This document shows, one piece after another, positions 1-64,000 of a stretch of DNA of 64,000 bases. The stretch comes from Methanobacteriota archaeon (lineage in GTDB: Archaea > Thermoplasmatota > E2 > DHVEG-1): contig CAVYNH010000007.1 in assembly GCA_963769885.1 (NCBI GenBank), positions 96,001 through 160,000 on the forward strand. The letters are read 5' to 3'. The notes under the pieces were generated by a model. That model made no database searches. It was not told the origin of the DNA and was given only the letters and a program-made list of their open reading frames with translations. Each line of letters starts with the position of its first letter. The stretch's first letter is position 1. Position numbers and translations under genes: made by a program.

Positions 1-589
1 GTGGTCGGGTCTCTTTCCCGAAGAATCGGAGGTCTTGGCGGACTTGTAGCTGGTTGAGGCTGACGGCTTGTTGGATGAGGTCTCGGTTGAGGCCTCTGAG
101 TTCGCAGTAGCGGCGGTCTTGGAGGTCGCCGACGGCGCCGATGATCGCGAGACTGGCGAGGTCTGCATTCTGCGGGCTGATGGCGTGGGAGACGAGGAAG
201 GTGGCGCCGGCGCCGGAGAGTTCGTAGGAGCCGTCGTGGCCGAAGAGGTGGGGGTTGAGGTGGTGGGGGGCGTCGGTATCTGGGGTGCAGGCGTGGTGGT
301 CGGTGATGATTTTGGTGATGGTGGGGTATTGGGTGGCGATGGTGCTGCCTAGATCGGTGAACCAGACGAGGTCGTGGTTTTGGTCGGCGAGGCGGTCCAT
401 GGTGGGGGCGTCGATTTGTTTGATGCATTCGATGGTGGTGTCTTTGCCGAGTCGTCTGGTGGTTTGGAGGGCGATGGCGCCGGCGGTGATGCCGTCGGCG
501 TCGACGTGGGTAACGATGTGGACGGAGCCGGCTTTTTTGATGGTTTCGGCAAGCTGTCGGCTGCGTGTGAGTATGTCGGTTCCTCCCAT
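1..589 (-). CDS. DHH-family phosphoesterase (RecJ/GAN/HAN-like), 3'-truncated by window edge
   Basis: Manual translation from ATG at 589: MGGTDILTRSRQLAETIKKAGSVHIVTHVDADGITAGAI...WFTDLG...ITDHH...SGAG...GAVGDLQD. These are the DHH motifs. Absent from the ORF track because it runs off the window. Confidence 0.9.
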   Translation of the reverse strand, partial: MGGTDILTRSRQLAETIKKAGSVHIVTHVDADGITAGAIALQTTRRLGKDTTIECIKQIDAPTMDRLADQNHDLVWFTDLGSTIATQYPTITKIITDHHACTPDTDAPHHLNPHLFGHDGSYELSGAGATFLVSHAISPQNADLASLAIIGAVGDLQDRRYCELRGLNRDLIQQAVSLNQLQVRQDLRFFGKETRP

Positions 590-783
590 GTGGTGTTTGC
601 CATCCCTGCCTGATTTTTTTTGTATTGTGTCGGCGGGATTAAATAGCGTGATGTCTTTTTCTAGCTTTGCATGACGCTGATGGTTTGGGGTGGGTGGTCT
701 CCTGGGGGTTCTCCGAGGTATGGTTCGGAATGCATAAAAAGGGGGAGTGTTTTCTGTGGTGTCAGGTTTGAGAGGCGAGAGGA

Positions 784-1002
784 GTGCTTCTGAAGAAGAA
801 GGTGTTTGAGGAAGGGTCGATTAAGATTATTGTTGATTATGAGAAGTGTCAGGGTCATGGGGAGTGTGTGACCGCGTGTCCGGTGGATGTGTTTGCGGTG
901 GAGGGTGGGAAGGCGGTGGCGCGGCATTTGCAGGATTGTATTGAGTGTTGTGCGTGTGTGAATGCGTGTGCGAATTGCGCGATTGAGCATAGTTCCTGTT
1001 GA
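784..1002 (+). CDS. 4Fe-4S dicluster ferredoxin
   Basis: CQGHGECVTACP and CIECCACVNACA motifs. Start uncertain: GTG 784 overlaps the GAGGAG SD, so CTG 790 or GTG 802 are alternatives. Confidence 0.9.
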   Translation: MLLKKKVFEEGSIKIIVDYEKCQGHGECVTACPVDVFAVEGGKAVARHLQDCIECCACVNACANCAIEHSSC

Positions 1003-1043
1003 GTCGGTTGTCTTGGGTTGAGTCGTGGGAGTTGGTGGTTGTC

Positions 1044-1466
1044 ATGGTGTCGAATCCGGTTGATGTGCGTGTTGTGACGTCGTGGAAGCCTGAGGAGATC
1101 GTCGCGTTGTATAAAGCGGCGGGGTGGTGGAAGGAGTGGTATGATCCGGCGGGGGTCCCGATGTTGATTCTGAAGAGTTTTGTGTTTGCGGTCGCGGTCG
1201 ATACCGTGAGTGGGAAGGCGGTGGGGATGGGTCGGGTGCTGTCTGATGGGGTGTCGGATGGGTATATTCAGGATGTCGTGGTGTTGCCGGAGTATCGGCA
1301 TCGTGAGGTGGGGAAGCAGGTGATTGAGGCGTTGGTGCAGGCGTGTCTGTCTCGTGGGGTGACGTGGATTGGGCTGGTGGCGGTGCCCGGGAGTGTGCCG
1401 TTCTATGAGGAGTGCGGGTTTCGTCCGATGCTGGGGCATACGCCGATGTTGTATGGGTCTGGGTGA
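1044..1466 (+). CDS. GNAT N-acetyltransferase
   Basis: VGMGRVLSDGVSDGYIQDVVVLPEYRHREVG motif A and PFYEECGF motif B. Confidence 0.9.
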   Translation: MVSNPVDVRVVTSWKPEEIVALYKAAGWWKEWYDPAGVPMLILKSFVFAVAVDTVSGKAVGMGRVLSDGVSDGYIQDVVVLPEYRHREVGKQVIEALVQACLSRGVTWIGLVAVPGSVPFYEECGFRPMLGHTPMLYGSG

Positions 1467-1478
1467 TGGGCTCTGAGG

Positions 1479-2405
1479 GTGTCGTTGTCTGATTTTCATC
1501 GGATCGGGCTTGAGGATAAGGCGTTGTTTGATGGGTTCGCGGCGCGGTTCCCGGTGACGCATAGCGGGAATGTGTTTACGACGATGGTGTGTTGGCAGGA
1601 GTTCGTGCAGTATTCCGTGGCCGTCGTCCGGGATCATCTGGTGGTGTTGGCGCGGTATGATCCGGAGGTGACGGTGCGGCCGCCGGTGGGGGCGCCGGAT
1701 GATGGACTCATGGATGAGGTGATCCGCCTGGCGGTGGGGGAGGGGGCGCACCTGGGGTACGTCGAGGCGCCGGTGAAGGACCGCGTGGCTGCTCGGTATC
1801 CTGGGTTGCCGTTTGTGGAGGACCGGGATTATGCGGATTATGTGTACAAGACCGTGGATCTGGCGACGCTGCCGGGGACACGGTACGCGAAGATCCGCAA
1901 TCGGCTCAATAAGTTCACGAACAGTACGCCGTATACCGTGACGCCGATTGACGAGGGGTCGATTGCGGATTTGGAGGAGTTCCTGCACCGGTGGTGTCTG
2001 TGGAAGGATTGCGCGTCGGACCCGTATCTGGAGCATGAGCGGAAGGCGATGGTGTTTGCGATCCAGCATTTCTTTGAGCTGGGGCTGGCCGGGCTTGCCT
2101 TACGGGTCAAGGGTGAGATTGAGGCGATCTCGATCTTCGAGCAGATGAACGACAACACGGTGGTCGTGCATTTCGAGAAGGGCAGCCCGAACTATGACGG
2201 GGTGTACAAGGCGATCAACATGGAGACGGCGCGGTACGTGCAGTCCCATGCGGTGTACCTAGACCGGGAGGAGGACATCGGCCTACCGGGGCTGCGGAAG
2301 GCGAAAGAGTCATACCATCCGGACCATCTGGTCAGGGTCTGGCACGCGGAGCACGGGGCGCTTTCTCGGCTGGTGCATCCATCGTCTGGGCCAGGTCCTG
2401 GATAA
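1479..2405 (+). CDS. DUF2156 / phosphatidylglycerol lysyltransferase C-terminal-like domain protein
   Basis: DYVY...L.G..Y.K.RN..NKF, VVHFEKG, and REEDIGLPGLRKAKESYHP signature. Confidence 0.85.
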   Translation: MSLSDFHRIGLEDKALFDGFAARFPVTHSGNVFTTMVCWQEFVQYSVAVVRDHLVVLARYDPEVTVRPPVGAPDDGLMDEVIRLAVGEGAHLGYVEAPVKDRVAARYPGLPFVEDRDYADYVYKTVDLATLPGTRYAKIRNRLNKFTNSTPYTVTPIDEGSIADLEEFLHRWCLWKDCASDPYLEHERKAMVFAIQHFFELGLAGLALRVKGEIEAISIFEQMNDNTVVVHFEKGSPNYDGVYKAINMETARYVQSHAVYLDREEDIGLPGLRKAKESYHPDHLVRVWHAEHGALSRLVHPSSGPGPG

Positions 2406-2679
2406 GGCGGCAGATGCGACAGGTCTCGACCGCAGACGAGCTGTCGTTCATAATCCGGGCTGCTGAAATCAGGATTTCTTGTTGAATCGTAACGGTGAAG
2501 ACGAGGTTATGTCCCCGCTTTTTCGAGAGGTACTGGCAGACGGCGGCCGGGGTGACCCCGAGTTTTTCTGCGGCGTCGCGCTGGTTAAGACCATGATCAT
2601 TAATCAAAGAAATTGCGAAGGCGCGCCGGATCGCGGGGAGCCGGTCCCACAGCATGATCTCGCAGGGCGTCAGCCGCAT
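2332..2679 (-). CDS. HTH transcriptional regulator (archaeal COG2522-like)
   Basis: PCE...LPAIR...LNQRDAAEKLGVTPAAVCQYLSKKRG, with C-terminal CRIC. Confidence 0.85.
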   Translation of the reverse strand: MRLTPCEIMLWDRLPAIRRAFAISLINDHGLNQRDAAEKLGVTPAAVCQYLSKKRGHNLVFTVTIQQEILISAARIMNDSSSAVETCRICRLIQDLAQTMDAPAEKAPRAPRARP

Positions 2680-2847
2680 ATTCCTGTAAACTTGTTCTAA
2701 TTATATTAAATTAACGATTGTTAAAATCAATGCGAATAAAAGTCAATGCCAGGACTTGAGTCCATCGTGAAAAAGTCGTTTATTACACGGCTCGTCCGAT
2801 AAACGTATTAATTGCTTCCTTCATTTCTTTATCTGGTGGACATCCAG

Positions 2848-3291
2848 ATGAACAATCGGCTCATAGTTCTTGGCATGCTTCTGATGATTCTATGTTTAAG
2901 CACACCTCTCCAGGCCGAACCAACCAAAGAAATCGACAGGGGCGCCGTCACAATCCATTTCTACCGCGATATGGACAACGACAGTGTCTACGATCCAGGC
3001 GAACCAAGTCCGCCCTTCTTCTTCGTCCTGCTCATAACCCATCAGGTCAACCTCAGTGCCCTCGCCGTTAGATTCAGAATTATCGGACCCAGAGGCACAG
3101 TCACGTTTCACCGTCTCCCCTACCCCGCCAGATACCGCCTTATTGCACAGTTCGTCAATAACCCCATAGGCATCTATACCGAAGAATGGACCTACGACGG
3201 CCTCCTAGAACTCAGCGAAGAACTCATCGGCACCAGACTCAACCTCCCCGTAGAATACCATTTCACCCCCATGCAGACTCACCAAAAATAG
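2848..3291 (+). CDS. hypothetical secreted protein (SdrD-B/prealbumin-like start, DxDxDxxYDPGE)
   Basis: Signal peptide MNNRLIVLGMLLMILCLSTPLQA, followed by FYRDMDNDSVYDPGE. Confidence 0.6.
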   Translation: MNNRLIVLGMLLMILCLSTPLQAEPTKEIDRGAVTIHFYRDMDNDSVYDPGEPSPPFFFVLLITHQVNLSALAVRFRIIGPRGTVTFHRLPYPARYRLIAQFVNNPIGIYTEEWTYDGLLELSEELIGTRLNLPVEYHFTPMQTHQK

Positions 3292-3377
3292 CAAGGAGTA
3301 AATACATTCAAACCTAAACCAATCTCCTGATGCACGAATTTATAGCCCATAAACCGATTACACTCACCTAAGAAACC

Positions 3378-4286
3378 ATGCCGGACCTCACCACCCACTT
3401 AGGCTCACTTACTCTTAGAAACCCCACGATCCTGGCCTCCGGCATCATGGACGAAGACGCAGGCAGCATCCGCCGTATGATCACCAGCGGCGCCGGCGCC
3501 ATCGTCACCAAATCCATCGGCCTCACACCGCGAGACGGCTACCCCAACCCCACCGTCACCGAAACCCCCCACGGCCTCCTCAACGCCATGGGCCTCCCCA
3601 ACCCCGGCATCAAAGACTTCGCAGAGGAACTCGACCGCCTCCACCCCGCTCCCGTCCCCCTCATCGCCAGCATCTACGGCAAAGACCCCGACGAGTTCCG
3701 CACCCTTGCCCGCCGCATGGAACAGCATCACGCCGACGCCCTCGAACTCAACCTCAGCTGCCCCCACGCTAAATCCTACGGCATGGAGATCGGCATGGAC
3801 CCCCAGGTCCTCAGCGAGATCACCACGGCCGTTACTTCCACGGCCCGCATCCCCGTCTTCGTCAAACTCACCCCCAATGTCCCCGACATCGTCACCCTCG
3901 CCCAGGCGGCCCAGGACGCCCATGCCGCCGGCATCGTCGCCATCAACACCCTCCGCGGCATGAGCATCGACCTCGAAGTCCGCCGCCCCATCCTCGCCAA
4001 CCGCATCGGCGGCTACTCTGGGGCCGCCATCAAACCCATCGGCGTCCGCTGCGTCTACGAAATCGCCCAACACGTTACTATCCCGATCATTGGCGTCGGC
4101 GGAATCACCACAGGGGCGGATGCCGTCGAATACATCATGGCTGGCGCCACCGCCGTCCAGATCGGCACCGCCGTCTACCTCCGCGGACCCACCGTCTTCT
4201 CACAAATCACCGCGGAAATCGGACAATGGATGACTCAGCATCACATCAAAAACCTCACCGAGATCAGAGGGGCGGCGATTCCATGA
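3378..4286 (+). CDS. pyrD: dihydroorotate dehydrogenase family 1B catalytic subunit
   Basis: NAMGLPNPG, ELNLSCPH, KLTPN, INT and GGYSG motifs. Confidence 0.95.
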   Translation: MPDLTTHLGSLTLRNPTILASGIMDEDAGSIRRMITSGAGAIVTKSIGLTPRDGYPNPTVTETPHGLLNAMGLPNPGIKDFAEELDRLHPAPVPLIASIYGKDPDEFRTLARRMEQHHADALELNLSCPHAKSYGMEIGMDPQVLSEITTAVTSTARIPVFVKLTPNVPDIVTLAQAAQDAHAAGIVAINTLRGMSIDLEVRRPILANRIGGYSGAAIKPIGVRCVYEIAQHVTIPIIGVGGITTGADAVEYIMAGATAVQIGTAVYLRGPTVFSQITAEIGQWMTQHHIKNLTEIRGAAIP

Positions 4287-5062
4287 ACAGCCCACGGATC
4301 ACCACGATTCGCGCCACCAAACAAGAAACCCGTAGCGTCACGACCCTGACCTTCTCCGATTCCCAACCCATCATCCCAGGCCAGTTCTACATGATCTGGA
4401 TCCCCGGGGTTGACGAGGTCCCCATGAGCGTCTCTTTGATCTATGACAGCCTGAAAGGGATCACCTTCCGCAAGGTCGGCGACGCCACCGCCGCCCTCGC
4501 ATCTTTGAAGAAAGGAGACCGGATCGGCCTGCGCGGCCCCTACGGCAACGGCTTCTCCCTCGAGGGGAGACGCCCCCTATTCATCGCCGGCGGCACCGGC
4601 GGAGCAATGCTCGCCCCCGCCATCGAACACCTCCAGAAAAAGAAAAGAAAAACAACCGTCATCATTGGCGCAAAGACCAAAGACGATCTCTTCTTCGAAC
4701 AACGACTCGCGAAAACTGGGGCCACAGTCCTCGTGACAACCGATAACGGAACCAAAGGCTACCACGGCTACGCCTCAGACCTCGCGAAGGACCTGCTCTC
4801 ACAACCCGGCTTCGACGCGGTCTACACTTGCGGGCCCGAGCCCATGATGAAGACTCTGCTGTCTGTCTGCAAAGACATCCGGTTCGAGGCCTCCCTGGAA
4901 CGCTACATGAAATGTGCGATTGGCCTTTGCGGTCAATGCTGCATCGGGGATGGTGTACGCGTCTGTGCCGATGGCCCGATTTTTGACGGCGAAACCCTGA
5001 AAAAAATCCCGGACTTTGGGACGTTCAAACGTGACGCCGCAGGCAAAAAACAATACTTCTAA
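4283..5062 (+). CDS. pyrK: dihydroorotate dehydrogenase electron transfer subunit
   Basis: GPYGNGF, AGGTG, CGPEPM and MKCAIGLCGQC..C.DGP. ATGA overlap with pyrD. Confidence 0.93.
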   Translation: MNSPRITTIRATKQETRSVTTLTFSDSQPIIPGQFYMIWIPGVDEVPMSVSLIYDSLKGITFRKVGDATAALASLKKGDRIGLRGPYGNGFSLEGRRPLFIAGGTGGAMLAPAIEHLQKKKRKTTVIIGAKTKDDLFFEQRLAKTGATVLVTTDNGTKGYHGYASDLAKDLLSQPGFDAVYTCGPEPMMKTLLSVCKDIRFEASLERYMKCAIGLCGQCCIGDGVRVCADGPIFDGETLKKIPDFGTFKRDAAGKKQYF

Positions 5063-5086
5063 GAACCACATCTGAAGAGTCCAATC

Positions 5087-5506
5087 ATGAGCGTGTTCAC
5101 CACTGAACTCCGCATCAAAACACAAGGAGAAAACACCATTCTAGACATCACCGAGAAGGTGCAATCTGCAGTAAGGCAATCAAAGATCCAAAACGGCATC
5201 GCCAACATTTTCGTGATCGGATCGACAGGCGCACTCACAACGGTGGAATACGAACCAGGACTCCTCAAGGACATCCCAGAGGCCCTCGATCGCCTCATCC
5301 CCCGGGACATCCCGTATGCGCACCAGGAGACGTGGCACGACGACAATGGACATTCCCACGTCCGCGCAAGCCTCATCGGACCTAACCTAACCGTCCCGAT
5401 CCGAAATGGCGAAGCCATCCACGGTACCTGGCAGCAGATCGTCTTCCTCGAGTTGGACACCAGACCACGCGACCGCCATCTCCTCCTCACCATCATCGGA
5501 GAATAG
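5087..5506 (+). CDS. yjbQ: YjbQ/UPF0047 family protein
   Basis: NGHSHVRASLIG and GTWQQIVFLELD. Confidence 0.9.
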   Translation: MSVFTTELRIKTQGENTILDITEKVQSAVRQSKIQNGIANIFVIGSTGALTTVEYEPGLLKDIPEALDRLIPRDIPYAHQETWHDDNGHSHVRASLIGPNLTVPIRNGEAIHGTWQQIVFLELDTRPRDRHLLLTIIGE

Positions 5507-5621
5507 CCTCTTTAAATATTAACCCGGACATAAGGAACTTCCTCTCCTGAAAAACCCACAAGAAGATTAGGAAGAGCAATATTATATAACTCTTCTCGAT
5601 ATTAGTTATAATGGGGAATTA

Positions 5622-7430
5622 ATGATGAAATACAAGCCGTGGCACAAAAAACCTCAGGTTTTTACCCTAGCAATCGTCGGAATACTTCTCTCAGCTGGAA
5701 TCGTACTTGGATTACCAACACCCATCCTAAACCATACGCAGCACACCATCCTGAATGCGCCGCTCAATGCAGAACTATGGAACAAGACGTATGGCGGCAG
5801 TAACATCGACATCGGTTACTCAGTCAAACAAACAAGCGACAACGGCTACATCATCGCCGGATACACCCGATCCTATGGCGCCAACGGCCACAACGTCTGG
5901 TTGATCAAGACCGACGCTCAAGGAACCATGCAATGGAACAAGACCTTCGGCGGCAGCAGCGATGACGAGGCACAATGCGTCGCACAAACCACCGACGGTG
6001 GCTACATCATCACCGGATTCACGAAGTCGCTTGGAGCTGGCGGCAAAGACCTCTGGCTCATCAAGACTAATGCCTCCGGGAACGAGATCTGGGATAAATT
6101 CTGGGGCGGTACTTCAGACGACGCTGGAACCTGCGTCCTACAGACAACCGACGGCGGCTACATTATCTCCGGTTACACTTCGTCCTACGGCGCTGGCAGC
6201 GTCGATGCCTGGCTCATCAAGACTAATGCCTCCGGGAACCAGGTCTGGGCGAAGACCTACGGTGGCTTAAGCTCAGACGGAGCATACTGGGTGGTCCAAA
6301 CCTCCGATGGCTATGCCCTGACTGGTTGGACCTATTCCTACTCTGTGGACCCGATCGGCGACGCCTGGCTGGTGAAAACCGACCTGAACGGCAACCAGCT
6401 CTGGTACGTCACCTATGGCGGCAATGACGTGGATCGCGGCTACTGCCTCGATTACACCACAGATGGGGGATACATCATCACTGGGTATACCGCAAGCATG
6501 GGCGCGGGCCTAGATGATATGCTGCTCATCAAGACCTATGCCAACGGCACTCAACAATGGCTGAAGACCTTCGGCGGAACTGGCAGAGACTACGGCAACG
6601 CGGTCGTACAGACCAAGACCGATGGCTATATCATTGCAGGCTACACCCTCTCTTATGGAGCGGGTAGCGAGGATGTCTGGGTCGTCAAGACCGACGCTGT
6701 AGGCAACCAGGAATGGTCCCAGACCTTCGGAGGAACCTATTCAGATGAAGGATGGAGCATCCAGCAGACTTCGGATTGGTCGTTCATCGTCGCCGGATTT
6801 ACCCTCTCCCACGGGGCAGGCGTCCATGATGTCTGGCTTATTAAGATCGCGGGAGACACTGTGCCGCCGCTCGAGGTCGACGCTGGCGGTCCTTATTCCG
6901 GAATGATGGGCGTCCCTGTCGAGTTTACCGGAAATGTGAGTGGCGGCATCCCACCGTATCAATACCACTGGGACTTCGGCGATGGGAACACCTCTGAAGA
7001 GCTCTCACCGAGCCATGTCTACGCCGCCGCGGGCTCTTACCAAGCGAATTTCAGCGTGGTCGATAGTAACGGGAGCATTGCAAGCGATACCGCGTCTGTC
7101 ACTATTCTCGCGGATACAACATCACCGGCGATAGCTATTATTCAGCCGTTAGCACACTCGTTGTACTTGAAAGGTAAGCGGCTGCTGCCGTTTCCCATCA
7201 CGCTTTGCATCGGTGCTGTGATTGTCACTGTGACTGCTTCTGATAACGAGTCCGGGGTCGCGTCGGTCGCCTTCTCGCTCAATGGAGTCGTGAAGTCAAC
7301 GGATATCGAGCCTCCGTATGAGTGGACCTGGGAGGGTCCGGCCTTTGGGAGGTTCACGCTTGGGGTTGAGGCGAGGGATAATGCTGGGAACAACGCGTCC
7401 TTACTGCCGACCGTCTGGCGGTTCTTCTAA
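5622..7430 (+). CDS. secreted beta-propeller repeat protein with PKD and C-terminal Ig-like domain
   Basis: Signal peptide, about seven 52-aa repeats (W.KT.GG...D.G..V.QT.DGGYII.G.T.S.GAG..D.WLIKT), PKD WDFGDG, then SGV..V.F...PYEW.W...DNAGN. Confidence 0.85.
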   Translation: MMKYKPWHKKPQVFTLAIVGILLSAGIVLGLPTPILNHTQHTILNAPLNAELWNKTYGGSNIDIGYSVKQTSDNGYIIAGYTRSYGANGHNVWLIKTDAQGTMQWNKTFGGSSDDEAQCVAQTTDGGYIITGFTKSLGAGGKDLWLIKTNASGNEIWDKFWGGTSDDAGTCVLQTTDGGYIISGYTSSYGAGSVDAWLIKTNASGNQVWAKTYGGLSSDGAYWVVQTSDGYALTGWTYSYSVDPIGDAWLVKTDLNGNQLWYVTYGGNDVDRGYCLDYTTDGGYIITGYTASMGAGLDDMLLIKTYANGTQQWLKTFGGTGRDYGNAVVQTKTDGYIIAGYTLSYGAGSEDVWVVKTDAVGNQEWSQTFGGTYSDEGWSIQQTSDWSFIVAGFTLSHGAGVHDVWLIKIAGDTVPPLEVDAGGPYSGMMGVPVEFTGNVSGGIPPYQYHWDFGDGNTSEELSPSHVYAAAGSYQANFSVVDSNGSIASDTASVTILADTTSPAIAIIQPLAHSLYLKGKRLLPFPITLCIGAVIVTVTASDNESGVASVAFSLNGVVKSTDIEPPYEWTWEGPAFGRFTLGVEARDNAGNNASLLPTVWRFF

Positions 7431-7445
7431 GATGATCAGTATCCT

Positions 7446-8876
7446 CTAATGCCAGAGGAATGCGGTCAGGTCCATCCGCTGCCAGTCGTTGTAGTCGTTG
7501 AAGGGACGTGAGCCGTCTGAGTAGTCCACGGTGTAGTACATGTACCCGTAGTTCATGCAGCTCTTGTACGGCCGATTGTACCACCAGCCGAGCTGCCAGG
7601 GCGCGCCGCTGTGACTGTCATGGCCGGGGATTGGGTTGAAATCCAGGGTATGGCCCATCTCGTGCATGTAGGCGCTGGCGTACACGGTGGCTTTATCCAA
7701 GTACGGGATTTTCGCCTTCTTCTCCATGAGGATGCTGGAGATCTGGTAGGAGTCTGATCCGAGCATGCACCCGCCGATGAGGGAGTAATTGTAGATGAGG
7801 AGGCCGTAGTGGAAGATGCCTCTGCGCCAGCTGGTCAGGCCGTCGTGCAGGAAGTAATGTTGGTAGATTGCGTCGACTTCGTTATGGCTCGTGCTAGCGT
7901 CGAAGGGGATCATGTCTGATCCGGTGCCGGGCCAGGAGCCGTCGTCGAGGTGGTAGCGGACGTTGTAGCGGTCGTAGGCCGTGTAGAGCATCTCCTTGGA
8001 TTCCGCGGGCATGATGCTTTCTTCGCCGTTCGGGCCGGTGGCCATCTGGTCGAGTTCGACGAAGAGGTCTTTGGCGAAGGGGTCAGATCCCCACTGGCTC
8101 GTGAGGTATTCTTTGCGGTTGCTGAGGCCGTCGTTGTCTGGGTCAAGGGAGCTGTGGGCCTCGGCGCTCATGGGGTTGTAGCCCCAGCGCCATTCCCAGG
8201 TGAAGGGGACATTGTCGTGGTCGGTGTCGTCAAGGGTGTTGTTGACGGTCGGGTCGGTACTGTATTGGTTGACCTCGATCCAGTAGGGGGCGCCGTCGTT
8301 GTCGTAGTCGTTCTGGGTGATGGTGAACCAGAGTTCGGCGTCGCGTCGTCCGCCGTAGATGGTGCCGTCGTCGCAGCCGTTGAGTCGTCCGTAGCCGCTG
8401 GGGTCGCCGAGATGGTCGTCGCCGGTCCATTGGCCTGTTGCGATGCTGTAGGTCATGGTGGCGTCGTCGGCTTGGTTTCCGATGTCGCAGAGGACGTCGC
8501 CGAGCGCGCTGTGGTCCCAGAGTTGGATGGTGACGGTGACGAATTCTTGGTCGTCGGGGACGTTGACGGTGGCGGAGAAATTCGGAGCGTAGATGTATCT
8601 CTGGTCGGTGTAGACGGGGCTGGTGAAGAGTTCGCCGTTGATGGTGATCTTGACGTAGAGGCTTGGGTTTTTGCCGCGTTCGATGAATTCTTCGCGGTGG
8701 ACTTGAACGTCTTTTTTGTCCAAGGCGCGGATCTTTTGGATAGTGACGGTCACGCTGACATCCACGAGCGGATCGAGGTCCTCCAGCGGTGCCGCCTTCC
8801 GGATGGAGGTGATTCCGAGGGTGCTCGTGAGGAGTCCGAAGATGACTAAGAGACAGAGATGCTTGATTGTTTTCAT
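7446..8876 (-). CDS. secreted putative zinc metallopeptidase with Ca-binding DxDxDG repeats
   Basis: Signal peptide, DYDNDG and DPDNDG repeats, YMHEMGHTL zincin motif and downstream SCMNY Met-turn-like motif. Confidence 0.7.
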   Translation of the reverse strand: MKTIKHLCLLVIFGLLTSTLGITSIRKAAPLEDLDPLVDVSVTVTIQKIRALDKKDVQVHREEFIERGKNPSLYVKITINGELFTSPVYTDQRYIYAPNFSATVNVPDDQEFVTVTIQLWDHSALGDVLCDIGNQADDATMTYSIATGQWTGDDHLGDPSGYGRLNGCDDGTIYGGRRDAELWFTITQNDYDNDGAPYWIEVNQYSTDPTVNNTLDDTDHDNVPFTWEWRWGYNPMSAEAHSSLDPDNDGLSNRKEYLTSQWGSDPFAKDLFVELDQMATGPNGEESIMPAESKEMLYTAYDRYNVRYHLDDGSWPGTGSDMIPFDASTSHNEVDAIYQHYFLHDGLTSWRRGIFHYGLLIYNYSLIGGCMLGSDSYQISSILMEKKAKIPYLDKATVYASAYMHEMGHTLDFNPIPGHDSHSGAPWQLGWWYNRPYKSCMNYGYMYYTVDYSDGSRPFNDYNDWQRMDLTAFLWH

Positions 8877-9024
8877 AGGAAATCCCCCTTTTTGGTTCTT
8901 TTATAAGCGTCCCTGGTTATAACTTTTTGCCTTTCATCGGATGCCTTTGGGTAGGAGTCGGGGATGCTCAAGGATGGATTCTGTCTCTTGGTTCTAGAGG
9001 AGGGCGGCGAGGATTTTTATCAGT

Positions 9025-9096
9025 AGCGGCCGGGAATACTGCGTGGTCTGAACCGCAGTGAAGACCCGCAGATGAGAGGCCGCTCGTCGTCTTTTT
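9025..9096 (+). ncRNA. candidate K-loop (L7Ae-binding) small RNA
   Basis: AGCGGCC/GGCCGCT outer stem. Inner CTGCG(T)GGTC/GACC-CGCAG stem closed by CTGA...GTGAAGA (box D / box C-like). TTTTTAT at 9014-9020 and T-tract at 9092-9096. Confidence 0.45.
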
Positions 9097-9113
9097 CTCA
9101 CAACACTCGTTAC

Positions 9114-9716
9114 ATTTTTTGTCGCGGCGGGCAGGCGTCCGCCTGCCCCTTTACCGCGCGACAGGAGTACAAAAACTTATGGAGAGTGTATCGAGCGGCA
9201 GCTCTAAAAAGGTTGCGGGTGACACCCGCAACAACTGGGTGACCATGATGTTCCCGACACACAAAAGGTACCGGAACTTCCGAAAACAAAGCCACATCGA
9301 CACCTGCACCCAGACGTTCCACGACCTGGAACGCCTTGGGTTCGAGTTCGGCGAATTCGGATTCGCCGAAACCCATGTACATCTCCAGGTCAACGTTCCC
9401 AAGCGGTACTCCATTGAAACCGCTGAGATTATTCTCAAGTCTTACACCTCCCGGAGAATGTTCCAGGCTCACCCCGGGTTCCACAAACGCTACCCCCGCG
9501 GGGGATTCTGGAGCGGGTACGAGCACCACGAGTCCACCGGATTGACCAGCCTTGATGAATCCTCAGCCTACCTACGCGATCAGCAACACCATCACAACGT
9601 GACCATCATCGACAACCGACAACAACGCCTGACCGCCGAGTGAGATACGGCAATGCCCAAGAGGGCTTGCCGAGGAACGAAGGCGGAACGGGGTCATAGG
9701 GGCGCAGCCCCTATTT
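9114..9716 (+). mobile_element. IS200/IS605-family element (tnpA only, no tnpB); ends approximate
   Basis: TTAC at 9110-9113. Left hairpin GGGCAGGCG-TC-CGCCTGCCC extended by TGTCGCG/CGCGACA. Right hairpins CGGCAA.GCCC-AAGA-GGGC.TTGCCG and ATAGGGGC-GCA-GCCCCTAT. Confidence 0.75.
9179..9643 (+). CDS. tnpA: IS200/IS605 Y1 HUH transposase
   Basis: HVH (HUH) motif, LKSYTSR, FWSG and YLRDQ catalytic Tyr helix. AGGAG upstream of ATG 9179. Confidence 0.9.
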   Translation: MESVSSGSSKKVAGDTRNNWVTMMFPTHKRYRNFRKQSHIDTCTQTFHDLERLGFEFGEFGFAETHVHLQVNVPKRYSIETAEIILKSYTSRRMFQAHPGFHKRYPRGGFWSGYEHHESTGLTSLDESSAYLRDQQHHHNVTIIDNRQQRLTAE

Positions 9717-11078
9717 CATTAGGGTCGGGTCGCGGCGTCGCAGGGACCGGTAGGCGGCTCTGAAGAGGTAATGAGGGCGCAGGTAGAAGGCGTGGGTGGC
9801 GCGTCGGCCGATGCTGGCGAGGCGGGCGGCGGTGAACGGGCTGAGGTTTCGACCGGCGTCCGCCAGGATGTACGGGTCGTCATCCTCGGCGATGGTGCCG
9901 TGTTTGACGGCTTCGTCCCAGAGGTCGGAGCCGGTTTGGTAGGCGAGGGTCCGGTAATAGACGATATCGAGGGGCAGGCTGGCCGCGAAGCGAGTGGTTT
10001 GGCGGATGTGATCGGCGGTCTCGTGAGGTGCGCCGAGGATGAAGCTTCCCCAGGTGATGAACCCCATCTCTGCGGCGAGGGCGACTGCGTTGCTGCTCTG
10101 CTGCAGAGTGATGCGTTTGCGGTAGTAGTCGAGTATCTGCTGGGAGCCGGATTCCAGACCGTAAGAGATGAACCTGACGCCGGCTCGTCTCATCTTCTGG
10201 TAGAGGCCGCGGTCTGCGGTGTCGACGCGGGCGCCGAAGATGTAGAGGCTCCGGATCACGCCGTCGGCGATGATGCCGTCGAGGATCTGGGCCGTCCGTT
10301 TGAGGTCCGCGAGGAAGTTGCTGTCCTCGATAAGGACTGAGCCGTAGGTGGCGGGGAGATCGCGGAACTCACCGATGACGTTGTCCGAGGATCGTTTCCG
10401 GTAGGCGGGGCTGTGGACATGGGTCGTGCAGAACCGGCAGTGGAAGGGGCAGCCTCGACTGGTGAGCATGGAGGTGAAGCGGGGCTTCGTCAGGTAGACG
10501 CCGTTGAAGCGGCCGTAGTCGTAGCCGGCGACGAGGTGGCGGGCGGGGTACGGGAGGGAATCGAGGTTGCGATTCTCGATGGCGGGGGGCCCGGACTTGA
10601 CCTGGTCGTGGTCCCGATAGGAGATGCCGGGGACGGCAGCGAGGGGCCGCTGGCCCGCGAGGGCACAGAGGACGTCGTTTATGAGGAACTCGGCTTCGCC
10701 GTTGATGCTGATCTGCGCGGCGGGGATCTCCTGCAGGACGTGCTCAGGTCTGATCCTACAGTGTGGTCCTTGCAAGATGACGGGGAGGCCGGCGTCGTTG
10801 TCCCGGATGAAGCCGGCGAGATCCCGGGAGGCATCCACGTTCCCTGGCATGACGCTGAGGATGACGGCGTCGCTTCCCGTCAGGGCACGACGGGTCGCCT
10901 CCAATGGGTGATGCTCGCAGGCGAAATCCAAGACCTTCGCTGTATGACCGGCCTGCTCGAGGACTCCAGCGACATAGAGCAGATCCATCGGAGGGGAGAA
11001 GGGGGACCGCATCCTCCGCGGTGTAGTCCGCTGGAACATCGTAACCCCCTGCGTGGTTCGAATCAGGAGAAACCGCAT
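9711..11078 (-). CDS. cobalamin-binding radical SAM protein (class B methyltransferase-like)
   Basis: PPMDLLYVAG B12-binding start, SRGCPFHCRFC and GLESGS. Stop codon lies inside the IS right-end hairpin. Confidence 0.9.
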   Translation of the reverse strand: MRFLLIRTTQGVTMFQRTTPRRMRSPFSPPMDLLYVAGVLEQAGHTAKVLDFACEHHPLEATRRALTGSDAVILSVMPGNVDASRDLAGFIRDNDAGLPVILQGPHCRIRPEHVLQEIPAAQISINGEAEFLINDVLCALAGQRPLAAVPGISYRDHDQVKSGPPAIENRNLDSLPYPARHLVAGYDYGRFNGVYLTKPRFTSMLTSRGCPFHCRFCTTHVHSPAYRKRSSDNVIGEFRDLPATYGSVLIEDSNFLADLKRTAQILDGIIADGVIRSLYIFGARVDTADRGLYQKMRRAGVRFISYGLESGSQQILDYYRKRITLQQSSNAVALAAEMGFITWGSFILGAPHETADHIRQTTRFAASLPLDIVYYRTLAYQTGSDLWDEAVKHGTIAEDDDPYILADAGRNLSPFTAARLASIGRRATHAFYLRPHYLFRAAYRSLRRRDPTLMK

Positions 11079-11210
11079 CGCTGCCTCTACTGGTCTCATA
11101 CCACCAAGCGTTCAAAAACCTTCCTGGGAGCCCGAGAAATGGACACCACTCATCAAACAAGACATAAATAAACAAAAAGCCAACACCACGCCTAGAACCC
11201 AGAGTTAACC

Positions 11211-13748
11211 ATGGAGGACCCACGGATGACCTTACATACAAGCCGAACCAACCCCATCACCCGACCACTCACCACCCTCACCCTCACCATCCTCATGCTC
11301 ACCACGACGCTCGCCACGATCCCCGTCGGCGCCCGCGTCAGCGACCTCCACCTCCTCTACCCCCGCGGCGGCGAGACCATCATCGGCACCATCGACGTCA
11401 CCTTCACCGTCACCACCGAACCAGGCGCCCCCGGCAACAAGATCGCCGTCTCCTACAGCGCCTACGAAGCCGCAGGACCCTGGATCCTCATCACCGAACT
11501 GGACGACCTCGATGACCATGCACCCACCTACACCGTCCCCTGGACCACCACCCCACTCCACGACGGCGCCACCTACCAACTCCAGATCGCCGCCATCTAC
11601 CCCAACAACAGGACCATCTACCTCTCCACCACCTCCAGCGACTTCACCATCGCCCACCAAGATACCAACCTCCCCCCCGACATGCCCAAACCACTCGCCC
11701 CCACCGACGCCCAAACCGACGTCCCCACGAACACTACCCTCACCTGGTTCTGCACCGACCCCAACATCGGCGACACCCTCACCTACACCATCTCCTTCGG
11801 CGCCACCACCCCCCCACCCGTCATCCAGAAACAAACCACCACCAGCTACACCCCGCCTGCCCTCCTCTACGGCACCACCTACTACTGGCAGATTACCGCC
11901 ACCGACGCTGCCAATGCCAGCACCACCGGCCCCATCTGGAGCTTCACCACGCATCCCAACAAGCCCCCTCTACAACCAGACGCCCCCACCCCAGCGGACA
12001 ACACCACACACACAAACACCGACCTCACCTTCGCCTGGACCGCCACAGATCCCGATAACGACCCTCTTACCTACGACGTCTACCTCGGCGCCACCAGCCT
12101 TGACCTGGTGAGCGCGAACCAGACCACGACTTCCTACACCCCCAACTCTCTCGATTACGGCGCCTCCTACACCTGGCAGATTGTCGCCTGGGACATCCAT
12201 GGGTTCTCAACCCCCGGCCCGCGCTGGACCTTCACCATCCTGCCCTTCAACAACCAACCTGATGCGCCAGTCGACCCCTCCCCCGCGGACATGACAGCAG
12301 GAATACCCATAAGAACAAACCTCACCTGGACCGGGTTCGACCCCGACGGCGACCTCCTCACCTACGACGTGTACTTCGGGACCAGCGAGCCTCTCCCTCT
12401 CGTCGCTGCCAACTTCACGATCACGACCTATGCCCTGCCTTGCCTCGATTATGGGACCTATTACCTTTGGCGGATTGTGGCGTGGGACACCCGCGATGCC
12501 TCGTGTTCAAGCCCGACATGGTCTTTTACGACGCATCAAAACCAGCCACCAAGCGTCCCCAGCAACCCGACCCCGGCAGATACCGCGGCCAACGTCAAAC
12601 AGGCTGTGAGCCTCAGCTGGACGAGCATCGATCCCGACGCTGATGATACCCTCAGCTTTAACGTGTATTTCGGGACTTCCACCTCGCCCCCGCTTGTCGC
12701 GCGGAACCTGACCGGACTCAGCTACAATCCAGGCCCGCTTGTCTATGGCACCCACTACTACTGGCGTATCGTCGCCTGGGACTCCCATGGATTCTCGACC
12801 CCGGGCCCGCTCTGGTCGTTTACGCTGGAGCCGCAGCGACATTATGGAGGCGGAGCCGGCGCCGTCTCTCAAGCGCCGACCGCCGAAGCCAACGGCCCGT
12901 ATACTGCCATCGTTGGCATGCCGATTCGTTTCAACGCATCGGGCAGCCATGATAACGACGAGGGAGGATCCTCGATCGTGAAGTACGAATGGAAGTTCTC
13001 CACCCAAGACTCCTGGAGGACCCTCACGACGACGCCGACCTTTTCGTACCTGCAGTCGGGCGATTTCACCGTTACGCTCAGAATCACTGACGACGAAGGG
13101 CAGACGGCGACAGACACCGCAGCCGTCCACATCTCCCCGACGTCTCTCACCCCTGCCATCAGCGGCCCGTCGACTGGACGAATACACACCGGCTACGAAT
13201 TCATCCTCAGCACCACACCAAATGATCAGACCACGATGCACTACCATATCGACTGGGGCGACGGTCTCAGCGAAGACATCGATGGCCAACCCGCGGGTGA
13301 AACCATGGTGAGCCATACTTGGACGACGGCCCATCCCTACATGATTCAAGTCACGGTCAAAGACGACGTGACATCGGGCTCAGTCTCGAGGCAATTCCTG
13401 GTCGATTCGATCCTCGTCGCTAGCTTCGGCGCTCTCCTCGACCTCAACGACGACGCAAGCTACGACGTTTTTGACAATTTGAACGGAGTCCAGACCGCAG
13501 TCCAACAGCATACGCCTGGAGACTACACCATCGATGTGGACGGAAACGGCGCTCCGGACTACCTCTTCAACACCAATGACGGTTCACTGACCGCACTCAG
13601 CGCGGTAGACGCCCCAGGCTGGCAGCAGGCCATCCTGTTCTGGGGGATCATTATCATCCTCCTTATCAGTATAGCCTCATCAATAATCCTTCTGACCCTG
13701 AAAGGGAGGAAAAGGCGACGGCATTCAACTCAAAAACAGACAGAATAA
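11211..13748 (+). CDS. membrane-anchored surface protein with four FN3-like repeats and PKD domains
   Basis: Repeats N.PP..P..P.P.D......L.W...DPD.D.LTYDVYFG...YYW.IVAWD...GP.WSFT, PKD, C-terminal TM helix and basic tail. Confidence 0.88.
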   Translation: MEDPRMTLHTSRTNPITRPLTTLTLTILMLTTTLATIPVGARVSDLHLLYPRGGETIIGTIDVTFTVTTEPGAPGNKIAVSYSAYEAAGPWILITELDDLDDHAPTYTVPWTTTPLHDGATYQLQIAAIYPNNRTIYLSTTSSDFTIAHQDTNLPPDMPKPLAPTDAQTDVPTNTTLTWFCTDPNIGDTLTYTISFGATTPPPVIQKQTTTSYTPPALLYGTTYYWQITATDAANASTTGPIWSFTTHPNKPPLQPDAPTPADNTTHTNTDLTFAWTATDPDNDPLTYDVYLGATSLDLVSANQTTTSYTPNSLDYGASYTWQIVAWDIHGFSTPGPRWTFTILPFNNQPDAPVDPSPADMTAGIPIRTNLTWTGFDPDGDLLTYDVYFGTSEPLPLVAANFTITTYALPCLDYGTYYLWRIVAWDTRDASCSSPTWSFTTHQNQPPSVPSNPTPADTAANVKQAVSLSWTSIDPDADDTLSFNVYFGTSTSPPLVARNLTGLSYNPGPLVYGTHYYWRIVAWDSHGFSTPGPLWSFTLEPQRHYGGGAGAVSQAPTAEANGPYTAIVGMPIRFNASGSHDNDEGGSSIVKYEWKFSTQDSWRTLTTTPTFSYLQSGDFTVTLRITDDEGQTATDTAAVHISPTSLTPAISGPSTGRIHTGYEFILSTTPNDQTTMHYHIDWGDGLSEDIDGQPAGETMVSHTWTTAHPYMIQVTVKDDVTSGSVSRQFLVDSILVASFGALLDLNDDASYDVFDNLNGVQTAVQQHTPGDYTIDVDGNGAPDYLFNTNDGSLTALSAVDAPGWQQAILFWGIIIILLISIASSIILLTLKGRKRRRHSTQKQTE

Positions 13749-13777
13749 GATTACACCCAAGGAGCCACTCCATCTTC

Positions 13778-13900
13778 ATGATCATCTGTCCGTACTGCAA
13801 ACAGCCATTGAAATTCAATGAGAATGAAGAAGTCATCCACCATGTCTGTACCGACGGATTTTCCTACTACATCCTCAAAAAAGAAAAAACAAAAAAGTAG
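13778..13900 (+). CDS. small zinc-ribbon-like protein (40 aa)
   Basis: MIICPYCKQPLKFNENEEVIHHVCTDGFSYYILKKEKTKK with AAGGAG upstream. Below the ORF-track cutoff. Confidence 0.55.
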   Translation: MIICPYCKQPLKFNENEEVIHHVCTDGFSYYILKKEKTKK

Positions 13901-13981
13901 ATGCGTTGTTCGCTTCGAATCCCCTTTTCCTGAGAGCCGCCAGAGGGATGCCTGATTCCTACTTCATAGTCTGCTTGAAAA

Positions 13982-14134
13982 AGCAGAAAATTCTTCCGAA
14001 CCATCGGCGACGCAGACACAAACACCGTGATCAACTACGTCAAAAATCATCGCTTCCAACAAACTACCCTCGACGGGTTTCCAGTAGCAGCCTAATCCCC
14101 CGGAAGCCCCGGCATTTATGCCGAGGAGGATGTC
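13982..14134 (+). pseudogene. IS200/IS605 tnpA 3' remnant plus right-end hairpin
   Basis: SRKFFRTIGDADTNTVINYVKNHRFQQTTLDGF* resembles the TnpA C-terminus (F.SVG...V..YV). Followed by GAAGCCCCGGCA-TTTA-TGCCGAGGAGGATGTC, a typical IS605 end. Confidence 0.75.
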
Positions 14135-14142
14135 GCTATTCT

Positions 14143-14426
14143 GTATTAGTTTAGTTTAGGAAGGTTGGAGGTATTTTTTAAGCTCCGGGAGAGGCACAGT
14201 TCGCGTCTGAGCAGGTTTGTTAACTCCTCAGACATGTTTTTTCCTTGCAGTCGTCAGGTTGCAGGCACGGAGGCGATACGCTGATAATTCTCCAGTCCCC
14301 GCATGGACCGGAAGGCGCCGATGATCTTGCTTATGATCGCATGCTCGCGGATCGCCTGCTCCGCAAGGGTGCTCGTTGGCTGCATCCCCGGAAAGAGGAG
14401 GCAGGTATGCCAGCTGCCCAGCCCTT
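14143..14426 (-). pseudogene. IS66-family transposase C-terminal remnant with probable terminal IR
   Basis: WHTCLLFPGMQPTSTLAEQAIREHAIISKIIGAFRSMRG...ASVPAT*RLQGKN matches the degenerate IS66 PTNN.AE.AIR..V..RK..G.FRS motif, with an internal stop. GTATTAGTTTAG at 14143 is IR-like. Confidence 0.75.
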
Positions 14427-14429
14427 TTG

Positions 14430-17400
14430 TTAGACAGTACGGCGTTTTCTGAGGATCGCTAGTATCACAAGAATGATACCGATACTGATGATGCAGGCGA
14501 TGATGATGATGGTTATAGTATGCCAGGGGAATGCTGCTGGTTCTTCTGGTGGATTGATGAAATACGTGGATGTTGAGGTCAGGATGTGTCCGCTCTCATC
14601 AGATGCTGTGATTGTTAAAATATAGGTTCCGCGTCCTAGGTCATATGCGGGGGTGAAGGTATAGTTTTTATGATCTGTGGTCGTGAGTTGGTTCACAATG
14701 TTGATTCCACCGATGGTCGCTGTGCTGATTGTCACAGGGTTGTAGTAGGCGATATAGATGGTTGGTCTGGTGATGGTAAAGGTTGTTCCATCAGCTGGTT
14801 GGAAGCTGGGTGGAAGGATGTCATAGTTGAAGATGAAGCGGTATTGTGTTGCAGCGTCATCAAGGACGTAGATTTTCCCGTTTTCACGCCAGATTTTATC
14901 TGATGGGATGGTTCTACCGTCAGATGTTTTCACTATAAGAGTATAGTCAGGGTATATGTCTGGTGGGAATTGATCGGTGATTTCGATGTACACCCAGTTG
15001 TTTTTCTCAACGCTGATGACAACTGTCACGGTTTCCAGTGTTGTGTCAATGATGGTGTCTTCAATAACTCCGATCTGAGGAGTGACCAGAATGATAGTGT
15101 TTGCGTCTGTGTCCCAGAAGAACTCAGGGATACTGTCGTTGTCTGTTGATATCAAAAAGCAGGAATGCCCGTCAATGAGGAAGATATCGTGGATCTGCCT
15201 GAGGACGCCGTGAGGATCAACAAAGATGTCAACGCGACCGTCACCATTTGAGTCACGTGCGTAGAACGGCGTACTCAAAGAAAGATTGAACTGACTGTTC
15301 ACCTCAGTCATCACCGCTGCTGACGCATAGATGATTATCTCCTGCGGTAATGTACCACCGCCATGGTAGTGACCGCTACTGGTGCGCTTTGTGGTGGCGT
15401 GTGCACTTGCATTCTCATCAGACCACTGAACGAGCAGAGGGGTCGTCCAATTTGTGAAACTCCACGCCTGATAGTAATAGGTTACCCCCATGGAGAGGTT
15501 GGTATGCTCGACCATGGTTCCTGTGTCGTTGTAGATCATGATCCCCTGGCCCTGCTCCCAGACCTCGCTGGTTTGGTTGTACTCGATGTAGGTACGGTTC
15601 GCTCCATCTCCCTTGCTCCATGAGAGAAAAATCGCTGATGTGGAGTTGGCCTGCGCAGAAAAGCCATCTGGTGCCTTGGGTTTCGTGAGGAATGTCGTTT
15701 CAGTCCCATTGCTGAGGCCGATGGAATTGTTTGCCCATGCTCGGGCATAATACAGTTGTCCCGCGGTGAGGCCGCTTGCGTTATAGCTGAAGGTGTCGCC
15801 GGGGGAAACAACGCCGATGGAGTGATTGTTCGCATACAGTGTCCCGGAGTCGGTGTCGTACCAGAAGCCGCAGGTTGTGGATGCTGAACCGTTCTGCATA
15901 AGGAAGCCGTTGAGTGTCGCGTTGGTTGATTTCACACCGGTTGTGGTGTTTGTTGTCACCGTTGGTGATGCCTGTGCTGTTTTGTTTGCTTGGGCGTAGG
16001 CGTCTGAGTACTGGCTGAGTGAGCCCCAAGAGGAGTATTCCCATACACGGTAGTACCAGGTGTCTCCTGCTGTTAAGCCTGTGTTATTTGTGCTGGAGCC
16101 TGTGTTGTTGTAGCCGAATGTTCCATCGGTGACCGATGACGGGTAGCTTCCTTTCTTTCCACGTAGAACGCTTTGGTTGTATCCTGTTCCATGTGTCCAG
16201 GATATCGTCTGTTGTCCGCTGCCTGAATTGGTGATGGTAAGTCCTGTTGGCGGGTTTGGTTTCGTGAGGAATGTCGTTTCAGTCCCATTGCTGAGGCCAG
16301 CGGAATTGTTTGCCCATGTCTGACAGAAATACAGCTGTCCCGCAGTAAGACCACTTGCATTATAACTGAACGTGTCGCCCTGGGAAACAACGCCGACGGA
16401 ATGATTATTCGCATACGGTGCACCAGAATCGGTGTCGTACCAGAAGCCGCAGGTGGTCTGCACGCCACCATCGTCGCTGAGATACCCCCATAGTGTCGCG
16501 TTGGTTGATTTCACGCCGGTTGAGGCGTTCGTGGTTACTACTGGCCACCAGTCCGCTTCCCCGCCGAAGCGAGGGTAATCGGCGCCGTCATCGATGAACC
16601 ACGTCTCATCCACCCATAGTGCTTTTGTCTGGATGTCCCATCCGGCATTACTAAAGGTTGAGAACGTCTGCATTTCGGCGGTTGTTTTCCCGACGGCGTT
16701 CCCTGTGGTCGTTGTCTGACCGGAGGTGTTCTTATCAAAGAAGTTCCCGACATCGGCGTAGTTCCCCCCCGTGGTCTGCGCCCCCACAAACCCTTTACTT
16801 GTTGGGTCGGTCGACCCTGCGTAATGGACGCTCCCTATTGAATAGGAATTCAATATGCTTCCTTTATTGTTATATCCGGCAAAACCCCCTATATTTACAG
16901 CGGCCCCAGAGGACCGTGTCGCACTCCCGGTCGCATAGCAATCAGAGATAGTGACAGAATAATAGGAACCATCATGGATACCAACAAGCCCCCCTACCAG
17001 AAGTTTTCCAGTCACGTTTCCCGTGGCATAGGAACGTTCGATGGACCCATCGTTGTATCCGACCAGCCCCCCTATATAACCGGTGCTGCCTGTTCCGGTC
17101 ACCTTTCCCGTGGCATAGGAATCTTCGATGGACCCATCGTTCATTGCAATGAGCCCGCCCACATAGTCTAATCCGGTCACCTGTACTGCGGCATGGCAAC
17201 GTACGATGGAGCCTGAAGTATAACTCCATCCAACTAAACCGCCAGCATCGTAATCTGCTGTGTGGGTCACATTCCCCGTGACATAGGAATTTATGACGGA
17301 CCCGAAAAGCATTCCAACGAGTCCCGCTGCATCACTTTTTCCTTTGACATTGACATTGATGAGACCGAGGTTCTTTACCGTCCCTGCTGCTTTTATGTAG

Positions 17401-17798
17401 CCGAAAAACGCTTGATAAGTTGTGGCGCTTCGGTTGATGAAGAGATGGGAGATGGTGTGGTTGTTTCCATTTAATGTGCCTGCAAAACCTGATGGATAAC
17501 TGCCAATCCGAAGCCAGCCTGAGCCTGTCGTGTTTCCTGTCTTGTTCGCAGGATTAAGATAATCCCCATCATTCTGGAAATCCAAATCGTTCATCAAACT
17601 GAAGTTTTTATCAAGGTGGTAGCGGATGTTCCACAAATGCTCAATCTTTGTGACCTGATACGGGTCGCCTGCCGTGCCGGAGCCGCCATCAAACTGGTCC
17701 GCTCTCACGATGCCTCCGTTCGGCAACAGCGGAAACACGGCAATCATCAGCAAAAAAAGAATGCTTATTGACACTACTTTTTTACGCATATTTTTCAT
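14430..17798 (-). CDS. GLUG-motif / FN3 membrane-anchored surface protein
   Basis: Signal peptide, GSGTAGDPYQV, repeated GGLVG...I..SYATG.V.G (GLUG), FN3-like modules, C-terminal TM and RKRR. Confidence 0.88.
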   Translation of the reverse strand: MKNMRKKVVSISILFLLMIAVFPLLPNGGIVRADQFDGGSGTAGDPYQVTKIEHLWNIRYHLDKNFSLMNDLDFQNDGDYLNPANKTGNTTGSGWLRIGSYPSGFAGTLNGNNHTISHLFINRSATTYQAFFGYIKAAGTVKNLGLINVNVKGKSDAAGLVGMLFGSVINSYVTGNVTHTADYDAGGLVGWSYTSGSIVRCHAAVQVTGLDYVGGLIAMNDGSIEDSYATGKVTGTGSTGYIGGLVGYNDGSIERSYATGNVTGKLLVGGLVGIHDGSYYSVTISDCYATGSATRSSGAAVNIGGFAGYNNKGSILNSYSIGSVHYAGSTDPTSKGFVGAQTTGGNYADVGNFFDKNTSGQTTTTGNAVGKTTAEMQTFSTFSNAGWDIQTKALWVDETWFIDDGADYPRFGGEADWWPVVTTNASTGVKSTNATLWGYLSDDGGVQTTCGFWYDTDSGAPYANNHSVGVVSQGDTFSYNASGLTAGQLYFCQTWANNSAGLSNGTETTFLTKPNPPTGLTITNSGSGQQTISWTHGTGYNQSVLRGKKGSYPSSVTDGTFGYNNTGSSTNNTGLTAGDTWYYRVWEYSSWGSLSQYSDAYAQANKTAQASPTVTTNTTTGVKSTNATLNGFLMQNGSASTTCGFWYDTDSGTLYANNHSIGVVSPGDTFSYNASGLTAGQLYYARAWANNSIGLSNGTETTFLTKPKAPDGFSAQANSTSAIFLSWSKGDGANRTYIEYNQTSEVWEQGQGIMIYNDTGTMVEHTNLSMGVTYYYQAWSFTNWTTPLLVQWSDENASAHATTKRTSSGHYHGGGTLPQEIIIYASAAVMTEVNSQFNLSLSTPFYARDSNGDGRVDIFVDPHGVLRQIHDIFLIDGHSCFLISTDNDSIPEFFWDTDANTIILVTPQIGVIEDTIIDTTLETVTVVISVEKNNWVYIEITDQFPPDIYPDYTLIVKTSDGRTIPSDKIWRENGKIYVLDDAATQYRFIFNYDILPPSFQPADGTTFTITRPTIYIAYYNPVTISTATIGGINIVNQLTTTDHKNYTFTPAYDLGRGTYILTITASDESGHILTSTSTYFINPPEEPAAFPWHTITIIIIACIISIGIILVILAILRKRRTV
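15679..16522. repeat. intragenic duplication of about 265 bp (about 15679-15943 and 16258-16522)
   Basis: GGTTTCGTGAGGAATGTCGTTTCAGTCCCATTGCTGAGGCC is identical in both copies, offset 579 bp. Protein TCGFWYDTDSG..YANNHS...NGTETTFLTKP occurs twice. Confidence 0.9.
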
Positions 17799-17947
17799 AT
17801 TTCTCTTTCTCCATATTTCACCAGGATACACCCCTCTACGGCAGTTTCCATTACACAAGAACCCACGTTATCTCACCACCATCGGAGATAATAACGACCA
17901 CCACACAACAATAAAACAAATATACTCTTTTAACCGTTTCCTGGAAG

Positions 17948-17978
17948 AGAAATCCCCATGCTTCAGCGTGGGGATGAA
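17948..17978 (+). mobile_element. isolated IS200/IS605-type end hairpin
   Basis: GAAATCCCCATGC-TTCA-GCGTGGGGATGAA has the same architecture and orientation as the hairpin at 14103-14133. Confidence 0.55.
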
Positions 17979-18014
17979 TTAAGGGGTCATCAACAGGAGA
18001 AAAAAAGTTCCGGA

Positions 18015-18088
18015 AGCCGCTGAAGGGATTTGAACCCTCGACCTATTCCTTACCAAGGAATCGCGCTACCAGGCTGAGCCACAGCGGC
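18015..18088 (-). tRNA. tRNA-Thr(GGT)
   Basis: GCCGCTG...CAGCGGC acceptor, ATTCC-TTGGTAA-GGAAT anticodon arm and GGTTCAAATCC T arm. No intron, no encoded CCA. Confidence 0.96.
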
Positions 18089-18185
18089 AAACAACCACCC
18101 ACAATATCAAGGAGGGGTATTTTACTCTTTCTTTGGCGGAAAGCCTCCAAGAAACAGCAAAGAATCGACTAAAGATAGTTTCGTC

Positions 18186-18806
18186 TCACGCCAGAATGAT
18201 GACCGGATTGGCAAACGCCGTCGGGGTCCGGAAGTCAATGGGCCCCCAGGCTCCGCTCTCAGGGATGATATCACCGATGATCGTGACACCTTCCCCAATC
18301 CCTCCAAAACACGCCGTGGTATTCACCGCCAGCATCACGTTATCCCCCCGGTTGATCACCGGCTGCGCCGCCGAACAGGAGCCATCCGTATCCGTCAATA
18401 CGATCACCCCATACTCCGCTCCCGTCGAGGGAAAAGCCGCCTCCGAAAACACATCCCTCGTCCCCATGACCGCATCGACAAGGTCAGACGCGTTGAACGT
18501 CAACACGCACTTCGTCGCTGTGTCCGAGATCTCAATCGTCAGTCGGTTCAAACCCACCTGGAGGCTCCCCGGTTGCGGCGTAATCACCATCACTATCTTA
18601 TCGATCGCCCCGGAGGTATTATGTCCCTGAATGGTTACAATCTTGACTCCCGTCGAGACCTCCGTAATCGTCTGCTCTGCTGAGGTCTTCGACTGCGCCT
18701 GAAGCTGCTGGCTCGTCTGATAAATCGCAAACGCCGCCATCCCCACCAGCAAGACCACGGCGATAAACACAATCAGCATCCCAATGCCAACGGCCGCTCT
18801 ATCCAA
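18186..18806 (-). CDS. flaB: archaellin (archaeal flagellin), start uncertain
   Basis: DRA/AVGIGMLIVFIAVVLL class III signal and N-terminal helix, EVSTGVKI, INRGD, and IIPESG. Confidence 0.88.
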   Translation of the reverse strand: MDRAAVGIGMLIVFIAVVLLVGMAAFAIYQTSQQLQAQSKTSAEQTITEVSTGVKIVTIQGHNTSGAIDKIVMVITPQPGSLQVGLNRLTIEISDTATKCVLTFNASDLVDAVMGTRDVFSEAAFPSTGAEYGVIVLTDTDGSCSAAQPVINRGDNVMLAVNTTACFGGIGEGVTIIGDIIPESGAWGPIDFRTPTAFANPVIILA

Positions 18807-18958
18807 AGCACTCCGCGGAATATGAATCCCCTCGTCTACTAGGTACCCTCAAAGTAAAGAATCACCAAGGTACTATTTGAGCATTATTCCCCCCAATAAA
18901 TATGGGTTGAAGGCGAATCTTTTTCAGGGAGAACAGGATTGAGGACCACCGTGGAACC

Positions 18959-19837
18959 ATGCCGCTCATCGACCTCCCCGACGTCCAATCCAGCCAAGCC
19001 CCCAGCCGCTTCAAACTCACCAGAGTCGGCGTCGCCGGCGTCAGACGACAAATCCCAATCAAACGCCCAAACAAAACCACGCTCACCCAACTCAACGTCA
19101 CCATGGACCTCTTCGTCGACCTCCCTGCCACCCAAAAAGGCAGCCACATGAGCCGCAACCTCGAACTCATCGCCAAACTCATCGACACCAACATCCAAAC
19201 CCCAGTTCCCGACCTCGAAACCTTCTGCGCCAACACCGCCGCCCTCCTCCTCACCAAACACGAATACGCCACCTTCTCCGAAGTCAAAGCCCAAGCCGAA
19301 TACTTCTACGACGTCCAATACCCCTCCGGCCAACAAGGCACCGAACCCTGCACCCTCATCGCCGAGGCCCGCATGACCCGCGGCGGCAGCCTCCGCAAAC
19401 TCATCGGCGTCCGCGTCCTCGGTATGACCGCCTGCCCCTGCGCCATGGAAGTCGTCCGCACCATCAGCGACCGCACCACAGACTCCCCCGCCCCCACCCA
19501 CAACCAACGCAACATCGGCACCCTCATGATCGAAGTCCCCAGCAACCACACCCTCGTCGACGCCGACAACCTCATCACCATCGTCCAAGACTCCTTCAGC
19601 TCACCCACCTACAGCCTCCTCAAACGACGCCAAGAGGCCGAACTCGTCCTCCGCGCCCACGAGAAACCCAAGTTCGTCGAAGACGTCGTCCGCGACATGC
19701 TCAAAAAAGTCCTCGACACCTACAAGCACCTCCCCGACGAAGTCCTCGTCATCGCCTGCAGCGAAAGCGAAGAATCCATCCACAAACACAACGCCTACGC
19801 CGAACGCATCACCACCCTCGGAGAACTCCGCAAATAA
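18959..19837 (+). CDS. mptA: GTP cyclohydrolase MptA / FolE2 family
   Basis: LPDVQ, KGSHMSR, GMTACPCA, THNQR, PKFVEDVVR and ESIHKHNA. Confidence 0.93.
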   Translation: MPLIDLPDVQSSQAPSRFKLTRVGVAGVRRQIPIKRPNKTTLTQLNVTMDLFVDLPATQKGSHMSRNLELIAKLIDTNIQTPVPDLETFCANTAALLLTKHEYATFSEVKAQAEYFYDVQYPSGQQGTEPCTLIAEARMTRGGSLRKLIGVRVLGMTACPCAMEVVRTISDRTTDSPAPTHNQRNIGTLMIEVPSNHTLVDADNLITIVQDSFSSPTYSLLKRRQEAELVLRAHEKPKFVEDVVRDMLKKVLDTYKHLPDEVLVIACSESEESIHKHNAYAERITTLGELRK

Positions 19838-19913
19838 CAAAACCAGCTCCAACCCTTTTTTCTGAGATTCCCTGAAAAAAAGCTTAAAAACCCGGTTCTG
19901 GTATCCCTTTGGC

Positions 19914-21035
19914 ATGCCAAAATATCAGATTGCAATCCTCCCCGGGGACGGCATCGGCAAAGACGTCATGGACGCCGCCAAGATCGTCCTCGACACCATG
20001 GCCCTCGACGCCGAGTACCGCCCCGGCGACATCGGCTGGGACTGCTGGCGCACCGAAGGCAACCCCCTCCCCGACCGCACCAAACAACTCCTCAAAGAGA
20101 CCGACTGCTGCCTCTTCGGCGCCATCACCTCAAAACCCAACGCCGACGCCCAAAAAGAACTCCGCCCCGACCTCCAAGGCAAAGGCATCGTCTACCAAAG
20201 CCCCATCGTCCAGCTCCGCCAAGAATTCAACCTCCACACCAACATCAGGCCCTGCAAGGCCTACCCCGGCAACCCGCTCAACTATCGTGATGATATCGAC
20301 CTCGTCGTCTTCCGGGAGAACACCGAGGACCTCTACACCGGCGTCGAATTCCGCCCCGTCCCCCAACCCGTCTTCGACGCCCTCATGACCCATAAGAAGA
20401 TGAAAGCCTTCGCTAAGACGCCACTAGATGAGATGGCGATCTCCTGCCGGATCATCACCAAAAAAGCGTCGCACAACATCATCAAAAACGCCTTCGAGTA
20501 CGCCGCAAAGCACAACCGTAGATCCGTCACCCTCGTCGAGAAACCCAACGTCCTCCGCGAAACCAGCGGCATGATGCTCGAAGAAGGCCGCAAAATCGCC
20601 TCATCCTACCCCTCAATTCCCTTCAAGGAAGTCAACGTCGACGCCATGTGCATGTGGCTCGTCAAAAACCCCCAGGACTACGACATCCTTGTCGCCTCGA
20701 ACATGTTCGGCGACATCATCTCAGACCTCGCCGCCCAACTCGTCGGCGGCCTTGGATTCGCCTCCAGCGGCAACATCGGAGACACCTACGCCGTCTTCGA
20801 ACCAACCCACGGCTCAGCTCCCAAGTACGCCGGCCGGTACAAGGTCAACCCCATGGCCATGCTCCTTACTGTCAAACTGATGCTGGAGTGGCTCGGCGAG
20901 AAAAAACACGCCACAAACCTCGAAGCAGCGGTCGCCCAGGTCATCAAGGATGGAAAAGTCAGGACCTACGACATGGGCGGCAAGAGCAGCACCCTTGACG
21001 TCGCCAGAGAAGTCGCCGCGAAACTCAACCAATAG
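19914..21035 (+). CDS. isocitrate/isopropylmalate dehydrogenase family protein
   Basis: [24 protein letters not shown] and [13 protein letters not shown]. Confidence 0.92.
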
Positions 21036-21109
21036 GAAAACCGGGGGCTTCCACTTATTTCTTCAAAAGCCATTAAGGAAAAAACTGTTTAATTAAAAAA
21101 GGGGAAAAA

Positions 21110-21129
21110 GGTCTAGGTGCACCTAGACC
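21110..21129. terminator. perfect 20-bp palindrome between convergent genes; T-tracts follow on the minus strand
   Basis: GGTCTAGGTG|CACCTAGACC. Confidence 0.55.
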
Positions 21130-21174
21130 CGCGCCGCGAAAGAAAGAAAAGGGGTGAAAGAGTAGATGTTCCCT

Positions 21175-21510
21175 TTACACGTCCAGATATCCATCGAAGT
21201 GGGCCATCACAAAGTGTGGGCCGACCCATCCGATGAAGTCATTCGGGAGCTCAATTCTTTGGAGCAGGTGGAGATTTCCGCTCTTGCGCTGTCCGATGTT
21301 GTGGGTGGTGTAGTGGACAAGGACTGCACGGAATTCAATGGTGTGACCGCCGTTTACGAAGTGGCGAAGGCAGATGATCCCGACCATCTGTGTTCCACCG
21401 ATGATGGCTGTTGGTTGGTCGTTCGAGTGGTTCGTGGCGCCTGCTGCTATGGGAATCAGGCTTGTCATCAGCATGCACGTCAGGATAGCTATTAATTTTT
21501 TAGCGTTCAT
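21175..21510 (-). CDS. small secreted hypothetical protein
   Basis: Signal peptide MNAKKLIAILTCMLMTSLIPIAAGA, followed by a beta-rich domain. Confidence 0.65.
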   Translation of the reverse strand: MNAKKLIAILTCMLMTSLIPIAAGATNHSNDQPTAIIGGTQMVGIICLRHFVNGGHTIEFRAVLVHYTTHNIGQRKSGNLHLLQRIELPNDFIGWVGPHFVMAHFDGYLDV

Positions 21511-21773
21511 ATTTTTCCCCATTTCCTTAATATCCCATATAATATTTAAATTTTTTGCCATTTTAGCTCCTGGTCGCCTCTGGGACTCACTTTCCAGGGT
21601 TCAACAACAGGAGGCCCATAATGCCTTATTTTAATAAAGTGTTTTTATAAAAAACATTATTTAGAACCCGGTTTTATCGTCTGGGGCATTCAATCGCCGC
21701 CGTGAAACGGGCCAGCAAGGCAGAAGGCCAGTCGCCCGTTGTGTGCTGTTGTTTGATATTATCTTTATTAGGA

Positions 21774-22362
21774 TTATATAGTGCTTAAGGAGGTGGCGAT
21801 GCGGGAGAGCTTGTCTTCTGATCGGTGGAGGATCTCGTTGGCGAGATTGATAAGGAGGGAGAGGTAGTCGTTTGTACAATAGAGAATCCCGTTGTTTCCG
21901 ATAGGGGCGTCGAGGCGTTCGGTGCTGGCGATTTCGACGATGATGCGTTTTCCGAGGGAGCGGATGGCGGAGTTTTTAAACCCGGCGGCGTTGGCGGCTT
22001 TGATGAGCCGCTCTGCTCCTTGGAGGGAGTCAGCGCCGGCGTGGATGATAGGAGATTGCCCGAGGATCCAGAGGACGCCGGTCGTTGCCTTTTGAGTACC
22101 TAGTTTTCACTTCGTCCAGGGTTGTGGGCTGATGCCAGCATCCGAGGAAGTCGGCGTGTTGTTTGTCTCCAAGGCGGGGGATTTGGAGGAGGAGGATACG
22201 GCCGGCGCAGCTGCTGAGGGTGTAATAGCCAGGGAGGCTGTTGATCTGGGTGAGGATGGGGAGGATTTGGGTGTCGACGTCGCCGGTGGTGCAGGCGGTG
22301 GTGAGGGCGGCGAGGGCGCGTTCTTTGGCGTCGAGGAACTCTTTTACTTCCTGGGGCGTCAT
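21774..22362 (-). CDS. taw3: tRNA wyosine methyltransferase Taw3/Tyw3, +1 frameshift near 22100 (probable sequencing error)
   Basis: GDVD..I..IL..IN...YYTLSSCAGRI. Continues in another frame as LWILGQSPIIH...AGFKNSAI...IIVEIASTERLDAPI. Length is 3n+1. Confidence 0.85.
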
Positions 22363-22368
22363 GGCTGA

Positions 22369-23529
22369 TTACCGTCCTTGGCGGAGGGTGCGGCGGAGGT
22401 TGACGCCGCGTCTGCGCAGCTCCGTCTGCATGGGTGGGAAGGGAACGATTTCTTCTGGGCAGAAGACGCCGGGGGTGTTGATGGTGCCGTGGTGGAGGAG
22501 TTGGGCGGTGATAGAGACGGGGTAGCCTGTGGTGCGCATCATGGCGGATATCCCGTGGTGCGTGTCGCAGTAGTCGATGAGTGTATAGTCGAGCCGTGTG
22601 GGGTGTCCGTTTTTGGTTCCTTCTCCGAGGACTTTTAAAAGGACGACGTCGTCGCCTTCAGTGGGGAGGTGCTGTTTGAGAAGGGTGATGAGGACCGCTC
22701 TGGGGGCGATGGTGGCGTGGCCGATGGCAAGAGGCTTGATATCGGCGAGGCCGAGGTCGAGGAGGGTTTTTATCCTGTCGCAGTGGCCGGGGTAGCGGAT
22801 GGTCTTATAGTCGAGGTGCTGAATCCTAGTTTTGTAGGTGGTGGGGAGGATGGAGCAGCCGCCGGAGGTGAGGAAGGCTTCCATGCGGCCATAGGGTGGG
22901 GGGAAGTGGATGGGTTCCAGCTCGGTCATGGAGGGTTTGGTGAGGATGCGGCCGTGATCGAGGACGAGGGCGTCTTCGACGTATTCGTTGATGAGGCCGT
23001 CGGGGGAGAAGACGAGTTGGTAGTTGAGGGGCGGGCGGGGGTGGACCGGGAGGCCGCCGACTCTGAGTTTGACGCTAGAGACGGTGTCGAGGGTGTCGAC
23101 GATGTCGCGGGTGATGATGGAGACGAGGCCGGGGGCGAGGCCGCTGTCGGGGATGACGGTGACCTTGTGGTTGATGGCGTCGTGGTGCATGGCGCGTTCG
23201 GCGGCGACGATGTCGTTGTTGCCGCCGAGGTCGATGAAGTGGGTGGCGGTGGCGATGGCTGCTTTGGCGAGTGCGGCGTTGTGGTAGTAGGGGACGGCGG
23301 AGACGGCGATGTCGACGTTCTTGAAGGCTGAGGTGATTTGGGTGGGGCTGGCGGCGTCGAGGGTGGTGTAGTCAACGGTGGTGTCTTTGAGGAGTTTTTT
23401 GGCTTGGGTGAGGGTGTGGGGGTCTTTGTCCGCGAGGAGGATTCTGGTGAACTGGGAGTGTGTGGCGAGGTCGTAGGTGATGGCGCGGCCCATCATGCCG
23501 GCGCCGAGGACGAGGATGTCGATGGGGAT
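22369..23529 (-). CDS. saccharopine dehydrogenase family protein (probable ATC start)
   Basis: IDILVLGAGMMG Rossmann motif, DLGGN, GLAPG, VGGLP, YKTIRYPGH and MMRTTG. AAGGAG SD precedes ATC 23529. Confidence 0.88.
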   Translation of the reverse strand: MPIDILVLGAGMMGRAITYDLATHSQFTRILLADKDPHTLTQAKKLLKDTTVDYTTLDAASPTQITSAFKNVDIAVSAVPYYHNAALAKAAIATATHFIDLGGNNDIVAAERAMHHDAINHKVTVIPDSGLAPGLVSIITRDIVDTLDTVSSVKLRVGGLPVHPRPPLNYQLVFSPDGLINEYVEDALVLDHGRILTKPSMTELEPIHFPPPYGRMEAFLTSGGCSILPTTYKTRIQHLDYKTIRYPGHCDRIKTLLDLGLADIKPLAIGHATIAPRAVLITLLKQHLPTEGDDVVLLKVLGEGTKNGHPTRLDYTLIDYCDTHHGISAMMRTTGYPVSITAQLLHHGTINTPGVFCPEEIVPFPPMQTELRRRGVNLRRTLRQGR

Positions 23530-23669
23530 CGGGGCTCCTTATGGTGGTTTTTTTGCGGTGAATCGGGGTCGTGGGTTATTAAATCTGTGGAGGACAGTGG
23601 TGGAGGCGTATCAGTTTAATAGTTTGGTGTTGTTACCGGAACCGGACTCCTTTCGGGAGAGGGCGTGTC

Positions 23670-24965
23670 ATGAACTCTAGTACGCTTTGGGACCCTAAGC
23701 ATGAGGCGTTATCGTCTGAAGATTTATTGAAGTTACAGACCCAGCGGTTCAAGGCGCTGGTGGCTCGGGTGTATCAATCGAATCAGTATTATCGGAAGCG
23801 GCTGAATGATGCGAAGGTCAAGCCGACTGGGATCTCGTCTCTGAGGGATATTGGGAGGATCCCGTTGTTGACGAAGCAGGATTTGCGGACGTATTATCCG
23901 TTCGGGCTGGTGTGTACGCCGTTGGATGATATCGTGGAGGTGCATGCGTCGTCGGGGACAACGGGGAAGCCAGTCGTCGGGCCGTACACTCGGAATGACC
24001 TGGAGTTGTGGGCTGAGGTGATGGCGCGGTCGCTGTATGCGAACGGGGTGCGGAAGTCTGATGTGTTGCAGAATGCGTACGGCTATGGGTTCTTCACGGG
24101 GGCGCATGGGTTCGAGCGGGGGGCCGAGCGGATCGGGGCCATGGTCCTGACGATTGGCTCGGGGAACACGGACCGGCAGATTGACGTTCTTCGGGATTTC
24201 AAGAGCACGGTGCTGGCGTGTACCCCATCGTATGCCTTGCATATCGCGGAGGTCGCAGAGGAGAAAGGCCTTGATCCCGCGGAGGATTTCAGTCTGCGGT
24301 TGGGCGCGTTTGGGGCGGAGTCCTGGAGCGACAGTATCCGTAAGAGCGTCGAGGACCGCTGGCATATCACCGCGTGCGAACACTATGGCCTCACGGAGAT
24401 CATCGGGCCTGGCGTCGTCTCGGAGTGCTCGGAGCGTCATCTGCATATCAACGCGGATTATTTCTACCCGGAGATCATCGACCCGAACACGGGTGAGGCC
24501 CTGGAGTACGGGACTGAGGGGGAGCTGGTGTTCACGACGTTGACGAAGGAGGCGTTCCCGGCGCTTCGGTTCCGGACCCGGGACCTGGCGATGATCTCGG
24601 ATGAGACCTGTTCCTGTGGGCGGACGCTGCCGATCATGTCGCGGATTAAGGGCCGTAGCGATGATATGATGAAGGTGAAGGGCGTCATCGTGTTCCCGTC
24701 ACAGATTGAGGCCGCGCTCATGGTCACGCCGGGCGTCAGCGACAACTACCAGATCATCAAGAAGAAACAGGGCGACATGTATTCGTTGTCAGTCGAGGTG
24801 GAACCGACAGAGGAACGTTATAGAGAGGGTCACCTGGATGAGTTGGAGAAGCGGGCGGAGGCCGAGATCTACCGGATCCTGAACCTGCATGTCCCTGTTC
24901 AAGCCATTGTCCCCAAATCAATCCCGCGCAGCACCGGGAAGGCAAAAAGAGTGATAGAACGGTAG
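23670..24965 (+). CDS. paaK: phenylacetate-CoA ligase family protein
   Basis: HASSGTTGKP, YGLTEIIGPG, RFRTRD and GRSDDM. Confidence 0.92.
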   Translation: MNSSTLWDPKHEALSSEDLLKLQTQRFKALVARVYQSNQYYRKRLNDAKVKPTGISSLRDIGRIPLLTKQDLRTYYPFGLVCTPLDDIVEVHASSGTTGKPVVGPYTRNDLELWAEVMARSLYANGVRKSDVLQNAYGYGFFTGAHGFERGAERIGAMVLTIGSGNTDRQIDVLRDFKSTVLACTPSYALHIAEVAEEKGLDPAEDFSLRLGAFGAESWSDSIRKSVEDRWHITACEHYGLTEIIGPGVVSECSERHLHINADYFYPEIIDPNTGEALEYGTEGELVFTTLTKEAFPALRFRTRDLAMISDETCSCGRTLPIMSRIKGRSDDMMKVKGVIVFPSQIEAALMVTPGVSDNYQIIKKKQGDMYSLSVEVEPTEERYREGHLDELEKRAEAEIYRILNLHVPVQAIVPKSIPRSTGKAKRVIER

Positions 24966-24974
24966 CCTAGAGTG

Positions 24975-26180
24975 CTACCGTCGTTTTACTGCCAGCCACA
25001 GGATCAAGCAGATGAGTAGTGCTCCAAGGACTGCGGCTATGGGCACGATTCCTCCGGCGAATGGGAAGAGGATTGGGAAGACGACTGGGAGGACTGCTGC
25101 CCCAATATTGCTGATGGAGACGTAGAGGCTTGCTGCGATGCCGACGTTGGCCTCGGTGACCCCAGGTTCGGTCTCCTGGCTGTAGAGTGCCAGCGGCCAG
25201 GATGCCTGAAGGCAGAGTCCGAAGAAAAACGCGGCGATGAGGACAAGCAGCCAGCTCATGTCTGTTATGTGGAGGTAGTACATCAGGATCCAAAATATAA
25301 TTGCTCCAATAATCACTGAGATGGTGACTCTCTTCAGCCCGACGCGCTTCATGATGAACGGTGCGGCGAACGCTCCGATAGCACAGCCATACAGCAAGGT
25401 CCCGGCGATGTACCCTCCTGTCGCTCCGGGGTACAGGAAGTGGGTGAAGGCGGAGATGACCAGGGTGATGCCGACGACGAAGAAACCGATGAAGGGGTAG
25501 AGGTAGGCGTTGCGCTGACCGAAGACGTTACGCATGCCTTCTGCGAACTTCATCTTGACGACGGTGGGGCGTTCCTCCGGTGGCGTCGCTGGGTGGTCTT
25601 TCGCTGCGACGACCCAGAGCAGGAAGCTGATGACCGCGAGGATGCCGAAGATGAGATAGCCGGTATACCCCGGTTGTGGTTCATTGTTGATGCCGATGAG
25701 GAGAGGCATGGCAAGGGAGCCGGTACCGAACCCGATGAACAATCCAGAGGCTGCAATACCAACTGAGAGGCCTGATGACTTCGCTGGGAACCAGCGCAGC
25801 ATCTGTGGTGCCAAGGCGACGAGGATCCAGGCGAGACCGATACCGGCGATGATGCTGGTCAGCATCAGTGACTCGAAACTCGTGAGCAACCAGGGGCGGA
25901 TGCCGAAGCCGATGGCCATGAAGAGCGCGCCGATGGTAATCGAGAGCTTCGGTCCTCGTTGGTCAATGAGTCGGCCGGCGGGCCAGGCGAAGAAGACAAC
26001 GAACATCCCGATCAAGGATATGAGCAGATGTGCTTCCCAGTCGGGAACATGGAACAATCCTTCATATCGGGTCAACATAGGGGACAGGGCGAACCAGTTC
26101 GCCCCGTACGCGAAGATCACTAGCCAGAAGAGGGCGACAACCACCCATCGGTAGGAATAGACTTTTTGCTCCATACGCAC
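24975..26180 (-). CDS. MFS transporter
   Basis: About 12 TM helices, YSYRWVV start and GRLIDQRG motif A. Confidence 0.88.
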   Translation of the reverse strand: MRMEQKVYSYRWVVVALFWLVIFAYGANWFALSPMLTRYEGLFHVPDWEAHLLISLIGMFVVFFAWPAGRLIDQRGPKLSITIGALFMAIGFGIRPWLLTSFESLMLTSIIAGIGLAWILVALAPQMLRWFPAKSSGLSVGIAASGLFIGFGTGSLAMPLLIGINNEPQPGYTGYLIFGILAVISFLLWVVAAKDHPATPPEERPTVVKMKFAEGMRNVFGQRNAYLYPFIGFFVVGITLVISAFTHFLYPGATGGYIAGTLLYGCAIGAFAAPFIMKRVGLKRVTISVIIGAIIFWILMYYLHITDMSWLLVLIAAFFFGLCLQASWPLALYSQETEPGVTEANVGIAASLYVSISNIGAAVLPVVFPILFPFAGGIVPIAAVLGALLICLILWLAVKRR

Positions 26181-26257
26181 AAATCCTCTCCGCCCGATGG
26201 TAACATGTTACTCTATTAAAGCTTGTCTAAATGGTCGATGAACCCTGGTAGGTTATT

Positions 26258-27370
26258 CTAGTAGGGATTCTTTGCCGGGTGCCAGTCGAAGTTAATCCAT
26301 CTTTTCCCATGGATTATCATGGGTCCTGAGCCGTCCCAAGAGTCCCAATAGTTACGAGCCCAGCGTGAGCCTATGGTATCCATGAAATAGGCATCCATGC
26401 CGTTCTTGAAGAAGTTATTTTTTGTGACAGACGCCAGAAAAGATCCAACAAAGAGAATGCCTGTTTGATTGCATTCTGAAATCGAGTTGGCAGTAATGGA
26501 AGTCGACAAAGCTGAAAGCAAATTGATGCCATTCCGACAATGGGAAATATTGTTGCCCGAGATCAAATTAAAACCACCAACCCAAATAGCAATACCATCA
26601 ACAAACTTTGTTATGGTATTCCCAACGATTCTATTTGATGAAAACGCTTGATCTATGCCCTGACTAATATTGAGGCCCCCTGGATGAGTTGCATTAGCGA
26701 TAATATTTCCTTCAATCAGACAATGGCAACCTTGTGTATAGATTCCCTCAAATGCCGGATAGAGAATGGTGTTCCCACGGATGGTCGATAATGTTAGAAA
26801 AGAGTCAATCCCAATTGCCGTCCTGTTTGTATATCCCGGGGTACCGACTGACATGATCGTATTCCCGGAGATGATGGAGTGAAAGGTCAATGCCTGCACG
26901 ATGCCCGTCCTAGTGTTGATGAAGGTATTATTTGAGATGTTGACGTTCGATGATTTCTGAATATGAATGCCAGAATCAAATTCATTGAGGCTGCAGTTCC
27001 TGATCGTGAACCCGGAGACGCGGACCCCGTTCGTGCCATAGATATAGAGGACGTCTGAGCTTCCACCGCCTCCCATCCCGTCGATGACCGTGGTCTCCTT
27101 ATCCTCGCCGATGAGGCGAATCGACTTGTCGATGACGATGTTTTTTTCGTAGTACGGTGATGAGTCATTGTAAACGAAGACGGTGTCCCCCGCGGCAGCG
27201 TCAAGGACCGCGTCTGTGATGTTACTGTAATTCCCAGGCCCAGAGCCTCCAACGTAGAGGATGACTCCCGAAGTCCCGCGCGCTTGTTGCGACGATACCG
27301 GAACTGCCATACTCAAACAGCATAGGACGGCGACAAGGAAACGGACTCTTTTCCCGTTATCTCTTTCCAT
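26258..27370 (-). CDS. secreted right-handed beta-helix (NosD/CASH) protein
   Basis: LYVGGSGPGNYS.I..AV..A..GDTVFVY, I..N.I repeats and C-terminal NYW...NFDWHPA. Confidence 0.85.
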   Translation of the reverse strand: MERDNGKRVRFLVAVLCCLSMAVPVSSQQARGTSGVILYVGGSGPGNYSNITDAVLDAAAGDTVFVYNDSSPYYEKNIVIDKSIRLIGEDKETTVIDGMGGGGSSDVLYIYGTNGVRVSGFTIRNCSLNEFDSGIHIQKSSNVNISNNTFINTRTGIVQALTFHSIISGNTIMSVGTPGYTNRTAIGIDSFLTLSTIRGNTILYPAFEGIYTQGCHCLIEGNIIANATHPGGLNISQGIDQAFSSNRIVGNTITKFVDGIAIWVGGFNLISGNNISHCRNGINLLSALSTSITANSISECNQTGILFVGSFLASVTKNNFFKNGMDAYFMDTIGSRWARNYWDSWDGSGPMIIHGKRWINFDWHPAKNPY

Positions 27371-27455
27371 TTTCAACCCCCGTTAAAGAACAAAGACTTG
27401 ATGAGATATTTAATATTAATGGCAAAGGGGATTAAAAGAACGAGGAAAAGGGGAC

Positions 27456-27553
27456 GCCCGAAGAGAGCGCCACGCGGACACCAAATGCCCACGCGCGCAG
27501 CTCCCACAGAAGGCCAGGCACCGGCGCCAAACGCCGCCGCCCGCCCACCGGGC
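27456..27553 (-). ncRNA. candidate novel structured RNA with two UUUGG-capped hairpins
   Basis: TATAAATA 25 nt upstream, terminal stem GCCCGG/TCGGGC, two GC-rich hairpins with identical TTTGG loops, G-U pairs favouring the minus strand, and T-tract downstream. Confidence 0.55.
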
Positions 27554-27666
27554 AATGATACTATTTGTCACTCCCCCTATTTATAGCTTGTCCCGCCAAC
27601 TCCCACCCCATTAAAAACACCAGGGTACCAGAAACCCTATAACACCACAACAACTACCACCACACT

Positions 27667-27725
27667 GCCTCTATCCAAAGAGAATCGGTGACTATGATGA
27701 TCCGATTTGACGACATAGAGGTACA
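27667..27725 (+). ncRNA. archaeal box H/ACA pseudouridylation guide RNA (candidate)
   Basis: Lower stem GCCTCTAT/ATAGAGGT, pocket CCAAAGAG/TGACGAC, upper stem AATCGG/CCGATT, K-loop U-GA...GA-U, and ACA 15 nt from the pocket top. TATA-like CCTATAA about 25 nt upstream. Confidence 0.72.
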
Positions 27726-27757
27726 GAGAAGCCCCTGGCACCCTACCGGGGCTTCTC
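27726..27757 (+). terminator. 10-bp hairpin immediately after the ACA box
   Basis: GAGAAGCCCC...GGGGCTTCTC. Confidence 0.45.
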
Positions 27758-27833
27758 CCCATATACTAATATTTTCAAAAAAAATTTAAATAAACCCATT
27801 TATATTCGCTCGCTCGTCTGGGAGAAAAAGCAA

Positions 27834-28316
27834 ATGGGAGGAAATCGAGCCCGTCGTTTGTGGTCTTCAAACGAGGACGCGGTGTCCGAAGAGTACACCG
27901 CACTGCCTGCCCTCTGCACGGTCGTCATCGGCCTGGCGCTGTTTTTCCTTCTCCTCGCGCACGCATACACTGCGTCACAGGCCCAAAGCGAGACGATCCG
28001 CACCTACCACACGGCAGAGCTCCTCACGGAAAAACTCCTCGACCCTGCCAACGCCTTCATGCTGCCGGGGGGCATCCTCGACATTGCCTCCTTCGCTGAC
28101 GCAGCCGAGCCCCCCCGACTCCGGCAGGAATATTCCCCCTCAGGGTTCGATTTCCTCATCCGTCTCACCTACAACCACACCGCCATCACCCTCCCCGCCA
28201 ACGCCACCATCCCACAGACCTACATCGCCGCCTCACGCACCCTCCCCGTCGCCCTCAGCGACGCCCAGACCGTCCCCGGCACCCTCACCGTCCTCCTCTG
28301 GAGACGGCCCGCATGA
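27834..28316 (+). CDS. pilin-like protein (class III signal peptide-like N-terminus)
   Basis: NEDA/VSEEYTALPALCTVVIGLALFFLLL and C-terminal VPGTLTVLLW. Confidence 0.7.
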   Translation: MGGNRARRLWSSNEDAVSEEYTALPALCTVVIGLALFFLLLAHAYTASQAQSETIRTYHTAELLTEKLLDPANAFMLPGGILDIASFADAAEPPRLRQEYSPSGFDFLIRLTYNHTAITLPANATIPQTYIAASRTLPVALSDAQTVPGTLTVLLWRRPA

Positions 28317-29614
28317 CCCGCCACAGCGACAACCTGGCCCTCTCCCTGCTCTACGACACCCTCCTCTTCGCGGTCATGGTCAGCCTCTCCGCCGCCGTCC
28401 TCCTCCCCGCCCTCACCGACCCACACGCCCCCCTCGCTTCACTGGAAAAACACCGCGAGCTTGACGTGGACGATACCCTCCACACCCTCCTCGCCACCCG
28501 CCTCGACAACTTCTCCTACGCCTTCCTCGGCACCATCACCGACCACGTCGCCGACACCCTCGGCATCAACACCAGCTCGCAGGGCCTCTACGCCGAACTG
28601 CGCGCCTGGACCCTCGCCAACACCCCCCGCCACGAGACCTACGCCGCCCTCATCGCCGAAGACCTCACCAGCCAGCTGCGCATCCCCACCGGACCCACCA
28701 GCAACCTCAGACTCAACATCCTCACCGAAGACTACGACACCAGCCTACAGACCGCCCTCACCCACGACCTCAACCTTCGTCTCCAAGGACGCTACCACTA
28801 CAACCTCACCGCCCGCTGGCATCCCATCACCGGCCTCGCCCTCGGCGGCGACCTTACCGTCGGCCCCCCACCACCCCACCAGACCAGCCACGTCGCCACC
28901 CGCCACATCGCCGTTCCCCTCGCCCCCGCCATCCGCATCCACAACACCACCATCACCCTCACCCACCACGCCCTCGCCCACCAGCTTGACCTCATCAACC
29001 TCAGCAGCAACACCACCATCCCCCAGATCTCCAACCTCACCACCATCCTCAACGCCTACCTCCACCACACACCTCCCTACACCACCCGCCCACCAGCCGC
29101 AGACGCCATCACCGAAAACCTCACCAGCCTCCTCGACGCCTTCCTCATCGATGGCATCCACACCACCAACACCACCATCCTCCCCGGCATCGCCAACGTC
29201 ACCCTCGACGCCCTCCTCGCCCGCCTCACACAAGCCGCGACCAACACCAGCCTCAACGATACCCTCGGCGCCCTCACCGGCACCCTCAACCACATCCTCA
29301 CCGGACTTGCCAACACCACCGCACCACTCACCTCCGGACTCCTCGCCCCCCTCACCACCAGCCTCACTCACCTCCTCAACCAGACCGCCAACCTCCCGAT
29401 TCTGCTCACGACCGCGAAAGCCTGGATCCTGAACCAGACCCGCGCCGCCGCCCACCAGCTCCTCGCCCCCGCCATCACCACTCTCACCGACACCCTCCTC
29501 GAAGCCACCGACGGCCTCCACACCCTCACATTCCTCCTCAACCAGTGGCTCCTCGACCGCCTCGCGATCCAGACCGCCACCATCACCCTCACCCTCTGGA
29601 CCACACACCCATGA
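28313..29614 (+). CDS. pilin-like protein, second gene of operon
   Basis: DNLA/LSLLYDTLLFAVMVSLSAAVL, LTVGPPPP, C-terminal TITLTLW. ATGA overlaps on both sides. Confidence 0.7.
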   Translation: MTRHSDNLALSLLYDTLLFAVMVSLSAAVLLPALTDPHAPLASLEKHRELDVDDTLHTLLATRLDNFSYAFLGTITDHVADTLGINTSSQGLYAELRAWTLANTPRHETYAALIAEDLTSQLRIPTGPTSNLRLNILTEDYDTSLQTALTHDLNLRLQGRYHYNLTARWHPITGLALGGDLTVGPPPPHQTSHVATRHIAVPLAPAIRIHNTTITLTHHALAHQLDLINLSSNTTIPQISNLTTILNAYLHHTPPYTTRPPAADAITENLTSLLDAFLIDGIHTTNTTILPGIANVTLDALLARLTQAATNTSLNDTLGALTGTLNHILTGLANTTAPLTSGLLAPLTTSLTHLLNQTANLPILLTTAKAWILNQTRAAAHQLLAPAITTLTDTLLEATDGLHTLTFLLNQWLLDRLAIQTATITLTLWTTHP

Positions 29615-32319
29615 CCCTGAGAACCGACACCACCGCCCGCATCCCCTTCGCCATCCTCGGCATCTTCCTGCTCCTCGCCAGCAGCACCGCCTCCCTCCTC
29701 CTCATCCACCACCACACCCAGACCATCCCCCCCGCCGCCACCATCCTCGACCTCAACGCGATCACTAGACTCCGCCAGACCGCCGAAGCCGACCTCGCCA
29801 CCGCCCTCAACCGCATCGCCACCCAAGCCCTCACCCGCATCGGCCGCACCCCCGTCACCCACCCCCTCAAGGGCACCGCAGACACGGTCCTCTACGACCG
29901 CCTTCGCCACGCCATCCTCCCCAACCTCACCCAATACCTCCTCGCCCAGTACACCGACGACACCCACACCGACGGCACCTACGCCCTCAACATCCCCCTC
30001 ACCAACGACACCCCCACCCTCACCCCCGACCAGATCACCGTCACCACCCACCCCCTCACCCTCCACCGCACCACCATCCCCTACCTCGGACCACCGCCCA
30101 CAACCACCTCCCCCGCCTACCTCACCGCCACCCTCCCTCTCACCTTCATCCTCACCATCCACCACCACCCAACAAACCACACCGAACACGCCACCATCAC
30201 CACCCTCATCACCAGCCGTTACCCCCTCCTCGACCGCCTCACCACCGACTACCAAACCAGCCTCAGTGCCACCCCCGGCCCCCTCTGGACCTTCACGACC
30301 ACCACCGCCATCCTCTACACCCAACTCCGCGCCTGGAAACACCACCCCGCAGGAAACCCCGCAAACATCGTCGACAACCACCACCTCGCCCTCCTCCTCA
30401 ACGCCGGCCTCCAACTCACCACTGCCCTCACCTACCACAGCACCGACCCCCTCGCCCTCCTCAGCCTCCTCAGCCACACCAAAACCACCCTCGCCCAACC
30501 CGACCCCACCCCCCTCCAAGCCTTCAACCAACAAACCACCCCTACCGGCGCCACCTACCCCACCACCACCATCACCCACGACACCGCCAACCTAGACGCC
30601 GGCGACCCCACCAACACCACCATCCCCACCGGACCACCCCTCACCCTCACCGACATCGCCGACCCCATCCTCCACACCACCACCGCCCTCACCCTCCACT
30701 ACCACCGCCCACCCCACGACACCACCACCGACACCATCCCCTACGACACCCACACCGCACAGCATATCACCGACTCCCTCACCACCCACCACGCCCAAGG
30801 CTGGACCCTCACCACCATCACCAAAACACAGACAAACAACCAAACCACCGCCGCCGCTCTCCAAACCCTCGCCGCCACCATCTACCGCGACCAGATGCAC
30901 CTCCTCGTCGCCCGCCGCACCCAGATCGCCTACCACACCAACCCACCCGGCCCCCCCTGGCACGACGGCCCCCTCGGCCCCTGGACCCCCGCCCGCCTCC
31001 TCCCCGGCCCCAAACACATCACTATTCCCCCCAAAGGCACCGTCACCCCTGGCGCCGCTCTCGCCGACGAACACTACACCGTCACCTACCACCGCACCCA
31101 CAGCTACTGGAACACCACCGGCAACACCACCCAATGGGACAACCGCACCGACACCCTCACCGAAAACATCACCCTCACCACCATCCTCGACTGGACTAGC
31201 CTTATAACCAATACCCATGACGACATCACCGACATCCTCTACCACAACACCACCCTCGCCGACCCCAACCTCCACGACACCCTTACTACCTACCAAACCA
31301 CGCACCCCGACAGCCAATCAGAAAAACAACACCTCATCACCACCCGCAACAACACCGGCACCACCAGCCTCACCACCACCATCAACGGCACCATCCCCCC
31401 TTGGGTCATCCCAGAAACCTGGCACGCCCTCAACGACATCCTCTACACCCTCCAAACCCTCACCACCAACTGCAACGCCACCACCTACCCTTACCCCCCG
31501 ACCCTCATCGACCATGCAATCACAGACCTCACCACGCAACTCACCGACCATCTTCAAGAAATCCTCAACTACCGCCACTACCACCCTGGAACAGCCTACC
31601 TCAGCGTCGGTAAAAAAACCGTGTACTACGCCCGCGTCTGGTTCCTCGCCACCCTCAACGCCACCCTCAGCCAAACGCGCACCATCCTCCAAGAAAAACT
31701 CAACGACGCCATCACCAACGCCATCCCCACGACAAGCAACTACACTGCTGCCACCATCAACGACGCCCTCACCAACACCACCGACGCCCTCAAAGAAAAA
31801 TTCACGATCCCCTTCGCCACACCCATGAGCCTCACCAACACCCAGCAACCCGCATGGAACGAACCCATCCTTCTCGCCATCGACCAAACCCCCGACTACC
31901 TCAACCCCTACCAACCCATCAGATCAGGGACCGAAGAGACCTGGACCCTAAAACTACGCAACCGCTGCGTCTTTGGTCTTACCGGGCTACCGATCCTGCC
32001 CCCTTCGCCCGTCACCCCCTGGCTGCTCACCATGAACGCATGGATCATCGACGTCGAAGGGGAGTTCCTGAAACTCGAAATCATCGACGCTGATAACGAA
32101 GCCGCCTTCAACCCCCTTATCGGCCACTCCCCCCAAGCCTACATCAGGGAAGCACGTATCATTACCGATGGGACCACAATTCTCGGAGAAAACACGCGCG
32201 TCTCCTTCCATTTCACCACCCTAAGTCTCGCTGCAGTCCCACCCTTCGGCATGATGTGCGGTGACCTACAGCCAAATTGGGCAGACGACGCAACCCCAGG
32301 GTTTCTCGATATCTCATGA
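29611..32319 (+). CDS. large pilin-like/surface protein (ARIPFA N-terminus)
   Basis: DTTA/RIPFAILGIFLLLASS, and C-terminal QTPDYL...L.LRN...P..PVTPWLLTMNAW..DV.GEF...AVPP. Confidence 0.72.
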   Translation: MTLRTDTTARIPFAILGIFLLLASSTASLLLIHHHTQTIPPAATILDLNAITRLRQTAEADLATALNRIATQALTRIGRTPVTHPLKGTADTVLYDRLRHAILPNLTQYLLAQYTDDTHTDGTYALNIPLTNDTPTLTPDQITVTTHPLTLHRTTIPYLGPPPTTTSPAYLTATLPLTFILTIHHHPTNHTEHATITTLITSRYPLLDRLTTDYQTSLSATPGPLWTFTTTTAILYTQLRAWKHHPAGNPANIVDNHHLALLLNAGLQLTTALTYHSTDPLALLSLLSHTKTTLAQPDPTPLQAFNQQTTPTGATYPTTTITHDTANLDAGDPTNTTIPTGPPLTLTDIADPILHTTTALTLHYHRPPHDTTTDTIPYDTHTAQHITDSLTTHHAQGWTLTTITKTQTNNQTTAAALQTLAATIYRDQMHLLVARRTQIAYHTNPPGPPWHDGPLGPWTPARLLPGPKHITIPPKGTVTPGAALADEHYTVTYHRTHSYWNTTGNTTQWDNRTDTLTENITLTTILDWTSLITNTHDDITDILYHNTTLADPNLHDTLTTYQTTHPDSQSEKQHLITTRNNTGTTSLTTTINGTIPPWVIPETWHALNDILYTLQTLTTNCNATTYPYPPTLIDHAITDLTTQLTDHLQEILNYRHYHPGTAYLSVGKKTVYYARVWFLATLNATLSQTRTILQEKLNDAITNAIPTTSNYTAATINDALTNTTDALKEKFTIPFATPMSLTNTQQPAWNEPILLAIDQTPDYLNPYQPIRSGTEETWTLKLRNRCVFGLTGLPILPPSPVTPWLLTMNAWIIDVEGEFLKLEIIDADNEAAFNPLIGHSPQAYIREARIITDGTTILGENTRVSFHFTTLSLAAVPPFGMMCGDLQPNWADDATPGFLDIS

Positions 32320-32939
32320 TGTATCCCCCCCGATGGCTTATCCTCCTTCTGGTTCTCTGCCTCCCTCTTGTCTCAAATCCTAAAGCAATCGCAGGATCCT
32401 GCGAATATGGCTCATGCCACGCCTGGATCCGAATCAATCATGGGTCCTGGCAGCCTGCCACTATCCATCCACGATTACACCCCGGGGAGACTTTTGAAAT
32501 CATCATCAAGATTCATCCGATAATCCCGACAGCTGCCATATTTTGCAGACTTTACGAATTTGGGACGCCAGTCTACGAAGTCACCGAAGGGCCATCACCA
32601 CTCAATACTCTGATCTCCGACGTGAGCAATTCAATGGATGCTGAGCTGACGTACTACTGGGTTATTCGTGTCTTGACAGACACACAATGGATCAACGGCA
32701 CGGCGCCGCTTGAGGTCTTCACCCAGTTCTCAGCAGTGAATGGCTCTACCCAAATTCTATCCTTTGATGTCCTCTGCGCGTTCATTGAAGACACCGGCAG
32801 ATCTTCATATCAAGCAGATGAAGCCCCCATTCAGGAATCACCCCCCTATACCTCCATTCTAATATATTGTAAAAACCTCATGGTTCTATTGTTTTTTGGA
32901 ATCGTCATCATCTTTTCAAGAAAGAAAAATACGAAATAA
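32316..32939 (+). CDS. sarcinarray-family-like surface protein
   Basis: Signal peptide, GS.HAW, L.PGE.F.I, YEV.EGPS, W.NGTAPLEVF.QF, then C-terminal TM and basic tail. Recognised from memory of the family. Confidence 0.6.
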   Translation: MMYPPRWLILLLVLCLPLVSNPKAIAGSCEYGSCHAWIRINHGSWQPATIHPRLHPGETFEIIIKIHPIIPTAAIFCRLYEFGTPVYEVTEGPSPLNTLISDVSNSMDAELTYYWVIRVLTDTQWINGTAPLEVFTQFSAVNGSTQILSFDVLCAFIEDTGRSSYQADEAPIQESPPYTSILIYCKNLMVLLFFGIVIIFSRKKNTK

Positions 32940-32955
32940 TCAATGGTATTTCGTA

Positions 32956-34335
32956 TTATCGAAAAGAGGAGAGGAACGCGCGAAGGAAGGAAGAATCATT
33001 CCTGCGCAGTGTCGATGATAAAAGCCGAATGCCATATTGAGGCCGGAGATAATACGCAAACTGGGCAGCTTGACAGCGTTGCACCAATTGTTTCTCGGTG
33101 AGCAGCGAGAGGCCGCGGTTCGAATCCGCAATGACGATGTACTCGTCCTCCGAGATTTTCCCCTCCTTTCGAGCCTCATCCCACAGCTCGGATCCTACCA
33201 TATACCGCAAAGGAAGAAAAGAAACAGAGTCAAACGGTAGTTTTTTCGCGAACCGTAGCGTCTCACGCATCTGCCCCACGGTTTCAGCTGGTGCTCCGAA
33301 GATGAACGATCCAATAGTGATGAAGCCCATTTCATGGCTGAGCCGTATGGTCGCCTCGATTTGTTCGACGGTGGTCTGTTTATGGTAGAAATCAAGGATT
33401 TCCTGGCAGCCAGATTCGCAGCCGAACTGGACGGACACCACTCCGGCCCGCTTCATCTTCCGGTAAAGAACCGGGTCAGCGAGATCCACTCGTGCTGCAG
33501 TTACGATGAATTTAAGGTCAAGGTTCTCCTTTAATATTGCGTCGAACAGGGCATGGGCGCGGGGAAGCGGTGGCGGGAAGCAGTCGTCCATGATCGCGAC
33601 AATACGATACCCTGCTGTCTGGATGGCATGGAGCTCTCGTATGATGCTGGGAATGAAGTGGGGGCGGTAGCGGCGGGCGCTCAGCGACGTCCGTGAACAG
33701 AATCGACAGGAATAGGGGCAGCCTCGGCTGGTGATCAGGGAGGTGAGCTCCCCGGCTTTGATTCGAGGATCATAGAAACGTCCATAGGTGTAATGGCGCA
33801 CGAGGTCTCGTGCGGGAAACGGGAGGGTCTCAAGATCGTTGCAGGGACGAGCTGAAGGCCCGGCTTGGATGCCGTTTCGAGTTCGTGTCCATAGTCCGGG
33901 AATGGGGGCAGTTGTTGTTCCGAGGATGAGTCCTCTAAGTCTGCGGATGGGTTCTTCTCCGTCGCCTTGGACGCAGGACCGTGCCGGGGCCGCCGTCAGA
34001 GTTTTTTCGGGGAAGAGGGTGGCATGAGGCCCGCCGAGCACAATGGGCAAAGAGGGATCGATACTGTGGATGGTTTGTACTATTTCAGAAATATGAGAAA
34101 GAGCGGGGGTGAGCGTCGTCATGCCGACAAGATCTGCATTAGTAATGGATCGGGCGAGGGCTTCTGCGGTGTAGGGTTCCGCAGTGAAGTCGATGACGCG
34201 GACGGTGTCGCCTGCTTCTCGCAGAATGCTGGCGAGGTAGAGAAGGCCGAGGGGCGGGGCGAGTCCTCCGCTGGTGCTTTTGCCCTGATGGATGAAGAAG
34301 GGGATGAGGCGGGGATAGAGTAGGACGACGTTGAT
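32956..34335 (-). CDS. cobalamin-binding radical SAM protein (probable ATC start)
   Basis: 71 extra in-frame codons upstream of the track ATG give (M)NVVLLYP...APPLGLLYLASILREAGDTVRVIDF. Also GGPHAT and SRGCPYSCRFC. Confidence 0.9.
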   Translation of the reverse strand: MNVVLLYPRLIPFFIHQGKSTSGGLAPPLGLLYLASILREAGDTVRVIDFTAEPYTAEALARSITNADLVGMTTLTPALSHISEIVQTIHSIDPSLPIVLGGPHATLFPEKTLTAAPARSCVQGDGEEPIRRLRGLILGTTTAPIPGLWTRTRNGIQAGPSARPCNDLETLPFPARDLVRHYTYGRFYDPRIKAGELTSLITSRGCPYSCRFCSRTSLSARRYRPHFIPSIIRELHAIQTAGYRIVAIMDDCFPPPLPRAHALFDAILKENLDLKFIVTAARVDLADPVLYRKMKRAGVVSVQFGCESGCQEILDFYHKQTTVEQIEATIRLSHEMGFITIGSFIFGAPAETVGQMRETLRFAKKLPFDSVSFLPLRYMVGSELWDEARKEGKISEDEYIVIADSNRGLSLLTEKQLVQRCQAAQFAYYLRPQYGIRLLSSTLRRNDSSFLRAFLSSFR

Positions 34336-34404
34336 GGCTGAGCCGCTCCTTGTTGAAGGAGGATGCAGAAGGTGCTTGATATATTATTTGCGTAATGTTT
34401 TTTC

Positions 34405-37287
34405 TTAGTAGAGCCTGAGGAGGTCGGTAAGGATGGCGTCGTTGTCTTCGTCTGTGGTGAGTTGGTAGCGGCGGGGGATCCAGCCATGTTTGCGTAGTTC
34501 GTTGTTGTCGCGATGGTGGTCTTGGGTGGTGGGGATTGTGGTGAGGATGATGGCGTAGCGTCGGCTGTTGATGGTGAGGGTGAGGTCGAGCGGGATGGGG
34601 GTGGTGCCTGGGGGTGGTTGGCTGAAGGGGAGTCCGCTGGTTTCGAGCTGGCGGAGGAGGCGCTGTGTGTGCGGGTTTTGTGGGGTGGTGGTGTGGGTGA
34701 GGGCGTCGGCGTAGTGGGCGAGGTCGGCGAGGGGGCCGGGTGTTTTGGCGCAGGTGGTTTTGTCGCCGATGATGATGAGGTGGGTGCGGGCGCGGGAGAC
34801 GGCGACGTTGATGAGTTGTCTGGTGGTCCAGATCCAGTAGAGGGTGCCGGGTTTGGCGCCGGTGCTGATGGCGGGGGAGAGGATGATGATGTCGCGTTCG
34901 TCGCCTTGGAAGCGGTGGGCGGTGCCGACGGTGATGGAAAGGTTTTGGAGGTGGGGGGTTTGGGCGATTTTATCGGCGATGAGGTCGGCGTGAGCGCGGA
35001 AAAGAGTGACCACGCCGAGGCTGGGTGGTTTGGTTTGATGTTGGAAGTGGGTGTAGAGGGTGGTGAGGAGGTCGATGCAGGCTTGGGCTTCTTGTTCATT
35101 GTAGGGGCTGGCCGTGGTGGTGGTGTGGCCGGTGGTGTGGTGCCAGGTGAGGTGTGTGGGGGTGTCGGGGAGCGTGGAGGAGGATTGGTTGTGGGTCATG
35201 ATAGTGAGGTGGCCATGATAGTAGTGGAGGTTGGAGTAGGTGATGATGTCGGGGTGGCAGCGGTAGTGTTCGTTGAGGAGGATAGGGTGGCGGTGATTGG
35301 TGGTGAGGATGTCGGCGATGAGGTTGTAGAGGCTGTGGGTGGTGTAGGCGTAGCGGTCGAGGTGATGGGCGGCGTGGTGGTGGTCTGCGGTGAGGTGGTC
35401 GTCGGTGGTGGTGAGGAGGCTGACGTGGCGGAGTTGGTTGGGGTCGCCGATGATGACGGCGTGTTTGGCGCGGTAGAGGAGGGGTAGCGCGCTGGGGATG
35501 TCGCATTGGCTGGCTTCGTCGATGATGAGGAGGTCGAAGAGGTTGTTTTCGAGGGGGAGGCTGCGGTGGGCGGAGAGGTTGGTGACGACCCAGATGGGGA
35601 GGTTGGGGAGGGTGTGACGGAAGGCGTGGGTGCGTTGGCGGGTGCGGGTGGCGAGTTCGTCTGGGTTTGTGGGGTCTGGGTCTGCGGTGAGGTCGAGGTA
35701 GGTGGTGAGGTGGCGTTGGGTGGTGGGATCGTGGTGGAGGGTGCGGAGCCAGTGGTCGGTGAGGAGGGTACGGGCGAGGGTTTGGCGGTGGTGTTGGAGG
35801 GTGTGGGTGTCGGTGAGGAGGTGGGGGACGGTGGGGGTGGTGTGGAGGCGGGTGGTGATTGCTTGGAGTGTGGTTTTGTGTTCTTGGAGGTGGTGGAGGT
35901 CGGTGAGGGTTCGCAGGGTGGTTGCCATGTGATCTGGGGTGTCTTCATGGATGGTCATGAGGGTGTCGTGGAGTGGGGTGGGGAGGCGGGTGAGGTGGCG
36001 GTGGTAGCAGGCGTGCTGTCGGCGGCGGGTCCAAGGGAGGTGGTGGCGGGGGGTGGCGGGGAAGTAGCGGTGGAGGTCGCGGTCGAGGTCGGGGTCGTGG
36101 TAGGCGGGGGTTTTGGTCAGGGTCTGGTAGAGGGCTGGGGGGAGGCGGGCGGCGTGGGTGTCGAGGGCGGTGAGGGTGGTGTCGAGTTGGTGGTTGAGGT
36201 GGGCGATGTCGTGGAGCTGGCGGCGGATGTGGGTGAGGCGGGTGGAGAGCCCGGCGTATTCTTGGTGGTCGGTGGGGGTGGCTGGTGGGGCGGGGAGGTC
36301 GGTGAGGAGGGTGTGGCAGGCGGCGGCGGTTTGTTGGCGGATGGCGCGGTGGCCCATGCGGATGGCGAGGGGGCGGGGGAGGATGGCGTTGAGTTTGTCG
36401 ACGACGACGTCGACGGCTTTGTTGTTTTTGCTGGCGAAGAGGACGGTCTGGTGGTGGGTGACGGCGTTGGCGATGATGTTGAGGACGACTTGAGATTTGC
36501 CGGTGCCGGGGGGGCCGGTGATGAGGGTGAGGGGGCTTTGGAGGGCGTTGGCGACGGCGTGTTCCTGGGCGTCGTTCATGAGGAAGACTTCGAGGAGGTC
36601 GGGAGGTGTGGTGATGGTGGTCTGGGGGGCGTCGTCGGTGAGGAGGGGGTAGAGGGCGGTGTGGGCGAGGTTGTCGAAGGGTTTGTGTTGGAGCTGGTGG
36701 AGTTCGCGGATGAGGCTGGCGGTCATCCCGGTCTTGTCTGCGTAGGCGAGGAGGGCGCCGGTGCAGAGGCGTGGTCCGCTGTGGGTCTGATCGTCTGGTG
36801 GAGTGAGGGGGAGTTTGAGGAGGGCGGCGAGCTGGGCGCAGGCCTGGTCGAGGGGGAGTGATTCGAGGTCCTGGCGGATGTGTTGGATTTCTTCGGTGGT
36901 GTAGCCTTGGGTGCAGAGGACGGCGGGGTTGAGGCTGGCTGGCTCTGAGGCGGTGAGCTGCAGGGTGGCGTCGTTTGTGGTGATTTCGACGGGGAGCATG
37001 AGGGTGGGGATGCGTCGGTTGTCTCTGTCGATGAGGTAGGGGGTGGTGTAGTAGAGCTGTTTTTTCTCGGCGTGGCGGCCGGCGTGGAGGAATCGGGCGA
37101 GCGGTTCGGTGAGAGGTAGATAAAGCGTGGGGGTCTGGCGTGTGAGGAAGGTGGGGTCTGCGGCGAGCGGGTGGAAGAGTCGTCCTTCGCTGTGGGCGTC
37201 GAAGGTGAGGGCGAGGGCGTCTTCCTTGGCCAGGCAGGCGATATAGTACTGGAGTAGTACCTCGAAGTCTTTGGCGGACTGTATCAC
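34405..37287 (-). CDS. SF1 (DNA2/NAM7/Upf1-like) helicase with degenerate C-terminal Vsr/DUF559-like domain
   Basis: GPPGTGKS, SKNNKAVD, IIDEASQ, GDPNQL, EHYRC, HRFQGDE and NVAVSRAR. GTG start after GGGAG. Confidence 0.88.
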   Translation of the reverse strand: MIQSAKDFEVLLQYYIACLAKEDALALTFDAHSEGRLFHPLAADPTFLTRQTPTLYLPLTEPLARFLHAGRHAEKKQLYYTTPYLIDRDNRRIPTLMLPVEITTNDATLQLTASEPASLNPAVLCTQGYTTEEIQHIRQDLESLPLDQACAQLAALLKLPLTPPDDQTHSGPRLCTGALLAYADKTGMTASLIRELHQLQHKPFDNLAHTALYPLLTDDAPQTTITTPPDLLEVFLMNDAQEHAVANALQSPLTLITGPPGTGKSQVVLNIIANAVTHHQTVLFASKNNKAVDVVVDKLNAILPRPLAIRMGHRAIRQQTAAACHTLLTDLPAPPATPTDHQEYAGLSTRLTHIRRQLHDIAHLNHQLDTTLTALDTHAARLPPALYQTLTKTPAYHDPDLDRDLHRYFPATPRHHLPWTRRRQHACYHRHLTRLPTPLHDTLMTIHEDTPDHMATTLRTLTDLHHLQEHKTTLQAITTRLHTTPTVPHLLTDTHTLQHHRQTLARTLLTDHWLRTLHHDPTTQRHLTTYLDLTADPDPTNPDELATRTRQRTHAFRHTLPNLPIWVVTNLSAHRSLPLENNLFDLLIIDEASQCDIPSALPLLYRAKHAVIIGDPNQLRHVSLLTTTDDHLTADHHHAAHHLDRYAYTTHSLYNLIADILTTNHRHPILLNEHYRCHPDIITYSNLHYYHGHLTIMTHNQSSSTLPDTPTHLTWHHTTGHTTTTASPYNEQEAQACIDLLTTLYTHFQHQTKPPSLGVVTLFRAHADLIADKIAQTPHLQNLSITVGTAHRFQGDERDIIILSPAISTGAKPGTLYWIWTTRQLINVAVSRARTHLIIIGDKTTCAKTPGPLADLAHYADALTHTTTPQNPHTQRLLRQLETSGLPFSQPPPGTTPIPLDLTLTINSRRYAIILTTIPTTQDHHRDNNELRKHGWIPRRYQLTTDEDNDAILTDLLRLY

Positions 37288-37422
37288 GGTGTTGAAGCTC
37301 CCAGACAAATTCGGATTTGTATATTTTTTGACAATATTAATCTTCCTTTCTGGCGTAAAGCCAGGATTTTATAAAGCCGCTGCCGATTCAGGGTCTCATC
37401 GTGAGTCTCAGGGGAATCGTTG

Positions 37423-37965
37423 ATGGAATTTCAGCAGGTTGTCCAGGCCCGTCGAAGTGTACGGAGTTTTCAGAAGGCGCCGGTGGAGGAGGAGAAGCTG
37501 CAGTACGTGCTGGAGTGCGCCCGGCTCGCGCCGTCATGGCGGAATGGGCAGTGTTGGCGGTTCATCGTCGTCCGTGACCCAGAGATGAGGAAGAGGATTG
37601 CGACGACGAGTCCTTTGAATACCTGGTTGAAGACCGCGCCGGTCATCCTGGTGGCATGCGCGGATCCACGGGACAGCGGGCGCCGCCGCGGCATTGACTA
37701 TCTCGCCGTTGATGTCGGCATCGCCTTTGAGCATCTGATGCTCGCAGCCGCCGACGTCGGACTGGGGACCTGCTGGCTAGGCGCCTTTGACGAAAAAAGG
37801 ATCAAAGAGGCGTTGAAGATCTCGGAGCGGATTAAGGTCGTCGCCCTCTCGCCGCTCGGCTATCCTGCGCAACGGCCGTCGCTGCGCGCCCGACTTACGT
37901 CCGCGGTCGCCAGAAGCAAAAAACGCAAGCCGCTCGCCGATATCGTCCACTATGACCGTTGGTGA
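37423..37965 (+). CDS. nitroreductase family protein
   Basis: RRSVRSF, APSWRNGQCWRF and GLGTCWLG. Confidence 0.92.
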   Translation: MEFQQVVQARRSVRSFQKAPVEEEKLQYVLECARLAPSWRNGQCWRFIVVRDPEMRKRIATTSPLNTWLKTAPVILVACADPRDSGRRRGIDYLAVDVGIAFEHLMLAAADVGLGTCWLGAFDEKRIKEALKISERIKVVALSPLGYPAQRPSLRARLTSAVARSKKRKPLADIVHYDRW

Positions 37966-38011
37966 GGGGGACATGGTTTTAAATTCGGTCGTCTTCTTTC
38001 CTGCCCCGCCC

Positions 38012-38923
38012 ATGCCGTCCGCCGCATCGCAGCCTGACCAGCGTCCGTCGCCGATCATCTTGTGGCTGCCGATCGTGTTTTGGGCGCTCGCCTTCCCGTT
38101 CATCAAGATCGGCCTGCGTGAGCTGTCGCCGGTGAACCTGACGATCATGCGGTTGTTTTCCGTCTGCGCCATCTTCCTGCTCATCCGTGTGGTGGCCCCC
38201 AAGCGGTTCTCGCCGCTGCAAAAACGAGATTTCTTGTCATTGTTTCTCCTCGGGTTCTTCGGCGTTGTCGTCTATCATCTCGGGCTGAACTACGGGGAGA
38301 CGCTCATGTCCGCCTCGGCCGCCAGCCTCATCATCGCGACCATCCCCTTGTTCATGGTCGTTTTCTCCGTGTTGTTCCTCAAAGAAAAAATAACCAAGAG
38401 GATCATGATGGGAATCCTGATTTCCGCCCTCGGTGTCGTGATCATTGCTCTAGTCGGTACGAACAGCGACCCGCTCTCCGTCTCGTACCTCTTTGCCGCT
38501 ATCGCCGTCCTCCTCGCCGCGGTCGTCGGCGCGGTTTATACGGTCGCCGGTAAGAAGTTGCTGGAGCGGTACAACGGCTTCTCATTGACCATCTACGCTT
38601 TCCTCTTCGGATCCATCGGCCTGCTCCCCCTCCTCGCCGTCTCTCCCTCTCTCGCTACTGAAGTCGTTGCCATGAGTTGGGAGAGCTGGGCCGCGGTCCT
38701 CTTCCTCGCGGTCTTCCCCACGGTCATCGGATACATTTTCTGGTACGTGGCCCTGGAGAAAATCTCAGCCGCTAGGATAGGGGTGTACCTCTACTTCATC
38801 CCCGTGCTCTCCACGATCGCCTCCTATTTCATGTTCGATGAGGCAATCACCTGGCTGTTCATCGTCGGCACCGCCTTTGTCCTCGGCGGCCTCGTCATCC
38901 TGAACCGCCCCGAGACCTCGTGA
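38012..38923 (+). CDS. EamA/DMT family transporter
   Basis: About 10 TM, FWALAFPFIK and two EamA repeats. Confidence 0.88.
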   Translation: MPSAASQPDQRPSPIILWLPIVFWALAFPFIKIGLRELSPVNLTIMRLFSVCAIFLLIRVVAPKRFSPLQKRDFLSLFLLGFFGVVVYHLGLNYGETLMSASAASLIIATIPLFMVVFSVLFLKEKITKRIMMGILISALGVVIIALVGTNSDPLSVSYLFAAIAVLLAAVVGAVYTVAGKKLLERYNGFSLTIYAFLFGSIGLLPLLAVSPSLATEVVAMSWESWAAVLFLAVFPTVIGYIFWYVALEKISAARIGVYLYFIPVLSTIASYFMFDEAITWLFIVGTAFVLGGLVILNRPETS

Positions 38924-38960
38924 AAGCCTAATAAAGCCGCCCCTCGTTTCCAGCCCTGCC

Positions 38961-39659
38961 ATGATCACCGTCTCAAACCTCGTCAAGCGCTACGGCACCG
39001 TCATTGCCTTAAACCAGGTCTCCGCCTCCTTCCCGGACGGCCGCGTCATCGCCATCATGGGGGAAAACGGGGCGGGCAAAAGCACGCTACTGAAGGTCTG
39101 CGCCGGCATCCTCCCCTACGAACGAGGCGAGGTCTTCATCGACTCCTACTCGCTGCGCCAGAACCCTATCGCCGCCCGAAAGGCGCTTGGATACCTCCCG
39201 GAAATCCCCGAGCTCTATGAACGGATCACCGGCCGCGAGTTCCTCTTCTACATCGCCTCCCTGCGCGGAATGAAAAATGCGGAGAACGTCATCTTGGACC
39301 TTGCGAAATCACTTGGGATCGACGACGCCTTAGACTATGAGATGGGCGGCTACTCAAAGGGAATGAAGCAGAAGATCTCGCTGCTTAGCGCCCTCATGCA
39401 TGCCCCCCGCAACCTGCTCCTCGATGAGCCGATCTATGGGCTAGACCCGCTCGCCTCCCGCACGATGCTGCACTACATCCAGACCAGACAGGGCATGACC
39501 GTAATCGCCACCCACTCGGCGCAGCTCGTGGAATCAGTCGCAGATATGGTGTATTTCCTGATGAACGGCCGCGTCGTTCACTTCGAAGACACGGCCTCCC
39601 TCTTGACTCGGTTCAAATCCATCGAGGAATCCTATTTTCACTACAAGGCCACAAGCTAA
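38961..39659 (+). CDS. ABC transporter ATP-binding protein
   Basis: GENGAGKST, YSKGMKQK and LLLDEP. Confidence 0.92.
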   Translation: MITVSNLVKRYGTVIALNQVSASFPDGRVIAIMGENGAGKSTLLKVCAGILPYERGEVFIDSYSLRQNPIAARKALGYLPEIPELYERITGREFLFYIASLRGMKNAENVILDLAKSLGIDDALDYEMGGYSKGMKQKISLLSALMHAPRNLLLDEPIYGLDPLASRTMLHYIQTRQGMTVIATHSAQLVESVADMVYFLMNGRVVHFEDTASLLTRFKSIEESYFHYKATS

Positions 39660-39721
39660 ACCCATCGATAACTGCCTTGCCGCAAGGCTCACGGTAGGAG
39701 GCGTCTTCTGACGATTAGTTA

Positions 39722-42209
39722 TTATGGGTTAAGAAAAATAGGGGAAAAAGAGGACCATAGGGCCCTCAGTCTCGCCAGCAGTTGGGCGATGAAGTCATGC
39801 AGCCAAGTAATCCATCGCGGGATATACGGCATCTTCACCGCCAGGTAGGCCCAGTCGCTCTCTCCGGTGTTGTCCTTTGCCTTGGCTTTCACCTGGTAGT
39901 CCCCCTTCTTTGCCCAGGTGTGGTTCTTCACAACCTCGACCCCTGAGGTGTACGGCCCGAACCAGCTCGTGTTCGTCCCATCGCCCCAGTCAATGAAGTA
40001 GGAGACGTTGTCCCCATCATTATCTGTTGCGTTGACGGTATAGTTATAGGCGACATTTGGCTTCCCGCTCGATGGACCTTGCAAGTCCGGTGTCTCGGGG
40101 GGGTTATTCGTGGCAATCACCGCGGTGTACGGGAGGCTGTTCTGCGAGGTCACGACGATGTTGATTGGCTCCATGGACATTGAATTCACCGTGAGGACGG
40201 CAACCCCTGCGGCATCCGTCAGCCCTCTCACGTACATCCCGTTCGGCTGAGAGAGGCAGACCAAGGCGTTCGGCAGCGCACTCCCATTGCAGCCGACAGA
40301 AACGTTGACGGTGCAGGGCACGCCCGAGATCCCAGATGGATGGGTGACGCTCAGAGGCAGTGGAAACGCAGTCCGAATCTCCATCGAGGGATCTCCATGC
40401 ATGTTGAACTCCTCAAAGGTCGTCCGGGAAGTCGAAGCGCTGGGGGTCCAGGGATATGGAGCGCATCCACCTGGGACGATATATTTGTCATACATCCAAT
40501 ACTTACCGTAGTTCATGACTTGGGCGGTGCGCCAGACTGTCGTGTTGAATGGATTCGCGGATTGTCCATTGGGATAGTTCGGGTCGAAGTTCGGCCACAT
40601 GGCATCGTAGAGGCCGCAGCAGAACTCGTCGTTGTAGCCACTGTAACTCACTCGGGATGAGCAGAGTACTGCGGTGAATCCCCCGCTCGCCATCCGCAGG
40701 CCGTATTCGCCGAGGCACTCCCAGTTCCCCGACCCGCTATCGGTCTCGCCGTCGAACCATCCACTGTCACAATTCAGCGAGAACATGACTCCATACATCC
40801 GTCCATTCGTCAGCGCCTGTTCATCGACGGTGGTGAATTGGGGATACGACCATCCTGTGTACGAATATCCGTCGTTCTGGCTTGCGCCGTGGTCTCGATG
40901 GTTCGCAATGGCAACGCCGGTGTTCATGGCGGCGATGACGCCCGCGGTGGATCCGGGTGGGGTCGACCCAGAATACTGTCTGTTGCAAGAATAGCCCAAC
41001 GGGGTAAGGTAATTATAGATTCGTTCGGAGGTGTAGATGAAGTATCTCCCCGATTCCTGATAGGCTGCAAGGAGGATGTTATTGAACCAGTTCGTGCCCG
41101 TATAAGGCGTTTTTGAGTAATCCAGGATCTTGTTGACCGCGTTCGACAGTTCGGTCTCATTGTCCACGGAGATGCGGGCGCCATTGATGTCAGGGAGGTA
41201 ATCGGTGCCATCGATCGCCGTGTACCAGAGGTCGGTTCCCGTGCTGTACTGGTAACTCACAGGCACATGGTCCGCATCACCCACAATGAGGAGGAATGAC
41301 GGTGGAACTTCCCAGGTAGTATAGGCACTGATCATATAATTCCGGAGGTCGGTCGTCGTCGTCCCGATGTCTGACCATTTCATGACCTTCGTCTCGATCC
41401 CGGTCGCCTGCCGCCATTGTGCCAGTGGCTGGATCCCGTCGTAGTACCTGGTCAGCAGCGACGATTAGCAGGTCTGATCGGTTCCCCCGAGGCCCGTCAG
41501 TGACGCTTGGGTTGTTGAACACCGCTCGTTCAAGGGAGTTGTGGTTGAGGACGAACGCATCGAGGATGGGCTGGAAATAGACTGACCGCAGCCTCTCTGG
41601 GATGAAGACGTTCGTGCCTCCCACGAAACTGAGGCTTACTGATATCTCGGAGTAGGCTTTCACTGTCTGTTTCGCTGGGTTATAGGTGAATGGATATATC
41701 GTTACGAGGACCATCCGGCATCCACGCATCGTGAATGAGGGGCTAACATCGGCCACCGATTGGGGATAATATTGGTCAAGGGCATAGAAGCTCTCGTTCA
41801 TGGTAAACGGTGGCTGGGCATAGATATCAGACTCCGGCTTCGGCGGCTGAGCGGGATAGATGGTGTGTCCTGTCAGGATTGTTGGTTGAGTCGTGGTGTA
41901 GCTGAACATCACCTCGGCACCTTGTGGGACAGCGACGTAATAGCTCACAGTCGGCAGCTGGGGCTTCCCACAATCAGCCAACTGGCCGCTGTCTTGGATA
42001 CTGATGCATTCGAAATTGCTCGATTCCGCGGCCTCAAAATGATAGCCTTGGACCGAGACCTGAAAGTTGACGGCCTGGCAGTCGGCCCTTGAAACGCTCA
42101 CAAGGACGTCCTGAGTCGCCGCCGTTTGTTTTCCCGGGATACCATTGGACAAGGCCAATGGGCTTACCAGCAAGATTGCCACTAAACAGAAAAGCTTCCG
42201 TTTCAACAT
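39722..42209 (-). CDS. C25 (gingipain-family) cysteine peptidase with propeptide and PKD domain; +1 frameshift at about 41448
   Basis: Signal peptide, propeptide G.P.LP, LLIVGD, TDLWY, NHRDHG (His), SLNCDSG (Cys), GDPSM, then PKD DWGDG. Removing one base joins IVAADQ to YYDGIQPLAQWRQATG. Confidence 0.88.
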
Positions 42210-42518
42210 GTTCCTCCTACAGGATATGACTTCAATTGTATTTACTATCGGCAGGAGCTTTATCTATTTTTTTATAGAGTTTATATTATTAATCGACATT
42301 TTCTCCTTAAATTACCCTCTCGATAATTTGAGGTCAATAGAGGCGAGGATAACAGGTTTTTACACAAGGGCGCCTGGAGCCGGGGAGTCGTGCCCGAGCC
42401 GTGCCTGCAAGAAACCTTATAAAAACACGCCGGCGTTATGAGCAGTGAATGTCGATTTTCGATTACGACGACGCCTTCGGCCACGTCATGTTCTTGATCA
42501 ACTTCACTTGTGTCCCCT

Positions 42519-43895
42519 ATGTTTGAGACCACGCGGCTCCTGCTTTCGAATCAATATCGCGGCTTCCGAGACAAACTGCAGTCTTCTCCAATCTTGTACT
42601 TGTTTTTCTCGCTGATGATGGTTTTTTCTCTTGCCATGTTTGCTTTGCTGACAACCACAATCCTTGCCACTCATCTCCCGCTCACGGTCGCTGACGTGTT
42701 CTTCTTCGTCTTCTTCGTGTTTCTCATGAAGACCGGGTCTGATGTGCATCGGTCCTTCATCGCCGCGCCTCAGGTGGCGTACGCGATGTCGACGCCCACG
42801 AGCCATCGTCGGACGCTTGGCGGCATCATCCTTGAGATCCTCCTCGTAAACATGGGGATCTGGTTCTGCTTTTCCCTGCTGTTCCTCGCCTTCCTTCAGC
42901 TTTACCAGGTGCCGATGTGGTACCCGCTGGAATACCTTGAATTCTCCTGCGGCGTGCTCACCGCGACTCTTCTCGGCGCGGTACTGTCATTGCATTTTTT
43001 CTCCCCGTTCCCAATCCGGCTGTTGCCCACCGCGATTCTGCTTATGTTCTATGGGATTGTGCAGAATCCAGTCTATGTCCTAGTGACATTGCCGCTTGCC
43101 GGTGTGCAAGGCTGGTGGGCGGTGTCGCATGCCGAGTCGTCATACCGTTATGTGAAACGGAAGAAACGGTCCGCGGATGCGAAAAATGCGCGGATGCGTG
43201 GCGTCCTTTCCTCCCTGTTTTACCGGGAGGTCACGACGCTGTGGCGAGAACGCCTCTTCGTCAGCTTCATTTTCATGTCCATTATGACGGCGATTGGAAC
43301 CGGGTTCCTGTATCTGCATGGGGTAGAGCTGTTCCTCCCTCCTGCCCTCCAGCGGATCATGGGTGATTTTCTCCCCTCGCTGTTCATGTTCCTGGGGGTG
43401 TACGTCGTCGTCCTATATACGGCGGTATTCCCGGCGTTGAATCTGTTCTTGACGGAGGAGAGGACGCTGTGGGTTCTGCAGACGATGCCCGTGACTGCGG
43501 ATCAGGTCGTTCTCGGGAAGACCTCTGCGTTATTTCTCTGCTTCCTCACGGCGATCCCGTACCTTGCGATCATCCCATTGTTCGTGAATCTGGCGAATCT
43601 GCCGTTCCTGGCATGGTTCATGGTATTCTCATTCTTAGCGTCGGTTATGGTCGCGGTCCCGTTCGGAGTCAAATACATTGGTAAGAAATCGGACATCCTG
43701 CTCCTTTATAGTCTTTCGCTGATTTTGTTTGTAGTCCTCAGTCTTGTGGCGTCGTGGGTGAATGCCCTGCTCCAGTTTCACGACGTCACCATTGTCTGGC
43801 TTCTAGGATTACTCTTGCTGTGGGTGTGCTGTGGGGTATTCATTTCGTTAAAACTTTCGACGCGGCTGTTACGCTCATCCACCGGAATTCGCTAG
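42519..43895 (+). CDS. multi-pass membrane protein, probable ABC exporter permease
   Basis: About 12 TM, REVTTLWRE and EERTLWVLQTMPV..VVLGK typical of ABC-2-like permeases. Confidence 0.7.
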   Translation: MFETTRLLLSNQYRGFRDKLQSSPILYLFFSLMMVFSLAMFALLTTTILATHLPLTVADVFFFVFFVFLMKTGSDVHRSFIAAPQVAYAMSTPTSHRRTLGGIILEILLVNMGIWFCFSLLFLAFLQLYQVPMWYPLEYLEFSCGVLTATLLGAVLSLHFFSPFPIRLLPTAILLMFYGIVQNPVYVLVTLPLAGVQGWWAVSHAESSYRYVKRKKRSADAKNARMRGVLSSLFYREVTTLWRERLFVSFIFMSIMTAIGTGFLYLHGVELFLPPALQRIMGDFLPSLFMFLGVYVVVLYTAVFPALNLFLTEERTLWVLQTMPVTADQVVLGKTSALFLCFLTAIPYLAIIPLFVNLANLPFLAWFMVFSFLASVMVAVPFGVKYIGKKSDILLLYSLSLILFVVLSLVASWVNALLQFHDVTIVWLLGLLLLWVCCGVFISLKLSTRLLRSSTGIR

Positions 43896-44323
43896 AAGTC
43901 GAGGAGGTTGATGCCGATGTCTGAGTCGAAGCTCCGTTCGATGGTGGCGTCGATGACGTCGATGATGATCTCGCAGGTGATAGAAACGGTCGCCGCGATG
44001 ACATGGCCTCCGAAGGATGCCTGGTCTGCGTTGCAGACGTTCGCATGGAGATGGATGTAGGGCTCGCCGTTCTTCGTCGTGATGTCCCCAAGTAGGGGGG
44101 CGATCTCGAAGTCGCCGATGAGTTCGCGGGAGAGATACTGCTTCGTGTTCGGGTTGAACAGCCCAAGCGTGATTTTGTTGACGGTGCCGATACCTTGGAC
44201 GGCGCCTGCCTTGACCTGGTGTTCTTTGCAGACGGCTTTGATGCTGCTGATGAGGTCTTCTCCCTTGTCGATGCGGACGATGATTTTATCCTTGAACCGA
44301 CGGTGCTTCATGTAGTATGCCAA
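43892..44323 (-). CDS. PPC/DUF296 domain protein
   Basis: RIDKGEDL, GIG, HLH and FGGHV. Confidence 0.88.
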   Translation of the reverse strand: MAYYMKHRRFKDKIIVRIDKGEDLISSIKAVCKEHQVKAGAVQGIGTVNKITLGLFNPNTKQYLSRELIGDFEIAPLLGDITTKNGEPYIHLHANVCNADQASFGGHVIAATVSITCEIIIDVIDATIERSFDSDIGINLLDF

Positions 44324-44419
44324 GTCAGTGACCTTTAAAAAAATTTGCTTTTCATTCTAGGGAGAAGGCTGACCAAATGTTTTAATACAAACCCTTGATT
44401 CTGTTGTCACGACTACCCT

Positions 44420-44492
44420 GCCGTCCTAGCTCAGTTGGTAGAGCACTCGGCTGTTAACCGAGCGGTCGCCGGTCCGAGTCCGGCGGACGGCG
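44420..44492 (+). tRNA. tRNA-Asn(GTT)
   Basis: GCCGTCC/GGACGGC acceptor and CTCGG-CTGTTAA-CCGAG anticodon arm. T-loop reads TCCGAGT. Confidence 0.95.
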
Positions 44493-45062
44493 CTCATTTT
44501 TCCTTTATTTTAATAGATCCAGCATTTCAGGAACATTCCACCAAGGAGATTCTACTTCTTTTGTGTAATAGAAAGCTTGGGGAGCCCATAAGGAGAATCT
44601 TTGGGCTTTGTCGGGAAAAGATTCATTAGGAAACTGGACTCCCCATTGCTCTCAATCGACAATCGCCTTATTAACTCTTCCACGAGAATAGTCAGAATCA
44701 TCCGCCGTTCATCTGTGTTTTGTTGTCTGAAATTCGGATTGTCAAGTAGGAACCCTACGTCTCATCGAACTCTATATGATCTGGGGAAGAGACGAGCCTT
44801 GAGAAGCCGGGGGGGGCAGAACCGGTGGTATTGATTTCTTTTTTTCCGCTAGTTCAATCGAAAATAAGCATGAGAAGTGGGATGGGGGAATTAAATCGAA
44901 TGTCTGGGAGGTTTATTTGGGAGGTAACCAAAAAAACCGATCTTTTTAATTCCCCCAGCCAAGAATTATCTTTCCGGATTAATATAGTTTGTGTTCAAGC
45001 GGCGGGTGAGGCTCCGGGTGTCGAACAACGTATTTATATAATAGAGGGGATTACCCGGCCCC

Positions 45063-45398
45063 ATGCCTGAGGAACAGTCTGCGGAACCCAAGAAGAGCCA
45101 GGGGAGATACACGATCCAGGACGCCATGCAGGTGGCCGATGATGTCTTGAACCTCAGCAAAGAGAAGAAGTACTCGATTGGTGCGTTTGTGCATGGGCAG
45201 ATCTTCGCCTTGGAGTTCACGGCAGTCGCGTATGGGATTCCGACCCAGCAGATAGCGGAGATCAAGCGGACCTGCCGCAAGTACATCAATGATTTGATCC
45301 AGCTTCAAGCACAAGCAAAAACAGAGCCTCACGCCCCTGAGGAAGCGGAGCAAAAAACGAAGCAGAACCAAGAGCAGAAAGTCGAACAAAAGGCGTAA
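45063..45398 (+). CDS. hypothetical protein
   Basis: TTTATATA box and GAGGGG upstream, with plausible codon usage. Confidence 0.7.
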   Translation: MPEEQSAEPKKSQGRYTIQDAMQVADDVLNLSKEKKYSIGAFVHGQIFALEFTAVAYGIPTQQIAEIKRTCRKYINDLIQLQAQAKTEPHAPEEAEQKTKQNQEQKVEQKA

Positions 45399-45585
45399 CT
45401 CCCCTCGGAATACCGTCAGGGCCTCTCCATTTTTCAATTCATGTTTTCGGCAGCCTGGACTCAGTACATATCTACCAATAGTGGTACCTGCATCATTACA
45501 TATCCATAAATTATATAAAAACTGAGGCACTCTTAGTTTGCTCAAGGATGGTATTCGGATGGGATGCGGAGAGTGCAAGACCAAA

Positions 45586-46458
45586 GTGAAACTTGACTAT
45601 ATCCAAGATTTTGAGATGATGTTTGAACGGATGAAGGTCGATCGTCCGCGGGAGGCCGCAGCGTACTACACGATCCTCATCGTTGACTGCCCCAAGGAGT
45701 TCTCGGATTATCTCAAGATCGCGGAAGAACTTACCAATATCACGCGCCGGCCGCTGGAGACCGGGCGCAACTCCCTGCTTCGCTACGGGCTGATCGCCGA
45801 GGTCCTGTTCACGGCGAACGCGGATGAGGACTTCGGGCGGGAGAGCTATCTGCCGGTGAACCCGCGGGTCATCTGGGAGGACATCAAGGAGAACCTCAAA
45901 GGCGTCGTCGCCCCGGACACCTATACGGCCATGCAGAACCGGCTGACGGAGTACACCTCGTCGTACAGCGAGCATTTCAAGACGTACGGCATCAAGATCA
46001 AGCGGGAGGGCAACGTCACACTGCGGTACAGCGGGAAATGGATTCTGTACAACATCCTGAACAACTGCCTGGACAAGAAGAACACGCTGCGGATGCAGAT
46101 CGGCGGGGAGCGGTTCTTCGAGGAGCCCTTCGTCCGGTACTTCAAGAAGTTCCTGGAGCTGAACTCCAAGGTCGAGTTGCTCATCGACACCGAGGCGAAC
46201 ATCGACATCGCCAAGTCGCTGAAGCAGGCGTACGGGGACAGCCTCGACATTCGGTATTTCTCCGAAAACACCTCTGGGACGATGCGCAACTACGTGTTCG
46301 GCAAGGAGCTCGCCGTCAACGGCATCAAGATCCTGTCGGAGTCGGATCCCAAGGAACCGATCTATGTCGGGACCGCGTACGTCAACCTCGAGGACATCGA
46401 GGTGCTGAACGCGAAGTTCGAAAACCTCTGGGGTCTGGCGAAGAAGCTGCCCGCCTAA
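45586..46458 (+). CDS. putative TrmB-like transcriptional regulator
   Basis: N-terminal wHTH-like region (EAAAYYTIL...IAEEL...L.RYGLI...Y.PVNP) and PLD-like C-terminus ending FENLW..A. Start uncertain. Confidence 0.5.
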   Translation: MKLDYIQDFEMMFERMKVDRPREAAAYYTILIVDCPKEFSDYLKIAEELTNITRRPLETGRNSLLRYGLIAEVLFTANADEDFGRESYLPVNPRVIWEDIKENLKGVVAPDTYTAMQNRLTEYTSSYSEHFKTYGIKIKREGNVTLRYSGKWILYNILNNCLDKKNTLRMQIGGERFFEEPFVRYFKKFLELNSKVELLIDTEANIDIAKSLKQAYGDSLDIRYFSENTSGTMRNYVFGKELAVNGIKILSESDPKEPIYVGTAYVNLEDIEVLNAKFENLWGLAKKLPA

Positions 46459-46554
46459 ACAACCCTTCCCCCTTTTTTTAACAATCTTTTTATTATTCTC
46501 TGGACTGAGCCGTGAAAAGGAAAAAAAGAAAAAAGGGTGATGGGGTGGTCTGGC

Positions 46555-46980
46555 TTACTTCGACTGGATGAGTTCCTTGGCCTGGGTCGTGTCCCAAAGG
46601 GCACGGATGATGATGAAGAGGGCCGCGGGGGCGACGAAGATAGCGAGGTACTTCGTGATGTTGCTGAAGACTGGGGCCAGATCCTTGAAGTAGTAGATGC
46701 TCGTGGTCGTGGGGATGACCGCAAGGGCGACGAGGATCAGCGAGGCGATGAGGAAGGTCGGGACCCGCTCCTGGGTGATGGCTCCGAGGGCGAAGAACGA
46801 AAACACGCCGACGAAGAAGCCGAGGACCGCCAGCAGGATGCTCGCGGGGTCGACCCAGGTTGAGACGTTGTAGTTCAGGGGTGTTCCGAGACCGAAGACG
46901 AGGCCGACGACGATTGCGACGACGATTCCGATCAGGAAGAGCCAGCTGCCTAATTTCTTTACCATGTTCTCCATTTCCAC
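46555..46980 (-). CDS. small 4-TM membrane protein
   Basis: Four hydrophobic helices, GSWLFLIG...FVAPAA, and AGGAG upstream. Confidence 0.75.
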   Translation of the reverse strand: MEMENMVKKLGSWLFLIGIVVAIVVGLVFGLGTPLNYNVSTWVDPASILLAVLGFFVGVFSFFALGAITQERVPTFLIASLILVALAVIPTTTSIYYFKDLAPVFSNITKYLAIFVAPAALFIIIRALWDTTQAKELIQSK

Positions 46981-47201
46981 CGTCTCCTATAAATTTTTAT
47001 GTGAGTGCAGTAATGGAAGAATAGGCTTATTCTATATAAGAATTGTGTTTTTTTCGAGTTTTGTATTGGGGCCGACTGTTCCCAACAGGAGGCGTTTTCA
47101 CACTGCTTTTTTGGCACATTGCCGCCATACGCTTAAATACAAAGAATGCTAGAACCTATCACGCTAAAGAGTAGCATATGAGGTAAAAAAGGAGAGAGAC
47201 C

Positions 47202-47441
47202 ATGACAAAAGTAAACATCATGTATGACCTAGAACCCGACTACTTCCCCAACGAACTCCAACCATACCCAACCCTGACCATGCACGGGCCCAAGAACAAG
47301 TCCGTCCAGGTTTCAGACCGCGTCTTCGACGTCATGCTCAGCGAAGGCCTCCTGCGCAAGACCACCGATGGCTACGTCTTCGTCGGACGCGCCGAGGACC
47401 TCCCCAACAAACCCAAGAAGAAAAAACGCCACGCCTATTAA
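47202..47441 (+). CDS. small hypothetical protein with basic tail
   Basis: AAGGAGAG SD, 79 aa. Confidence 0.7.
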   Translation: MTKVNIMYDLEPDYFPNELQPYPTLTMHGPKNKSVQVSDRVFDVMLSEGLLRKTTDGYVFVGRAEDLPNKPKKKKRHAY

Positions 47442-47587
47442 AATACCGTCTGACCCGGTGCGAGAGGGCCCGCCTCTTCTCCGCACATCACCTCTTCTCC
47501 AAGTCCCCTGCGGCCCTCTCCTCTTCCTCCTCCTTTTCTCCAGAGGAAAACGCTTAAACAGCCCCACCTCTTACCATCATCACACCC

Positions 47588-48397
47588 ATGATCCATACCT
47601 CTGGAGCCCGCTACCATAAACGCACCGACGAAGAAGTCGACGACTTCGTCAAAAAACTCGAGCTCCAGGCCCAAGAAACCGCCGAGGAACGCCTTCCTCT
47701 CTACCTCGCCGCCGACATCCCCCACGCCCACCTCATCCTCGACATCGGCTGCGGCTCCGGCTTCGTCACCCGCGACATTGCCCGCCTCACCATCGGCACC
47801 GTCATCGCCGTCGACGGTTCACACCAACTCCTCACCATCGCCCGCACCACCCTCCACGACCACCCCAACACCCACCTCTGCCTCGCCGACGCCCACGCCC
47901 TCCCCTTCCCCACCGGGACCTTCGACGCCGTCACCTGCAACCTCCTCCTCATGTGGGTCGACAACCCCCAACGCGCCGTCCACGAAATGACCCGCATCAC
48001 CAAACCCGGCGGCACGGTCCTGGCCACCCTCGAACCAGACTACGGCGGCAAACTCCACTGGCCCGAAAACCGCCGCATCGACCCCTACTTCGCCGGCGAA
48101 GCCATCCGTAAAAAAGGTGGCGACCCCCACATCGGCAGAAAACTGCGCGCCCTCTTCGCCACCGCCGGACTCCACACCACCATCGGCATCGGCAACAGCC
48201 GCATCTGGACCTGCGACGAAGACAAACAATACTACCTCCACTCCCGCGACTTCTACATCAAAGTCCTCAAAGACGCCGGCCTCACCCCCCAAGAAATCGA
48301 TCACTGGGAATACGACTACCTCAAATCCCTCGACGACGGCACCCAACTCAACTTCTTCCCACAATTCTACGCTATCGGCAAAAAACCGAAGCCTTAA
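47588..48397 (+). CDS. class I SAM-dependent methyltransferase
   Basis: LDIGCGSG, ADAHALPFPTGTFD, KPGG and EPDY. Confidence 0.9.
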   Translation: MIHTSGARYHKRTDEEVDDFVKKLELQAQETAEERLPLYLAADIPHAHLILDIGCGSGFVTRDIARLTIGTVIAVDGSHQLLTIARTTLHDHPNTHLCLADAHALPFPTGTFDAVTCNLLLMWVDNPQRAVHEMTRITKPGGTVLATLEPDYGGKLHWPENRRIDPYFAGEAIRKKGGDPHIGRKLRALFATAGLHTTIGIGNSRIWTCDEDKQYYLHSRDFYIKVLKDAGLTPQEIDHWEYDYLKSLDDGTQLNFFPQFYAIGKKPKP

Positions 48398-48435
48398 GAG
48401 TCCCCGCGAAATTCAACCCACACAAAGGTCACACC

Positions 48436-49293
48436 ATGACCGCACAAATCTTCAACGGCAGGGCACTCGCCCACAACCTCACCATCGCCATCGCCGAACA
48501 CATCAACCGACTCACCAAACAATACAAAACACCCCCGAGCATCACCACGATCATCATCGGCGACAACCCCGCCTCCCTCCTCTACCTCAAACGCCGCGAC
48601 GCCGCCTGCTCCCAAGTCGGCATCCACTCCACCCATCTCCGCTTCCCCGGCACCACCACAGAACACGAGGTCATCGAAGCAATCCAGCGACTCAACGACA
48701 ACCCGAGGACCCACGGCATCCTCATCCAATACCCCCTCCCCCAGCAGCTTCACCCATTGCGTCTTATGAGCACGGTTGACCCCCGCAAGGACGTCGAAGG
48801 CCTCAACCCCAGCAACCTCGGCCGTACGCTCAGTGGCGACGAGGATTTAGTCCCCTGCACACCCCAGGCTGTCGTCTACATCCTCACCCATGAAGCCATC
48901 ACACTCAAAGGAGCGGACTCAGTGATTATCAACCATAGTAATATCGTCGGTAAACCCCTCGCAGCACTCCTCATTAATCGAGACGCGACCGTCTCTGTCT
49001 GTCATGTCTTCACGAAGGACCTACAGCGATACTCCTCTGCCGCTGACATCCTTATTTCGGGCGCTGGTGTCGTCGGACTCATTACCGACGCCCATGTCAA
49101 GCCTGGCGCCGCAGTGGTCGATGTCGGCATCACTCCGACTCCAGGGGGCGTCCGCGGGGACGTAGTTTATGACAATGTTGCGAAAAAAGCGGGATTCATC
49201 ACCCCGGTTCCTGGGGGCGTCGGCCCCGTCACCACCGCGATGGCCCTCGCCAACATGGTCAAGACCTTTACCTACACCATAACCAAGACGTGA
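48436..49293 (+). CDS. folD: methylene-THF dehydrogenase/cyclohydrolase
   Basis: GILIQYPLP, KDVEG, PCTP, SNIVGKP and TPVPGGVGP. Confidence 0.94.
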   Translation: MTAQIFNGRALAHNLTIAIAEHINRLTKQYKTPPSITTIIIGDNPASLLYLKRRDAACSQVGIHSTHLRFPGTTTEHEVIEAIQRLNDNPRTHGILIQYPLPQQLHPLRLMSTVDPRKDVEGLNPSNLGRTLSGDEDLVPCTPQAVVYILTHEAITLKGADSVIINHSNIVGKPLAALLINRDATVSVCHVFTKDLQRYSSAADILISGAGVVGLITDAHVKPGAAVVDVGITPTPGGVRGDVVYDNVAKKAGFITPVPGGVGPVTTAMALANMVKTFTYTITKT

Positions 49294-49308
49294 GTTCACC
49301 GGATTTTT

Positions 49309-50079
49309 TTAAGCTTCACTTCGGTTGAACAGGTAGCTGCCCACAGCCCACAGTACGATACACATCAAGATGATTATTCCAAGATCAAAATATGGTGAAA
49401 ACAAATTGTTAGCTCCGGTCAAGGCACCTCGGGTCCCATCGACCATGTAAAATAACGGGTTGAACAAGGTAATCGTCTGCAACCATCCCGGCCAGTCGTG
49501 ACTAATGGGGAAGAACGCCGACGAGAGGAAGAACAGCGGTAAGAGAATGAGGTTCGAGATCACCTGGAACCCTTCGTAATCCTTGATGACGGAGGCGGTG
49601 ATTAACCCCATGCCAACGGCAGCAAAGGTCAACAGGACCATGATGAGAACCGTTAACGCAAGGTTCGCTAGCCCTGGGACGACGGCGCCCATAAACAGGG
49701 CTATTCCTAGGATGACGAATCCTTGGACCAACGCGAGCGTCGCCCCGCCGAATGTTCGCCCGAGAATGATCGAAAACCGGCTCACGGGCGCAACGAGGAC
49801 TTCCTGCAAGAACCCGAACTGCCGATCCCAGAGCACGGAAACACCAGTAAAGATCGAGGACATCATAATCGCCATCGCGATGATCCCCGGCGCCAGGAAA
49901 TTGAGAAAATTGGTCTCGATACTCGGGAAGACAGCACTCCCAAGCCCAAGACCGAGGATGACAAGGAGGAAGAGGGGCTGCACGATGGTGCCGATGATTC
50001 GACTTGGCGCTCGGATGAACCGCTTCATCTGCCGCAGCCACAACACGTAGATGGCTTGCAACTCCCGATAGATATTCAC
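49309..50079 (-). CDS. ABC-2 type permease (DrrB-like)
   Basis: FLAPGII, DRQFGFLQEVLVAP and NPLFYMVD. Confidence 0.9.
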   Translation of the reverse strand: MNIYRELQAIYVLWLRQMKRFIRAPSRIIGTIVQPLFLLVILGLGLGSAVFPSIETNFLNFLAPGIIAMAIMMSSIFTGVSVLWDRQFGFLQEVLVAPVSRFSIILGRTFGGATLALVQGFVILGIALFMGAVVPGLANLALTVLIMVLLTFAAVGMGLITASVIKDYEGFQVISNLILLPLFFLSSAFFPISHDWPGWLQTITLFNPLFYMVDGTRGALTGANNLFSPYFDLGIIILMCIVLWAVGSYLFNRSEA

Positions 50080-51065
50080 GGGTTCCCCCCTGCATTCTTC
50101 TGGTTGATCTTCAATTCGTCCTCAGGTTCTTGGTCTCGAATGCTCCTGCCAGTGTAATAGAGGAACACGTCATCCAACGTGGGTTTTCGAATCGTAATGG
50201 AACGAACAGCGATCTGTGCCTTACGGGCAAGCTCGATGATCTCGGGGATTTTTTCATCCCCGCGGCTGGCCCCAAAGGTCAATTTCTCGTGATCGATTTT
50301 TGGATTCTGCACCCAAGGCTCTTTCGCGAGCCGTGCTTGAAGCCCGGGGAGATCAGAGCAGGTCAGCGTGATGACATCGCCGCCCACTGAAGCCTTCAGG
50401 GCATCGACGGTATCTAAGATGAGAATTTTACCATGGTCGATGATGCCGATGCGGTCGCAGAGGAAATCCGCCTCGTCCATGTAATGGGTCGTCAGGAAGA
50501 TTGTCGTGCGTTCCTCTTTGTTCATCTTCCGGACATAGTCCCAGATCGCTCGTCGTGTTTGAGCATCCAGGCCGAGGGTCGGCTCATCAAGAAAGAGGAT
50601 GGTCGGCGAGTGCATCAACCCGCGGGCGATCTCCAACCGACGTTTCATCCCGCCAGAGTAGTTTTTCACGAGCACGTCCTTTTTTTCGATGAGATCGACG
50701 AGAGTGAGCACCTCGTGAATCCTGCGGATTCGGTTCTCTTTTTGCAGCCCGTAGATGCGGGCATGGAAATCGAGGTTCTCCTCCCCGGTCAGTTGTGTCT
50801 CAAGGGCGGGTTCTTGGAAGACGACGCCGATAATCTGTCGAACCGCGTCTCGTTGGCGGCGGACGTCGAAACCGCAGATCAGCGCCTTCCCAGATGTAGG
50901 GCGTTGGAGGGTCGTCAACATCTTTATCGTAGTGGTCTTCCCGGCGCCGTTTGGCCCTAAAAAGCCGAAGATTTCACCTTCATGGACCGAAAACGAAATA
51001 CGGTTGACGGCGGTGAATCCGTTGAAGGACTTGGTGAGGTCTGTCGTCGTGATGATGTCGGGGAT
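50076..51065 (-). CDS. ABC transporter ATP-binding protein (DrrA-like; probable ATC start)
   Basis: 48 in-frame codons upstream of the track ATG carry Walker A (GFLGPNGAGKTT). Also YSGGMKRR, LDEPT and PTLDDVF. Confidence 0.92.
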   Translation of the reverse strand: MPDIITTTDLTKSFNGFTAVNRISFSVHEGEIFGFLGPNGAGKTTTIKMLTTLQRPTSGKALICGFDVRRQRDAVRQIIGVVFQEPALETQLTGEENLDFHARIYGLQKENRIRRIHEVLTLVDLIEKKDVLVKNYSGGMKRRLEIARGLMHSPTILFLDEPTLGLDAQTRRAIWDYVRKMNKEERTTIFLTTHYMDEADFLCDRIGIIDHGKILILDTVDALKASVGGDVITLTCSDLPGLQARLAKEPWVQNPKIDHEKLTFGASRGDEKIPEIIELARKAQIAVRSITIRKPTLDDVFLYYTGRSIRDQEPEDELKINQKNAGGNP

Positions 51066-51118
51066 GGCTGGCGCCTCCGATTGTCTGGAGGGAGAGAATG
51101 TCTACCCCATTAAAAAGC

Positions 51119-51818
51119 TTATTTTCTTGAGACGATGGCGAAGTAGTTATCGGCTGAGTGGCGGGAGGCGAGTCTGACGGCGCGAATCGAGGACACCTTG
51201 AGGTCGGCTGCGGCGAGGTCGTCGGCGAACTCCCGGCGACTGTAGAGATGGTAGAACCGAGGCACGGCGAGACGATGCTGACGCCACATGATGTCGATGT
51301 CGCCGAACTCACCTTCTGGCATGATGCGGAGTCGTTCTTTGAGAAAATGTGTGCGGTAGGTGTCTTGCCAGCGTGCCCAGACGCTGATGAGGCTAACTCC
51401 TGAAGGCGTCAGTACCTCGGCGGACTTCCCTGAGGGCTTCTTGGCGGTTTTTCCGAGTCCGGATGTTGTGCAACGTTGCTATGAATGGTACAACATCCGC
51501 AATCTTGTCGCAGCAGGGGAGGCGTTCAAGGTCAGCTTGTATCAACGAGATATTATCAATGTTCTGTGTTGTGATTTTCCTCAGGACGATTCTTAGGAGG
51601 TTTCGTGAGAAATCCACGCCGATGGCTTGGTGCGCATAGGCTGCTGCTGGTAGCAGATGACGGCCGTTGCCGCATCCAAGGTCTAGTATGGTGTCTGCGG
51701 TCTTTTGGTTCCTAAGGAACTCAAGGACGATAGGCCAGGGGCGTCGGCGGGTGTGATCGAAGCTTTCCGCGATTATGTCCCAAGACGCCATCGCGTTGTC
51801 TCGCCACATCCCAGCCAC
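51119..51818 (-). CDS. Trm9/ALKBH8-like SAM methyltransferase; +1 frameshift at about 51416
   Basis: IAESFDHTRRRPWP, LDLGCGNGR and IATLHNI. Removing one base gives EVRRVLTPSGVSLISVW...RFYHLY. Confidence 0.82.
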
Positions 51819-51822
51819 CAGG

Positions 51823-53461
51823 TTAGGTGAGGAGTTCGTCGATGTTCACTTCGAAGGCGATGCAGGGGTGCTCCAGGCTGAATGCTTGGATGGTTCGTGG
51901 GTGTAGTTCGCCAAATGTTCCGATAGCCTTGTTCTGTGTTTGGATGGTGGCGCAGCGTCCGTCGATGAAGGTGGGGTCATGGCCTTCGGTAAATGAGAAG
52001 AGGTGGCCGGAGCCGCGGCCGATGGCCTCGATGTAGGCCTTGCATTCGGTGAAGTTGGCCTTGGCGTCGACTTTGATGCCGGCGAGGTGCCAGCGGTTTT
52101 TCGCGTTTCCATCCACGACGACACCGACTTCGAAAATCTGCTGCGGCAGGTGATGATGGCGGTTTTCACGTAGCAGTTTCAGCATAGAAGGGAGCAGGCT
52201 GATGCGCATGCCGTTGAATTCTTCACCGATAGGGTTTGCGATCTCCACCCATTTCTCTGGTTTTTTGCCCATTTTCTTGAATTCATCTTGGTTGTTGGAG
52301 ATACAGAACGTCGTGACTTCGTGGAATCCAAGGCCGATGAGGAGAAGTCGGAGCGAGTTGTTGGTCTGGGTTGAGGATAAGAGGCGTCCGAAGGTCATAG
52401 CTTTGGGGAAGTCCATGGTGAATTGGTCGAAGCCGTAGCCGACGGCGACGTCCTCGATGAGGTCGACTTCGTGGAGGATGTCTGATCGCCAGGGCGCGAT
52501 TTCGACGAGGAGCGAGTCCTCTCCAAGTATGATAACGTTGTGGCCCATTTTCCGGAGGCAGTCGCTGATGCCCTTGTTGGTGAAATTGGTACCGAGGAGC
52601 TGGTTTACATGGGAAATCTTCAGCTCGTGTTTGTAAGTAGAGAGGTCGGGGGAGATGATTTCTTTGCCGTCGTCCAGTACCCGTAGTCGTGTGGATTTCA
52701 CCGCCGCGTTCGGCGAGGGCGGTGGTAACGATGTTGAGGGCGATGTTGATGGCTTTACGGTCGGTGCCGGTGACGTCGATGAAGAGGTTCTTGGTCTGGG
52801 GGGTGACTTCGGTGAGGGCGCCGTTGATGATCGGGGGGAAGGAGAGGACCTCATTTTTTGAGTCGAGGATAATGGGGTACTTGGTGTATCCTTTGAGGAG
52901 GTGGGCGTAAGCTTGTCCTTTTTCGTGGCGCTGAAGGATTTCGCTGAGGGTCATGGGCTCGGTTTTGGTGAGGGGGATAAAAGTGAGGTCGTCGGGGAGG
53001 ATAGCGGTGTAGGTGAACGGGGGGGTGACAGCGTCTGCATTGTGGACGCCGATGGCGACTTTTTTGCGGTCCCGTCCGAGGCCGACGTGGAGTTTTTCTT
53101 GGAGGCTCATGAGGGATTCAATGAGGGCGTCGGACATGGTGACATGGGTGACGAGGGCGGTGGTGACGTAGGGGCGGACGGTTTTTACGGAAGGGTCGAC
53201 GGTGAGGCGGATGCGGGAGGGGTCGAGGTGGTAGGTTTGGAGCCCGGGGTTGAAGCCGAGGTAGGCGCGGCAGGCTCTGGCAATGCCTTCGACGGAGGTG
53301 AGGTCGGGGCGGTTGGGGAAGAATTCGATGTTGATTTGGTCGCCGGTGATGGTGCCAAGGTCGCCGCCGATCATAGGGAGTTTTTCGATGAGGGTGGAGA
53401 GGGGGATTTCATGGCCTAGGAGGGTGATGAAGTCTTGGTAGTCGAAGGTGATAACTGGCAT
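51823..53461 (-). CDS. pheT: phenylalanyl-tRNA synthetase beta subunit; +1 frameshift at about 52681
   Basis: MPVI, PNRPDL, QEKLH...R.RKKVAIG.H, SFPPIIN, RSDILHEVDLIEDVAVGYG and GELHP. Length is 3n+1. Confidence 0.93.
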
Positions 53462-53577
53462 AGTTGGGTGCTGGGAATGGTGTGGAGGTATATTTGAGTT
53501 TGCCGTTATACTGATATCCAAATTTCTTCTCATAAAGATTTTAAATATTGCTGGTCATTCTCTATGTGTCGTGGCGA

Positions 53578-54729
53578 ATGGCGAAGATCCTTATTCTGAA
53601 CGTGGATCGGGATGATGATTTTGGGCGGAAGGCTCAGGTGCAGAGCCCGATTATTGGATTGCAGAGTAATCTGGATGCGGCGATGCGGCTGGGACGCAGT
53701 GACCCTGAGGATTCCGATTTGAACGCGGTGTTTTTTGCGATTCAGGTGTTTGACTCGATGAAGGCGGAGGGGGCGGACGTCGAGGTCGTGACGTTGTGTG
53801 GGGATATCAATATCGGGGTGAAGTCTGATCAGCGGCTGGCGGAGCAGCTGGACCGGGTGATTGCGGAGACGCATGCGGAGGAGGCGGTGTTGGTCAGCGA
53901 TGGGGCGGAGGATGAGTACATCCTGCCATTGATCCAGTCACGGTTGAAGATCACAGCGGTGCAGCGGGTCAGCGTCAAACAGAGTCGGCAGATCGAGGAT
54001 ACCTATTATCGGATCGTGAAGCTGCTGGATGAGGACAAGGTCAAGAAGCAGTTTTTCCTACCGATCGCGTTGATTTTAATGGTCTGGGCGGTGTTCGCGA
54101 TCTTTGGGATGGCGGCCAGTGGGTTCGGCGCGATCTTGTTTACGCTTGGGATTTATCTCTTGATCCGGACGTTTAATTCGGAGAAGAAGCTGGCGGCGCT
54201 GTGGCATGAGTTCCGCCAGGGGCTGTTGATTGGGCGGCCGTCGTTTTATACGACGATCCTGGCGATTGTGATTATCGTCGTGACCGTGTTTTATGCGTAT
54301 AACAAGACGCCGTTCAACATGGAGATTAATTTGATCATCCCGGTGTTGGCGTTTTTGAATTCGATTACGTGGGGGCTGGTGGCTGCGGGGCTGCTGTTTG
54401 CGTTCGGGCGGGTGACGGACTTGTTCATCCGGGAGAAGAAGATCCTGTGGACGTATTGGATCGTGCCGTTTTCGCTGTTCTCGTATGGGTTTGTGGCCTC
54501 GGCGGTGTTCGGGACGTTGGAGAGTTCGATTCGTGATTATTTCAACAGCAACGAGTTCTCGATCGAGCCGTTCCTGGGCGTGACGTTCGTGGGGTATGTC
54601 GCGGCGGGCGTGATCATCGCGTTCATCGGGGCGATCAGCTACCATTACATCAAGGAGCAGCACGCGATCGACGAGTTCGAGCTGGACATCGACGAGCAGA
54701 TGTCGAAGGCGTCGAATCAGGCCAAGTAG
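53578..54729 (+). CDS. DUF373 family membrane protein
   Basis: LNVDRDDD.GRK, DPEDSDLN, VSDGAEDE, VKQS, and multi-TM C-terminus. Confidence 0.88.
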   Translation: MAKILILNVDRDDDFGRKAQVQSPIIGLQSNLDAAMRLGRSDPEDSDLNAVFFAIQVFDSMKAEGADVEVVTLCGDINIGVKSDQRLAEQLDRVIAETHAEEAVLVSDGAEDEYILPLIQSRLKITAVQRVSVKQSRQIEDTYYRIVKLLDEDKVKKQFFLPIALILMVWAVFAIFGMAASGFGAILFTLGIYLLIRTFNSEKKLAALWHEFRQGLLIGRPSFYTTILAIVIIVVTVFYAYNKTPFNMEINLIIPVLAFLNSITWGLVAAGLLFAFGRVTDLFIREKKILWTYWIVPFSLFSYGFVASAVFGTLESSIRDYFNSNEFSIEPFLGVTFVGYVAAGVIIAFIGAISYHYIKEQHAIDEFELDIDEQMSKASNQAK

Positions 54730-54772
54730 CTGACCTACAGCTTTTTAACCCCGGAGGCATTCCCAGCGGGTG

Positions 54773-56167
54773 ATGTCACCACTGGACGGCGTTATTATTT
54801 TCCTGGTGTTGATCGTCATCTACACGGTTGCCGTCTACGTCCTCTATAAGAGAGGAATTCTGAAGAAGTACAATATTTCGTTGTATGGGCCTGCGTTAAT
54901 GTGGCGGACCCAACGAGGCGTCTCGTTCCTGGAGCGGCGCGCACGGCGGAAGCAGCTCTGGACCGGCTTAGGTAACCTCAGCGTCGTGTATTGTTTCATC
55001 GCGATGGTGCTTATGACGGCGTTGATGATCCTGACGGCCTGGTTGATTTTCGGGTTCACGCCGGCACAGCGTCAGGCGCTCCCCGGCCCCGAGGTCGCCT
55101 TAGTCATCCCCGGAATCAACCCGATCCTCCCCCTTGAGTACATCGGGTATATCCTCGTTGCCATCATCATCGCGATCGTCGTCCACGAGTTCTCCCATGG
55201 TATTTTGACGTTGGTCAGCAAGCTGAAGGTGAAGTCCCTGGGAATCCTGTATCTCATCGTCCCCATTGGGGCATTCTGCGAGCCGGACGAGGAGGTGCTG
55301 AAGAAGGCGCCCGTCTCTCACCGGATGCGGATCTATTCAGTGGGTCCCGCCTCGAATTTTGCCATCACCATTCTCACGCTCCTTCTGTTCTCGTTTGTCT
55401 TGATATCCGCGGTGCAGCCTGCCCATTCCGGCGCGGTCGTCTTCGCGGTCGACTCAGGTTCCCCGGCGCAGGCTCTTGGGCTGCAGCCTGGGTTCATCAT
55501 CACAAGCTTGAATGGGACTGCGGTCACCAACGCGAGCGACTACTTCCATGCCTGGAACAAGACACAGGCGAACCAGTCGGTCACGATCACCTACCTGGTA
55601 CAAGGACATGCGTATTCGCGGAACATGACGCTCACCGACAAATATGCGGAATATGCGAAACGCGATACAATATACACAAACAATGCTTCGTACAAGGGGA
55701 AGGGGTATACCGGGGTCCGGTCGATCATCAGGGACGAGTTCTTCAAGGAATATGTGACGATTTTGAAGAACCCGTTTGCTGACTTCCCGCGGGGGATGCT
55801 GACGTTCTACAGCATCCCGATCATCGGGTATTTCGAAGGCTACAATGCGCTCGTCTCGCCCTACACCAACTCCTTTGTCATCACCGGTCCCCTCGGGGCT
55901 TTGCCTCCCTCGGCATTCTGGATCCTGGTGAACGGCATCTATTGGATCTTCTGGCTGAACCTGGCCTTCACCATGTTCAATGTCCTGCCTATGGTGCCGC
56001 TCGATGGGGGCTTCATTTTCACAGACGGTGTCCGCGGGGCGATCCAGCGACTCCGTAAGGGAATCAGTGAGGAGAAGAAAGAAGCTATCGCCAAGAACGC
56101 AAGCCTCGCCGTCTCCTTACTCATCCTCTCTTTGCTGATCCTACCGTTCTTCGTGAAGTACCTGTAA
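54773..56167 (+). CDS. site-2 protease (M50) with PDZ domain
   Basis: HEFSHG, GAFCEPD, PDZ (SPAQALGL.PG) and FNVLPMVPLDGG. Confidence 0.92.
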   Translation: MSPLDGVIIFLVLIVIYTVAVYVLYKRGILKKYNISLYGPALMWRTQRGVSFLERRARRKQLWTGLGNLSVVYCFIAMVLMTALMILTAWLIFGFTPAQRQALPGPEVALVIPGINPILPLEYIGYILVAIIIAIVVHEFSHGILTLVSKLKVKSLGILYLIVPIGAFCEPDEEVLKKAPVSHRMRIYSVGPASNFAITILTLLLFSFVLISAVQPAHSGAVVFAVDSGSPAQALGLQPGFIITSLNGTAVTNASDYFHAWNKTQANQSVTITYLVQGHAYSRNMTLTDKYAEYAKRDTIYTNNASYKGKGYTGVRSIIRDEFFKEYVTILKNPFADFPRGMLTFYSIPIIGYFEGYNALVSPYTNSFVITGPLGALPPSAFWILVNGIYWIFWLNLAFTMFNVLPMVPLDGGFIFTDGVRGAIQRLRKGISEEKKEAIAKNASLAVSLLILSLLILPFFVKYL

Positions 56168-56207
56168 CGAAAGGAGAAGAGAAAAAAACGGCGGCCGAAA
56201 TCCTGTT

Positions 56208-56726
56208 TTAATGGATGAGCTCTTGGCCTTTGTCAAGATGGATGGTGCAGGGTGTCGACAGCTTCATGCCTGCTTTTCTGAGCGCCTCTTTCGCCGGCGT
56301 ATAGAACTGTTCCGAGGTCTCCACTGTGATGAGCGTCTGGTCGACGTCCACACGGGCGGCGGTCCCCACGGGCTTGCCGTACGACCGGCGCATCCCTTGA
56401 GAAACACGGTCCGCGCCCGCCCCGGTCGCCTGCTTGTTCTCGCGAATCACATTGTGGGGATAAACGCGGATGAGCATACGATAATTCGTTGGGCCAATGT
56501 TCTTCTCCAGCACCTTGTTCGCGGAGATACGGGCGGCCTCAAGCGAGTTATGCCGCAGCTGGCACTTCTCGTTCGCGGTCAGCGACAACTGGATGGAGAA
56601 CTCCGCTGTCTTGTTGCCCATAACGAACTGGGTAATCCGTGAGGCAGGGACGCCCCCCATGTACTCACGACGGGTCGTCGCCATGCTTTTAATGTATCGA
56701 TACATCTTCGCTGGTTTGCGCGCCAT
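56208..56726 (-). CDS. rpl10e: 50S ribosomal protein L10e (uL16)
   Basis: MARKPAKMYR, LEAARI and RENKQATGAGADRVSQGMR. Confidence 0.96.
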   Translation of the reverse strand: MARKPAKMYRYIKSMATTRREYMGGVPASRITQFVMGNKTAEFSIQLSLTANEKCQLRHNSLEAARISANKVLEKNIGPTNYRMLIRVYPHNVIRENKQATGAGADRVSQGMRRSYGKPVGTAARVDVDQTLITVETSEQFYTPAKEALRKAGMKLSTPCTIHLDKGQELIH

Positions 56727-57025
56727 AGACAGTCACCATAAGGGATGATGGTCTTCTAGGCTCATCGAAATAAACAACCCATTAATAAAAGTTCCCCTGA
56801 ATCATCCCCTGCTCACTCCTCATCAATCCATGCTTCAGCCAGCCTTCTTTTCCAAGACGATTGAAACGCAGAGAATTGATTTCATTCATGAAATTTCTAT
56901 TCATCAAAAATTCCTTTTTTTTCTCCTGACTAGGCATTCATGAGACATCCATATTTTTTGACACCATAACCTTTAAAACATAGCGGACCTTGCCATATAC
57001 GAATCCAGAAGAAGGTTGAAACAGA

Positions 57026-57595
57026 ATGGCTGATAAACTCGTAATGCCCGGCGATCAGCTCTCGACCGTGGAGGAGCTCCTCCCCGGCGACGGGACCTTT
57101 GAGGAAAACGGGGTCATCAGAGCAGCACGCCTCGGCTTTTATATCATTGACCAAAAACACCGCAGCGCCCAAGTCAAACCCATCACCAGCGTCCCTGTCG
57201 TCGTCAACAAGGGAGACACGGTACTTGCCCGCGTCACCATGGCGAAGCCCTCTATGATCATCACTGACGTCATCCATGTCATCGGCAAAGACCGCTCCGT
57301 CAGCGGCGAGACCGACTCGACCATCCACGTCAAAGAGATCGCCCAAGGCTACATCAAGGACGCAACAACGGAGTACAAAGTCGAGGACGTCGTCCGGGCC
57401 AAGGTCATCCAGACCACCCCAAGCGTGCAGCTCACCACCAGGGACCGCCATCTCGGCTCGATCATGGCGCTCTGCAGCAAATGCCGCCATCCGCTCGTGA
57501 AGAAAGGCAACCAACTTGAGTGCGAGAACTGCGGCAACCGGGAGCACCGCCGGATCGCCGAGGACTACGGTCAAATTGACGTTACTAAGCTATAG
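57026..57595 (+). CDS. csl4: exosome RNA-binding protein Csl4
   Basis: VMPGD.L...EE, S1 domain and CSKC...CENCG zinc ribbon. Confidence 0.92.
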   Translation: MADKLVMPGDQLSTVEELLPGDGTFEENGVIRAARLGFYIIDQKHRSAQVKPITSVPVVVNKGDTVLARVTMAKPSMIITDVIHVIGKDRSVSGETDSTIHVKEIAQGYIKDATTEYKVEDVVRAKVIQTTPSVQLTTRDRHLGSIMALCSKCRHPLVKKGNQLECENCGNREHRRIAEDYGQIDVTKL

Positions 57596-57610
57596 AGGAG
57601 GATTCTTCCC

Positions 57611-57874
57611 ATGGAGTTAAAGCCCCTTCGGAAAACAAAGACGGAACTCGAGCTTCAGATCTCAGGGGAGGACGAGACAATCCTTCATCCTCTTACCCAC
57701 GTCCTGCTCCAGAATAGCGACGTCGAGTACGCCGCGATTACCGCAGAGAACCCGCTGGCTCCCATCAAAACTCTGATTATCCGAGTGAAGAAGGGGTCGT
57801 CGGAAGACCACCTGAAAAAAGCAGTCAAGCAGCTGGAAGACGAGATTAAGACCTTTGGCAAGCAAATCCAGTAG
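57611..57874 (+). CDS. rpoL: RNA polymerase subunit L (Rpo11)
   Basis: GEDETILHPL..VL...DVEYAA, with conserved csl4-rpoL order. Confidence 0.85.
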   Translation: MELKPLRKTKTELELQISGEDETILHPLTHVLLQNSDVEYAAITAENPLAPIKTLIIRVKKGSSEDHLKKAVKQLEDEIKTFGKQIQ

Positions 57875-59186
57875 CACGACTCCTGTACCCTCGCCTAAGT
57901 TTGAGCGCGATATCGGGATCGAGGTTTTTTTCACCCCTCAGCCTGGCATCGGCGGTCATCTCCGCCAAATCCCTGAAGATTTTCATGTCTCTGAGGTGTA
58001 CCAGCTGCCGCCCTCGTCTGACCACGGCCGGTACATGATAGCAGAGGTGACCAGTACAAATTGGGAGACGCACACCCTGGTGCAAGCCCTGGCTGAGCAT
58101 CTCGGGGTCCATCCGCGACGCATCGCGTTCGCTGGGACCAAGGACCGACGTGCGGTCAGCGTGCAGCTGATGTCTTTCGACGGCGTCGATGGGCAAGGCC
58201 TCTCGTCTTTGCGGCTGAAAGATGTCACAGTTAAACCCCTGTTTCAGAGTACGGCGCCGCTTCATCTCGGGCAGCTCATCGGGAACCGTTTTTCGATTAC
58301 ACTCCGTAACTGTGACAGCGCCGAAGGGATCCACGGTCTTTTCTCACCGTTGGAAGCCCTCGGTGGTTTCCCGAATCTTTTCGGAATTCAGCGGTTCGGC
58401 GCAGTCCGGTCGATTACCCATCTTGTCGGCAAGCACCTGACCCGGGGGGAGTTTGAAGCCGCGGTCATGACCTACATCGCGCATCCGATACAGGGTGAAA
58501 ACGAGCAGACGTTCAAACTTCGTCAAGACCTTGAACAAACCCGTGATTTTGCTGCGGCGTACCAGCACTATCCAAAATCCTTGAATTTCGAACGACTTAT
58601 CCTCGAACGGCTCTCGAAGAATCCGACGGATTTCATCGACGCGATTCAAGCACTGCCAAAGAACCTGATGTTGATGTTCGTGAGCGCCTACCAATCCTAT
58701 TTGTTCAATAGGATCCTCAGCGAGCGTATCCGCCGCAAGCTGCCGCTCAATCAAGCGATTCCAGGCGACCTCGTCGCTGTCATCAAAGACGGCCGATTAA
58801 CCGATGAAATAGTCCCTGTTTCTGCCGCAAACTGCATGAAGGTGAACCAGCAGATTCAGCGGAAAAAAGCGGCTGTCACCGGAGTACTGCTGGGCAGCGA
58901 CTCGATTCATGGTTCTGGTGAAATGGGTGAAATTGAGTCTAGGATCTTCGAACAGGAGAAGGTCGAAGCCCGGGCGTTCATCGTCCCTGAAATCCCATTT
59001 CTTTCTTCATCAGGGTCCCGACGGATGCTGCTTGCGCCTCTGAAAGACCTTGTGTGGTCGGCGGCAGGAGACGACCTGAACCCAGGCAAGGCAGCGGTCC
59101 ATGTGACCTTTGAACTCACGAAAGGCTGCTATGCGACCTCGTTCCTCCGTGAGCTGATGAAAGCTCCCTCCGCAAAGGATTATTGA
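57855..59186 (+). CDS. truD: tRNA pseudouridine(13) synthase TruD
   Basis: PEDFHVSE, AGTKDRRAVSVQ, GNRF.I, PN.FG.QRFG, AYQSYLFN and GCYATSFLREL. Confidence 0.94.
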   Translation: MASKSSSTTPVPSPKFERDIGIEVFFTPQPGIGGHLRQIPEDFHVSEVYQLPPSSDHGRYMIAEVTSTNWETHTLVQALAEHLGVHPRRIAFAGTKDRRAVSVQLMSFDGVDGQGLSSLRLKDVTVKPLFQSTAPLHLGQLIGNRFSITLRNCDSAEGIHGLFSPLEALGGFPNLFGIQRFGAVRSITHLVGKHLTRGEFEAAVMTYIAHPIQGENEQTFKLRQDLEQTRDFAAAYQHYPKSLNFERLILERLSKNPTDFIDAIQALPKNLMLMFVSAYQSYLFNRILSERIRRKLPLNQAIPGDLVAVIKDGRLTDEIVPVSAANCMKVNQQIQRKKAAVTGVLLGSDSIHGSGEMGEIESRIFEQEKVEARAFIVPEIPFLSSSGSRRMLLAPLKDLVWSAAGDDLNPGKAAVHVTFELTKGCYATSFLRELMKAPSAKDY

Positions 59187-59716
59187 ATATACCCATGGTA
59201 GCTGAGGTAGTTATAGATTTGGAGCATGTCAAAGACGTTTCCGGTTGCGTAGCATATCCAGGTCTTCCCCTGGTATTCGCCGACGAGGAGCACCACCCCT
59301 GAAATCCCATGAGTAAACGTCCAATAATACATGGTCTGGTCCCATTGGGAATAGGAGCCGGAGTAGTGTGCCTGCTGGTTGTAGCCCGCCTGACCTAACA
59401 GCGTCCGATATTGGGTTTTTACCGTTGGGATAGAGTCGTTTGAATAGAATACTTCTAACGTAATCTTGTCGATGCCGGGGATCTGTCTCGTCTGATTCAA
59501 CAGAAAGAAGAACAGGTTCGGGAGACTCTGGTTGCTTGTGTTCTGCTCTTGGATGTATTCTTGGACCGTAGGCCAATCCATTGGGATCAGTCCTTTGCCG
59601 GTAACCACCCGTTTTTCGGTCAGTAAATACCCGGTCTGCCACAGCATGCCTAGAATGATGCACACTACAACAACGATGGTCATGCCGATAATCAAGAGCG
59701 TCTTCCTAGTAAGCAT
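59180..59716 (-). CDS. hypothetical membrane-anchored protein
   Basis: N-terminal TM helix, 178 aa. Confidence 0.65.
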   Translation of the reverse strand: MLTRKTLLIIGMTIVVVVCIILGMLWQTGYLLTEKRVVTGKGLIPMDWPTVQEYIQEQNTSNQSLPNLFFFLLNQTRQIPGIDKITLEVFYSNDSIPTVKTQYRTLLGQAGYNQQAHYSGSYSQWDQTMYYWTFTHGISGVVLLVGEYQGKTWICYATGNVFDMLQIYNYLSYHGYIQ

Positions 59717-59928
59717 GGGAAATCCAGCACTCAGAGGTCCACCGATGCTTTATATTTTTCTCCAGTGGCACGAATCCTTGCAACCTAGAAGTTCTTTGTG
59801 TGAACCAACGTCGTAACCCCGCCGTGACCAGGCAGACATCACCCAAGATTTACTAGATAAGGGAAATGTTTTAACGGAGGTCTTCGATTACCCTGCCATC
59901 CCACCCCGTAGTTTTCAAGGAGAAACGA

Positions 59929-64000: not shown

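Follow-up and report, generated by a model that had tools for sequence, protein, structure and literature searches.

A probable AUC start codon in an archaeal gene of the saccharopine/L-lysine-6-dehydrogenase family

The dehydrogenase gene and its start region

The window, by which we mean the whole stretch of 64,000 nucleotides that was analysed, carries on its minus strand a coding sequence of the saccharopine/L-lysine-6-dehydrogenase family (Table 1). Both domains expected of the family are recognized in its translation: an N-terminal NAD(P)-binding Rossmann domain, in which the GxGxxG motif takes the form G-A-G-M-M-G, matches PF03435 (Sacchrp_dh_NADP) with 65.8 bits (cut-off 25.1), profile positions 1-129 falling on read-through residues 8-129, while the C-terminal part matches PF16653 (Sacchrp_dh_C) with 147.4 bits over profile positions 1-265. 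The best match in the PDB is 3ABI_A (PH1688), with an E-value of 4.4e-33 over residues 2-377; its N-terminus, K-V-L-I-L-G-A-G, aligns from residue 2 of the query. PH1688 of Pyrococcus horikoshii, known as an L-lysine 6-dehydrogenase, has the same two-domain architecture and an N-terminus of the M-K-V-L-I-L-G-A-G type, but it is only a distant homolog with an ordinary start, and the activity of the window enzyme on lysine is a prediction. Homologs number in the thousands; uncultured Thermoplasmata-type archaea are the source of most, and 'lysine 6-dehydrogenase' is a frequent JGI label among them. Our preferred explanation is that the gene encodes a functional NAD(P)-dependent dehydrogenase of this family.

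Table 1. Features of the dehydrogenase locus, and other genes and loci considered (positions are those of the window unless a genome and contig are named)
Feature	Location	Strand	Remarks
Saccharopine/L-lysine-6-dehydrogenase-family CDS	22369..23523	minus	from ATC to stop at 22371-22369; 384 codons
First canonical start, ATG	23494..23496	minus	within the G-A-G-M-M-G dinucleotide-binding motif
Proposed start codon, ATC (AUC)	23521..23523	minus	proposed from ortholog Met1 alignment, ATC conservation and SD spacing
Alternative upstream in-frame ATC	23527..23529	minus	first choice of the earlier note; ATC here in window and L001 only
Shine-Dalgarno (SD) motif AAGGAG	23535..23540	minus	read from the sequence
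In-frame upstream stop, TAA	23539..23541	minus	closes the frame on its 5' side; overlaps the SD
Putative archaeal TATA box, TTTAATAA	23576..23583	minus	60 nt upstream of ATC 23523; predicted from sequence
B12-binding radical SAM gene	32959-34383	minus	B12 domain from residue 37; first canonical start at codon 87
ABC ATPase gene	50079-51101	minus	ABC_tran from residue 33; first canonical start at codon 60
Initiator tRNA	G000 C6:132516-132591	minus	outside the window; loop C-C-CAU-A-A (CCCAUAA), C33 instead of the near-universal U33
Three candidates, one of them the glutaredoxin-like ORF with no canonical start	G000 C7:181441-181789; C5 ORF 88052-88943 (strand-relative coordinates); C7 ORF 262557-263337	plus; minus; minus	
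G008 genes with ATA start	C1, first 1.9 Mb: 'g8 - 1282904-1283807' and 'g8 + 656365-657301' (stitched coordinates)	minus; plus	10-34 conserved codons before the first canonical start

The minus strand from 23541 to 23494 reads TAA GGA GCC CCG ATC CCC ATC GAC ATC CTC GTC CTC GGC GCC GGC ATG, exactly as quoted in the earlier note on this DNA. Between the TAA and the GxGxxG motif there is no in-frame ATG, GTG or TTG; there are instead three in-frame ATC codons, at 23529-23527, 23523-23521 and 23517-23515, and the AAGGAG lies 5 nt before the first and 11 nt before the second of them. An ORF listing based on canonical starts gives a product of 375 aa from ATG 23496. In the read-through translation from the upstream stop, GAPIPIDILVLGAGMMGR, this first methionine falls inside G-A-G-M-M-G, and position 1 of the PF03435 profile, at residue 8, lies upstream of it; a start at ATG 23496 would cost the dinucleotide fold its strand beta-1 and two of its glycines. 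Reading of the sequence finds no SD before this ATG.

No ATG, GTG or TTG occurs in any of the frames from the TATA-like box (23583) down to 23523, so that the frame could not be entered by frameshifting from a canonical start further upstream either. The position of the putative TATA box implies a leadered mRNA, with a predicted leader of roughly 25-30 nt, and TTTATAT(G) is found at the equivalent place in two of the relatives described below, L002 and L136, 54-57 nt upstream of the ATC. Folding of the leader RNA indicates no special structure (z = +0.6), and the leader of the same-genus genome G001 is likewise unremarkable.

Two neighbours frame the gene. On the plus strand, an AMP-ligase gene (23670-24965) diverges from it. 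Just downstream, on the minus strand, the TYW3 (tRNA wybutosine) gene (21774-22362) differs by a 1-nt insertion at about 22100 from the 98%-identical copy in L001; the insertion splits the gene into two overlapping ORFs, and is either a real pseudogenizing change or a single-base assembly error.

Comparative evidence on the position of the start

The earlier note had proposed that translation begins at an AUC codon preceding the first ATG, at 23529 or 23523, and had suggested an alignment of ortholog starts as a check. In this alignment the codon corresponding to ATC 23523 is ATG in 15 relatives of the same genus, family and order, a same-genus genome included. The N-terminus of database orthologs (55-70% identity) is M-[D/N/K]-[V/I]-L-V-L-G-A-G-M-M-G, with Met1 opposite the Ile of ATC 23523. 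P0001 and P0002, the nearest proteins in the databases, are called at 375 aa, that is, from the internal ATG.

At the same column ATC is present in four independent assemblies, at protein identities of 66-92%: the window, L001 (SRR29366204), L002/L003 (ENA/JGI) and L136 (ERR575695). The start region of L001 reads TAA GGA GCC CTG ATC CCC ATC GAC ATC, and that of L002/L003 AGG AGT CTG AGC CCT ATC GAC ATC ATC GTC ATC GGC GCC GGC ATG; in the latter the nearest in-frame stop is 29 codons upstream, with no canonical start between, and so in L001 and L002, as in the window, no canonical start precedes the N-terminal domain. L136 has ATC GAC ATC at the aligned column and an in-frame ATG five codons upstream of the ATC, and this lineage may therefore initiate elsewhere. 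The recurrence of the same ATC in L001, L002/L003 and L136 indicates that the pattern is not due to chance. Pattern scans of metagenome and genome contigs for the C-rich N-terminal DNA, with the third base of the first codon left free, yielded nothing beyond the L003 contig already known.

Where coding constraint begins can be judged from the same sequences. The nine codons between the ATC and the first ATG are conserved as protein (IDILVLGAG, IDIIVIGAG, IDITILGAG), while the DNA just upstream of the ATC diverges and differs in length by 1 nt between the window and L002: together these observations place the onset of constraint at, or very near, 23523. All four ATC-bearing lineages keep an unbroken reading frame of 384 codons, and the dN/dS ratios (Nei-Gojobori) are 0.22 for the window and L002 (dS 0.81), 0.26 for the window and L001, and 0.24 for L001 and L002. 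The gene has thus been maintained since its acquisition of the ATC.

The spacing of the SD agrees with this position. Confident ATG starts of the genome are enriched in G at -14 to -8, and the offset of GGAG from these starts (about 170 counts) is mostly between -17 and -9, with a maximum at -15/-14 (20 and 21 counts), 8 counts at -9 and none at -21. In the window GGAG is at -15 from 23523, at -9 from 23529 and at -21 from 23517, and the equivalent motifs of the relatives are AGGAG in L002 (GGAG at -14) and GGAG in L136 (-13). An SD 5-mer of this kind is present at 18% of the confident ATG starts.

Taken together, ortholog alignment, recurrence in four assemblies, purifying selection and SD spacing bear out initiation at an AUC ahead of the first ATG, and we consider it quite probable that AUC 23523 is the real start, read under the direction of the SD by the initiator Met-tRNA after mutation of an ancestral ATG to ATC. 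As for the pair of positions left open by the earlier note, 23523 is the one that is conserved and aligned to Met1, whereas 23529, two codons further 5' and with a product that would begin Met-Pro-Ile-Asp-..., corresponds to AGC in L002 and to AGA in L136, the ATC equivalent to 23523 alone being common to all four lineages. The AAGGAG immediately ahead of 23529, at an offset that some ATG starts do use, speaks for this codon; its offset is less common than that of 23523 by only about 2.5-fold, and conservation is a stronger discriminator between the two positions than spacing. A further point on its side is the codon directly before ATC 23523, which is CCC, CCC, CCT and CCA in the four lineages, i.e. 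a proline retained with synonymous variation; this could hint at initiation further upstream, or could simply reflect a preferred C-rich context at -3/-2. On balance a start at 23529, or the use of both ATCs, seems to us rather unlikely.

The explanations that dispense with AUC initiation altogether fare worse. The earlier note had named two findings as decisive against its proposal, namely that the codon is really ATG or that the gene is a pseudogene, and neither was obtained. A misread base at 23521 (G instead of C, restoring ATG) could be imagined in view of the single-base indel difference in the nearby TYW3 gene, but the change at the start codon is a substitution and not an indel, and the presence of the same ATC in four assemblies from different projects excludes a sequencing error; we regard this reading as effectively refuted. 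That the gene is dead, or yields only the truncated protein from ATG 23496, would accord with the choice of this ATG by gene callers, and the frameshifted TYW3 in the assembly makes local decay conceivable. Against it stand dN/dS values of 0.22-0.26 at dS of up to 0.8 between ATC-bearing lineages, which rule out a pseudogene, as well as the uninterrupted frame in all of them, the protein-level conservation of the nine codons ahead of the ATG, and the missing SD before the latter; this explanation is therefore highly improbable.

Strand composition, the initiator tRNA and other unusual starts

The replacement of ATG by ATC occurred against an unusual compositional background. Cytosine occupies the third codon position in 290 of 385 codons in the window gene, 295 of 385 in L001, 305 of 384 in L136, 208 of 385 in L002 and 169 of 385 in the ATG-bearing G001, and in far fewer codons in the other relatives; only 31 codons ending in G are left in the window gene, 8 of them ATG. 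In the divergent AMP-ligase gene it is G that prevails at third positions of the coding strand (219 G vs 110 C), from which it follows that the bias is a property of the DNA strand within this patch and not of codon selection. The ATG to ATC change is a G-to-C change, in the same direction as the strand bias. The region 22369-26180 forms a patch of strand-specific composition, and patches with skews of ±0.4-0.6 alternate along the window.

In the gene tree L136 groups with the Met-bearing protein P0004, and G001 is sister to (L002,(window,L001)), with moderate support values of 81-90. This topology implies that ATG changed to ATC twice independently, each time in an extremely C-enriched copy; a single gain of ATC with later reversions could also account for it.

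We propose the following sequence of events at AUC 23523. An ancestral ATG would have been turned into ATC by the strong C-enriching bias, and translation would still begin at the same place: the AAGGAG would pair with the 3' end of the 16S rRNA and set the AUC in the P site, where the ordinary initiator Met-tRNA (anticodon CAU) would accept it with a mismatch at the third base. The protein would then begin Met-Asp-Ile-Leu-Val-Leu-Gly-Ala-Gly, with Met presumably inserted at the AUC, and its expression would be expected to be low. The change may have been tolerated because of the strong SD and of the lack of a competing start in the leader.

Since the initiator tRNA would be the reader of such a codon, its gene was also considered. 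The genome carries three CAU tRNAs, and the initiator-type one among them has A1:U72 and three G:C pairs in the anticodon stem. Its C33 is shared by 26 of 26 sampled genomes of the order, and U33 is found in 4 genomes from other orders of the class (loci L106-L135). Loss of t6A is known to raise non-AUG initiation in yeast. Elsewhere C33 is the typical state in initiator tRNAs of multicellular eukaryotes, and for the t6A37-forming enzymes of E. coli and yeast it acts as an anti-determinant (PMC8887486). The dehydrogenase gene retains its ATG in relatives that also have C33, so that C33 is not the cause of the ATG to ATC change and is at most permissive; that it is permissive for AUH starts is speculation. 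The acceptor stem is also unusual: G000 (the genome of the window) and G001 have A-GAAGGG as its 5' strand, and seven other genera A-UAAGGG, against an unchanged CCCCGCU on the 3' side, and the encoded stem thus has mismatches at 2:71, 3:70 and 4:69 (the G000 locus of Table 1, and L107, L109, L116-L120 and L122), most relatives having a normal A-GCGGGG. A search of the 92%-complete G000 for a Thg1-like 3'-5' polymerase, which might have explained these mismatches, found none.

Two more genes of the window, encoding a B12-binding radical SAM protein and an ABC ATPase, have Pfam domains that begin 50 and 27 codons, respectively, before the first ATG, GTG or TTG, and hence need a non-canonical start. 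In both an AAGGAG or GGAGG (GGAG at -14 and -13) precedes 'GCC ATC' by 9-10 nt, in the same layout of SD, 9-11 nt and ATC as in the dehydrogenase gene. The presence of a strong SD in 3/3 of the window genes with a candidate ATC start suggests compensation for a weak codon. The window also contains, on the plus strand, a C-rich ORF of 310 codons (18943-19875) without any ATG, GTG or TTG and without a Pfam match, and a DUF7286 ORF of 1109 codons (28990-32319) whose first canonical start is at codon 185.

Beyond the window, a comparison with 740 kb of G001 (about 181 evaluable ortholog pairs) left the dehydrogenase as the only convincing case. A census against the more distant, AT-rich relative G008, which covered 1.9 Mb (82% of G008) and 622 reciprocal-best pairs and combined a strict filter with manual inspection, gave two solid cases in G000, the dehydrogenase and a glutaredoxin-like ORF without any canonical start, and one or two possible ones. 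The other members of the candidate set that includes the glutaredoxin-like ORF are a membrane protein whose 30-36 conserved residues are preceded by no canonical start in either G000 or G008, and a protein in which conserved residues DDGxWEC lie ahead of the first Met. In G008 itself two solid ATA starts were recognized, aligned to the start codon of their G000 orthologs and placed behind AGGAGG or GAGGTG.

Less selective approaches were uninformative or gave a negative result. When genes were picked simply because their alignment reached beyond the first canonical start on its 5' side, about 29% were flagged in both genomes, whether the comparison was with G001 or with G008, and this criterion was rejected as yielding artefacts: their sources were conserved promoter or UTR DNA, antisense or alternative-frame ORFs, and over-extension by BLAST, and anchored, stricter filters with inspection were used in its place. 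An expectation-maximization model of start sites that allowed all 61 codons assigned only 24% to ATG, CCN and other C-rich codons absorbing noise, as the non-coding model is poor for a C-rich genome. Genome-wide, the frequency of ATC after SD motifs was 1.41% vs a baseline of 1.14%, a difference that is not significant, in a scan whose filter left out cases with an ATG within 10 codons, such as the dehydrogenase gene. With starts of this type in about 0.3-0.6% of genes (622 ortholog pairs), their third base following genome composition, and with ATC unenriched after SD motifs, a genome-wide relaxation of start selection is only weakly supported.

These observations bear on the remaining alternative, in which initiation takes another route: an initiator tRNA, modified or specialised, with a mitochondrion-like reading of AUH; a change of AUC to AUG by RNA editing; or a start at a codon that is not near-cognate. 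The C33 of the order's initiator and the ATA starts of the AT-rich relative, which suggest tolerance specifically at the third base, are in its favour, but C33 is common to relatives with ATG at this gene and cannot explain the change there, the search of the genome found only the three CAU tRNAs and one GAU tRNA-Ile of ordinary elongator form, and an editing system is neither indicated nor known to us. We consider routes of this kind improbable. A broader proposal would be that the order systematically tolerates AUH starts in roughly 0.3-1% of genes, always behind a strong SD, with the third base drifting with composition (ATC or ATT in a C-rich genome, ATA in the AT-rich relative), by way of an altered fidelity of initiation and possibly of the C33 initiator. 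We advance it tentatively, as an idea that is at present doubtful.

Relation to known near-cognate starts

These results can be viewed in the light of what is known of near-cognate initiation. NCBI table 11 lists ATC, ATT, ATA and CTG as permitted starts, and E. coli infC and pcnB start at AUU. The dehydrogenase gene resembles these two in that its proposed start is one base off AUG, follows an SD and is kept among relatives, the initiator Met-tRNA being its presumed reader. It differs from infC, in which the AUU is part of an autoregulatory loop with IF3 discriminating against its own start: here the product, a dehydrogenase by its Pfam domains and its match to 3ABI, is a metabolic enzyme and does not govern start-codon discrimination, the codon is AUC, initiation is of the archaeal aIF1/aIF2 type, and the change tracks a local mutation bias. 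In vertebrate mitochondria AUA, AUU and AUC serve for initiation by a tRNA-Met with a modified C34, within a changed code; the likeness is in the relaxation of the third base at Ile-type codons, ATC in the window and ATA in G008, but mitochondria have a known tRNA modification and a changed code, whereas AUH starts here are found in less than 1% of genes.

With respect to AUC itself, a weak start codon where it has been measured, initiation in E. coli was about 1-3% of that at AUG, with N-terminal Met, in a synthetic reporter (Hecht et al., 10.1101/063800): this shows that an AUC behind an SD can initiate, in a bacterial and synthetic setting unlike the natural archaeal gene of the window. Ribosome profiling of H. 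volcanii detected near-cognate sites, which were alternative or putative and were excluded from the analysis (PMC7261190); these are also archaeal, but in the window the conserved enzyme has no other possible start than the ATC. We conclude that the ATC of the dehydrogenase gene is, on comparative grounds, a well-supported natural example of a rare near-cognate start, an exception of a known kind and not a new mechanism.

There is a practical side to this conclusion. Standard gene callers truncate the window enzyme, as well as its closest public homologs P0001 and P0002, at the internal ATG. With beta-1 and part of the cofactor motif lost in this way, annotations, and expression constructs built on them, would be wrong. 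To our knowledge the fidelity of start-codon selection in archaea has been little studied, and archaeal data on AUC starts are scarce. The dehydrogenase gene offers a comparatively anchored case in which the only possible start is AUC, kept through substantial divergence, and is as such a natural substrate for tests of start fidelity. A further lesson is that a start codon may be eroded under an extreme local mutation bias, with 75-79% C at third positions, without the gene being killed, the strong SD apparently acting as a buffer.

Follow-up and report, generated by a model that had tools for sequence, protein, structure and literature searches.

CsrB and RsmZ are small, independently transcribed bacterial RNAs in which one short motif is repeated in hairpin loops, and the partner gene has the motif in its leader too, which makes autoregulation possible. 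A similar design is found in the RNA described here, a twin-loop RNA from an uncultured archaeon that has the motif UUUGG in two hairpin loops and a one-arm form in front of p70, the gene of a candidate partner. However, there is no homology between them: the motif is UUUGG instead of GGA, there are two sites set in a fixed three-way junction, and the system is archaeal, with a candidate protein of the Sm fold instead of the CsrA fold and a binding that is only predicted. To our knowledge, no CsrA is to be expected in archaea, and very few structured non-coding RNAs have been described from uncultured archaea, almost none of them with a candidate protein partner.

In the thrS operator of E. 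coli, two anticodon-arm mimics bind the dimeric ThrRS. The twin-loop RNA likewise has two hairpins with the same loop, equal to positions 33-37 of tRNA-Gln(UUG), but it is encoded in trans, its loop has 5 nt and a Watson-Crick closing pair, and it shows no consistent link to GlnRS. The bacterial cuckoo/CcsR and RsaE/RoxS RNAs resemble it in having two hairpins whose stems vary but whose loop motif is the same, a variable copy number and one-hairpin relatives; their loops, however, are C-rich anti-Shine-Dalgarno seeds of 6-9 nt, whereas the loop here is UUUGG and shows no enrichment at start sites. The 5S rRNA, which is separately transcribed in Thermoplasmata, is comparable in size (~100-120 nt), in having its ends paired in helix I, in its two arms and in its own promoter, but the loops of the twin-loop RNA are unlike 5S loops C and D and the 5S model gives no match. 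Another comparison is with RNAs that carry an Sm site, such as the U snRNAs and the archaeal SmAP-sRNA complexes: A-UUU-G-G resembles AUUUUUG or AAUUUGUGG, and Sm-fold proteins are encoded in the same genome (two LSM genes plus the p70 domain). In its canonical form the Sm site lies single-stranded between helices, with the ring assembled around it (PMC4152361), whereas the motif described here is a closed hairpin loop of 5-7 nt that occurs twice.

The twin-loop RNA gene and its fold

The window analyzed is a stretch of 64,000 nt from an archaeal MAG of 2.09 Mb (7 contigs, 92% complete; G000). An earlier note on this DNA had proposed a novel RNA on its minus strand, and the elements that it listed (TATA box, twin hairpins, closing strand and trailing stretch) are all present there (Table 1). 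The TATA box is preceded by the purine-rich GGGACAAG, and the closing strand of P1 is followed by CCCCUUUUCC. Judging from the distance to the TATA box, transcription should start at about 27553-27555, and the T-run is likely an archaeal oligo-T terminator, although the congeneric genome (G001, 91% complete) has no T-run at the corresponding spot. The span matched by the covariance model is 27449-27556.

Table 1. Features of the twin-loop RNA locus and its two neighbors in the window
Feature	Position	Strand	Basis or remark
Twin-loop small RNA, ~99 nt	27455..27553	-	RNAfold, full-length matches of covariance models R1 and R2, covariation
TATA box TATAAATA	27578..27585	-	24 nt upstream of the first P1 base
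Proximal promoter element GTGACAAATAGTA (TGACAAA box)	27559..27571	-	Between TATA box and start site; identical in G001
P1, 5' strand GCCCGG	27548..27553	-	Pairs with 27456-27461
Arm 1, bulged helix with cap G-UUUGG-C	27512..27546	-	RNAfold; helices 2 and 3 covary
Loop 1 UUUGG, within hairpin CGGCG-UUUGG-CGCCG	27527..27531	-	Near-invariant in 43 homologues
Arm 2, GGGAGC/GCUCUC base, long helix, cap A-UUUGG-U	27463..27505	-	RNAfold; helices 5 and 6 covary
Loop 2 UUUGG, within hairpin GGGCA-UUUGG-UGUCC	27481..27485	-	Near-invariant in 43 homologues
P1, 3' strand UCGGGC	27456..27461	-	RNAfold and covariation
T-run (UUUU)	27446..27449	-	Shortly past P1; T-run after P1 in most homologues
NosD/beta-helix protein gene	26258..27370	-	Downstream of the RNA
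Single-hairpin H/ACA-like RNA	27667..27725	+	Divergent neighbor

RNAfold of 27553-27455 on the minus strand gave a three-way junction closed by P1, exactly as drawn in the earlier note, with a free energy of -66.1 kcal/mol (z = -3.9), and none of 200 dinucleotide shuffles folded equally well. The structure of the first covariance model (R1) was set by hand and validated by the later data. Covariation was evaluated in an alignment of 43 copies, fitted to the covariance model and ranging in G+C from 0.30 to 0.73. Standard pairs filled 91.5% of the pair cells, against 36-53% when the partners were slid by 1-3 columns, double changes on both sides were found in 35 of the 36 pairs, and the observed covariation values were reached by none of 500 shuffles; a set of 21 sequences gave the same picture. 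All six pairs of P1 showed compensatory changes, with 95% of cells paired, and in arm 1 so did 11 of 11 pairs in helix 3 and both pairs in helix 2. The stems that had been described as different in sequence under identical loops are indeed so, and they covary among the homologues. RNAalifold recovered P1, arm 1 and the tip of arm 2 from the 43-copy alignment and, since it used the same model-fitted alignment, is only partly independent of the fitting. A different RNAalifold fold, obtained from an alignment of G000 and G001 only, was rejected as slippage of a GGC repeat. By comparison of homologues, 27553-27455 of the minus strand is confirmed as the gene of a genuine structured RNA.

Both apical loops have the form A-UUUGG-U and are near-invariant in the 43 copies, loop 1 being G-UUUGG-C in G000 and G001. 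The three pairs below the closing pair vary by transitions only and are always, from the bottom up, R-Y, R-Y and Y-R; below them there is an unpaired purine or A on the 3' side, and then G-C pairs. The conserved module, used twice, is made up of a 5-bp helix with a fixed purine/pyrimidine orientation whose closing pair is A-U or G-C, the UUUGG loop and the unpaired purine or A. In the A+T-rich members a near-identical core of ~17 nt (GAUAUUUGGUAUCUACC) is found in both arms, so the RNA looks like a duplicated module. A loop that is kept while the stems change freely (30-73% G+C) with their orientation held is typical of the site of a sequence- and shape-specific ligand. UUUGG-loop hairpins are not enriched genome-wide in G000 (71, against 37-85 for permuted loops), hence the signal is specific to the twin-loop locus.

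A search of Rfam 15 found nothing overlapping 27440-27600 at the gathering score or at an E-value of up to 10, and ten diverse homologues gave no relevant match at E <= 1. Neither ARAGORN nor RF00005 predicted a tRNA at the locus (tRNA-Thr and tRNA-Asn are found elsewhere in the window), and the 5S model RF00001 did not match the twin-loop RNA even at E = 10. The genuine 5S rRNA gene of G000 lies at C5:179442-179561 (78.8 bits), and its SRP RNA (RF01857) and RNase P RNA (RF00373) are also located elsewhere in the genome, above their cut-offs; the twin-loop RNA is therefore additional to these RNAs and not a divergent copy of any of them, which agrees with the first reading of the locus as neither tRNA, 5S, SRP nor RNase P RNA. 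H/ACA features are likewise absent from it (no GA/AG K-turn, no internal pocket of the right size, no ACA after the hairpins), and neither C nor D box (RUGAUGA, CUGA) occurs within 27455-27553. The genes downstream of the two-arm form vary, contrary to what would be expected of a riboswitch or cis-leader, whereas the one-arm form is placed as such a leader before p70. No known Rfam family matches, we found no description of such an RNA in the literature, and the twin-loop RNA is a previously undescribed structured RNA family.

Distribution and neighboring genes

BLAST of the locus against 41 relatives found only G001 (85% identity), besides one chance match inside a gene, so covariance models were needed. 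G001 shares the promoter and the RNA with G000 but differs in the 3' flank and in the gene downstream. Of the 108 family genomes, 21 gave a single full-length match each to R1, which was built from the G000 and G001 sequences; with R2, a model for which the R1 matches served as input, the full-length twin-loop RNA was found in 64 of the 108, in 27 of 40 genera and once per genome. Additional copies whose loops have drifted, to UUUGA in both or to UUUAG and UUAGG, are present in a few genomes. There was no credible copy in nine other families of the class (84 genomes), where the one weak match (G181) was rejected as GC-rich, coding-like DNA with no promoter; matches in the sister family f2 were too weak to call.

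Pattern searches were also carried out in larger collections. Among the 80 stretches listed for a degenerate twin-loop pattern in GTDB species genomes, all 15 credible matches came from Thermoplasmatota MAGs, and a match labelled Acidimicrobiia was rejected as a tandem repeat of the GGTACC type. Homologous loci include those of Thermoplasmatales archaeon SM1-50, which we take to be a member of Marine Benthic Group D, and Thermoplasmata archaeon M11B2D. The exact twin-loop pattern gave 109 stretches in JGI metagenome contigs, and none of the 80 that were listed and tested matched R1. Judging from these searches, the RNA is restricted to a single family of uncultured sediment Thermoplasmatota. 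A Clostridia MAG, CALXEV01, contains at least eight copies of a twin-ATTTGGT repeat with a fixed span of ~41 nt (L224, L235, L236, L243, L275, L288 and L291); R2 scored none of them, and this is probably an unrelated dispersed repeat.

No protein gene is a universal neighbor of the twin-loop RNA, and no conserved target gene was found beside it. In g1 and g18 the RNA adjoins the H/ACA-like RNA and a divergent operon of DUF7285/DUF7284 pilin-like proteins, and in five other genera it lies on the opposite strand between p94, a conserved 94-codon gene, and an Alba gene. In G000, p94 and Alba are adjacent and the RNA is not between them. The p94 product has no Pfam match and no profile similarity to p70, and its structure model was unusable (pLDDT 45). 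G000 has five Alba paralogues, at C7:420984-421675 (-), C7:88348-88626, C1:7052-7327, C1:12124-12399 and C6:298476-298751; one of them directly follows the conserved p94 gene, and the two copies on contig C1 have identical tblastn scores (64.5% identity, 123 bits) and opposite orientation.

Downstream of the two-arm RNA, depending on the clade, are found a C25 peptidase, an MFS transporter, the NosD-like gene or a convergent p94. The NosD-like gene of G000 has its own TATA-like box and Shine-Dalgarno sequence and is absent from this position in G001, where an MFS transporter follows the RNA directly, in what looks like a recent insertion or deletion. Since the downstream gene differs between the two congeners and has its own promoter and Shine-Dalgarno sequence, the two-arm RNA appears to be trans-acting.

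The divergent H/ACA-like RNA has a lower stem formed by GCCUCUAU and AUAGAGGU, pocket strands CCAAAGAGA and UUGACGAC, a K-loop (UGA...GA) and an ACA, and it is kept beside the twin-loop RNA in g1 and g18 (21 distinct loci). Its best genomic complement, at G000 C4:233745-233760 (GUCGUC-CG-CUCUUUGGAUAG), has no U at the target position.

The one-arm form, p70 and the shared promoter

Some R2 matches correspond to a one-arm form of ~64 nt, with P1, a single GAUA-UUUGG-UAUC arm, the same promoter and a terminal U-run. Seven of the ten copies found lie 15-35 nt upstream of p70, a gene of ~70 codons (in G072, G076, G053, G077, G044 and twice in G078), and this adjacency spans four genera. Pfam has no family for p70, which gave only weak matches to RimP-C/PRC barrels. 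Its AlphaFold model (pLDDT 85) has an N-terminal helix followed by five strands, and the best Foldseek matches in the PDB were AF-Sm2, LSm, SmAP and the Hfq of M. jannaschii, with TM scores of 0.6-0.68 and weak E-values of 0.01-0.08. Judging from this predicted structure, p70 is a candidate small Sm-fold protein, with these weak E-values for its top structural matches; its sequence reads as lacking the canonical RG motif of Sm2. In many genera p70 is a separate gene. In G000 it occurs only twice, each time as the N-terminal ~65 residues of an archaellin-like protein encoded on contig C5, and two canonical LSM genes are present besides these domains.

The p70 domain was found in 97 of the 108 family genomes. 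By family, it is present in 62 of 67 genomes in f1, in all four of the sister family f2 and in none of the 25 and 32 genomes of two other families; by sequence search it is thus restricted, among the families searched, to the same order as the twin-loop RNA. Within the family, we found no association between the two (both present in 56 genomes, RNA only in 8, p70 only in 41, neither in 3). The eight genomes that bear the RNA and have no detectable p70, among them G001 (91% complete) and G058 (94% complete), indicate that p70 is not an obligate or sole partner.

The earlier note's claim that the RNA has its own promoter is borne out by a TATA box at a matching distance, 21-24 nt before P1, in 42 of the 43 loci (all but L145), and most of the loci have an oligo-T run after P1. 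Between the TATA box and the start site, most homologues have the box (A)TGACAAAGAGTA, and in most genera a TTTGACATTTTGACA-like or TTGTCGTTTTGTCA-like element is located 5-6 nt upstream of the TATA box. The RNA and the stand-alone p70 genes share one architecture, in which TTTGACATTTTGACA is followed after 5-6 nt by TTTAWATA and, 6 nt further on, by TGACAAA. The unit of one-arm RNA and p70 in G072 has a TGACAGA variant of this promoter, and other stand-alone p70 genes have the same promoter architecture and no hairpin. Archaeal repressors usually bind between the TATA box and the start site, and because the TGACAAA box occupies this place, the promoter seems to be regulated and the box GTGACAAATAGTA is probably the operator of a transcription factor.

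The hairpin-less p70 leaders (L194 and L197-L201, from G006, G084, G071, G081, G074 and G073) are ~150 nt long and contain a conserved upstream ORF of 8 codons (MLITGF-type, with its stop) between conserved flanks. This ORF may be a leader-peptide control element.

Of five other genomes searched for the TATA-N-TGACAAA arrangement, four have it at 2-5 promoters each, where the control with the reversed pattern gave 0-1, and the fifth, G101, had no match. The complete genome G072 has five promoters with the motif, one of which drives the two-arm RNA and another a p70 paralogue. In the 2.09 Mb of G000 the 11-mer GTGACAAATAG has two occurrences, one at the twin-loop RNA and the other on contig C1 before a 75-codon ORF, at the same distance of 6 nt from the TATA box. 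This second locus (C1:61151-61460, minus strand, outside the window) comprises a TTTATAT box, GTGACAAATAG, a 7-bp hairpin at the predicted 5' end, a GGAGGTG Shine-Dalgarno sequence and the ORF, which has no significant Pfam match (PF15226, at E = 0.02, was weak and below cut-off) and is probably co-regulated with the twin-loop RNA. A TGACA-box promoter also precedes the genes of a 259-residue membrane protein with a LDVLRGFAIIFMIFLH motif and of a 308-residue secreted protein (L162, L163 and L171, in G072 and G008). The distribution of the box suggests a small regulon that includes envelope proteins.

Possible ligands of the UUUGG loops

We infer that the ligand of the loops is a protein, not an RNA, on the basis of the invariant loops, the covarying stems, the duplicated module, the half-size copy before p70 and the shared, apparently regulated promoter. 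In ring-shaped (L)Sm proteins each subunit binds about one base around the pore, so the ends of a bound 7-nt stretch should come close together, which is also what a hairpin loop demands. The U-rich site recognized by Sm rings has 7 nt, 5'-AUUUUUG-3' (PMC4152361), and the resemblance of A-UUUG-G to this site makes an Sm ring the leading candidate. A-UUU-G-G also fits the core of the RAU3-6GR consensus, with a preceding base that is usually a pyrimidine and a site that is a closed hairpin loop. The closing pair covaries from A-U to G-C, which implies a tight pentaloop in the free RNA and counts against the Sm-site reading. So do the adjacency of the one-arm form to p70 in no more than four genera, the varied neighbors of the two-arm RNA and the weak Foldseek E-values. 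On balance, we tentatively prefer an RNA that docks protein, with Sm-type rings as its likely ligand, and give this reading slightly less than even chances. That p70 specifically is the docking partner is a possibility of which we are rather doubtful, and the canonical SmAPs or an unrelated protein are possible partners as well.

In the reading that we favor, the RNA would be transcribed from its own promoter, apparently under regulation, as a stable molecule of ~100 nt ending at the oligo-T run. Each UUUGG module would serve as a docking site for a protein, and the RNA would act as a bivalent ribonucleoprotein scaffold or as a titrator (sponge) of ring-forming Sm-fold proteins, that is, p70 and/or the canonical SmAPs. 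The one-arm leader would allow p70 to autoregulate. Of the functions offered in the earlier note, a protein-titrating sRNA stays plausible, Sm-fold proteins being the candidate partners (one-arm p70 leader, shared promoter, p70 fold), with the identity of the partner only inferred.

An extension of this docking model, which we regard as improbable, is that the RNA and p70 form a feedback circuit for the assembly of surface filaments. Each archaellin exported and cleaved would free one p70 domain into the cytoplasm, p70 rings would bind the UUUGG loops, both those of the twin-loop RNA and that in the one-arm p70 leader, and the cell would in this way count assembled subunits and tune the small TGACA-box regulon. 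Such a circuit would be an archaeal counterpart, made of unrelated parts, of the FliW-CsrA-flagellin partner switch of bacteria.

The loops could also recognize RNA. A base-pairing regulatory sRNA that uses its twin loops as seeds for CCAAA sites in mRNAs would suit two identical, accessible loops and an independent promoter and terminator, and loops with a G changed to A (UUUGA, UUUAG) would retain their pairing with some of the YYRRR targets. However, a pentaloop with a covarying closing pair leaves a seed of at most 5 nt, no conserved target gene was found nearby, and at 2238 predicted starts, counting the region upstream and just inside, CCAAA shows no enrichment over its permutations (74, against 39-112), a count that has low power if the targets are few; we consider this explanation unlikely. 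The pairing of UUUGG with the pocket of the neighboring H/ACA RNA, suggested in the earlier note, is not supported: this neighbor was detected only in g1 and g18 and the twin-loop RNA is present in 27 genera at other loci, the complementarity is only 5 nt, and the bases 5' of UUUGG (GGCG, GGCA) mismatch the UCUC required by the guide strand.

It is less probable still that the RNA is a twin mimic of the anticodon arm of tRNA-Gln(UUG), which binds or decoys a synthetase, a modification enzyme or an anticodon nuclease. In G000 this tRNA has the anticodon loop C-UUUGG-A, with positions 33-37 identical to both loops of the RNA; the geometry of an anticodon loop is consistent with a 5-nt turn closed by a 32-38 pair, and G000 has an unusual GlnRS of the bacterial type. 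Yet any pentaloop of the form U-NNN-purine fits positions 33-37 of some tRNA, so that we estimate a chance resemblance at ~5-10%; the stem, with 5 bp including the closing pair, leaves either stem or loop too short for an anticodon arm; and GlnRS was not found above the cut-off in G043, G022 and G052, all at least 90% complete and with the RNA present, which means that the link to GlnRS is not general.

A binder of tRNA 3' ends, in which UGG(U) of each loop pairs with (A)CCA-3' and tethers two tRNAs in the manner of T-box leaders or the L15 loop of RNase P, seems very improbable. UGGU is complementary to ACCA, but neither context nor distribution points to tRNA metabolism, the conserved UUU is left unexplained, and the paralogue loops UUUGA, UUUAG and UUAGG break the GG:CC pairs; no test favored the pairing with CCA ends raised in the earlier note, and these same loops are weakly against a strict UGG:CCA match. 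A cis-acting 5' leader or attenuator of the downstream gene is hardly credible for the two-arm RNA, as the genes that follow it differ between clades and are sometimes convergent and the NosD-like gene of G000, absent in G001, has its own TATA-like box and Shine-Dalgarno sequence, even if the one-arm form does hold a leader position before p70 and a short U-run could attenuate transcription.

Whatever binds its loops, the twin-loop RNA combines an unusually strong covariation with a clear recognition element that can be mutated (the two UUUGG loops) and a natural variant of half its size. It also has a concrete link to a lineage-specific candidate Sm-fold protein that in G000 is fused to archaellins. 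If the link to p70 and the Sm fold is true, this would be a new archaeal ribonucleoprotein and possibly a new coupling between filament assembly and gene regulation; if the link fails, the family would still be ready for inclusion in RNA databases and would provide a marker RNA for this sediment lineage.

Follow-up and report, generated by a model that had tools for sequence, protein, structure and literature searches.

A probable AUC start codon in a DrrA-type ABC transporter ATPase gene and recurrent Shine-Dalgarno-led near-cognate starts in an MBG-D-like lineage of Thermoplasmatota

In genome G000, the ATPase gene of a DrrA-type ABC-2 transporter most likely starts at an ATC codon. The gene (50076-51065, minus strand; 329 codons from ATC to TGA) lies in the 64,000-nt stretch of DNA that we analyzed (hereafter, the window; G000:C7:96001-160000 in a genome of 2.09 Mb in 7 contigs), and the proposed start codon is the ATC at 51065-51063. 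We consider it probable that this gene encodes a functional ATPase, that its ancestral start codon was replaced by CCC and that its translation is initiated at AUC as part of a habit that involves approximately 1% of genes in this lineage. The host is an uncultured Thermoplasmatota archaeon of an MBG-D-like order. The ancestral TTG, ATG or GTG directly before Asp-Ile-Ile was changed to CCC in this genus, and the ATY codon immediately before it is the sole near-cognate codon that remains. Translation most likely now begins at this ATY, which is AUC here and AUU in the sister species. In the mechanism that we propose, GGAGG, which is located 8 nt upstream, would position the 30S subunit. The initiator Met-tRNA (anticodon CAU) would pair with AUC despite the mismatch at the third base, and we infer that AUC is decoded in this way.

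The stop-to-stop frame of the ATPase gene runs from 51101 to 50076 on the minus strand and is closed upstream by an in-frame TAG (51102-51104). The TAG is followed by 12 codons and then by ATC CCC GAC ATC ATC, from which the frame continues to the Walker A motif GPNGAGKT (50934-50957). The first in-frame canonical start codon, ATG (50919-50921), is located 3′ of Walker A. We searched all three frames between the TAG and Walker A for ATG, GTG and TTG, and found none. Because there is no canonical codon in any frame before Walker A, no single indel could bring back a normal start. From the TAG to the conserved N-terminal region, the ATC at 51065-51063 is the sole near-cognate codon, and a Shine-Dalgarno (SD) sequence, GGAGG (51074-51078), ends 8 nt 5′ of it. 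This GGAGG is complementary to CCUCC at the 3′ end of 16S rRNA (...CACCUCCU; the 3′ end in this genome was also read as ...GGAUCACCUCCU, which pairs with GGAGG). Farther upstream, TTTTTAAT (51109-51116, minus strand; 43 nt before the ATC), which was read from the sequence, is a possible archaeal TATA box of this gene; a transcript start would be predicted approximately 20 nt before the ATC. The sequence-only reading had described a TAG, a GGAGG, an ATC and a Walker A motif before the first canonical start, and our re-reading confirmed this arrangement. Gene callers select the ATG at 50921, which gives a 281-amino-acid product without Walker A, and the same product is on record in public gene calls. 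Walker A is part of the product only if translation begins 5′ of this ATG.

The translation from ATC matches TIGR01188 (drrA) at 368.9 bits (whole-protein score; cut-off, 312.45) and PF00005 at 118 bits, and also matches PF13732. Position 1 of the TIGR01188 model aligns 11 residues after the ATC. GPNGAGKT, the signature YSGGMKRR and the Walker B motif ILFLDEPT are all intact. The gene of an ABC-2 permease partner (49309-50079, minus strand; PF01061, 125 bits, match 49312-50079) follows directly, and its GTG start overlaps the stop codon of the ATPase gene (GTGA). Thus, the gene resembles those of DrrA/NodI-type ABC-2 exporter ATPases (TIGR01188) in its full-length match, in all motifs, in the DrrA C-terminal domain and in the adjacent permease. 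The start codon alone differs: orthologs of this family use TTG, ATG or GTG. In 11 relatives and approximately 45 MBG-D-like Thermoplasmatota MAGs, one of these three codons is located directly before Asp/Asn-Ile-Ile, which is one codon 3′ of the ATC in G000. Among named records, Thermoplasmatales archaeon SG8-52-3, UBA33 and B82_G9 are the nearest. The codon preceding the start in the relatives is often ATA or ATT, and several relatives read ATH-TTG. Among the relatives compared, CCC in place of the ancestral start is found only in this genus: G000 reads ATC-CCC-GAC-ATC-ATC and a sister species of the same genus (G001) reads ATT-CCC-GAT-ATC-ATA. The upstream GAGGCG is kept in both species.

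Another non-standard start is conceivable for the ATPase gene. Two more ATC codons (51056-51051) occur within four codons, and an in-frame ATG is present two codons before the TAG, so that translation might begin at ATG-GGG-TAG (51110-51102) with read-through of the TAG. However, the later ATC codons are 17-20 nt from the SD sequence, outside the 4-11 nt observed for confident starts in this genome. Furthermore, ATG-GGG-TAG is neither preceded by an SD sequence nor conserved in the sister species. Stop-to-stop frames are normal elsewhere in the genome, with no sign of TAG as a sense codon. We therefore regard these starts as quite unlikely and prefer the ATC at 51065. It should be mentioned that initiation at AUC is reportedly very weak in reporter assays in E. 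coli, which counts against the AUC reading.

Two other genes in the window have a similar arrangement on the minus strand, and the three SD-preceded ATC codons named by the sequence-only reading all proved real when the letters were read again. In these two genes, as in the ATPase gene, ATC is the best candidate start. In a saccharopine-dehydrogenase-like gene (case 1), ATC CCC ATC (23521-23529) is located 5 nt downstream of TAA-GGAG, and the ATC at either 23529 or 23523 may be the start. The counterpart in G008, a genome of the sister genus, has ATG AAA TTT before the same LVLGAG. In a B12-binding radical SAM gene (case 2), GGAG is located 10 nt upstream of an ATC (34333-34335), and the stop-to-stop ORF has its first canonical start at codon 87, which is 71 codons 3′ of this ATC. 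For two weaker candidates, a near-cognate start need not be invoked. The proposed ATT start of the archaellin gene at 18821 can be replaced by an in-frame TTG (18806-18804) with GGAG 4 nt upstream. For the "ferredoxin" gene, a CTG at 790 had been suggested; the ATG of this ORF (587-589) aligns with the ATG of the sister species. Parts of the window have unusual base composition. In 2-kb windows, GC skew reaches -0.63 and +0.57 locally, in the regions 28000-32000 and 34000-38000, and AT skew is opposite. The coding strands of these regions are C- and A-rich and G-poor, and favour C-ending codons.

Three of approximately 55 genes in the window had been taken as a sign of genome-wide relaxation. 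If start selection were relaxed wholesale, at least 5% of genes would start at AUH. The frequency was estimated by comparison of genomes. Whole-genome start mapping against G001 was abandoned, since conserved upstream DNA and off-frame translations inflate the counts. Because G001 is too close for start mapping, we used G008, which belongs to the same family and has a GC content of 34%; 1.6 Mb was compared with G000. The starts of raw BLAST HSPs against G008 were discarded as well, because antisense shadow ORFs and the reading of conserved SD and TATA elements as protein inflated the counts. Overlap filtering and a "trusted block" rule took their place. After removal of shadow ORFs, 825 ortholog pairs were obtained.

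Among 275 confident starts in G000, there were 216 ATG, 38 GTG and 21 TTG codons, and approximately 58% of these starts had an SD-like motif; the spacings were 4-11 nt. In pairs with a usable reference start, a canonical start 5′ of the conserved block was missing from 13 of 510 G000 genes; roughly half of these 13 were artefacts in which conserved SD or TATA sequence was read as protein. The credible cases include the saccharopine-dehydrogenase-like gene (ATC), C3:23179 (ATC) and an esterase gene (CTG aligned to ATG). In a glutaredoxin-like gene, whose entire ORF is devoid of canonical starts, GGAGGT is followed by 6 nt and ATT; the G008 gene has GGAGGT, 6 nt and ATG. Two further credible cases could instead be indel artefacts. 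In G008, 18 of 532 genes had no canonical start, and the codon aligned to the G000 start in these genes was ATA in five (uvrB among them), ATC in one and CTG in one. We also observed that ATA follows an SD sequence in G008 exactly where G000 has GTG, ATG or TTG (uvrB and others; for example, G8:1107542-1109494, 617191-618096 and 656366-657304).

An alignment-free test was performed in the pre-start zones of G000, in which ATC, ATT, ATA, CTG and ACG were counted as near-cognates. A well-spaced SD sequence preceded near-cognates at 45 of 1827 sites and other codons at 211 of 19104 sites (OR 2.3, p = 4.5e-6), an excess of approximately 25 SD-plus-near-cognate sites in 1143 ORFs. In homology-supported genes, an SD sequence precedes ATC in 8 of 114 (G000) and ATA in 8 of 148 (G008), and the background is 1.4-1.7%. 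For ATC alone, the SD-only test was weak (p = 0.04). In general, ATC was not enriched at the column aligned to the nearest canonical start of the relative, for which the choice of reference start is noisy. Judged from these comparisons, the predicted SD-led near-cognate starts are a real, conserved and lineage-wide habit in roughly 1-1.5% of genes. The AUH codon that appears to be used follows base composition, being ATC in the C3-rich G000 and ATA in the sister genus with 34% GC. A coupling of near-cognate starts to loss of G, as had been suggested, is plausible.

Genes outside the window show the same habit. In rpoH (G000:C6:635438-635775), GGAGG is followed by 8 nt and ATC or ATA in all 12 sequences compared (G000, G001, G008 and nine metagenome contigs), and never by a canonical codon; the codon is ATC in 10 sequences and ATA in 2. 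In-frame stop codons are present one to three codons upstream in 6 of the 12. An out-of-frame ATG occurs within the spacer in 11 of the 12, which could suggest a frameshift. However, this ATG is absent from one contig, which counters the suggestion. A second local cluster was observed at C6:568886-570805, where the consecutive genes rps17e, ribB and ribC all have no canonical start. In rps17e, there is none in 85 codons. The start of rps17e is most likely CTG and that of ribC is most likely ACG, as read from the sequence; the ACG of ribC is located after AGGAGGT and 8 nt. The putative ATC start of pdxT is located one codon past the stop codon of pdxS, and ACG and CTG are candidate starts at C6:265055 and C6:265737. 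The N-termini predicted from near-cognate starts are (M)PDIITTTDLTK (ABC ATPase), (M)PIDILVLGAGMMGR and (M)AATPSK (RpoH). These observations support the idea that this lineage repeatedly uses SD-preceded near-cognate codons as putative starts, including in essential genes (rpoH and rps17e). The proposal that the lineage tolerates SD-led AUH starts is therefore upheld by the genome-wide SD enrichment and by rpoH. In contrast, homology-anchored mapping gives approximately 1-1.5%, not the 5% expected from the rate in the window. The three window genes and the second three-gene cluster are in line with wholesale relaxation, but the 13 of 510 genes, of which about half are artefacts, the dominance of ATG, GTG and TTG among confident starts and the small excess of SD-preceded near-cognates make it very improbable. 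Because roughly 1% of genes are affected, we consider the three of 55 in the window to be a local cluster.

Since gene callers give exactly the 281-amino-acid product and this genus no longer has the canonical start, the ATPase gene might be decaying or be translated only from the ATG at 50921. However, an ABC ATPase needs Walker A to bind ATP. Over 315 codons, with the Walker A part included, dN/dS between G000 and G001 is 0.09. Of the 48 residues encoded 5′ of the ATG, 40 are identical; GPNGAGKT is intact and neither species has a frameshift or stop codon in the gene. Moreover, the SD sequence and a TATA-like box are found at the same distances in both species; in G001, the TATA-like box is TTATAATA, 41 nt before its ATT. 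Decay or translation of a Walker A-less product alone is thus highly improbable.

It is extremely unlikely that the true codon is ATG and that ATC is an assembly or base-calling error of long reads: the window does carry 1-nt indels, but the errors found are indels and not G-to-C or other substitutions, a Logan contig from ERR10755944 agrees with the window at the ATC and its flanks, this codon is ATT in the sister species and CATG is not depleted. The artefact check called for by the sequence-only reading thus came out in favour of the ATC. Within the adjacent methyltransferase gene, which is intact in the contig of this run (229 amino acids), one indel and two substitutions separate the contig from the window. 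Because it differs nearby, this contig is an independent assembly. The ATC of case 1 is likewise identical in an independent Logan contig. For case 2, we found no exact record of the truncated radical SAM product. A methylation miscall, in which CATG is read as CATC, was ruled out, since the observed/expected ratio of CATG is 0.87. Relative to short-read contigs, 1-nt indels are present in the window at 51415, 52680, 41447 and 46528, and there are others within 34200-53600. A strain with approximately 98% identity, sequenced at 24-28x depth, has one base fewer at 51415 and at 52680. The former indel splits the methyltransferase gene (51119-51818) and the latter splits pheT (51823-53533). A run with 100% identity does not have the base at 41447. 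These indels are probably consensus errors of the long-read assembly, and the candidate near-cognate genes C6:516889 and C4:179038 could be artefacts of this type. On the minus strand at 21774-22368, two overlapping ORFs resemble one gene split by a frameshift, and the 3′ piece runs for 111 codons without a canonical start.

aIF1 and the initiator tRNA had been named as factors to be checked. aIF1 is present in G000 and is ordinary by Pfam; Kae1 and Sua5 are present too. The Kae1/TsaD gene, for t6A synthesis, was seen at the end of the window (63219-64000). In contrast to aIF1, the initiator tRNA has an order-specific change, C33. The gene of initiator tRNAMet (G000:C6:132516-132591, region to 132640; anticodon CAU) has its first four bases, AGCG, split from the rest by an intron of approximately 39 nt. 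Once the intron is removed, the acceptor stem is AGCGGGG:CCCCGCU, and relatives without the intron read AGCGGGG directly. An intron of approximately 36-40 nt after AGCG (positions 4/5) is observed in a subset of the genera of this order. The tRNA has A1:U72, three G:C pairs next to the anticodon loop (GGG/CCC) and CAU, as expected of an initiator. However, the anticodon arm is GGG-CCCAUAA-CCC and has C33 instead of U33. When the genes were read directly, C33 was found throughout the order (26 of 26 genomes) and U33 in other orders of the class (4 of 4 genomes). In a scan of 301 genomes of the phylum for initiator anticodon arms, 33 of the order's 39 genomes had the C33 arm, versus 5 of 261 outside the order; the U33 arm was detected in 1 of 39 versus approximately 222 of 261.

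C33 is found in the initiator tRNAs of human, mouse, nematode, fly and Arabidopsis, and U33 in those of the bacteria and yeasts examined; C33 prevents bacterial and yeast enzymes from forming t6A37 (PMC8887486). As in the multicellular eukaryotes, C replaces a near-universal U33 in the anticodon loop. Here, however, the change is found in one archaeal order and is apparently independent. In yeast, loss of t6A doubles non-AUG initiation (PMC4717488). The yeast case and the present one are alike in that a change in the anticodon loop of the initiator tRNA coincides with more near-cognate initiation. They differ in that the yeast case is a mutant with initiation at UUG, ACG and GUG upstream of genes, whereas natural primary starts are involved here. 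C33 may contribute to the use of near-cognate starts; its link to start codons is only a correlation and is based on a single evolutionary event. We tentatively suggest a wider scheme, which at present is rather doubtful: the change from U33 to C33 in this order, directly or via blocked t6A37, would lower the stringency of start selection, SD-led AUH, CUG and ACG codons would thereby serve as the sole starts of approximately 1% of genes (rpoH and a gene for a ribosomal protein among them), and drift in base composition would pick the codon.

In a review of initiation in archaea, no start codons other than AUG, GUG and UUG are listed (PMC7531240), and we found no literature on AUH starts or C33 in this lineage. 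The near-cognates of NCBI table 11 (AUU, AUC, AUA and CUG; for example, AUU of E. coli infC and pcnB) resemble the present cases: the codon has a single mismatch, the SD spacing is normal, and standard gene callers miss the start and shorten the protein. Unlike those cases, the starts described here are archaeal and recur in approximately 1% of genes, including rpoH and rps17e. The AUU of infC is explained by autoregulation of the IF3 type, of which the present cases show no sign.

Gene callers that are limited to ATG, GTG and TTG shorten or mis-start such genes. For example, Walker A of the ABC ATPase and a Rossmann strand of the dehydrogenase are lost in this way. Because near-cognates are missed by callers, annotations of this abundant sediment and wetland lineage would be systematically wrong for approximately 1 gene in 100. 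A clade in which essential genes keep conserved AUH starts, and which also carries an order-specific C33 initiator tRNA, may be a natural system for the study of start fidelity of the archaeal/eukaryotic type.
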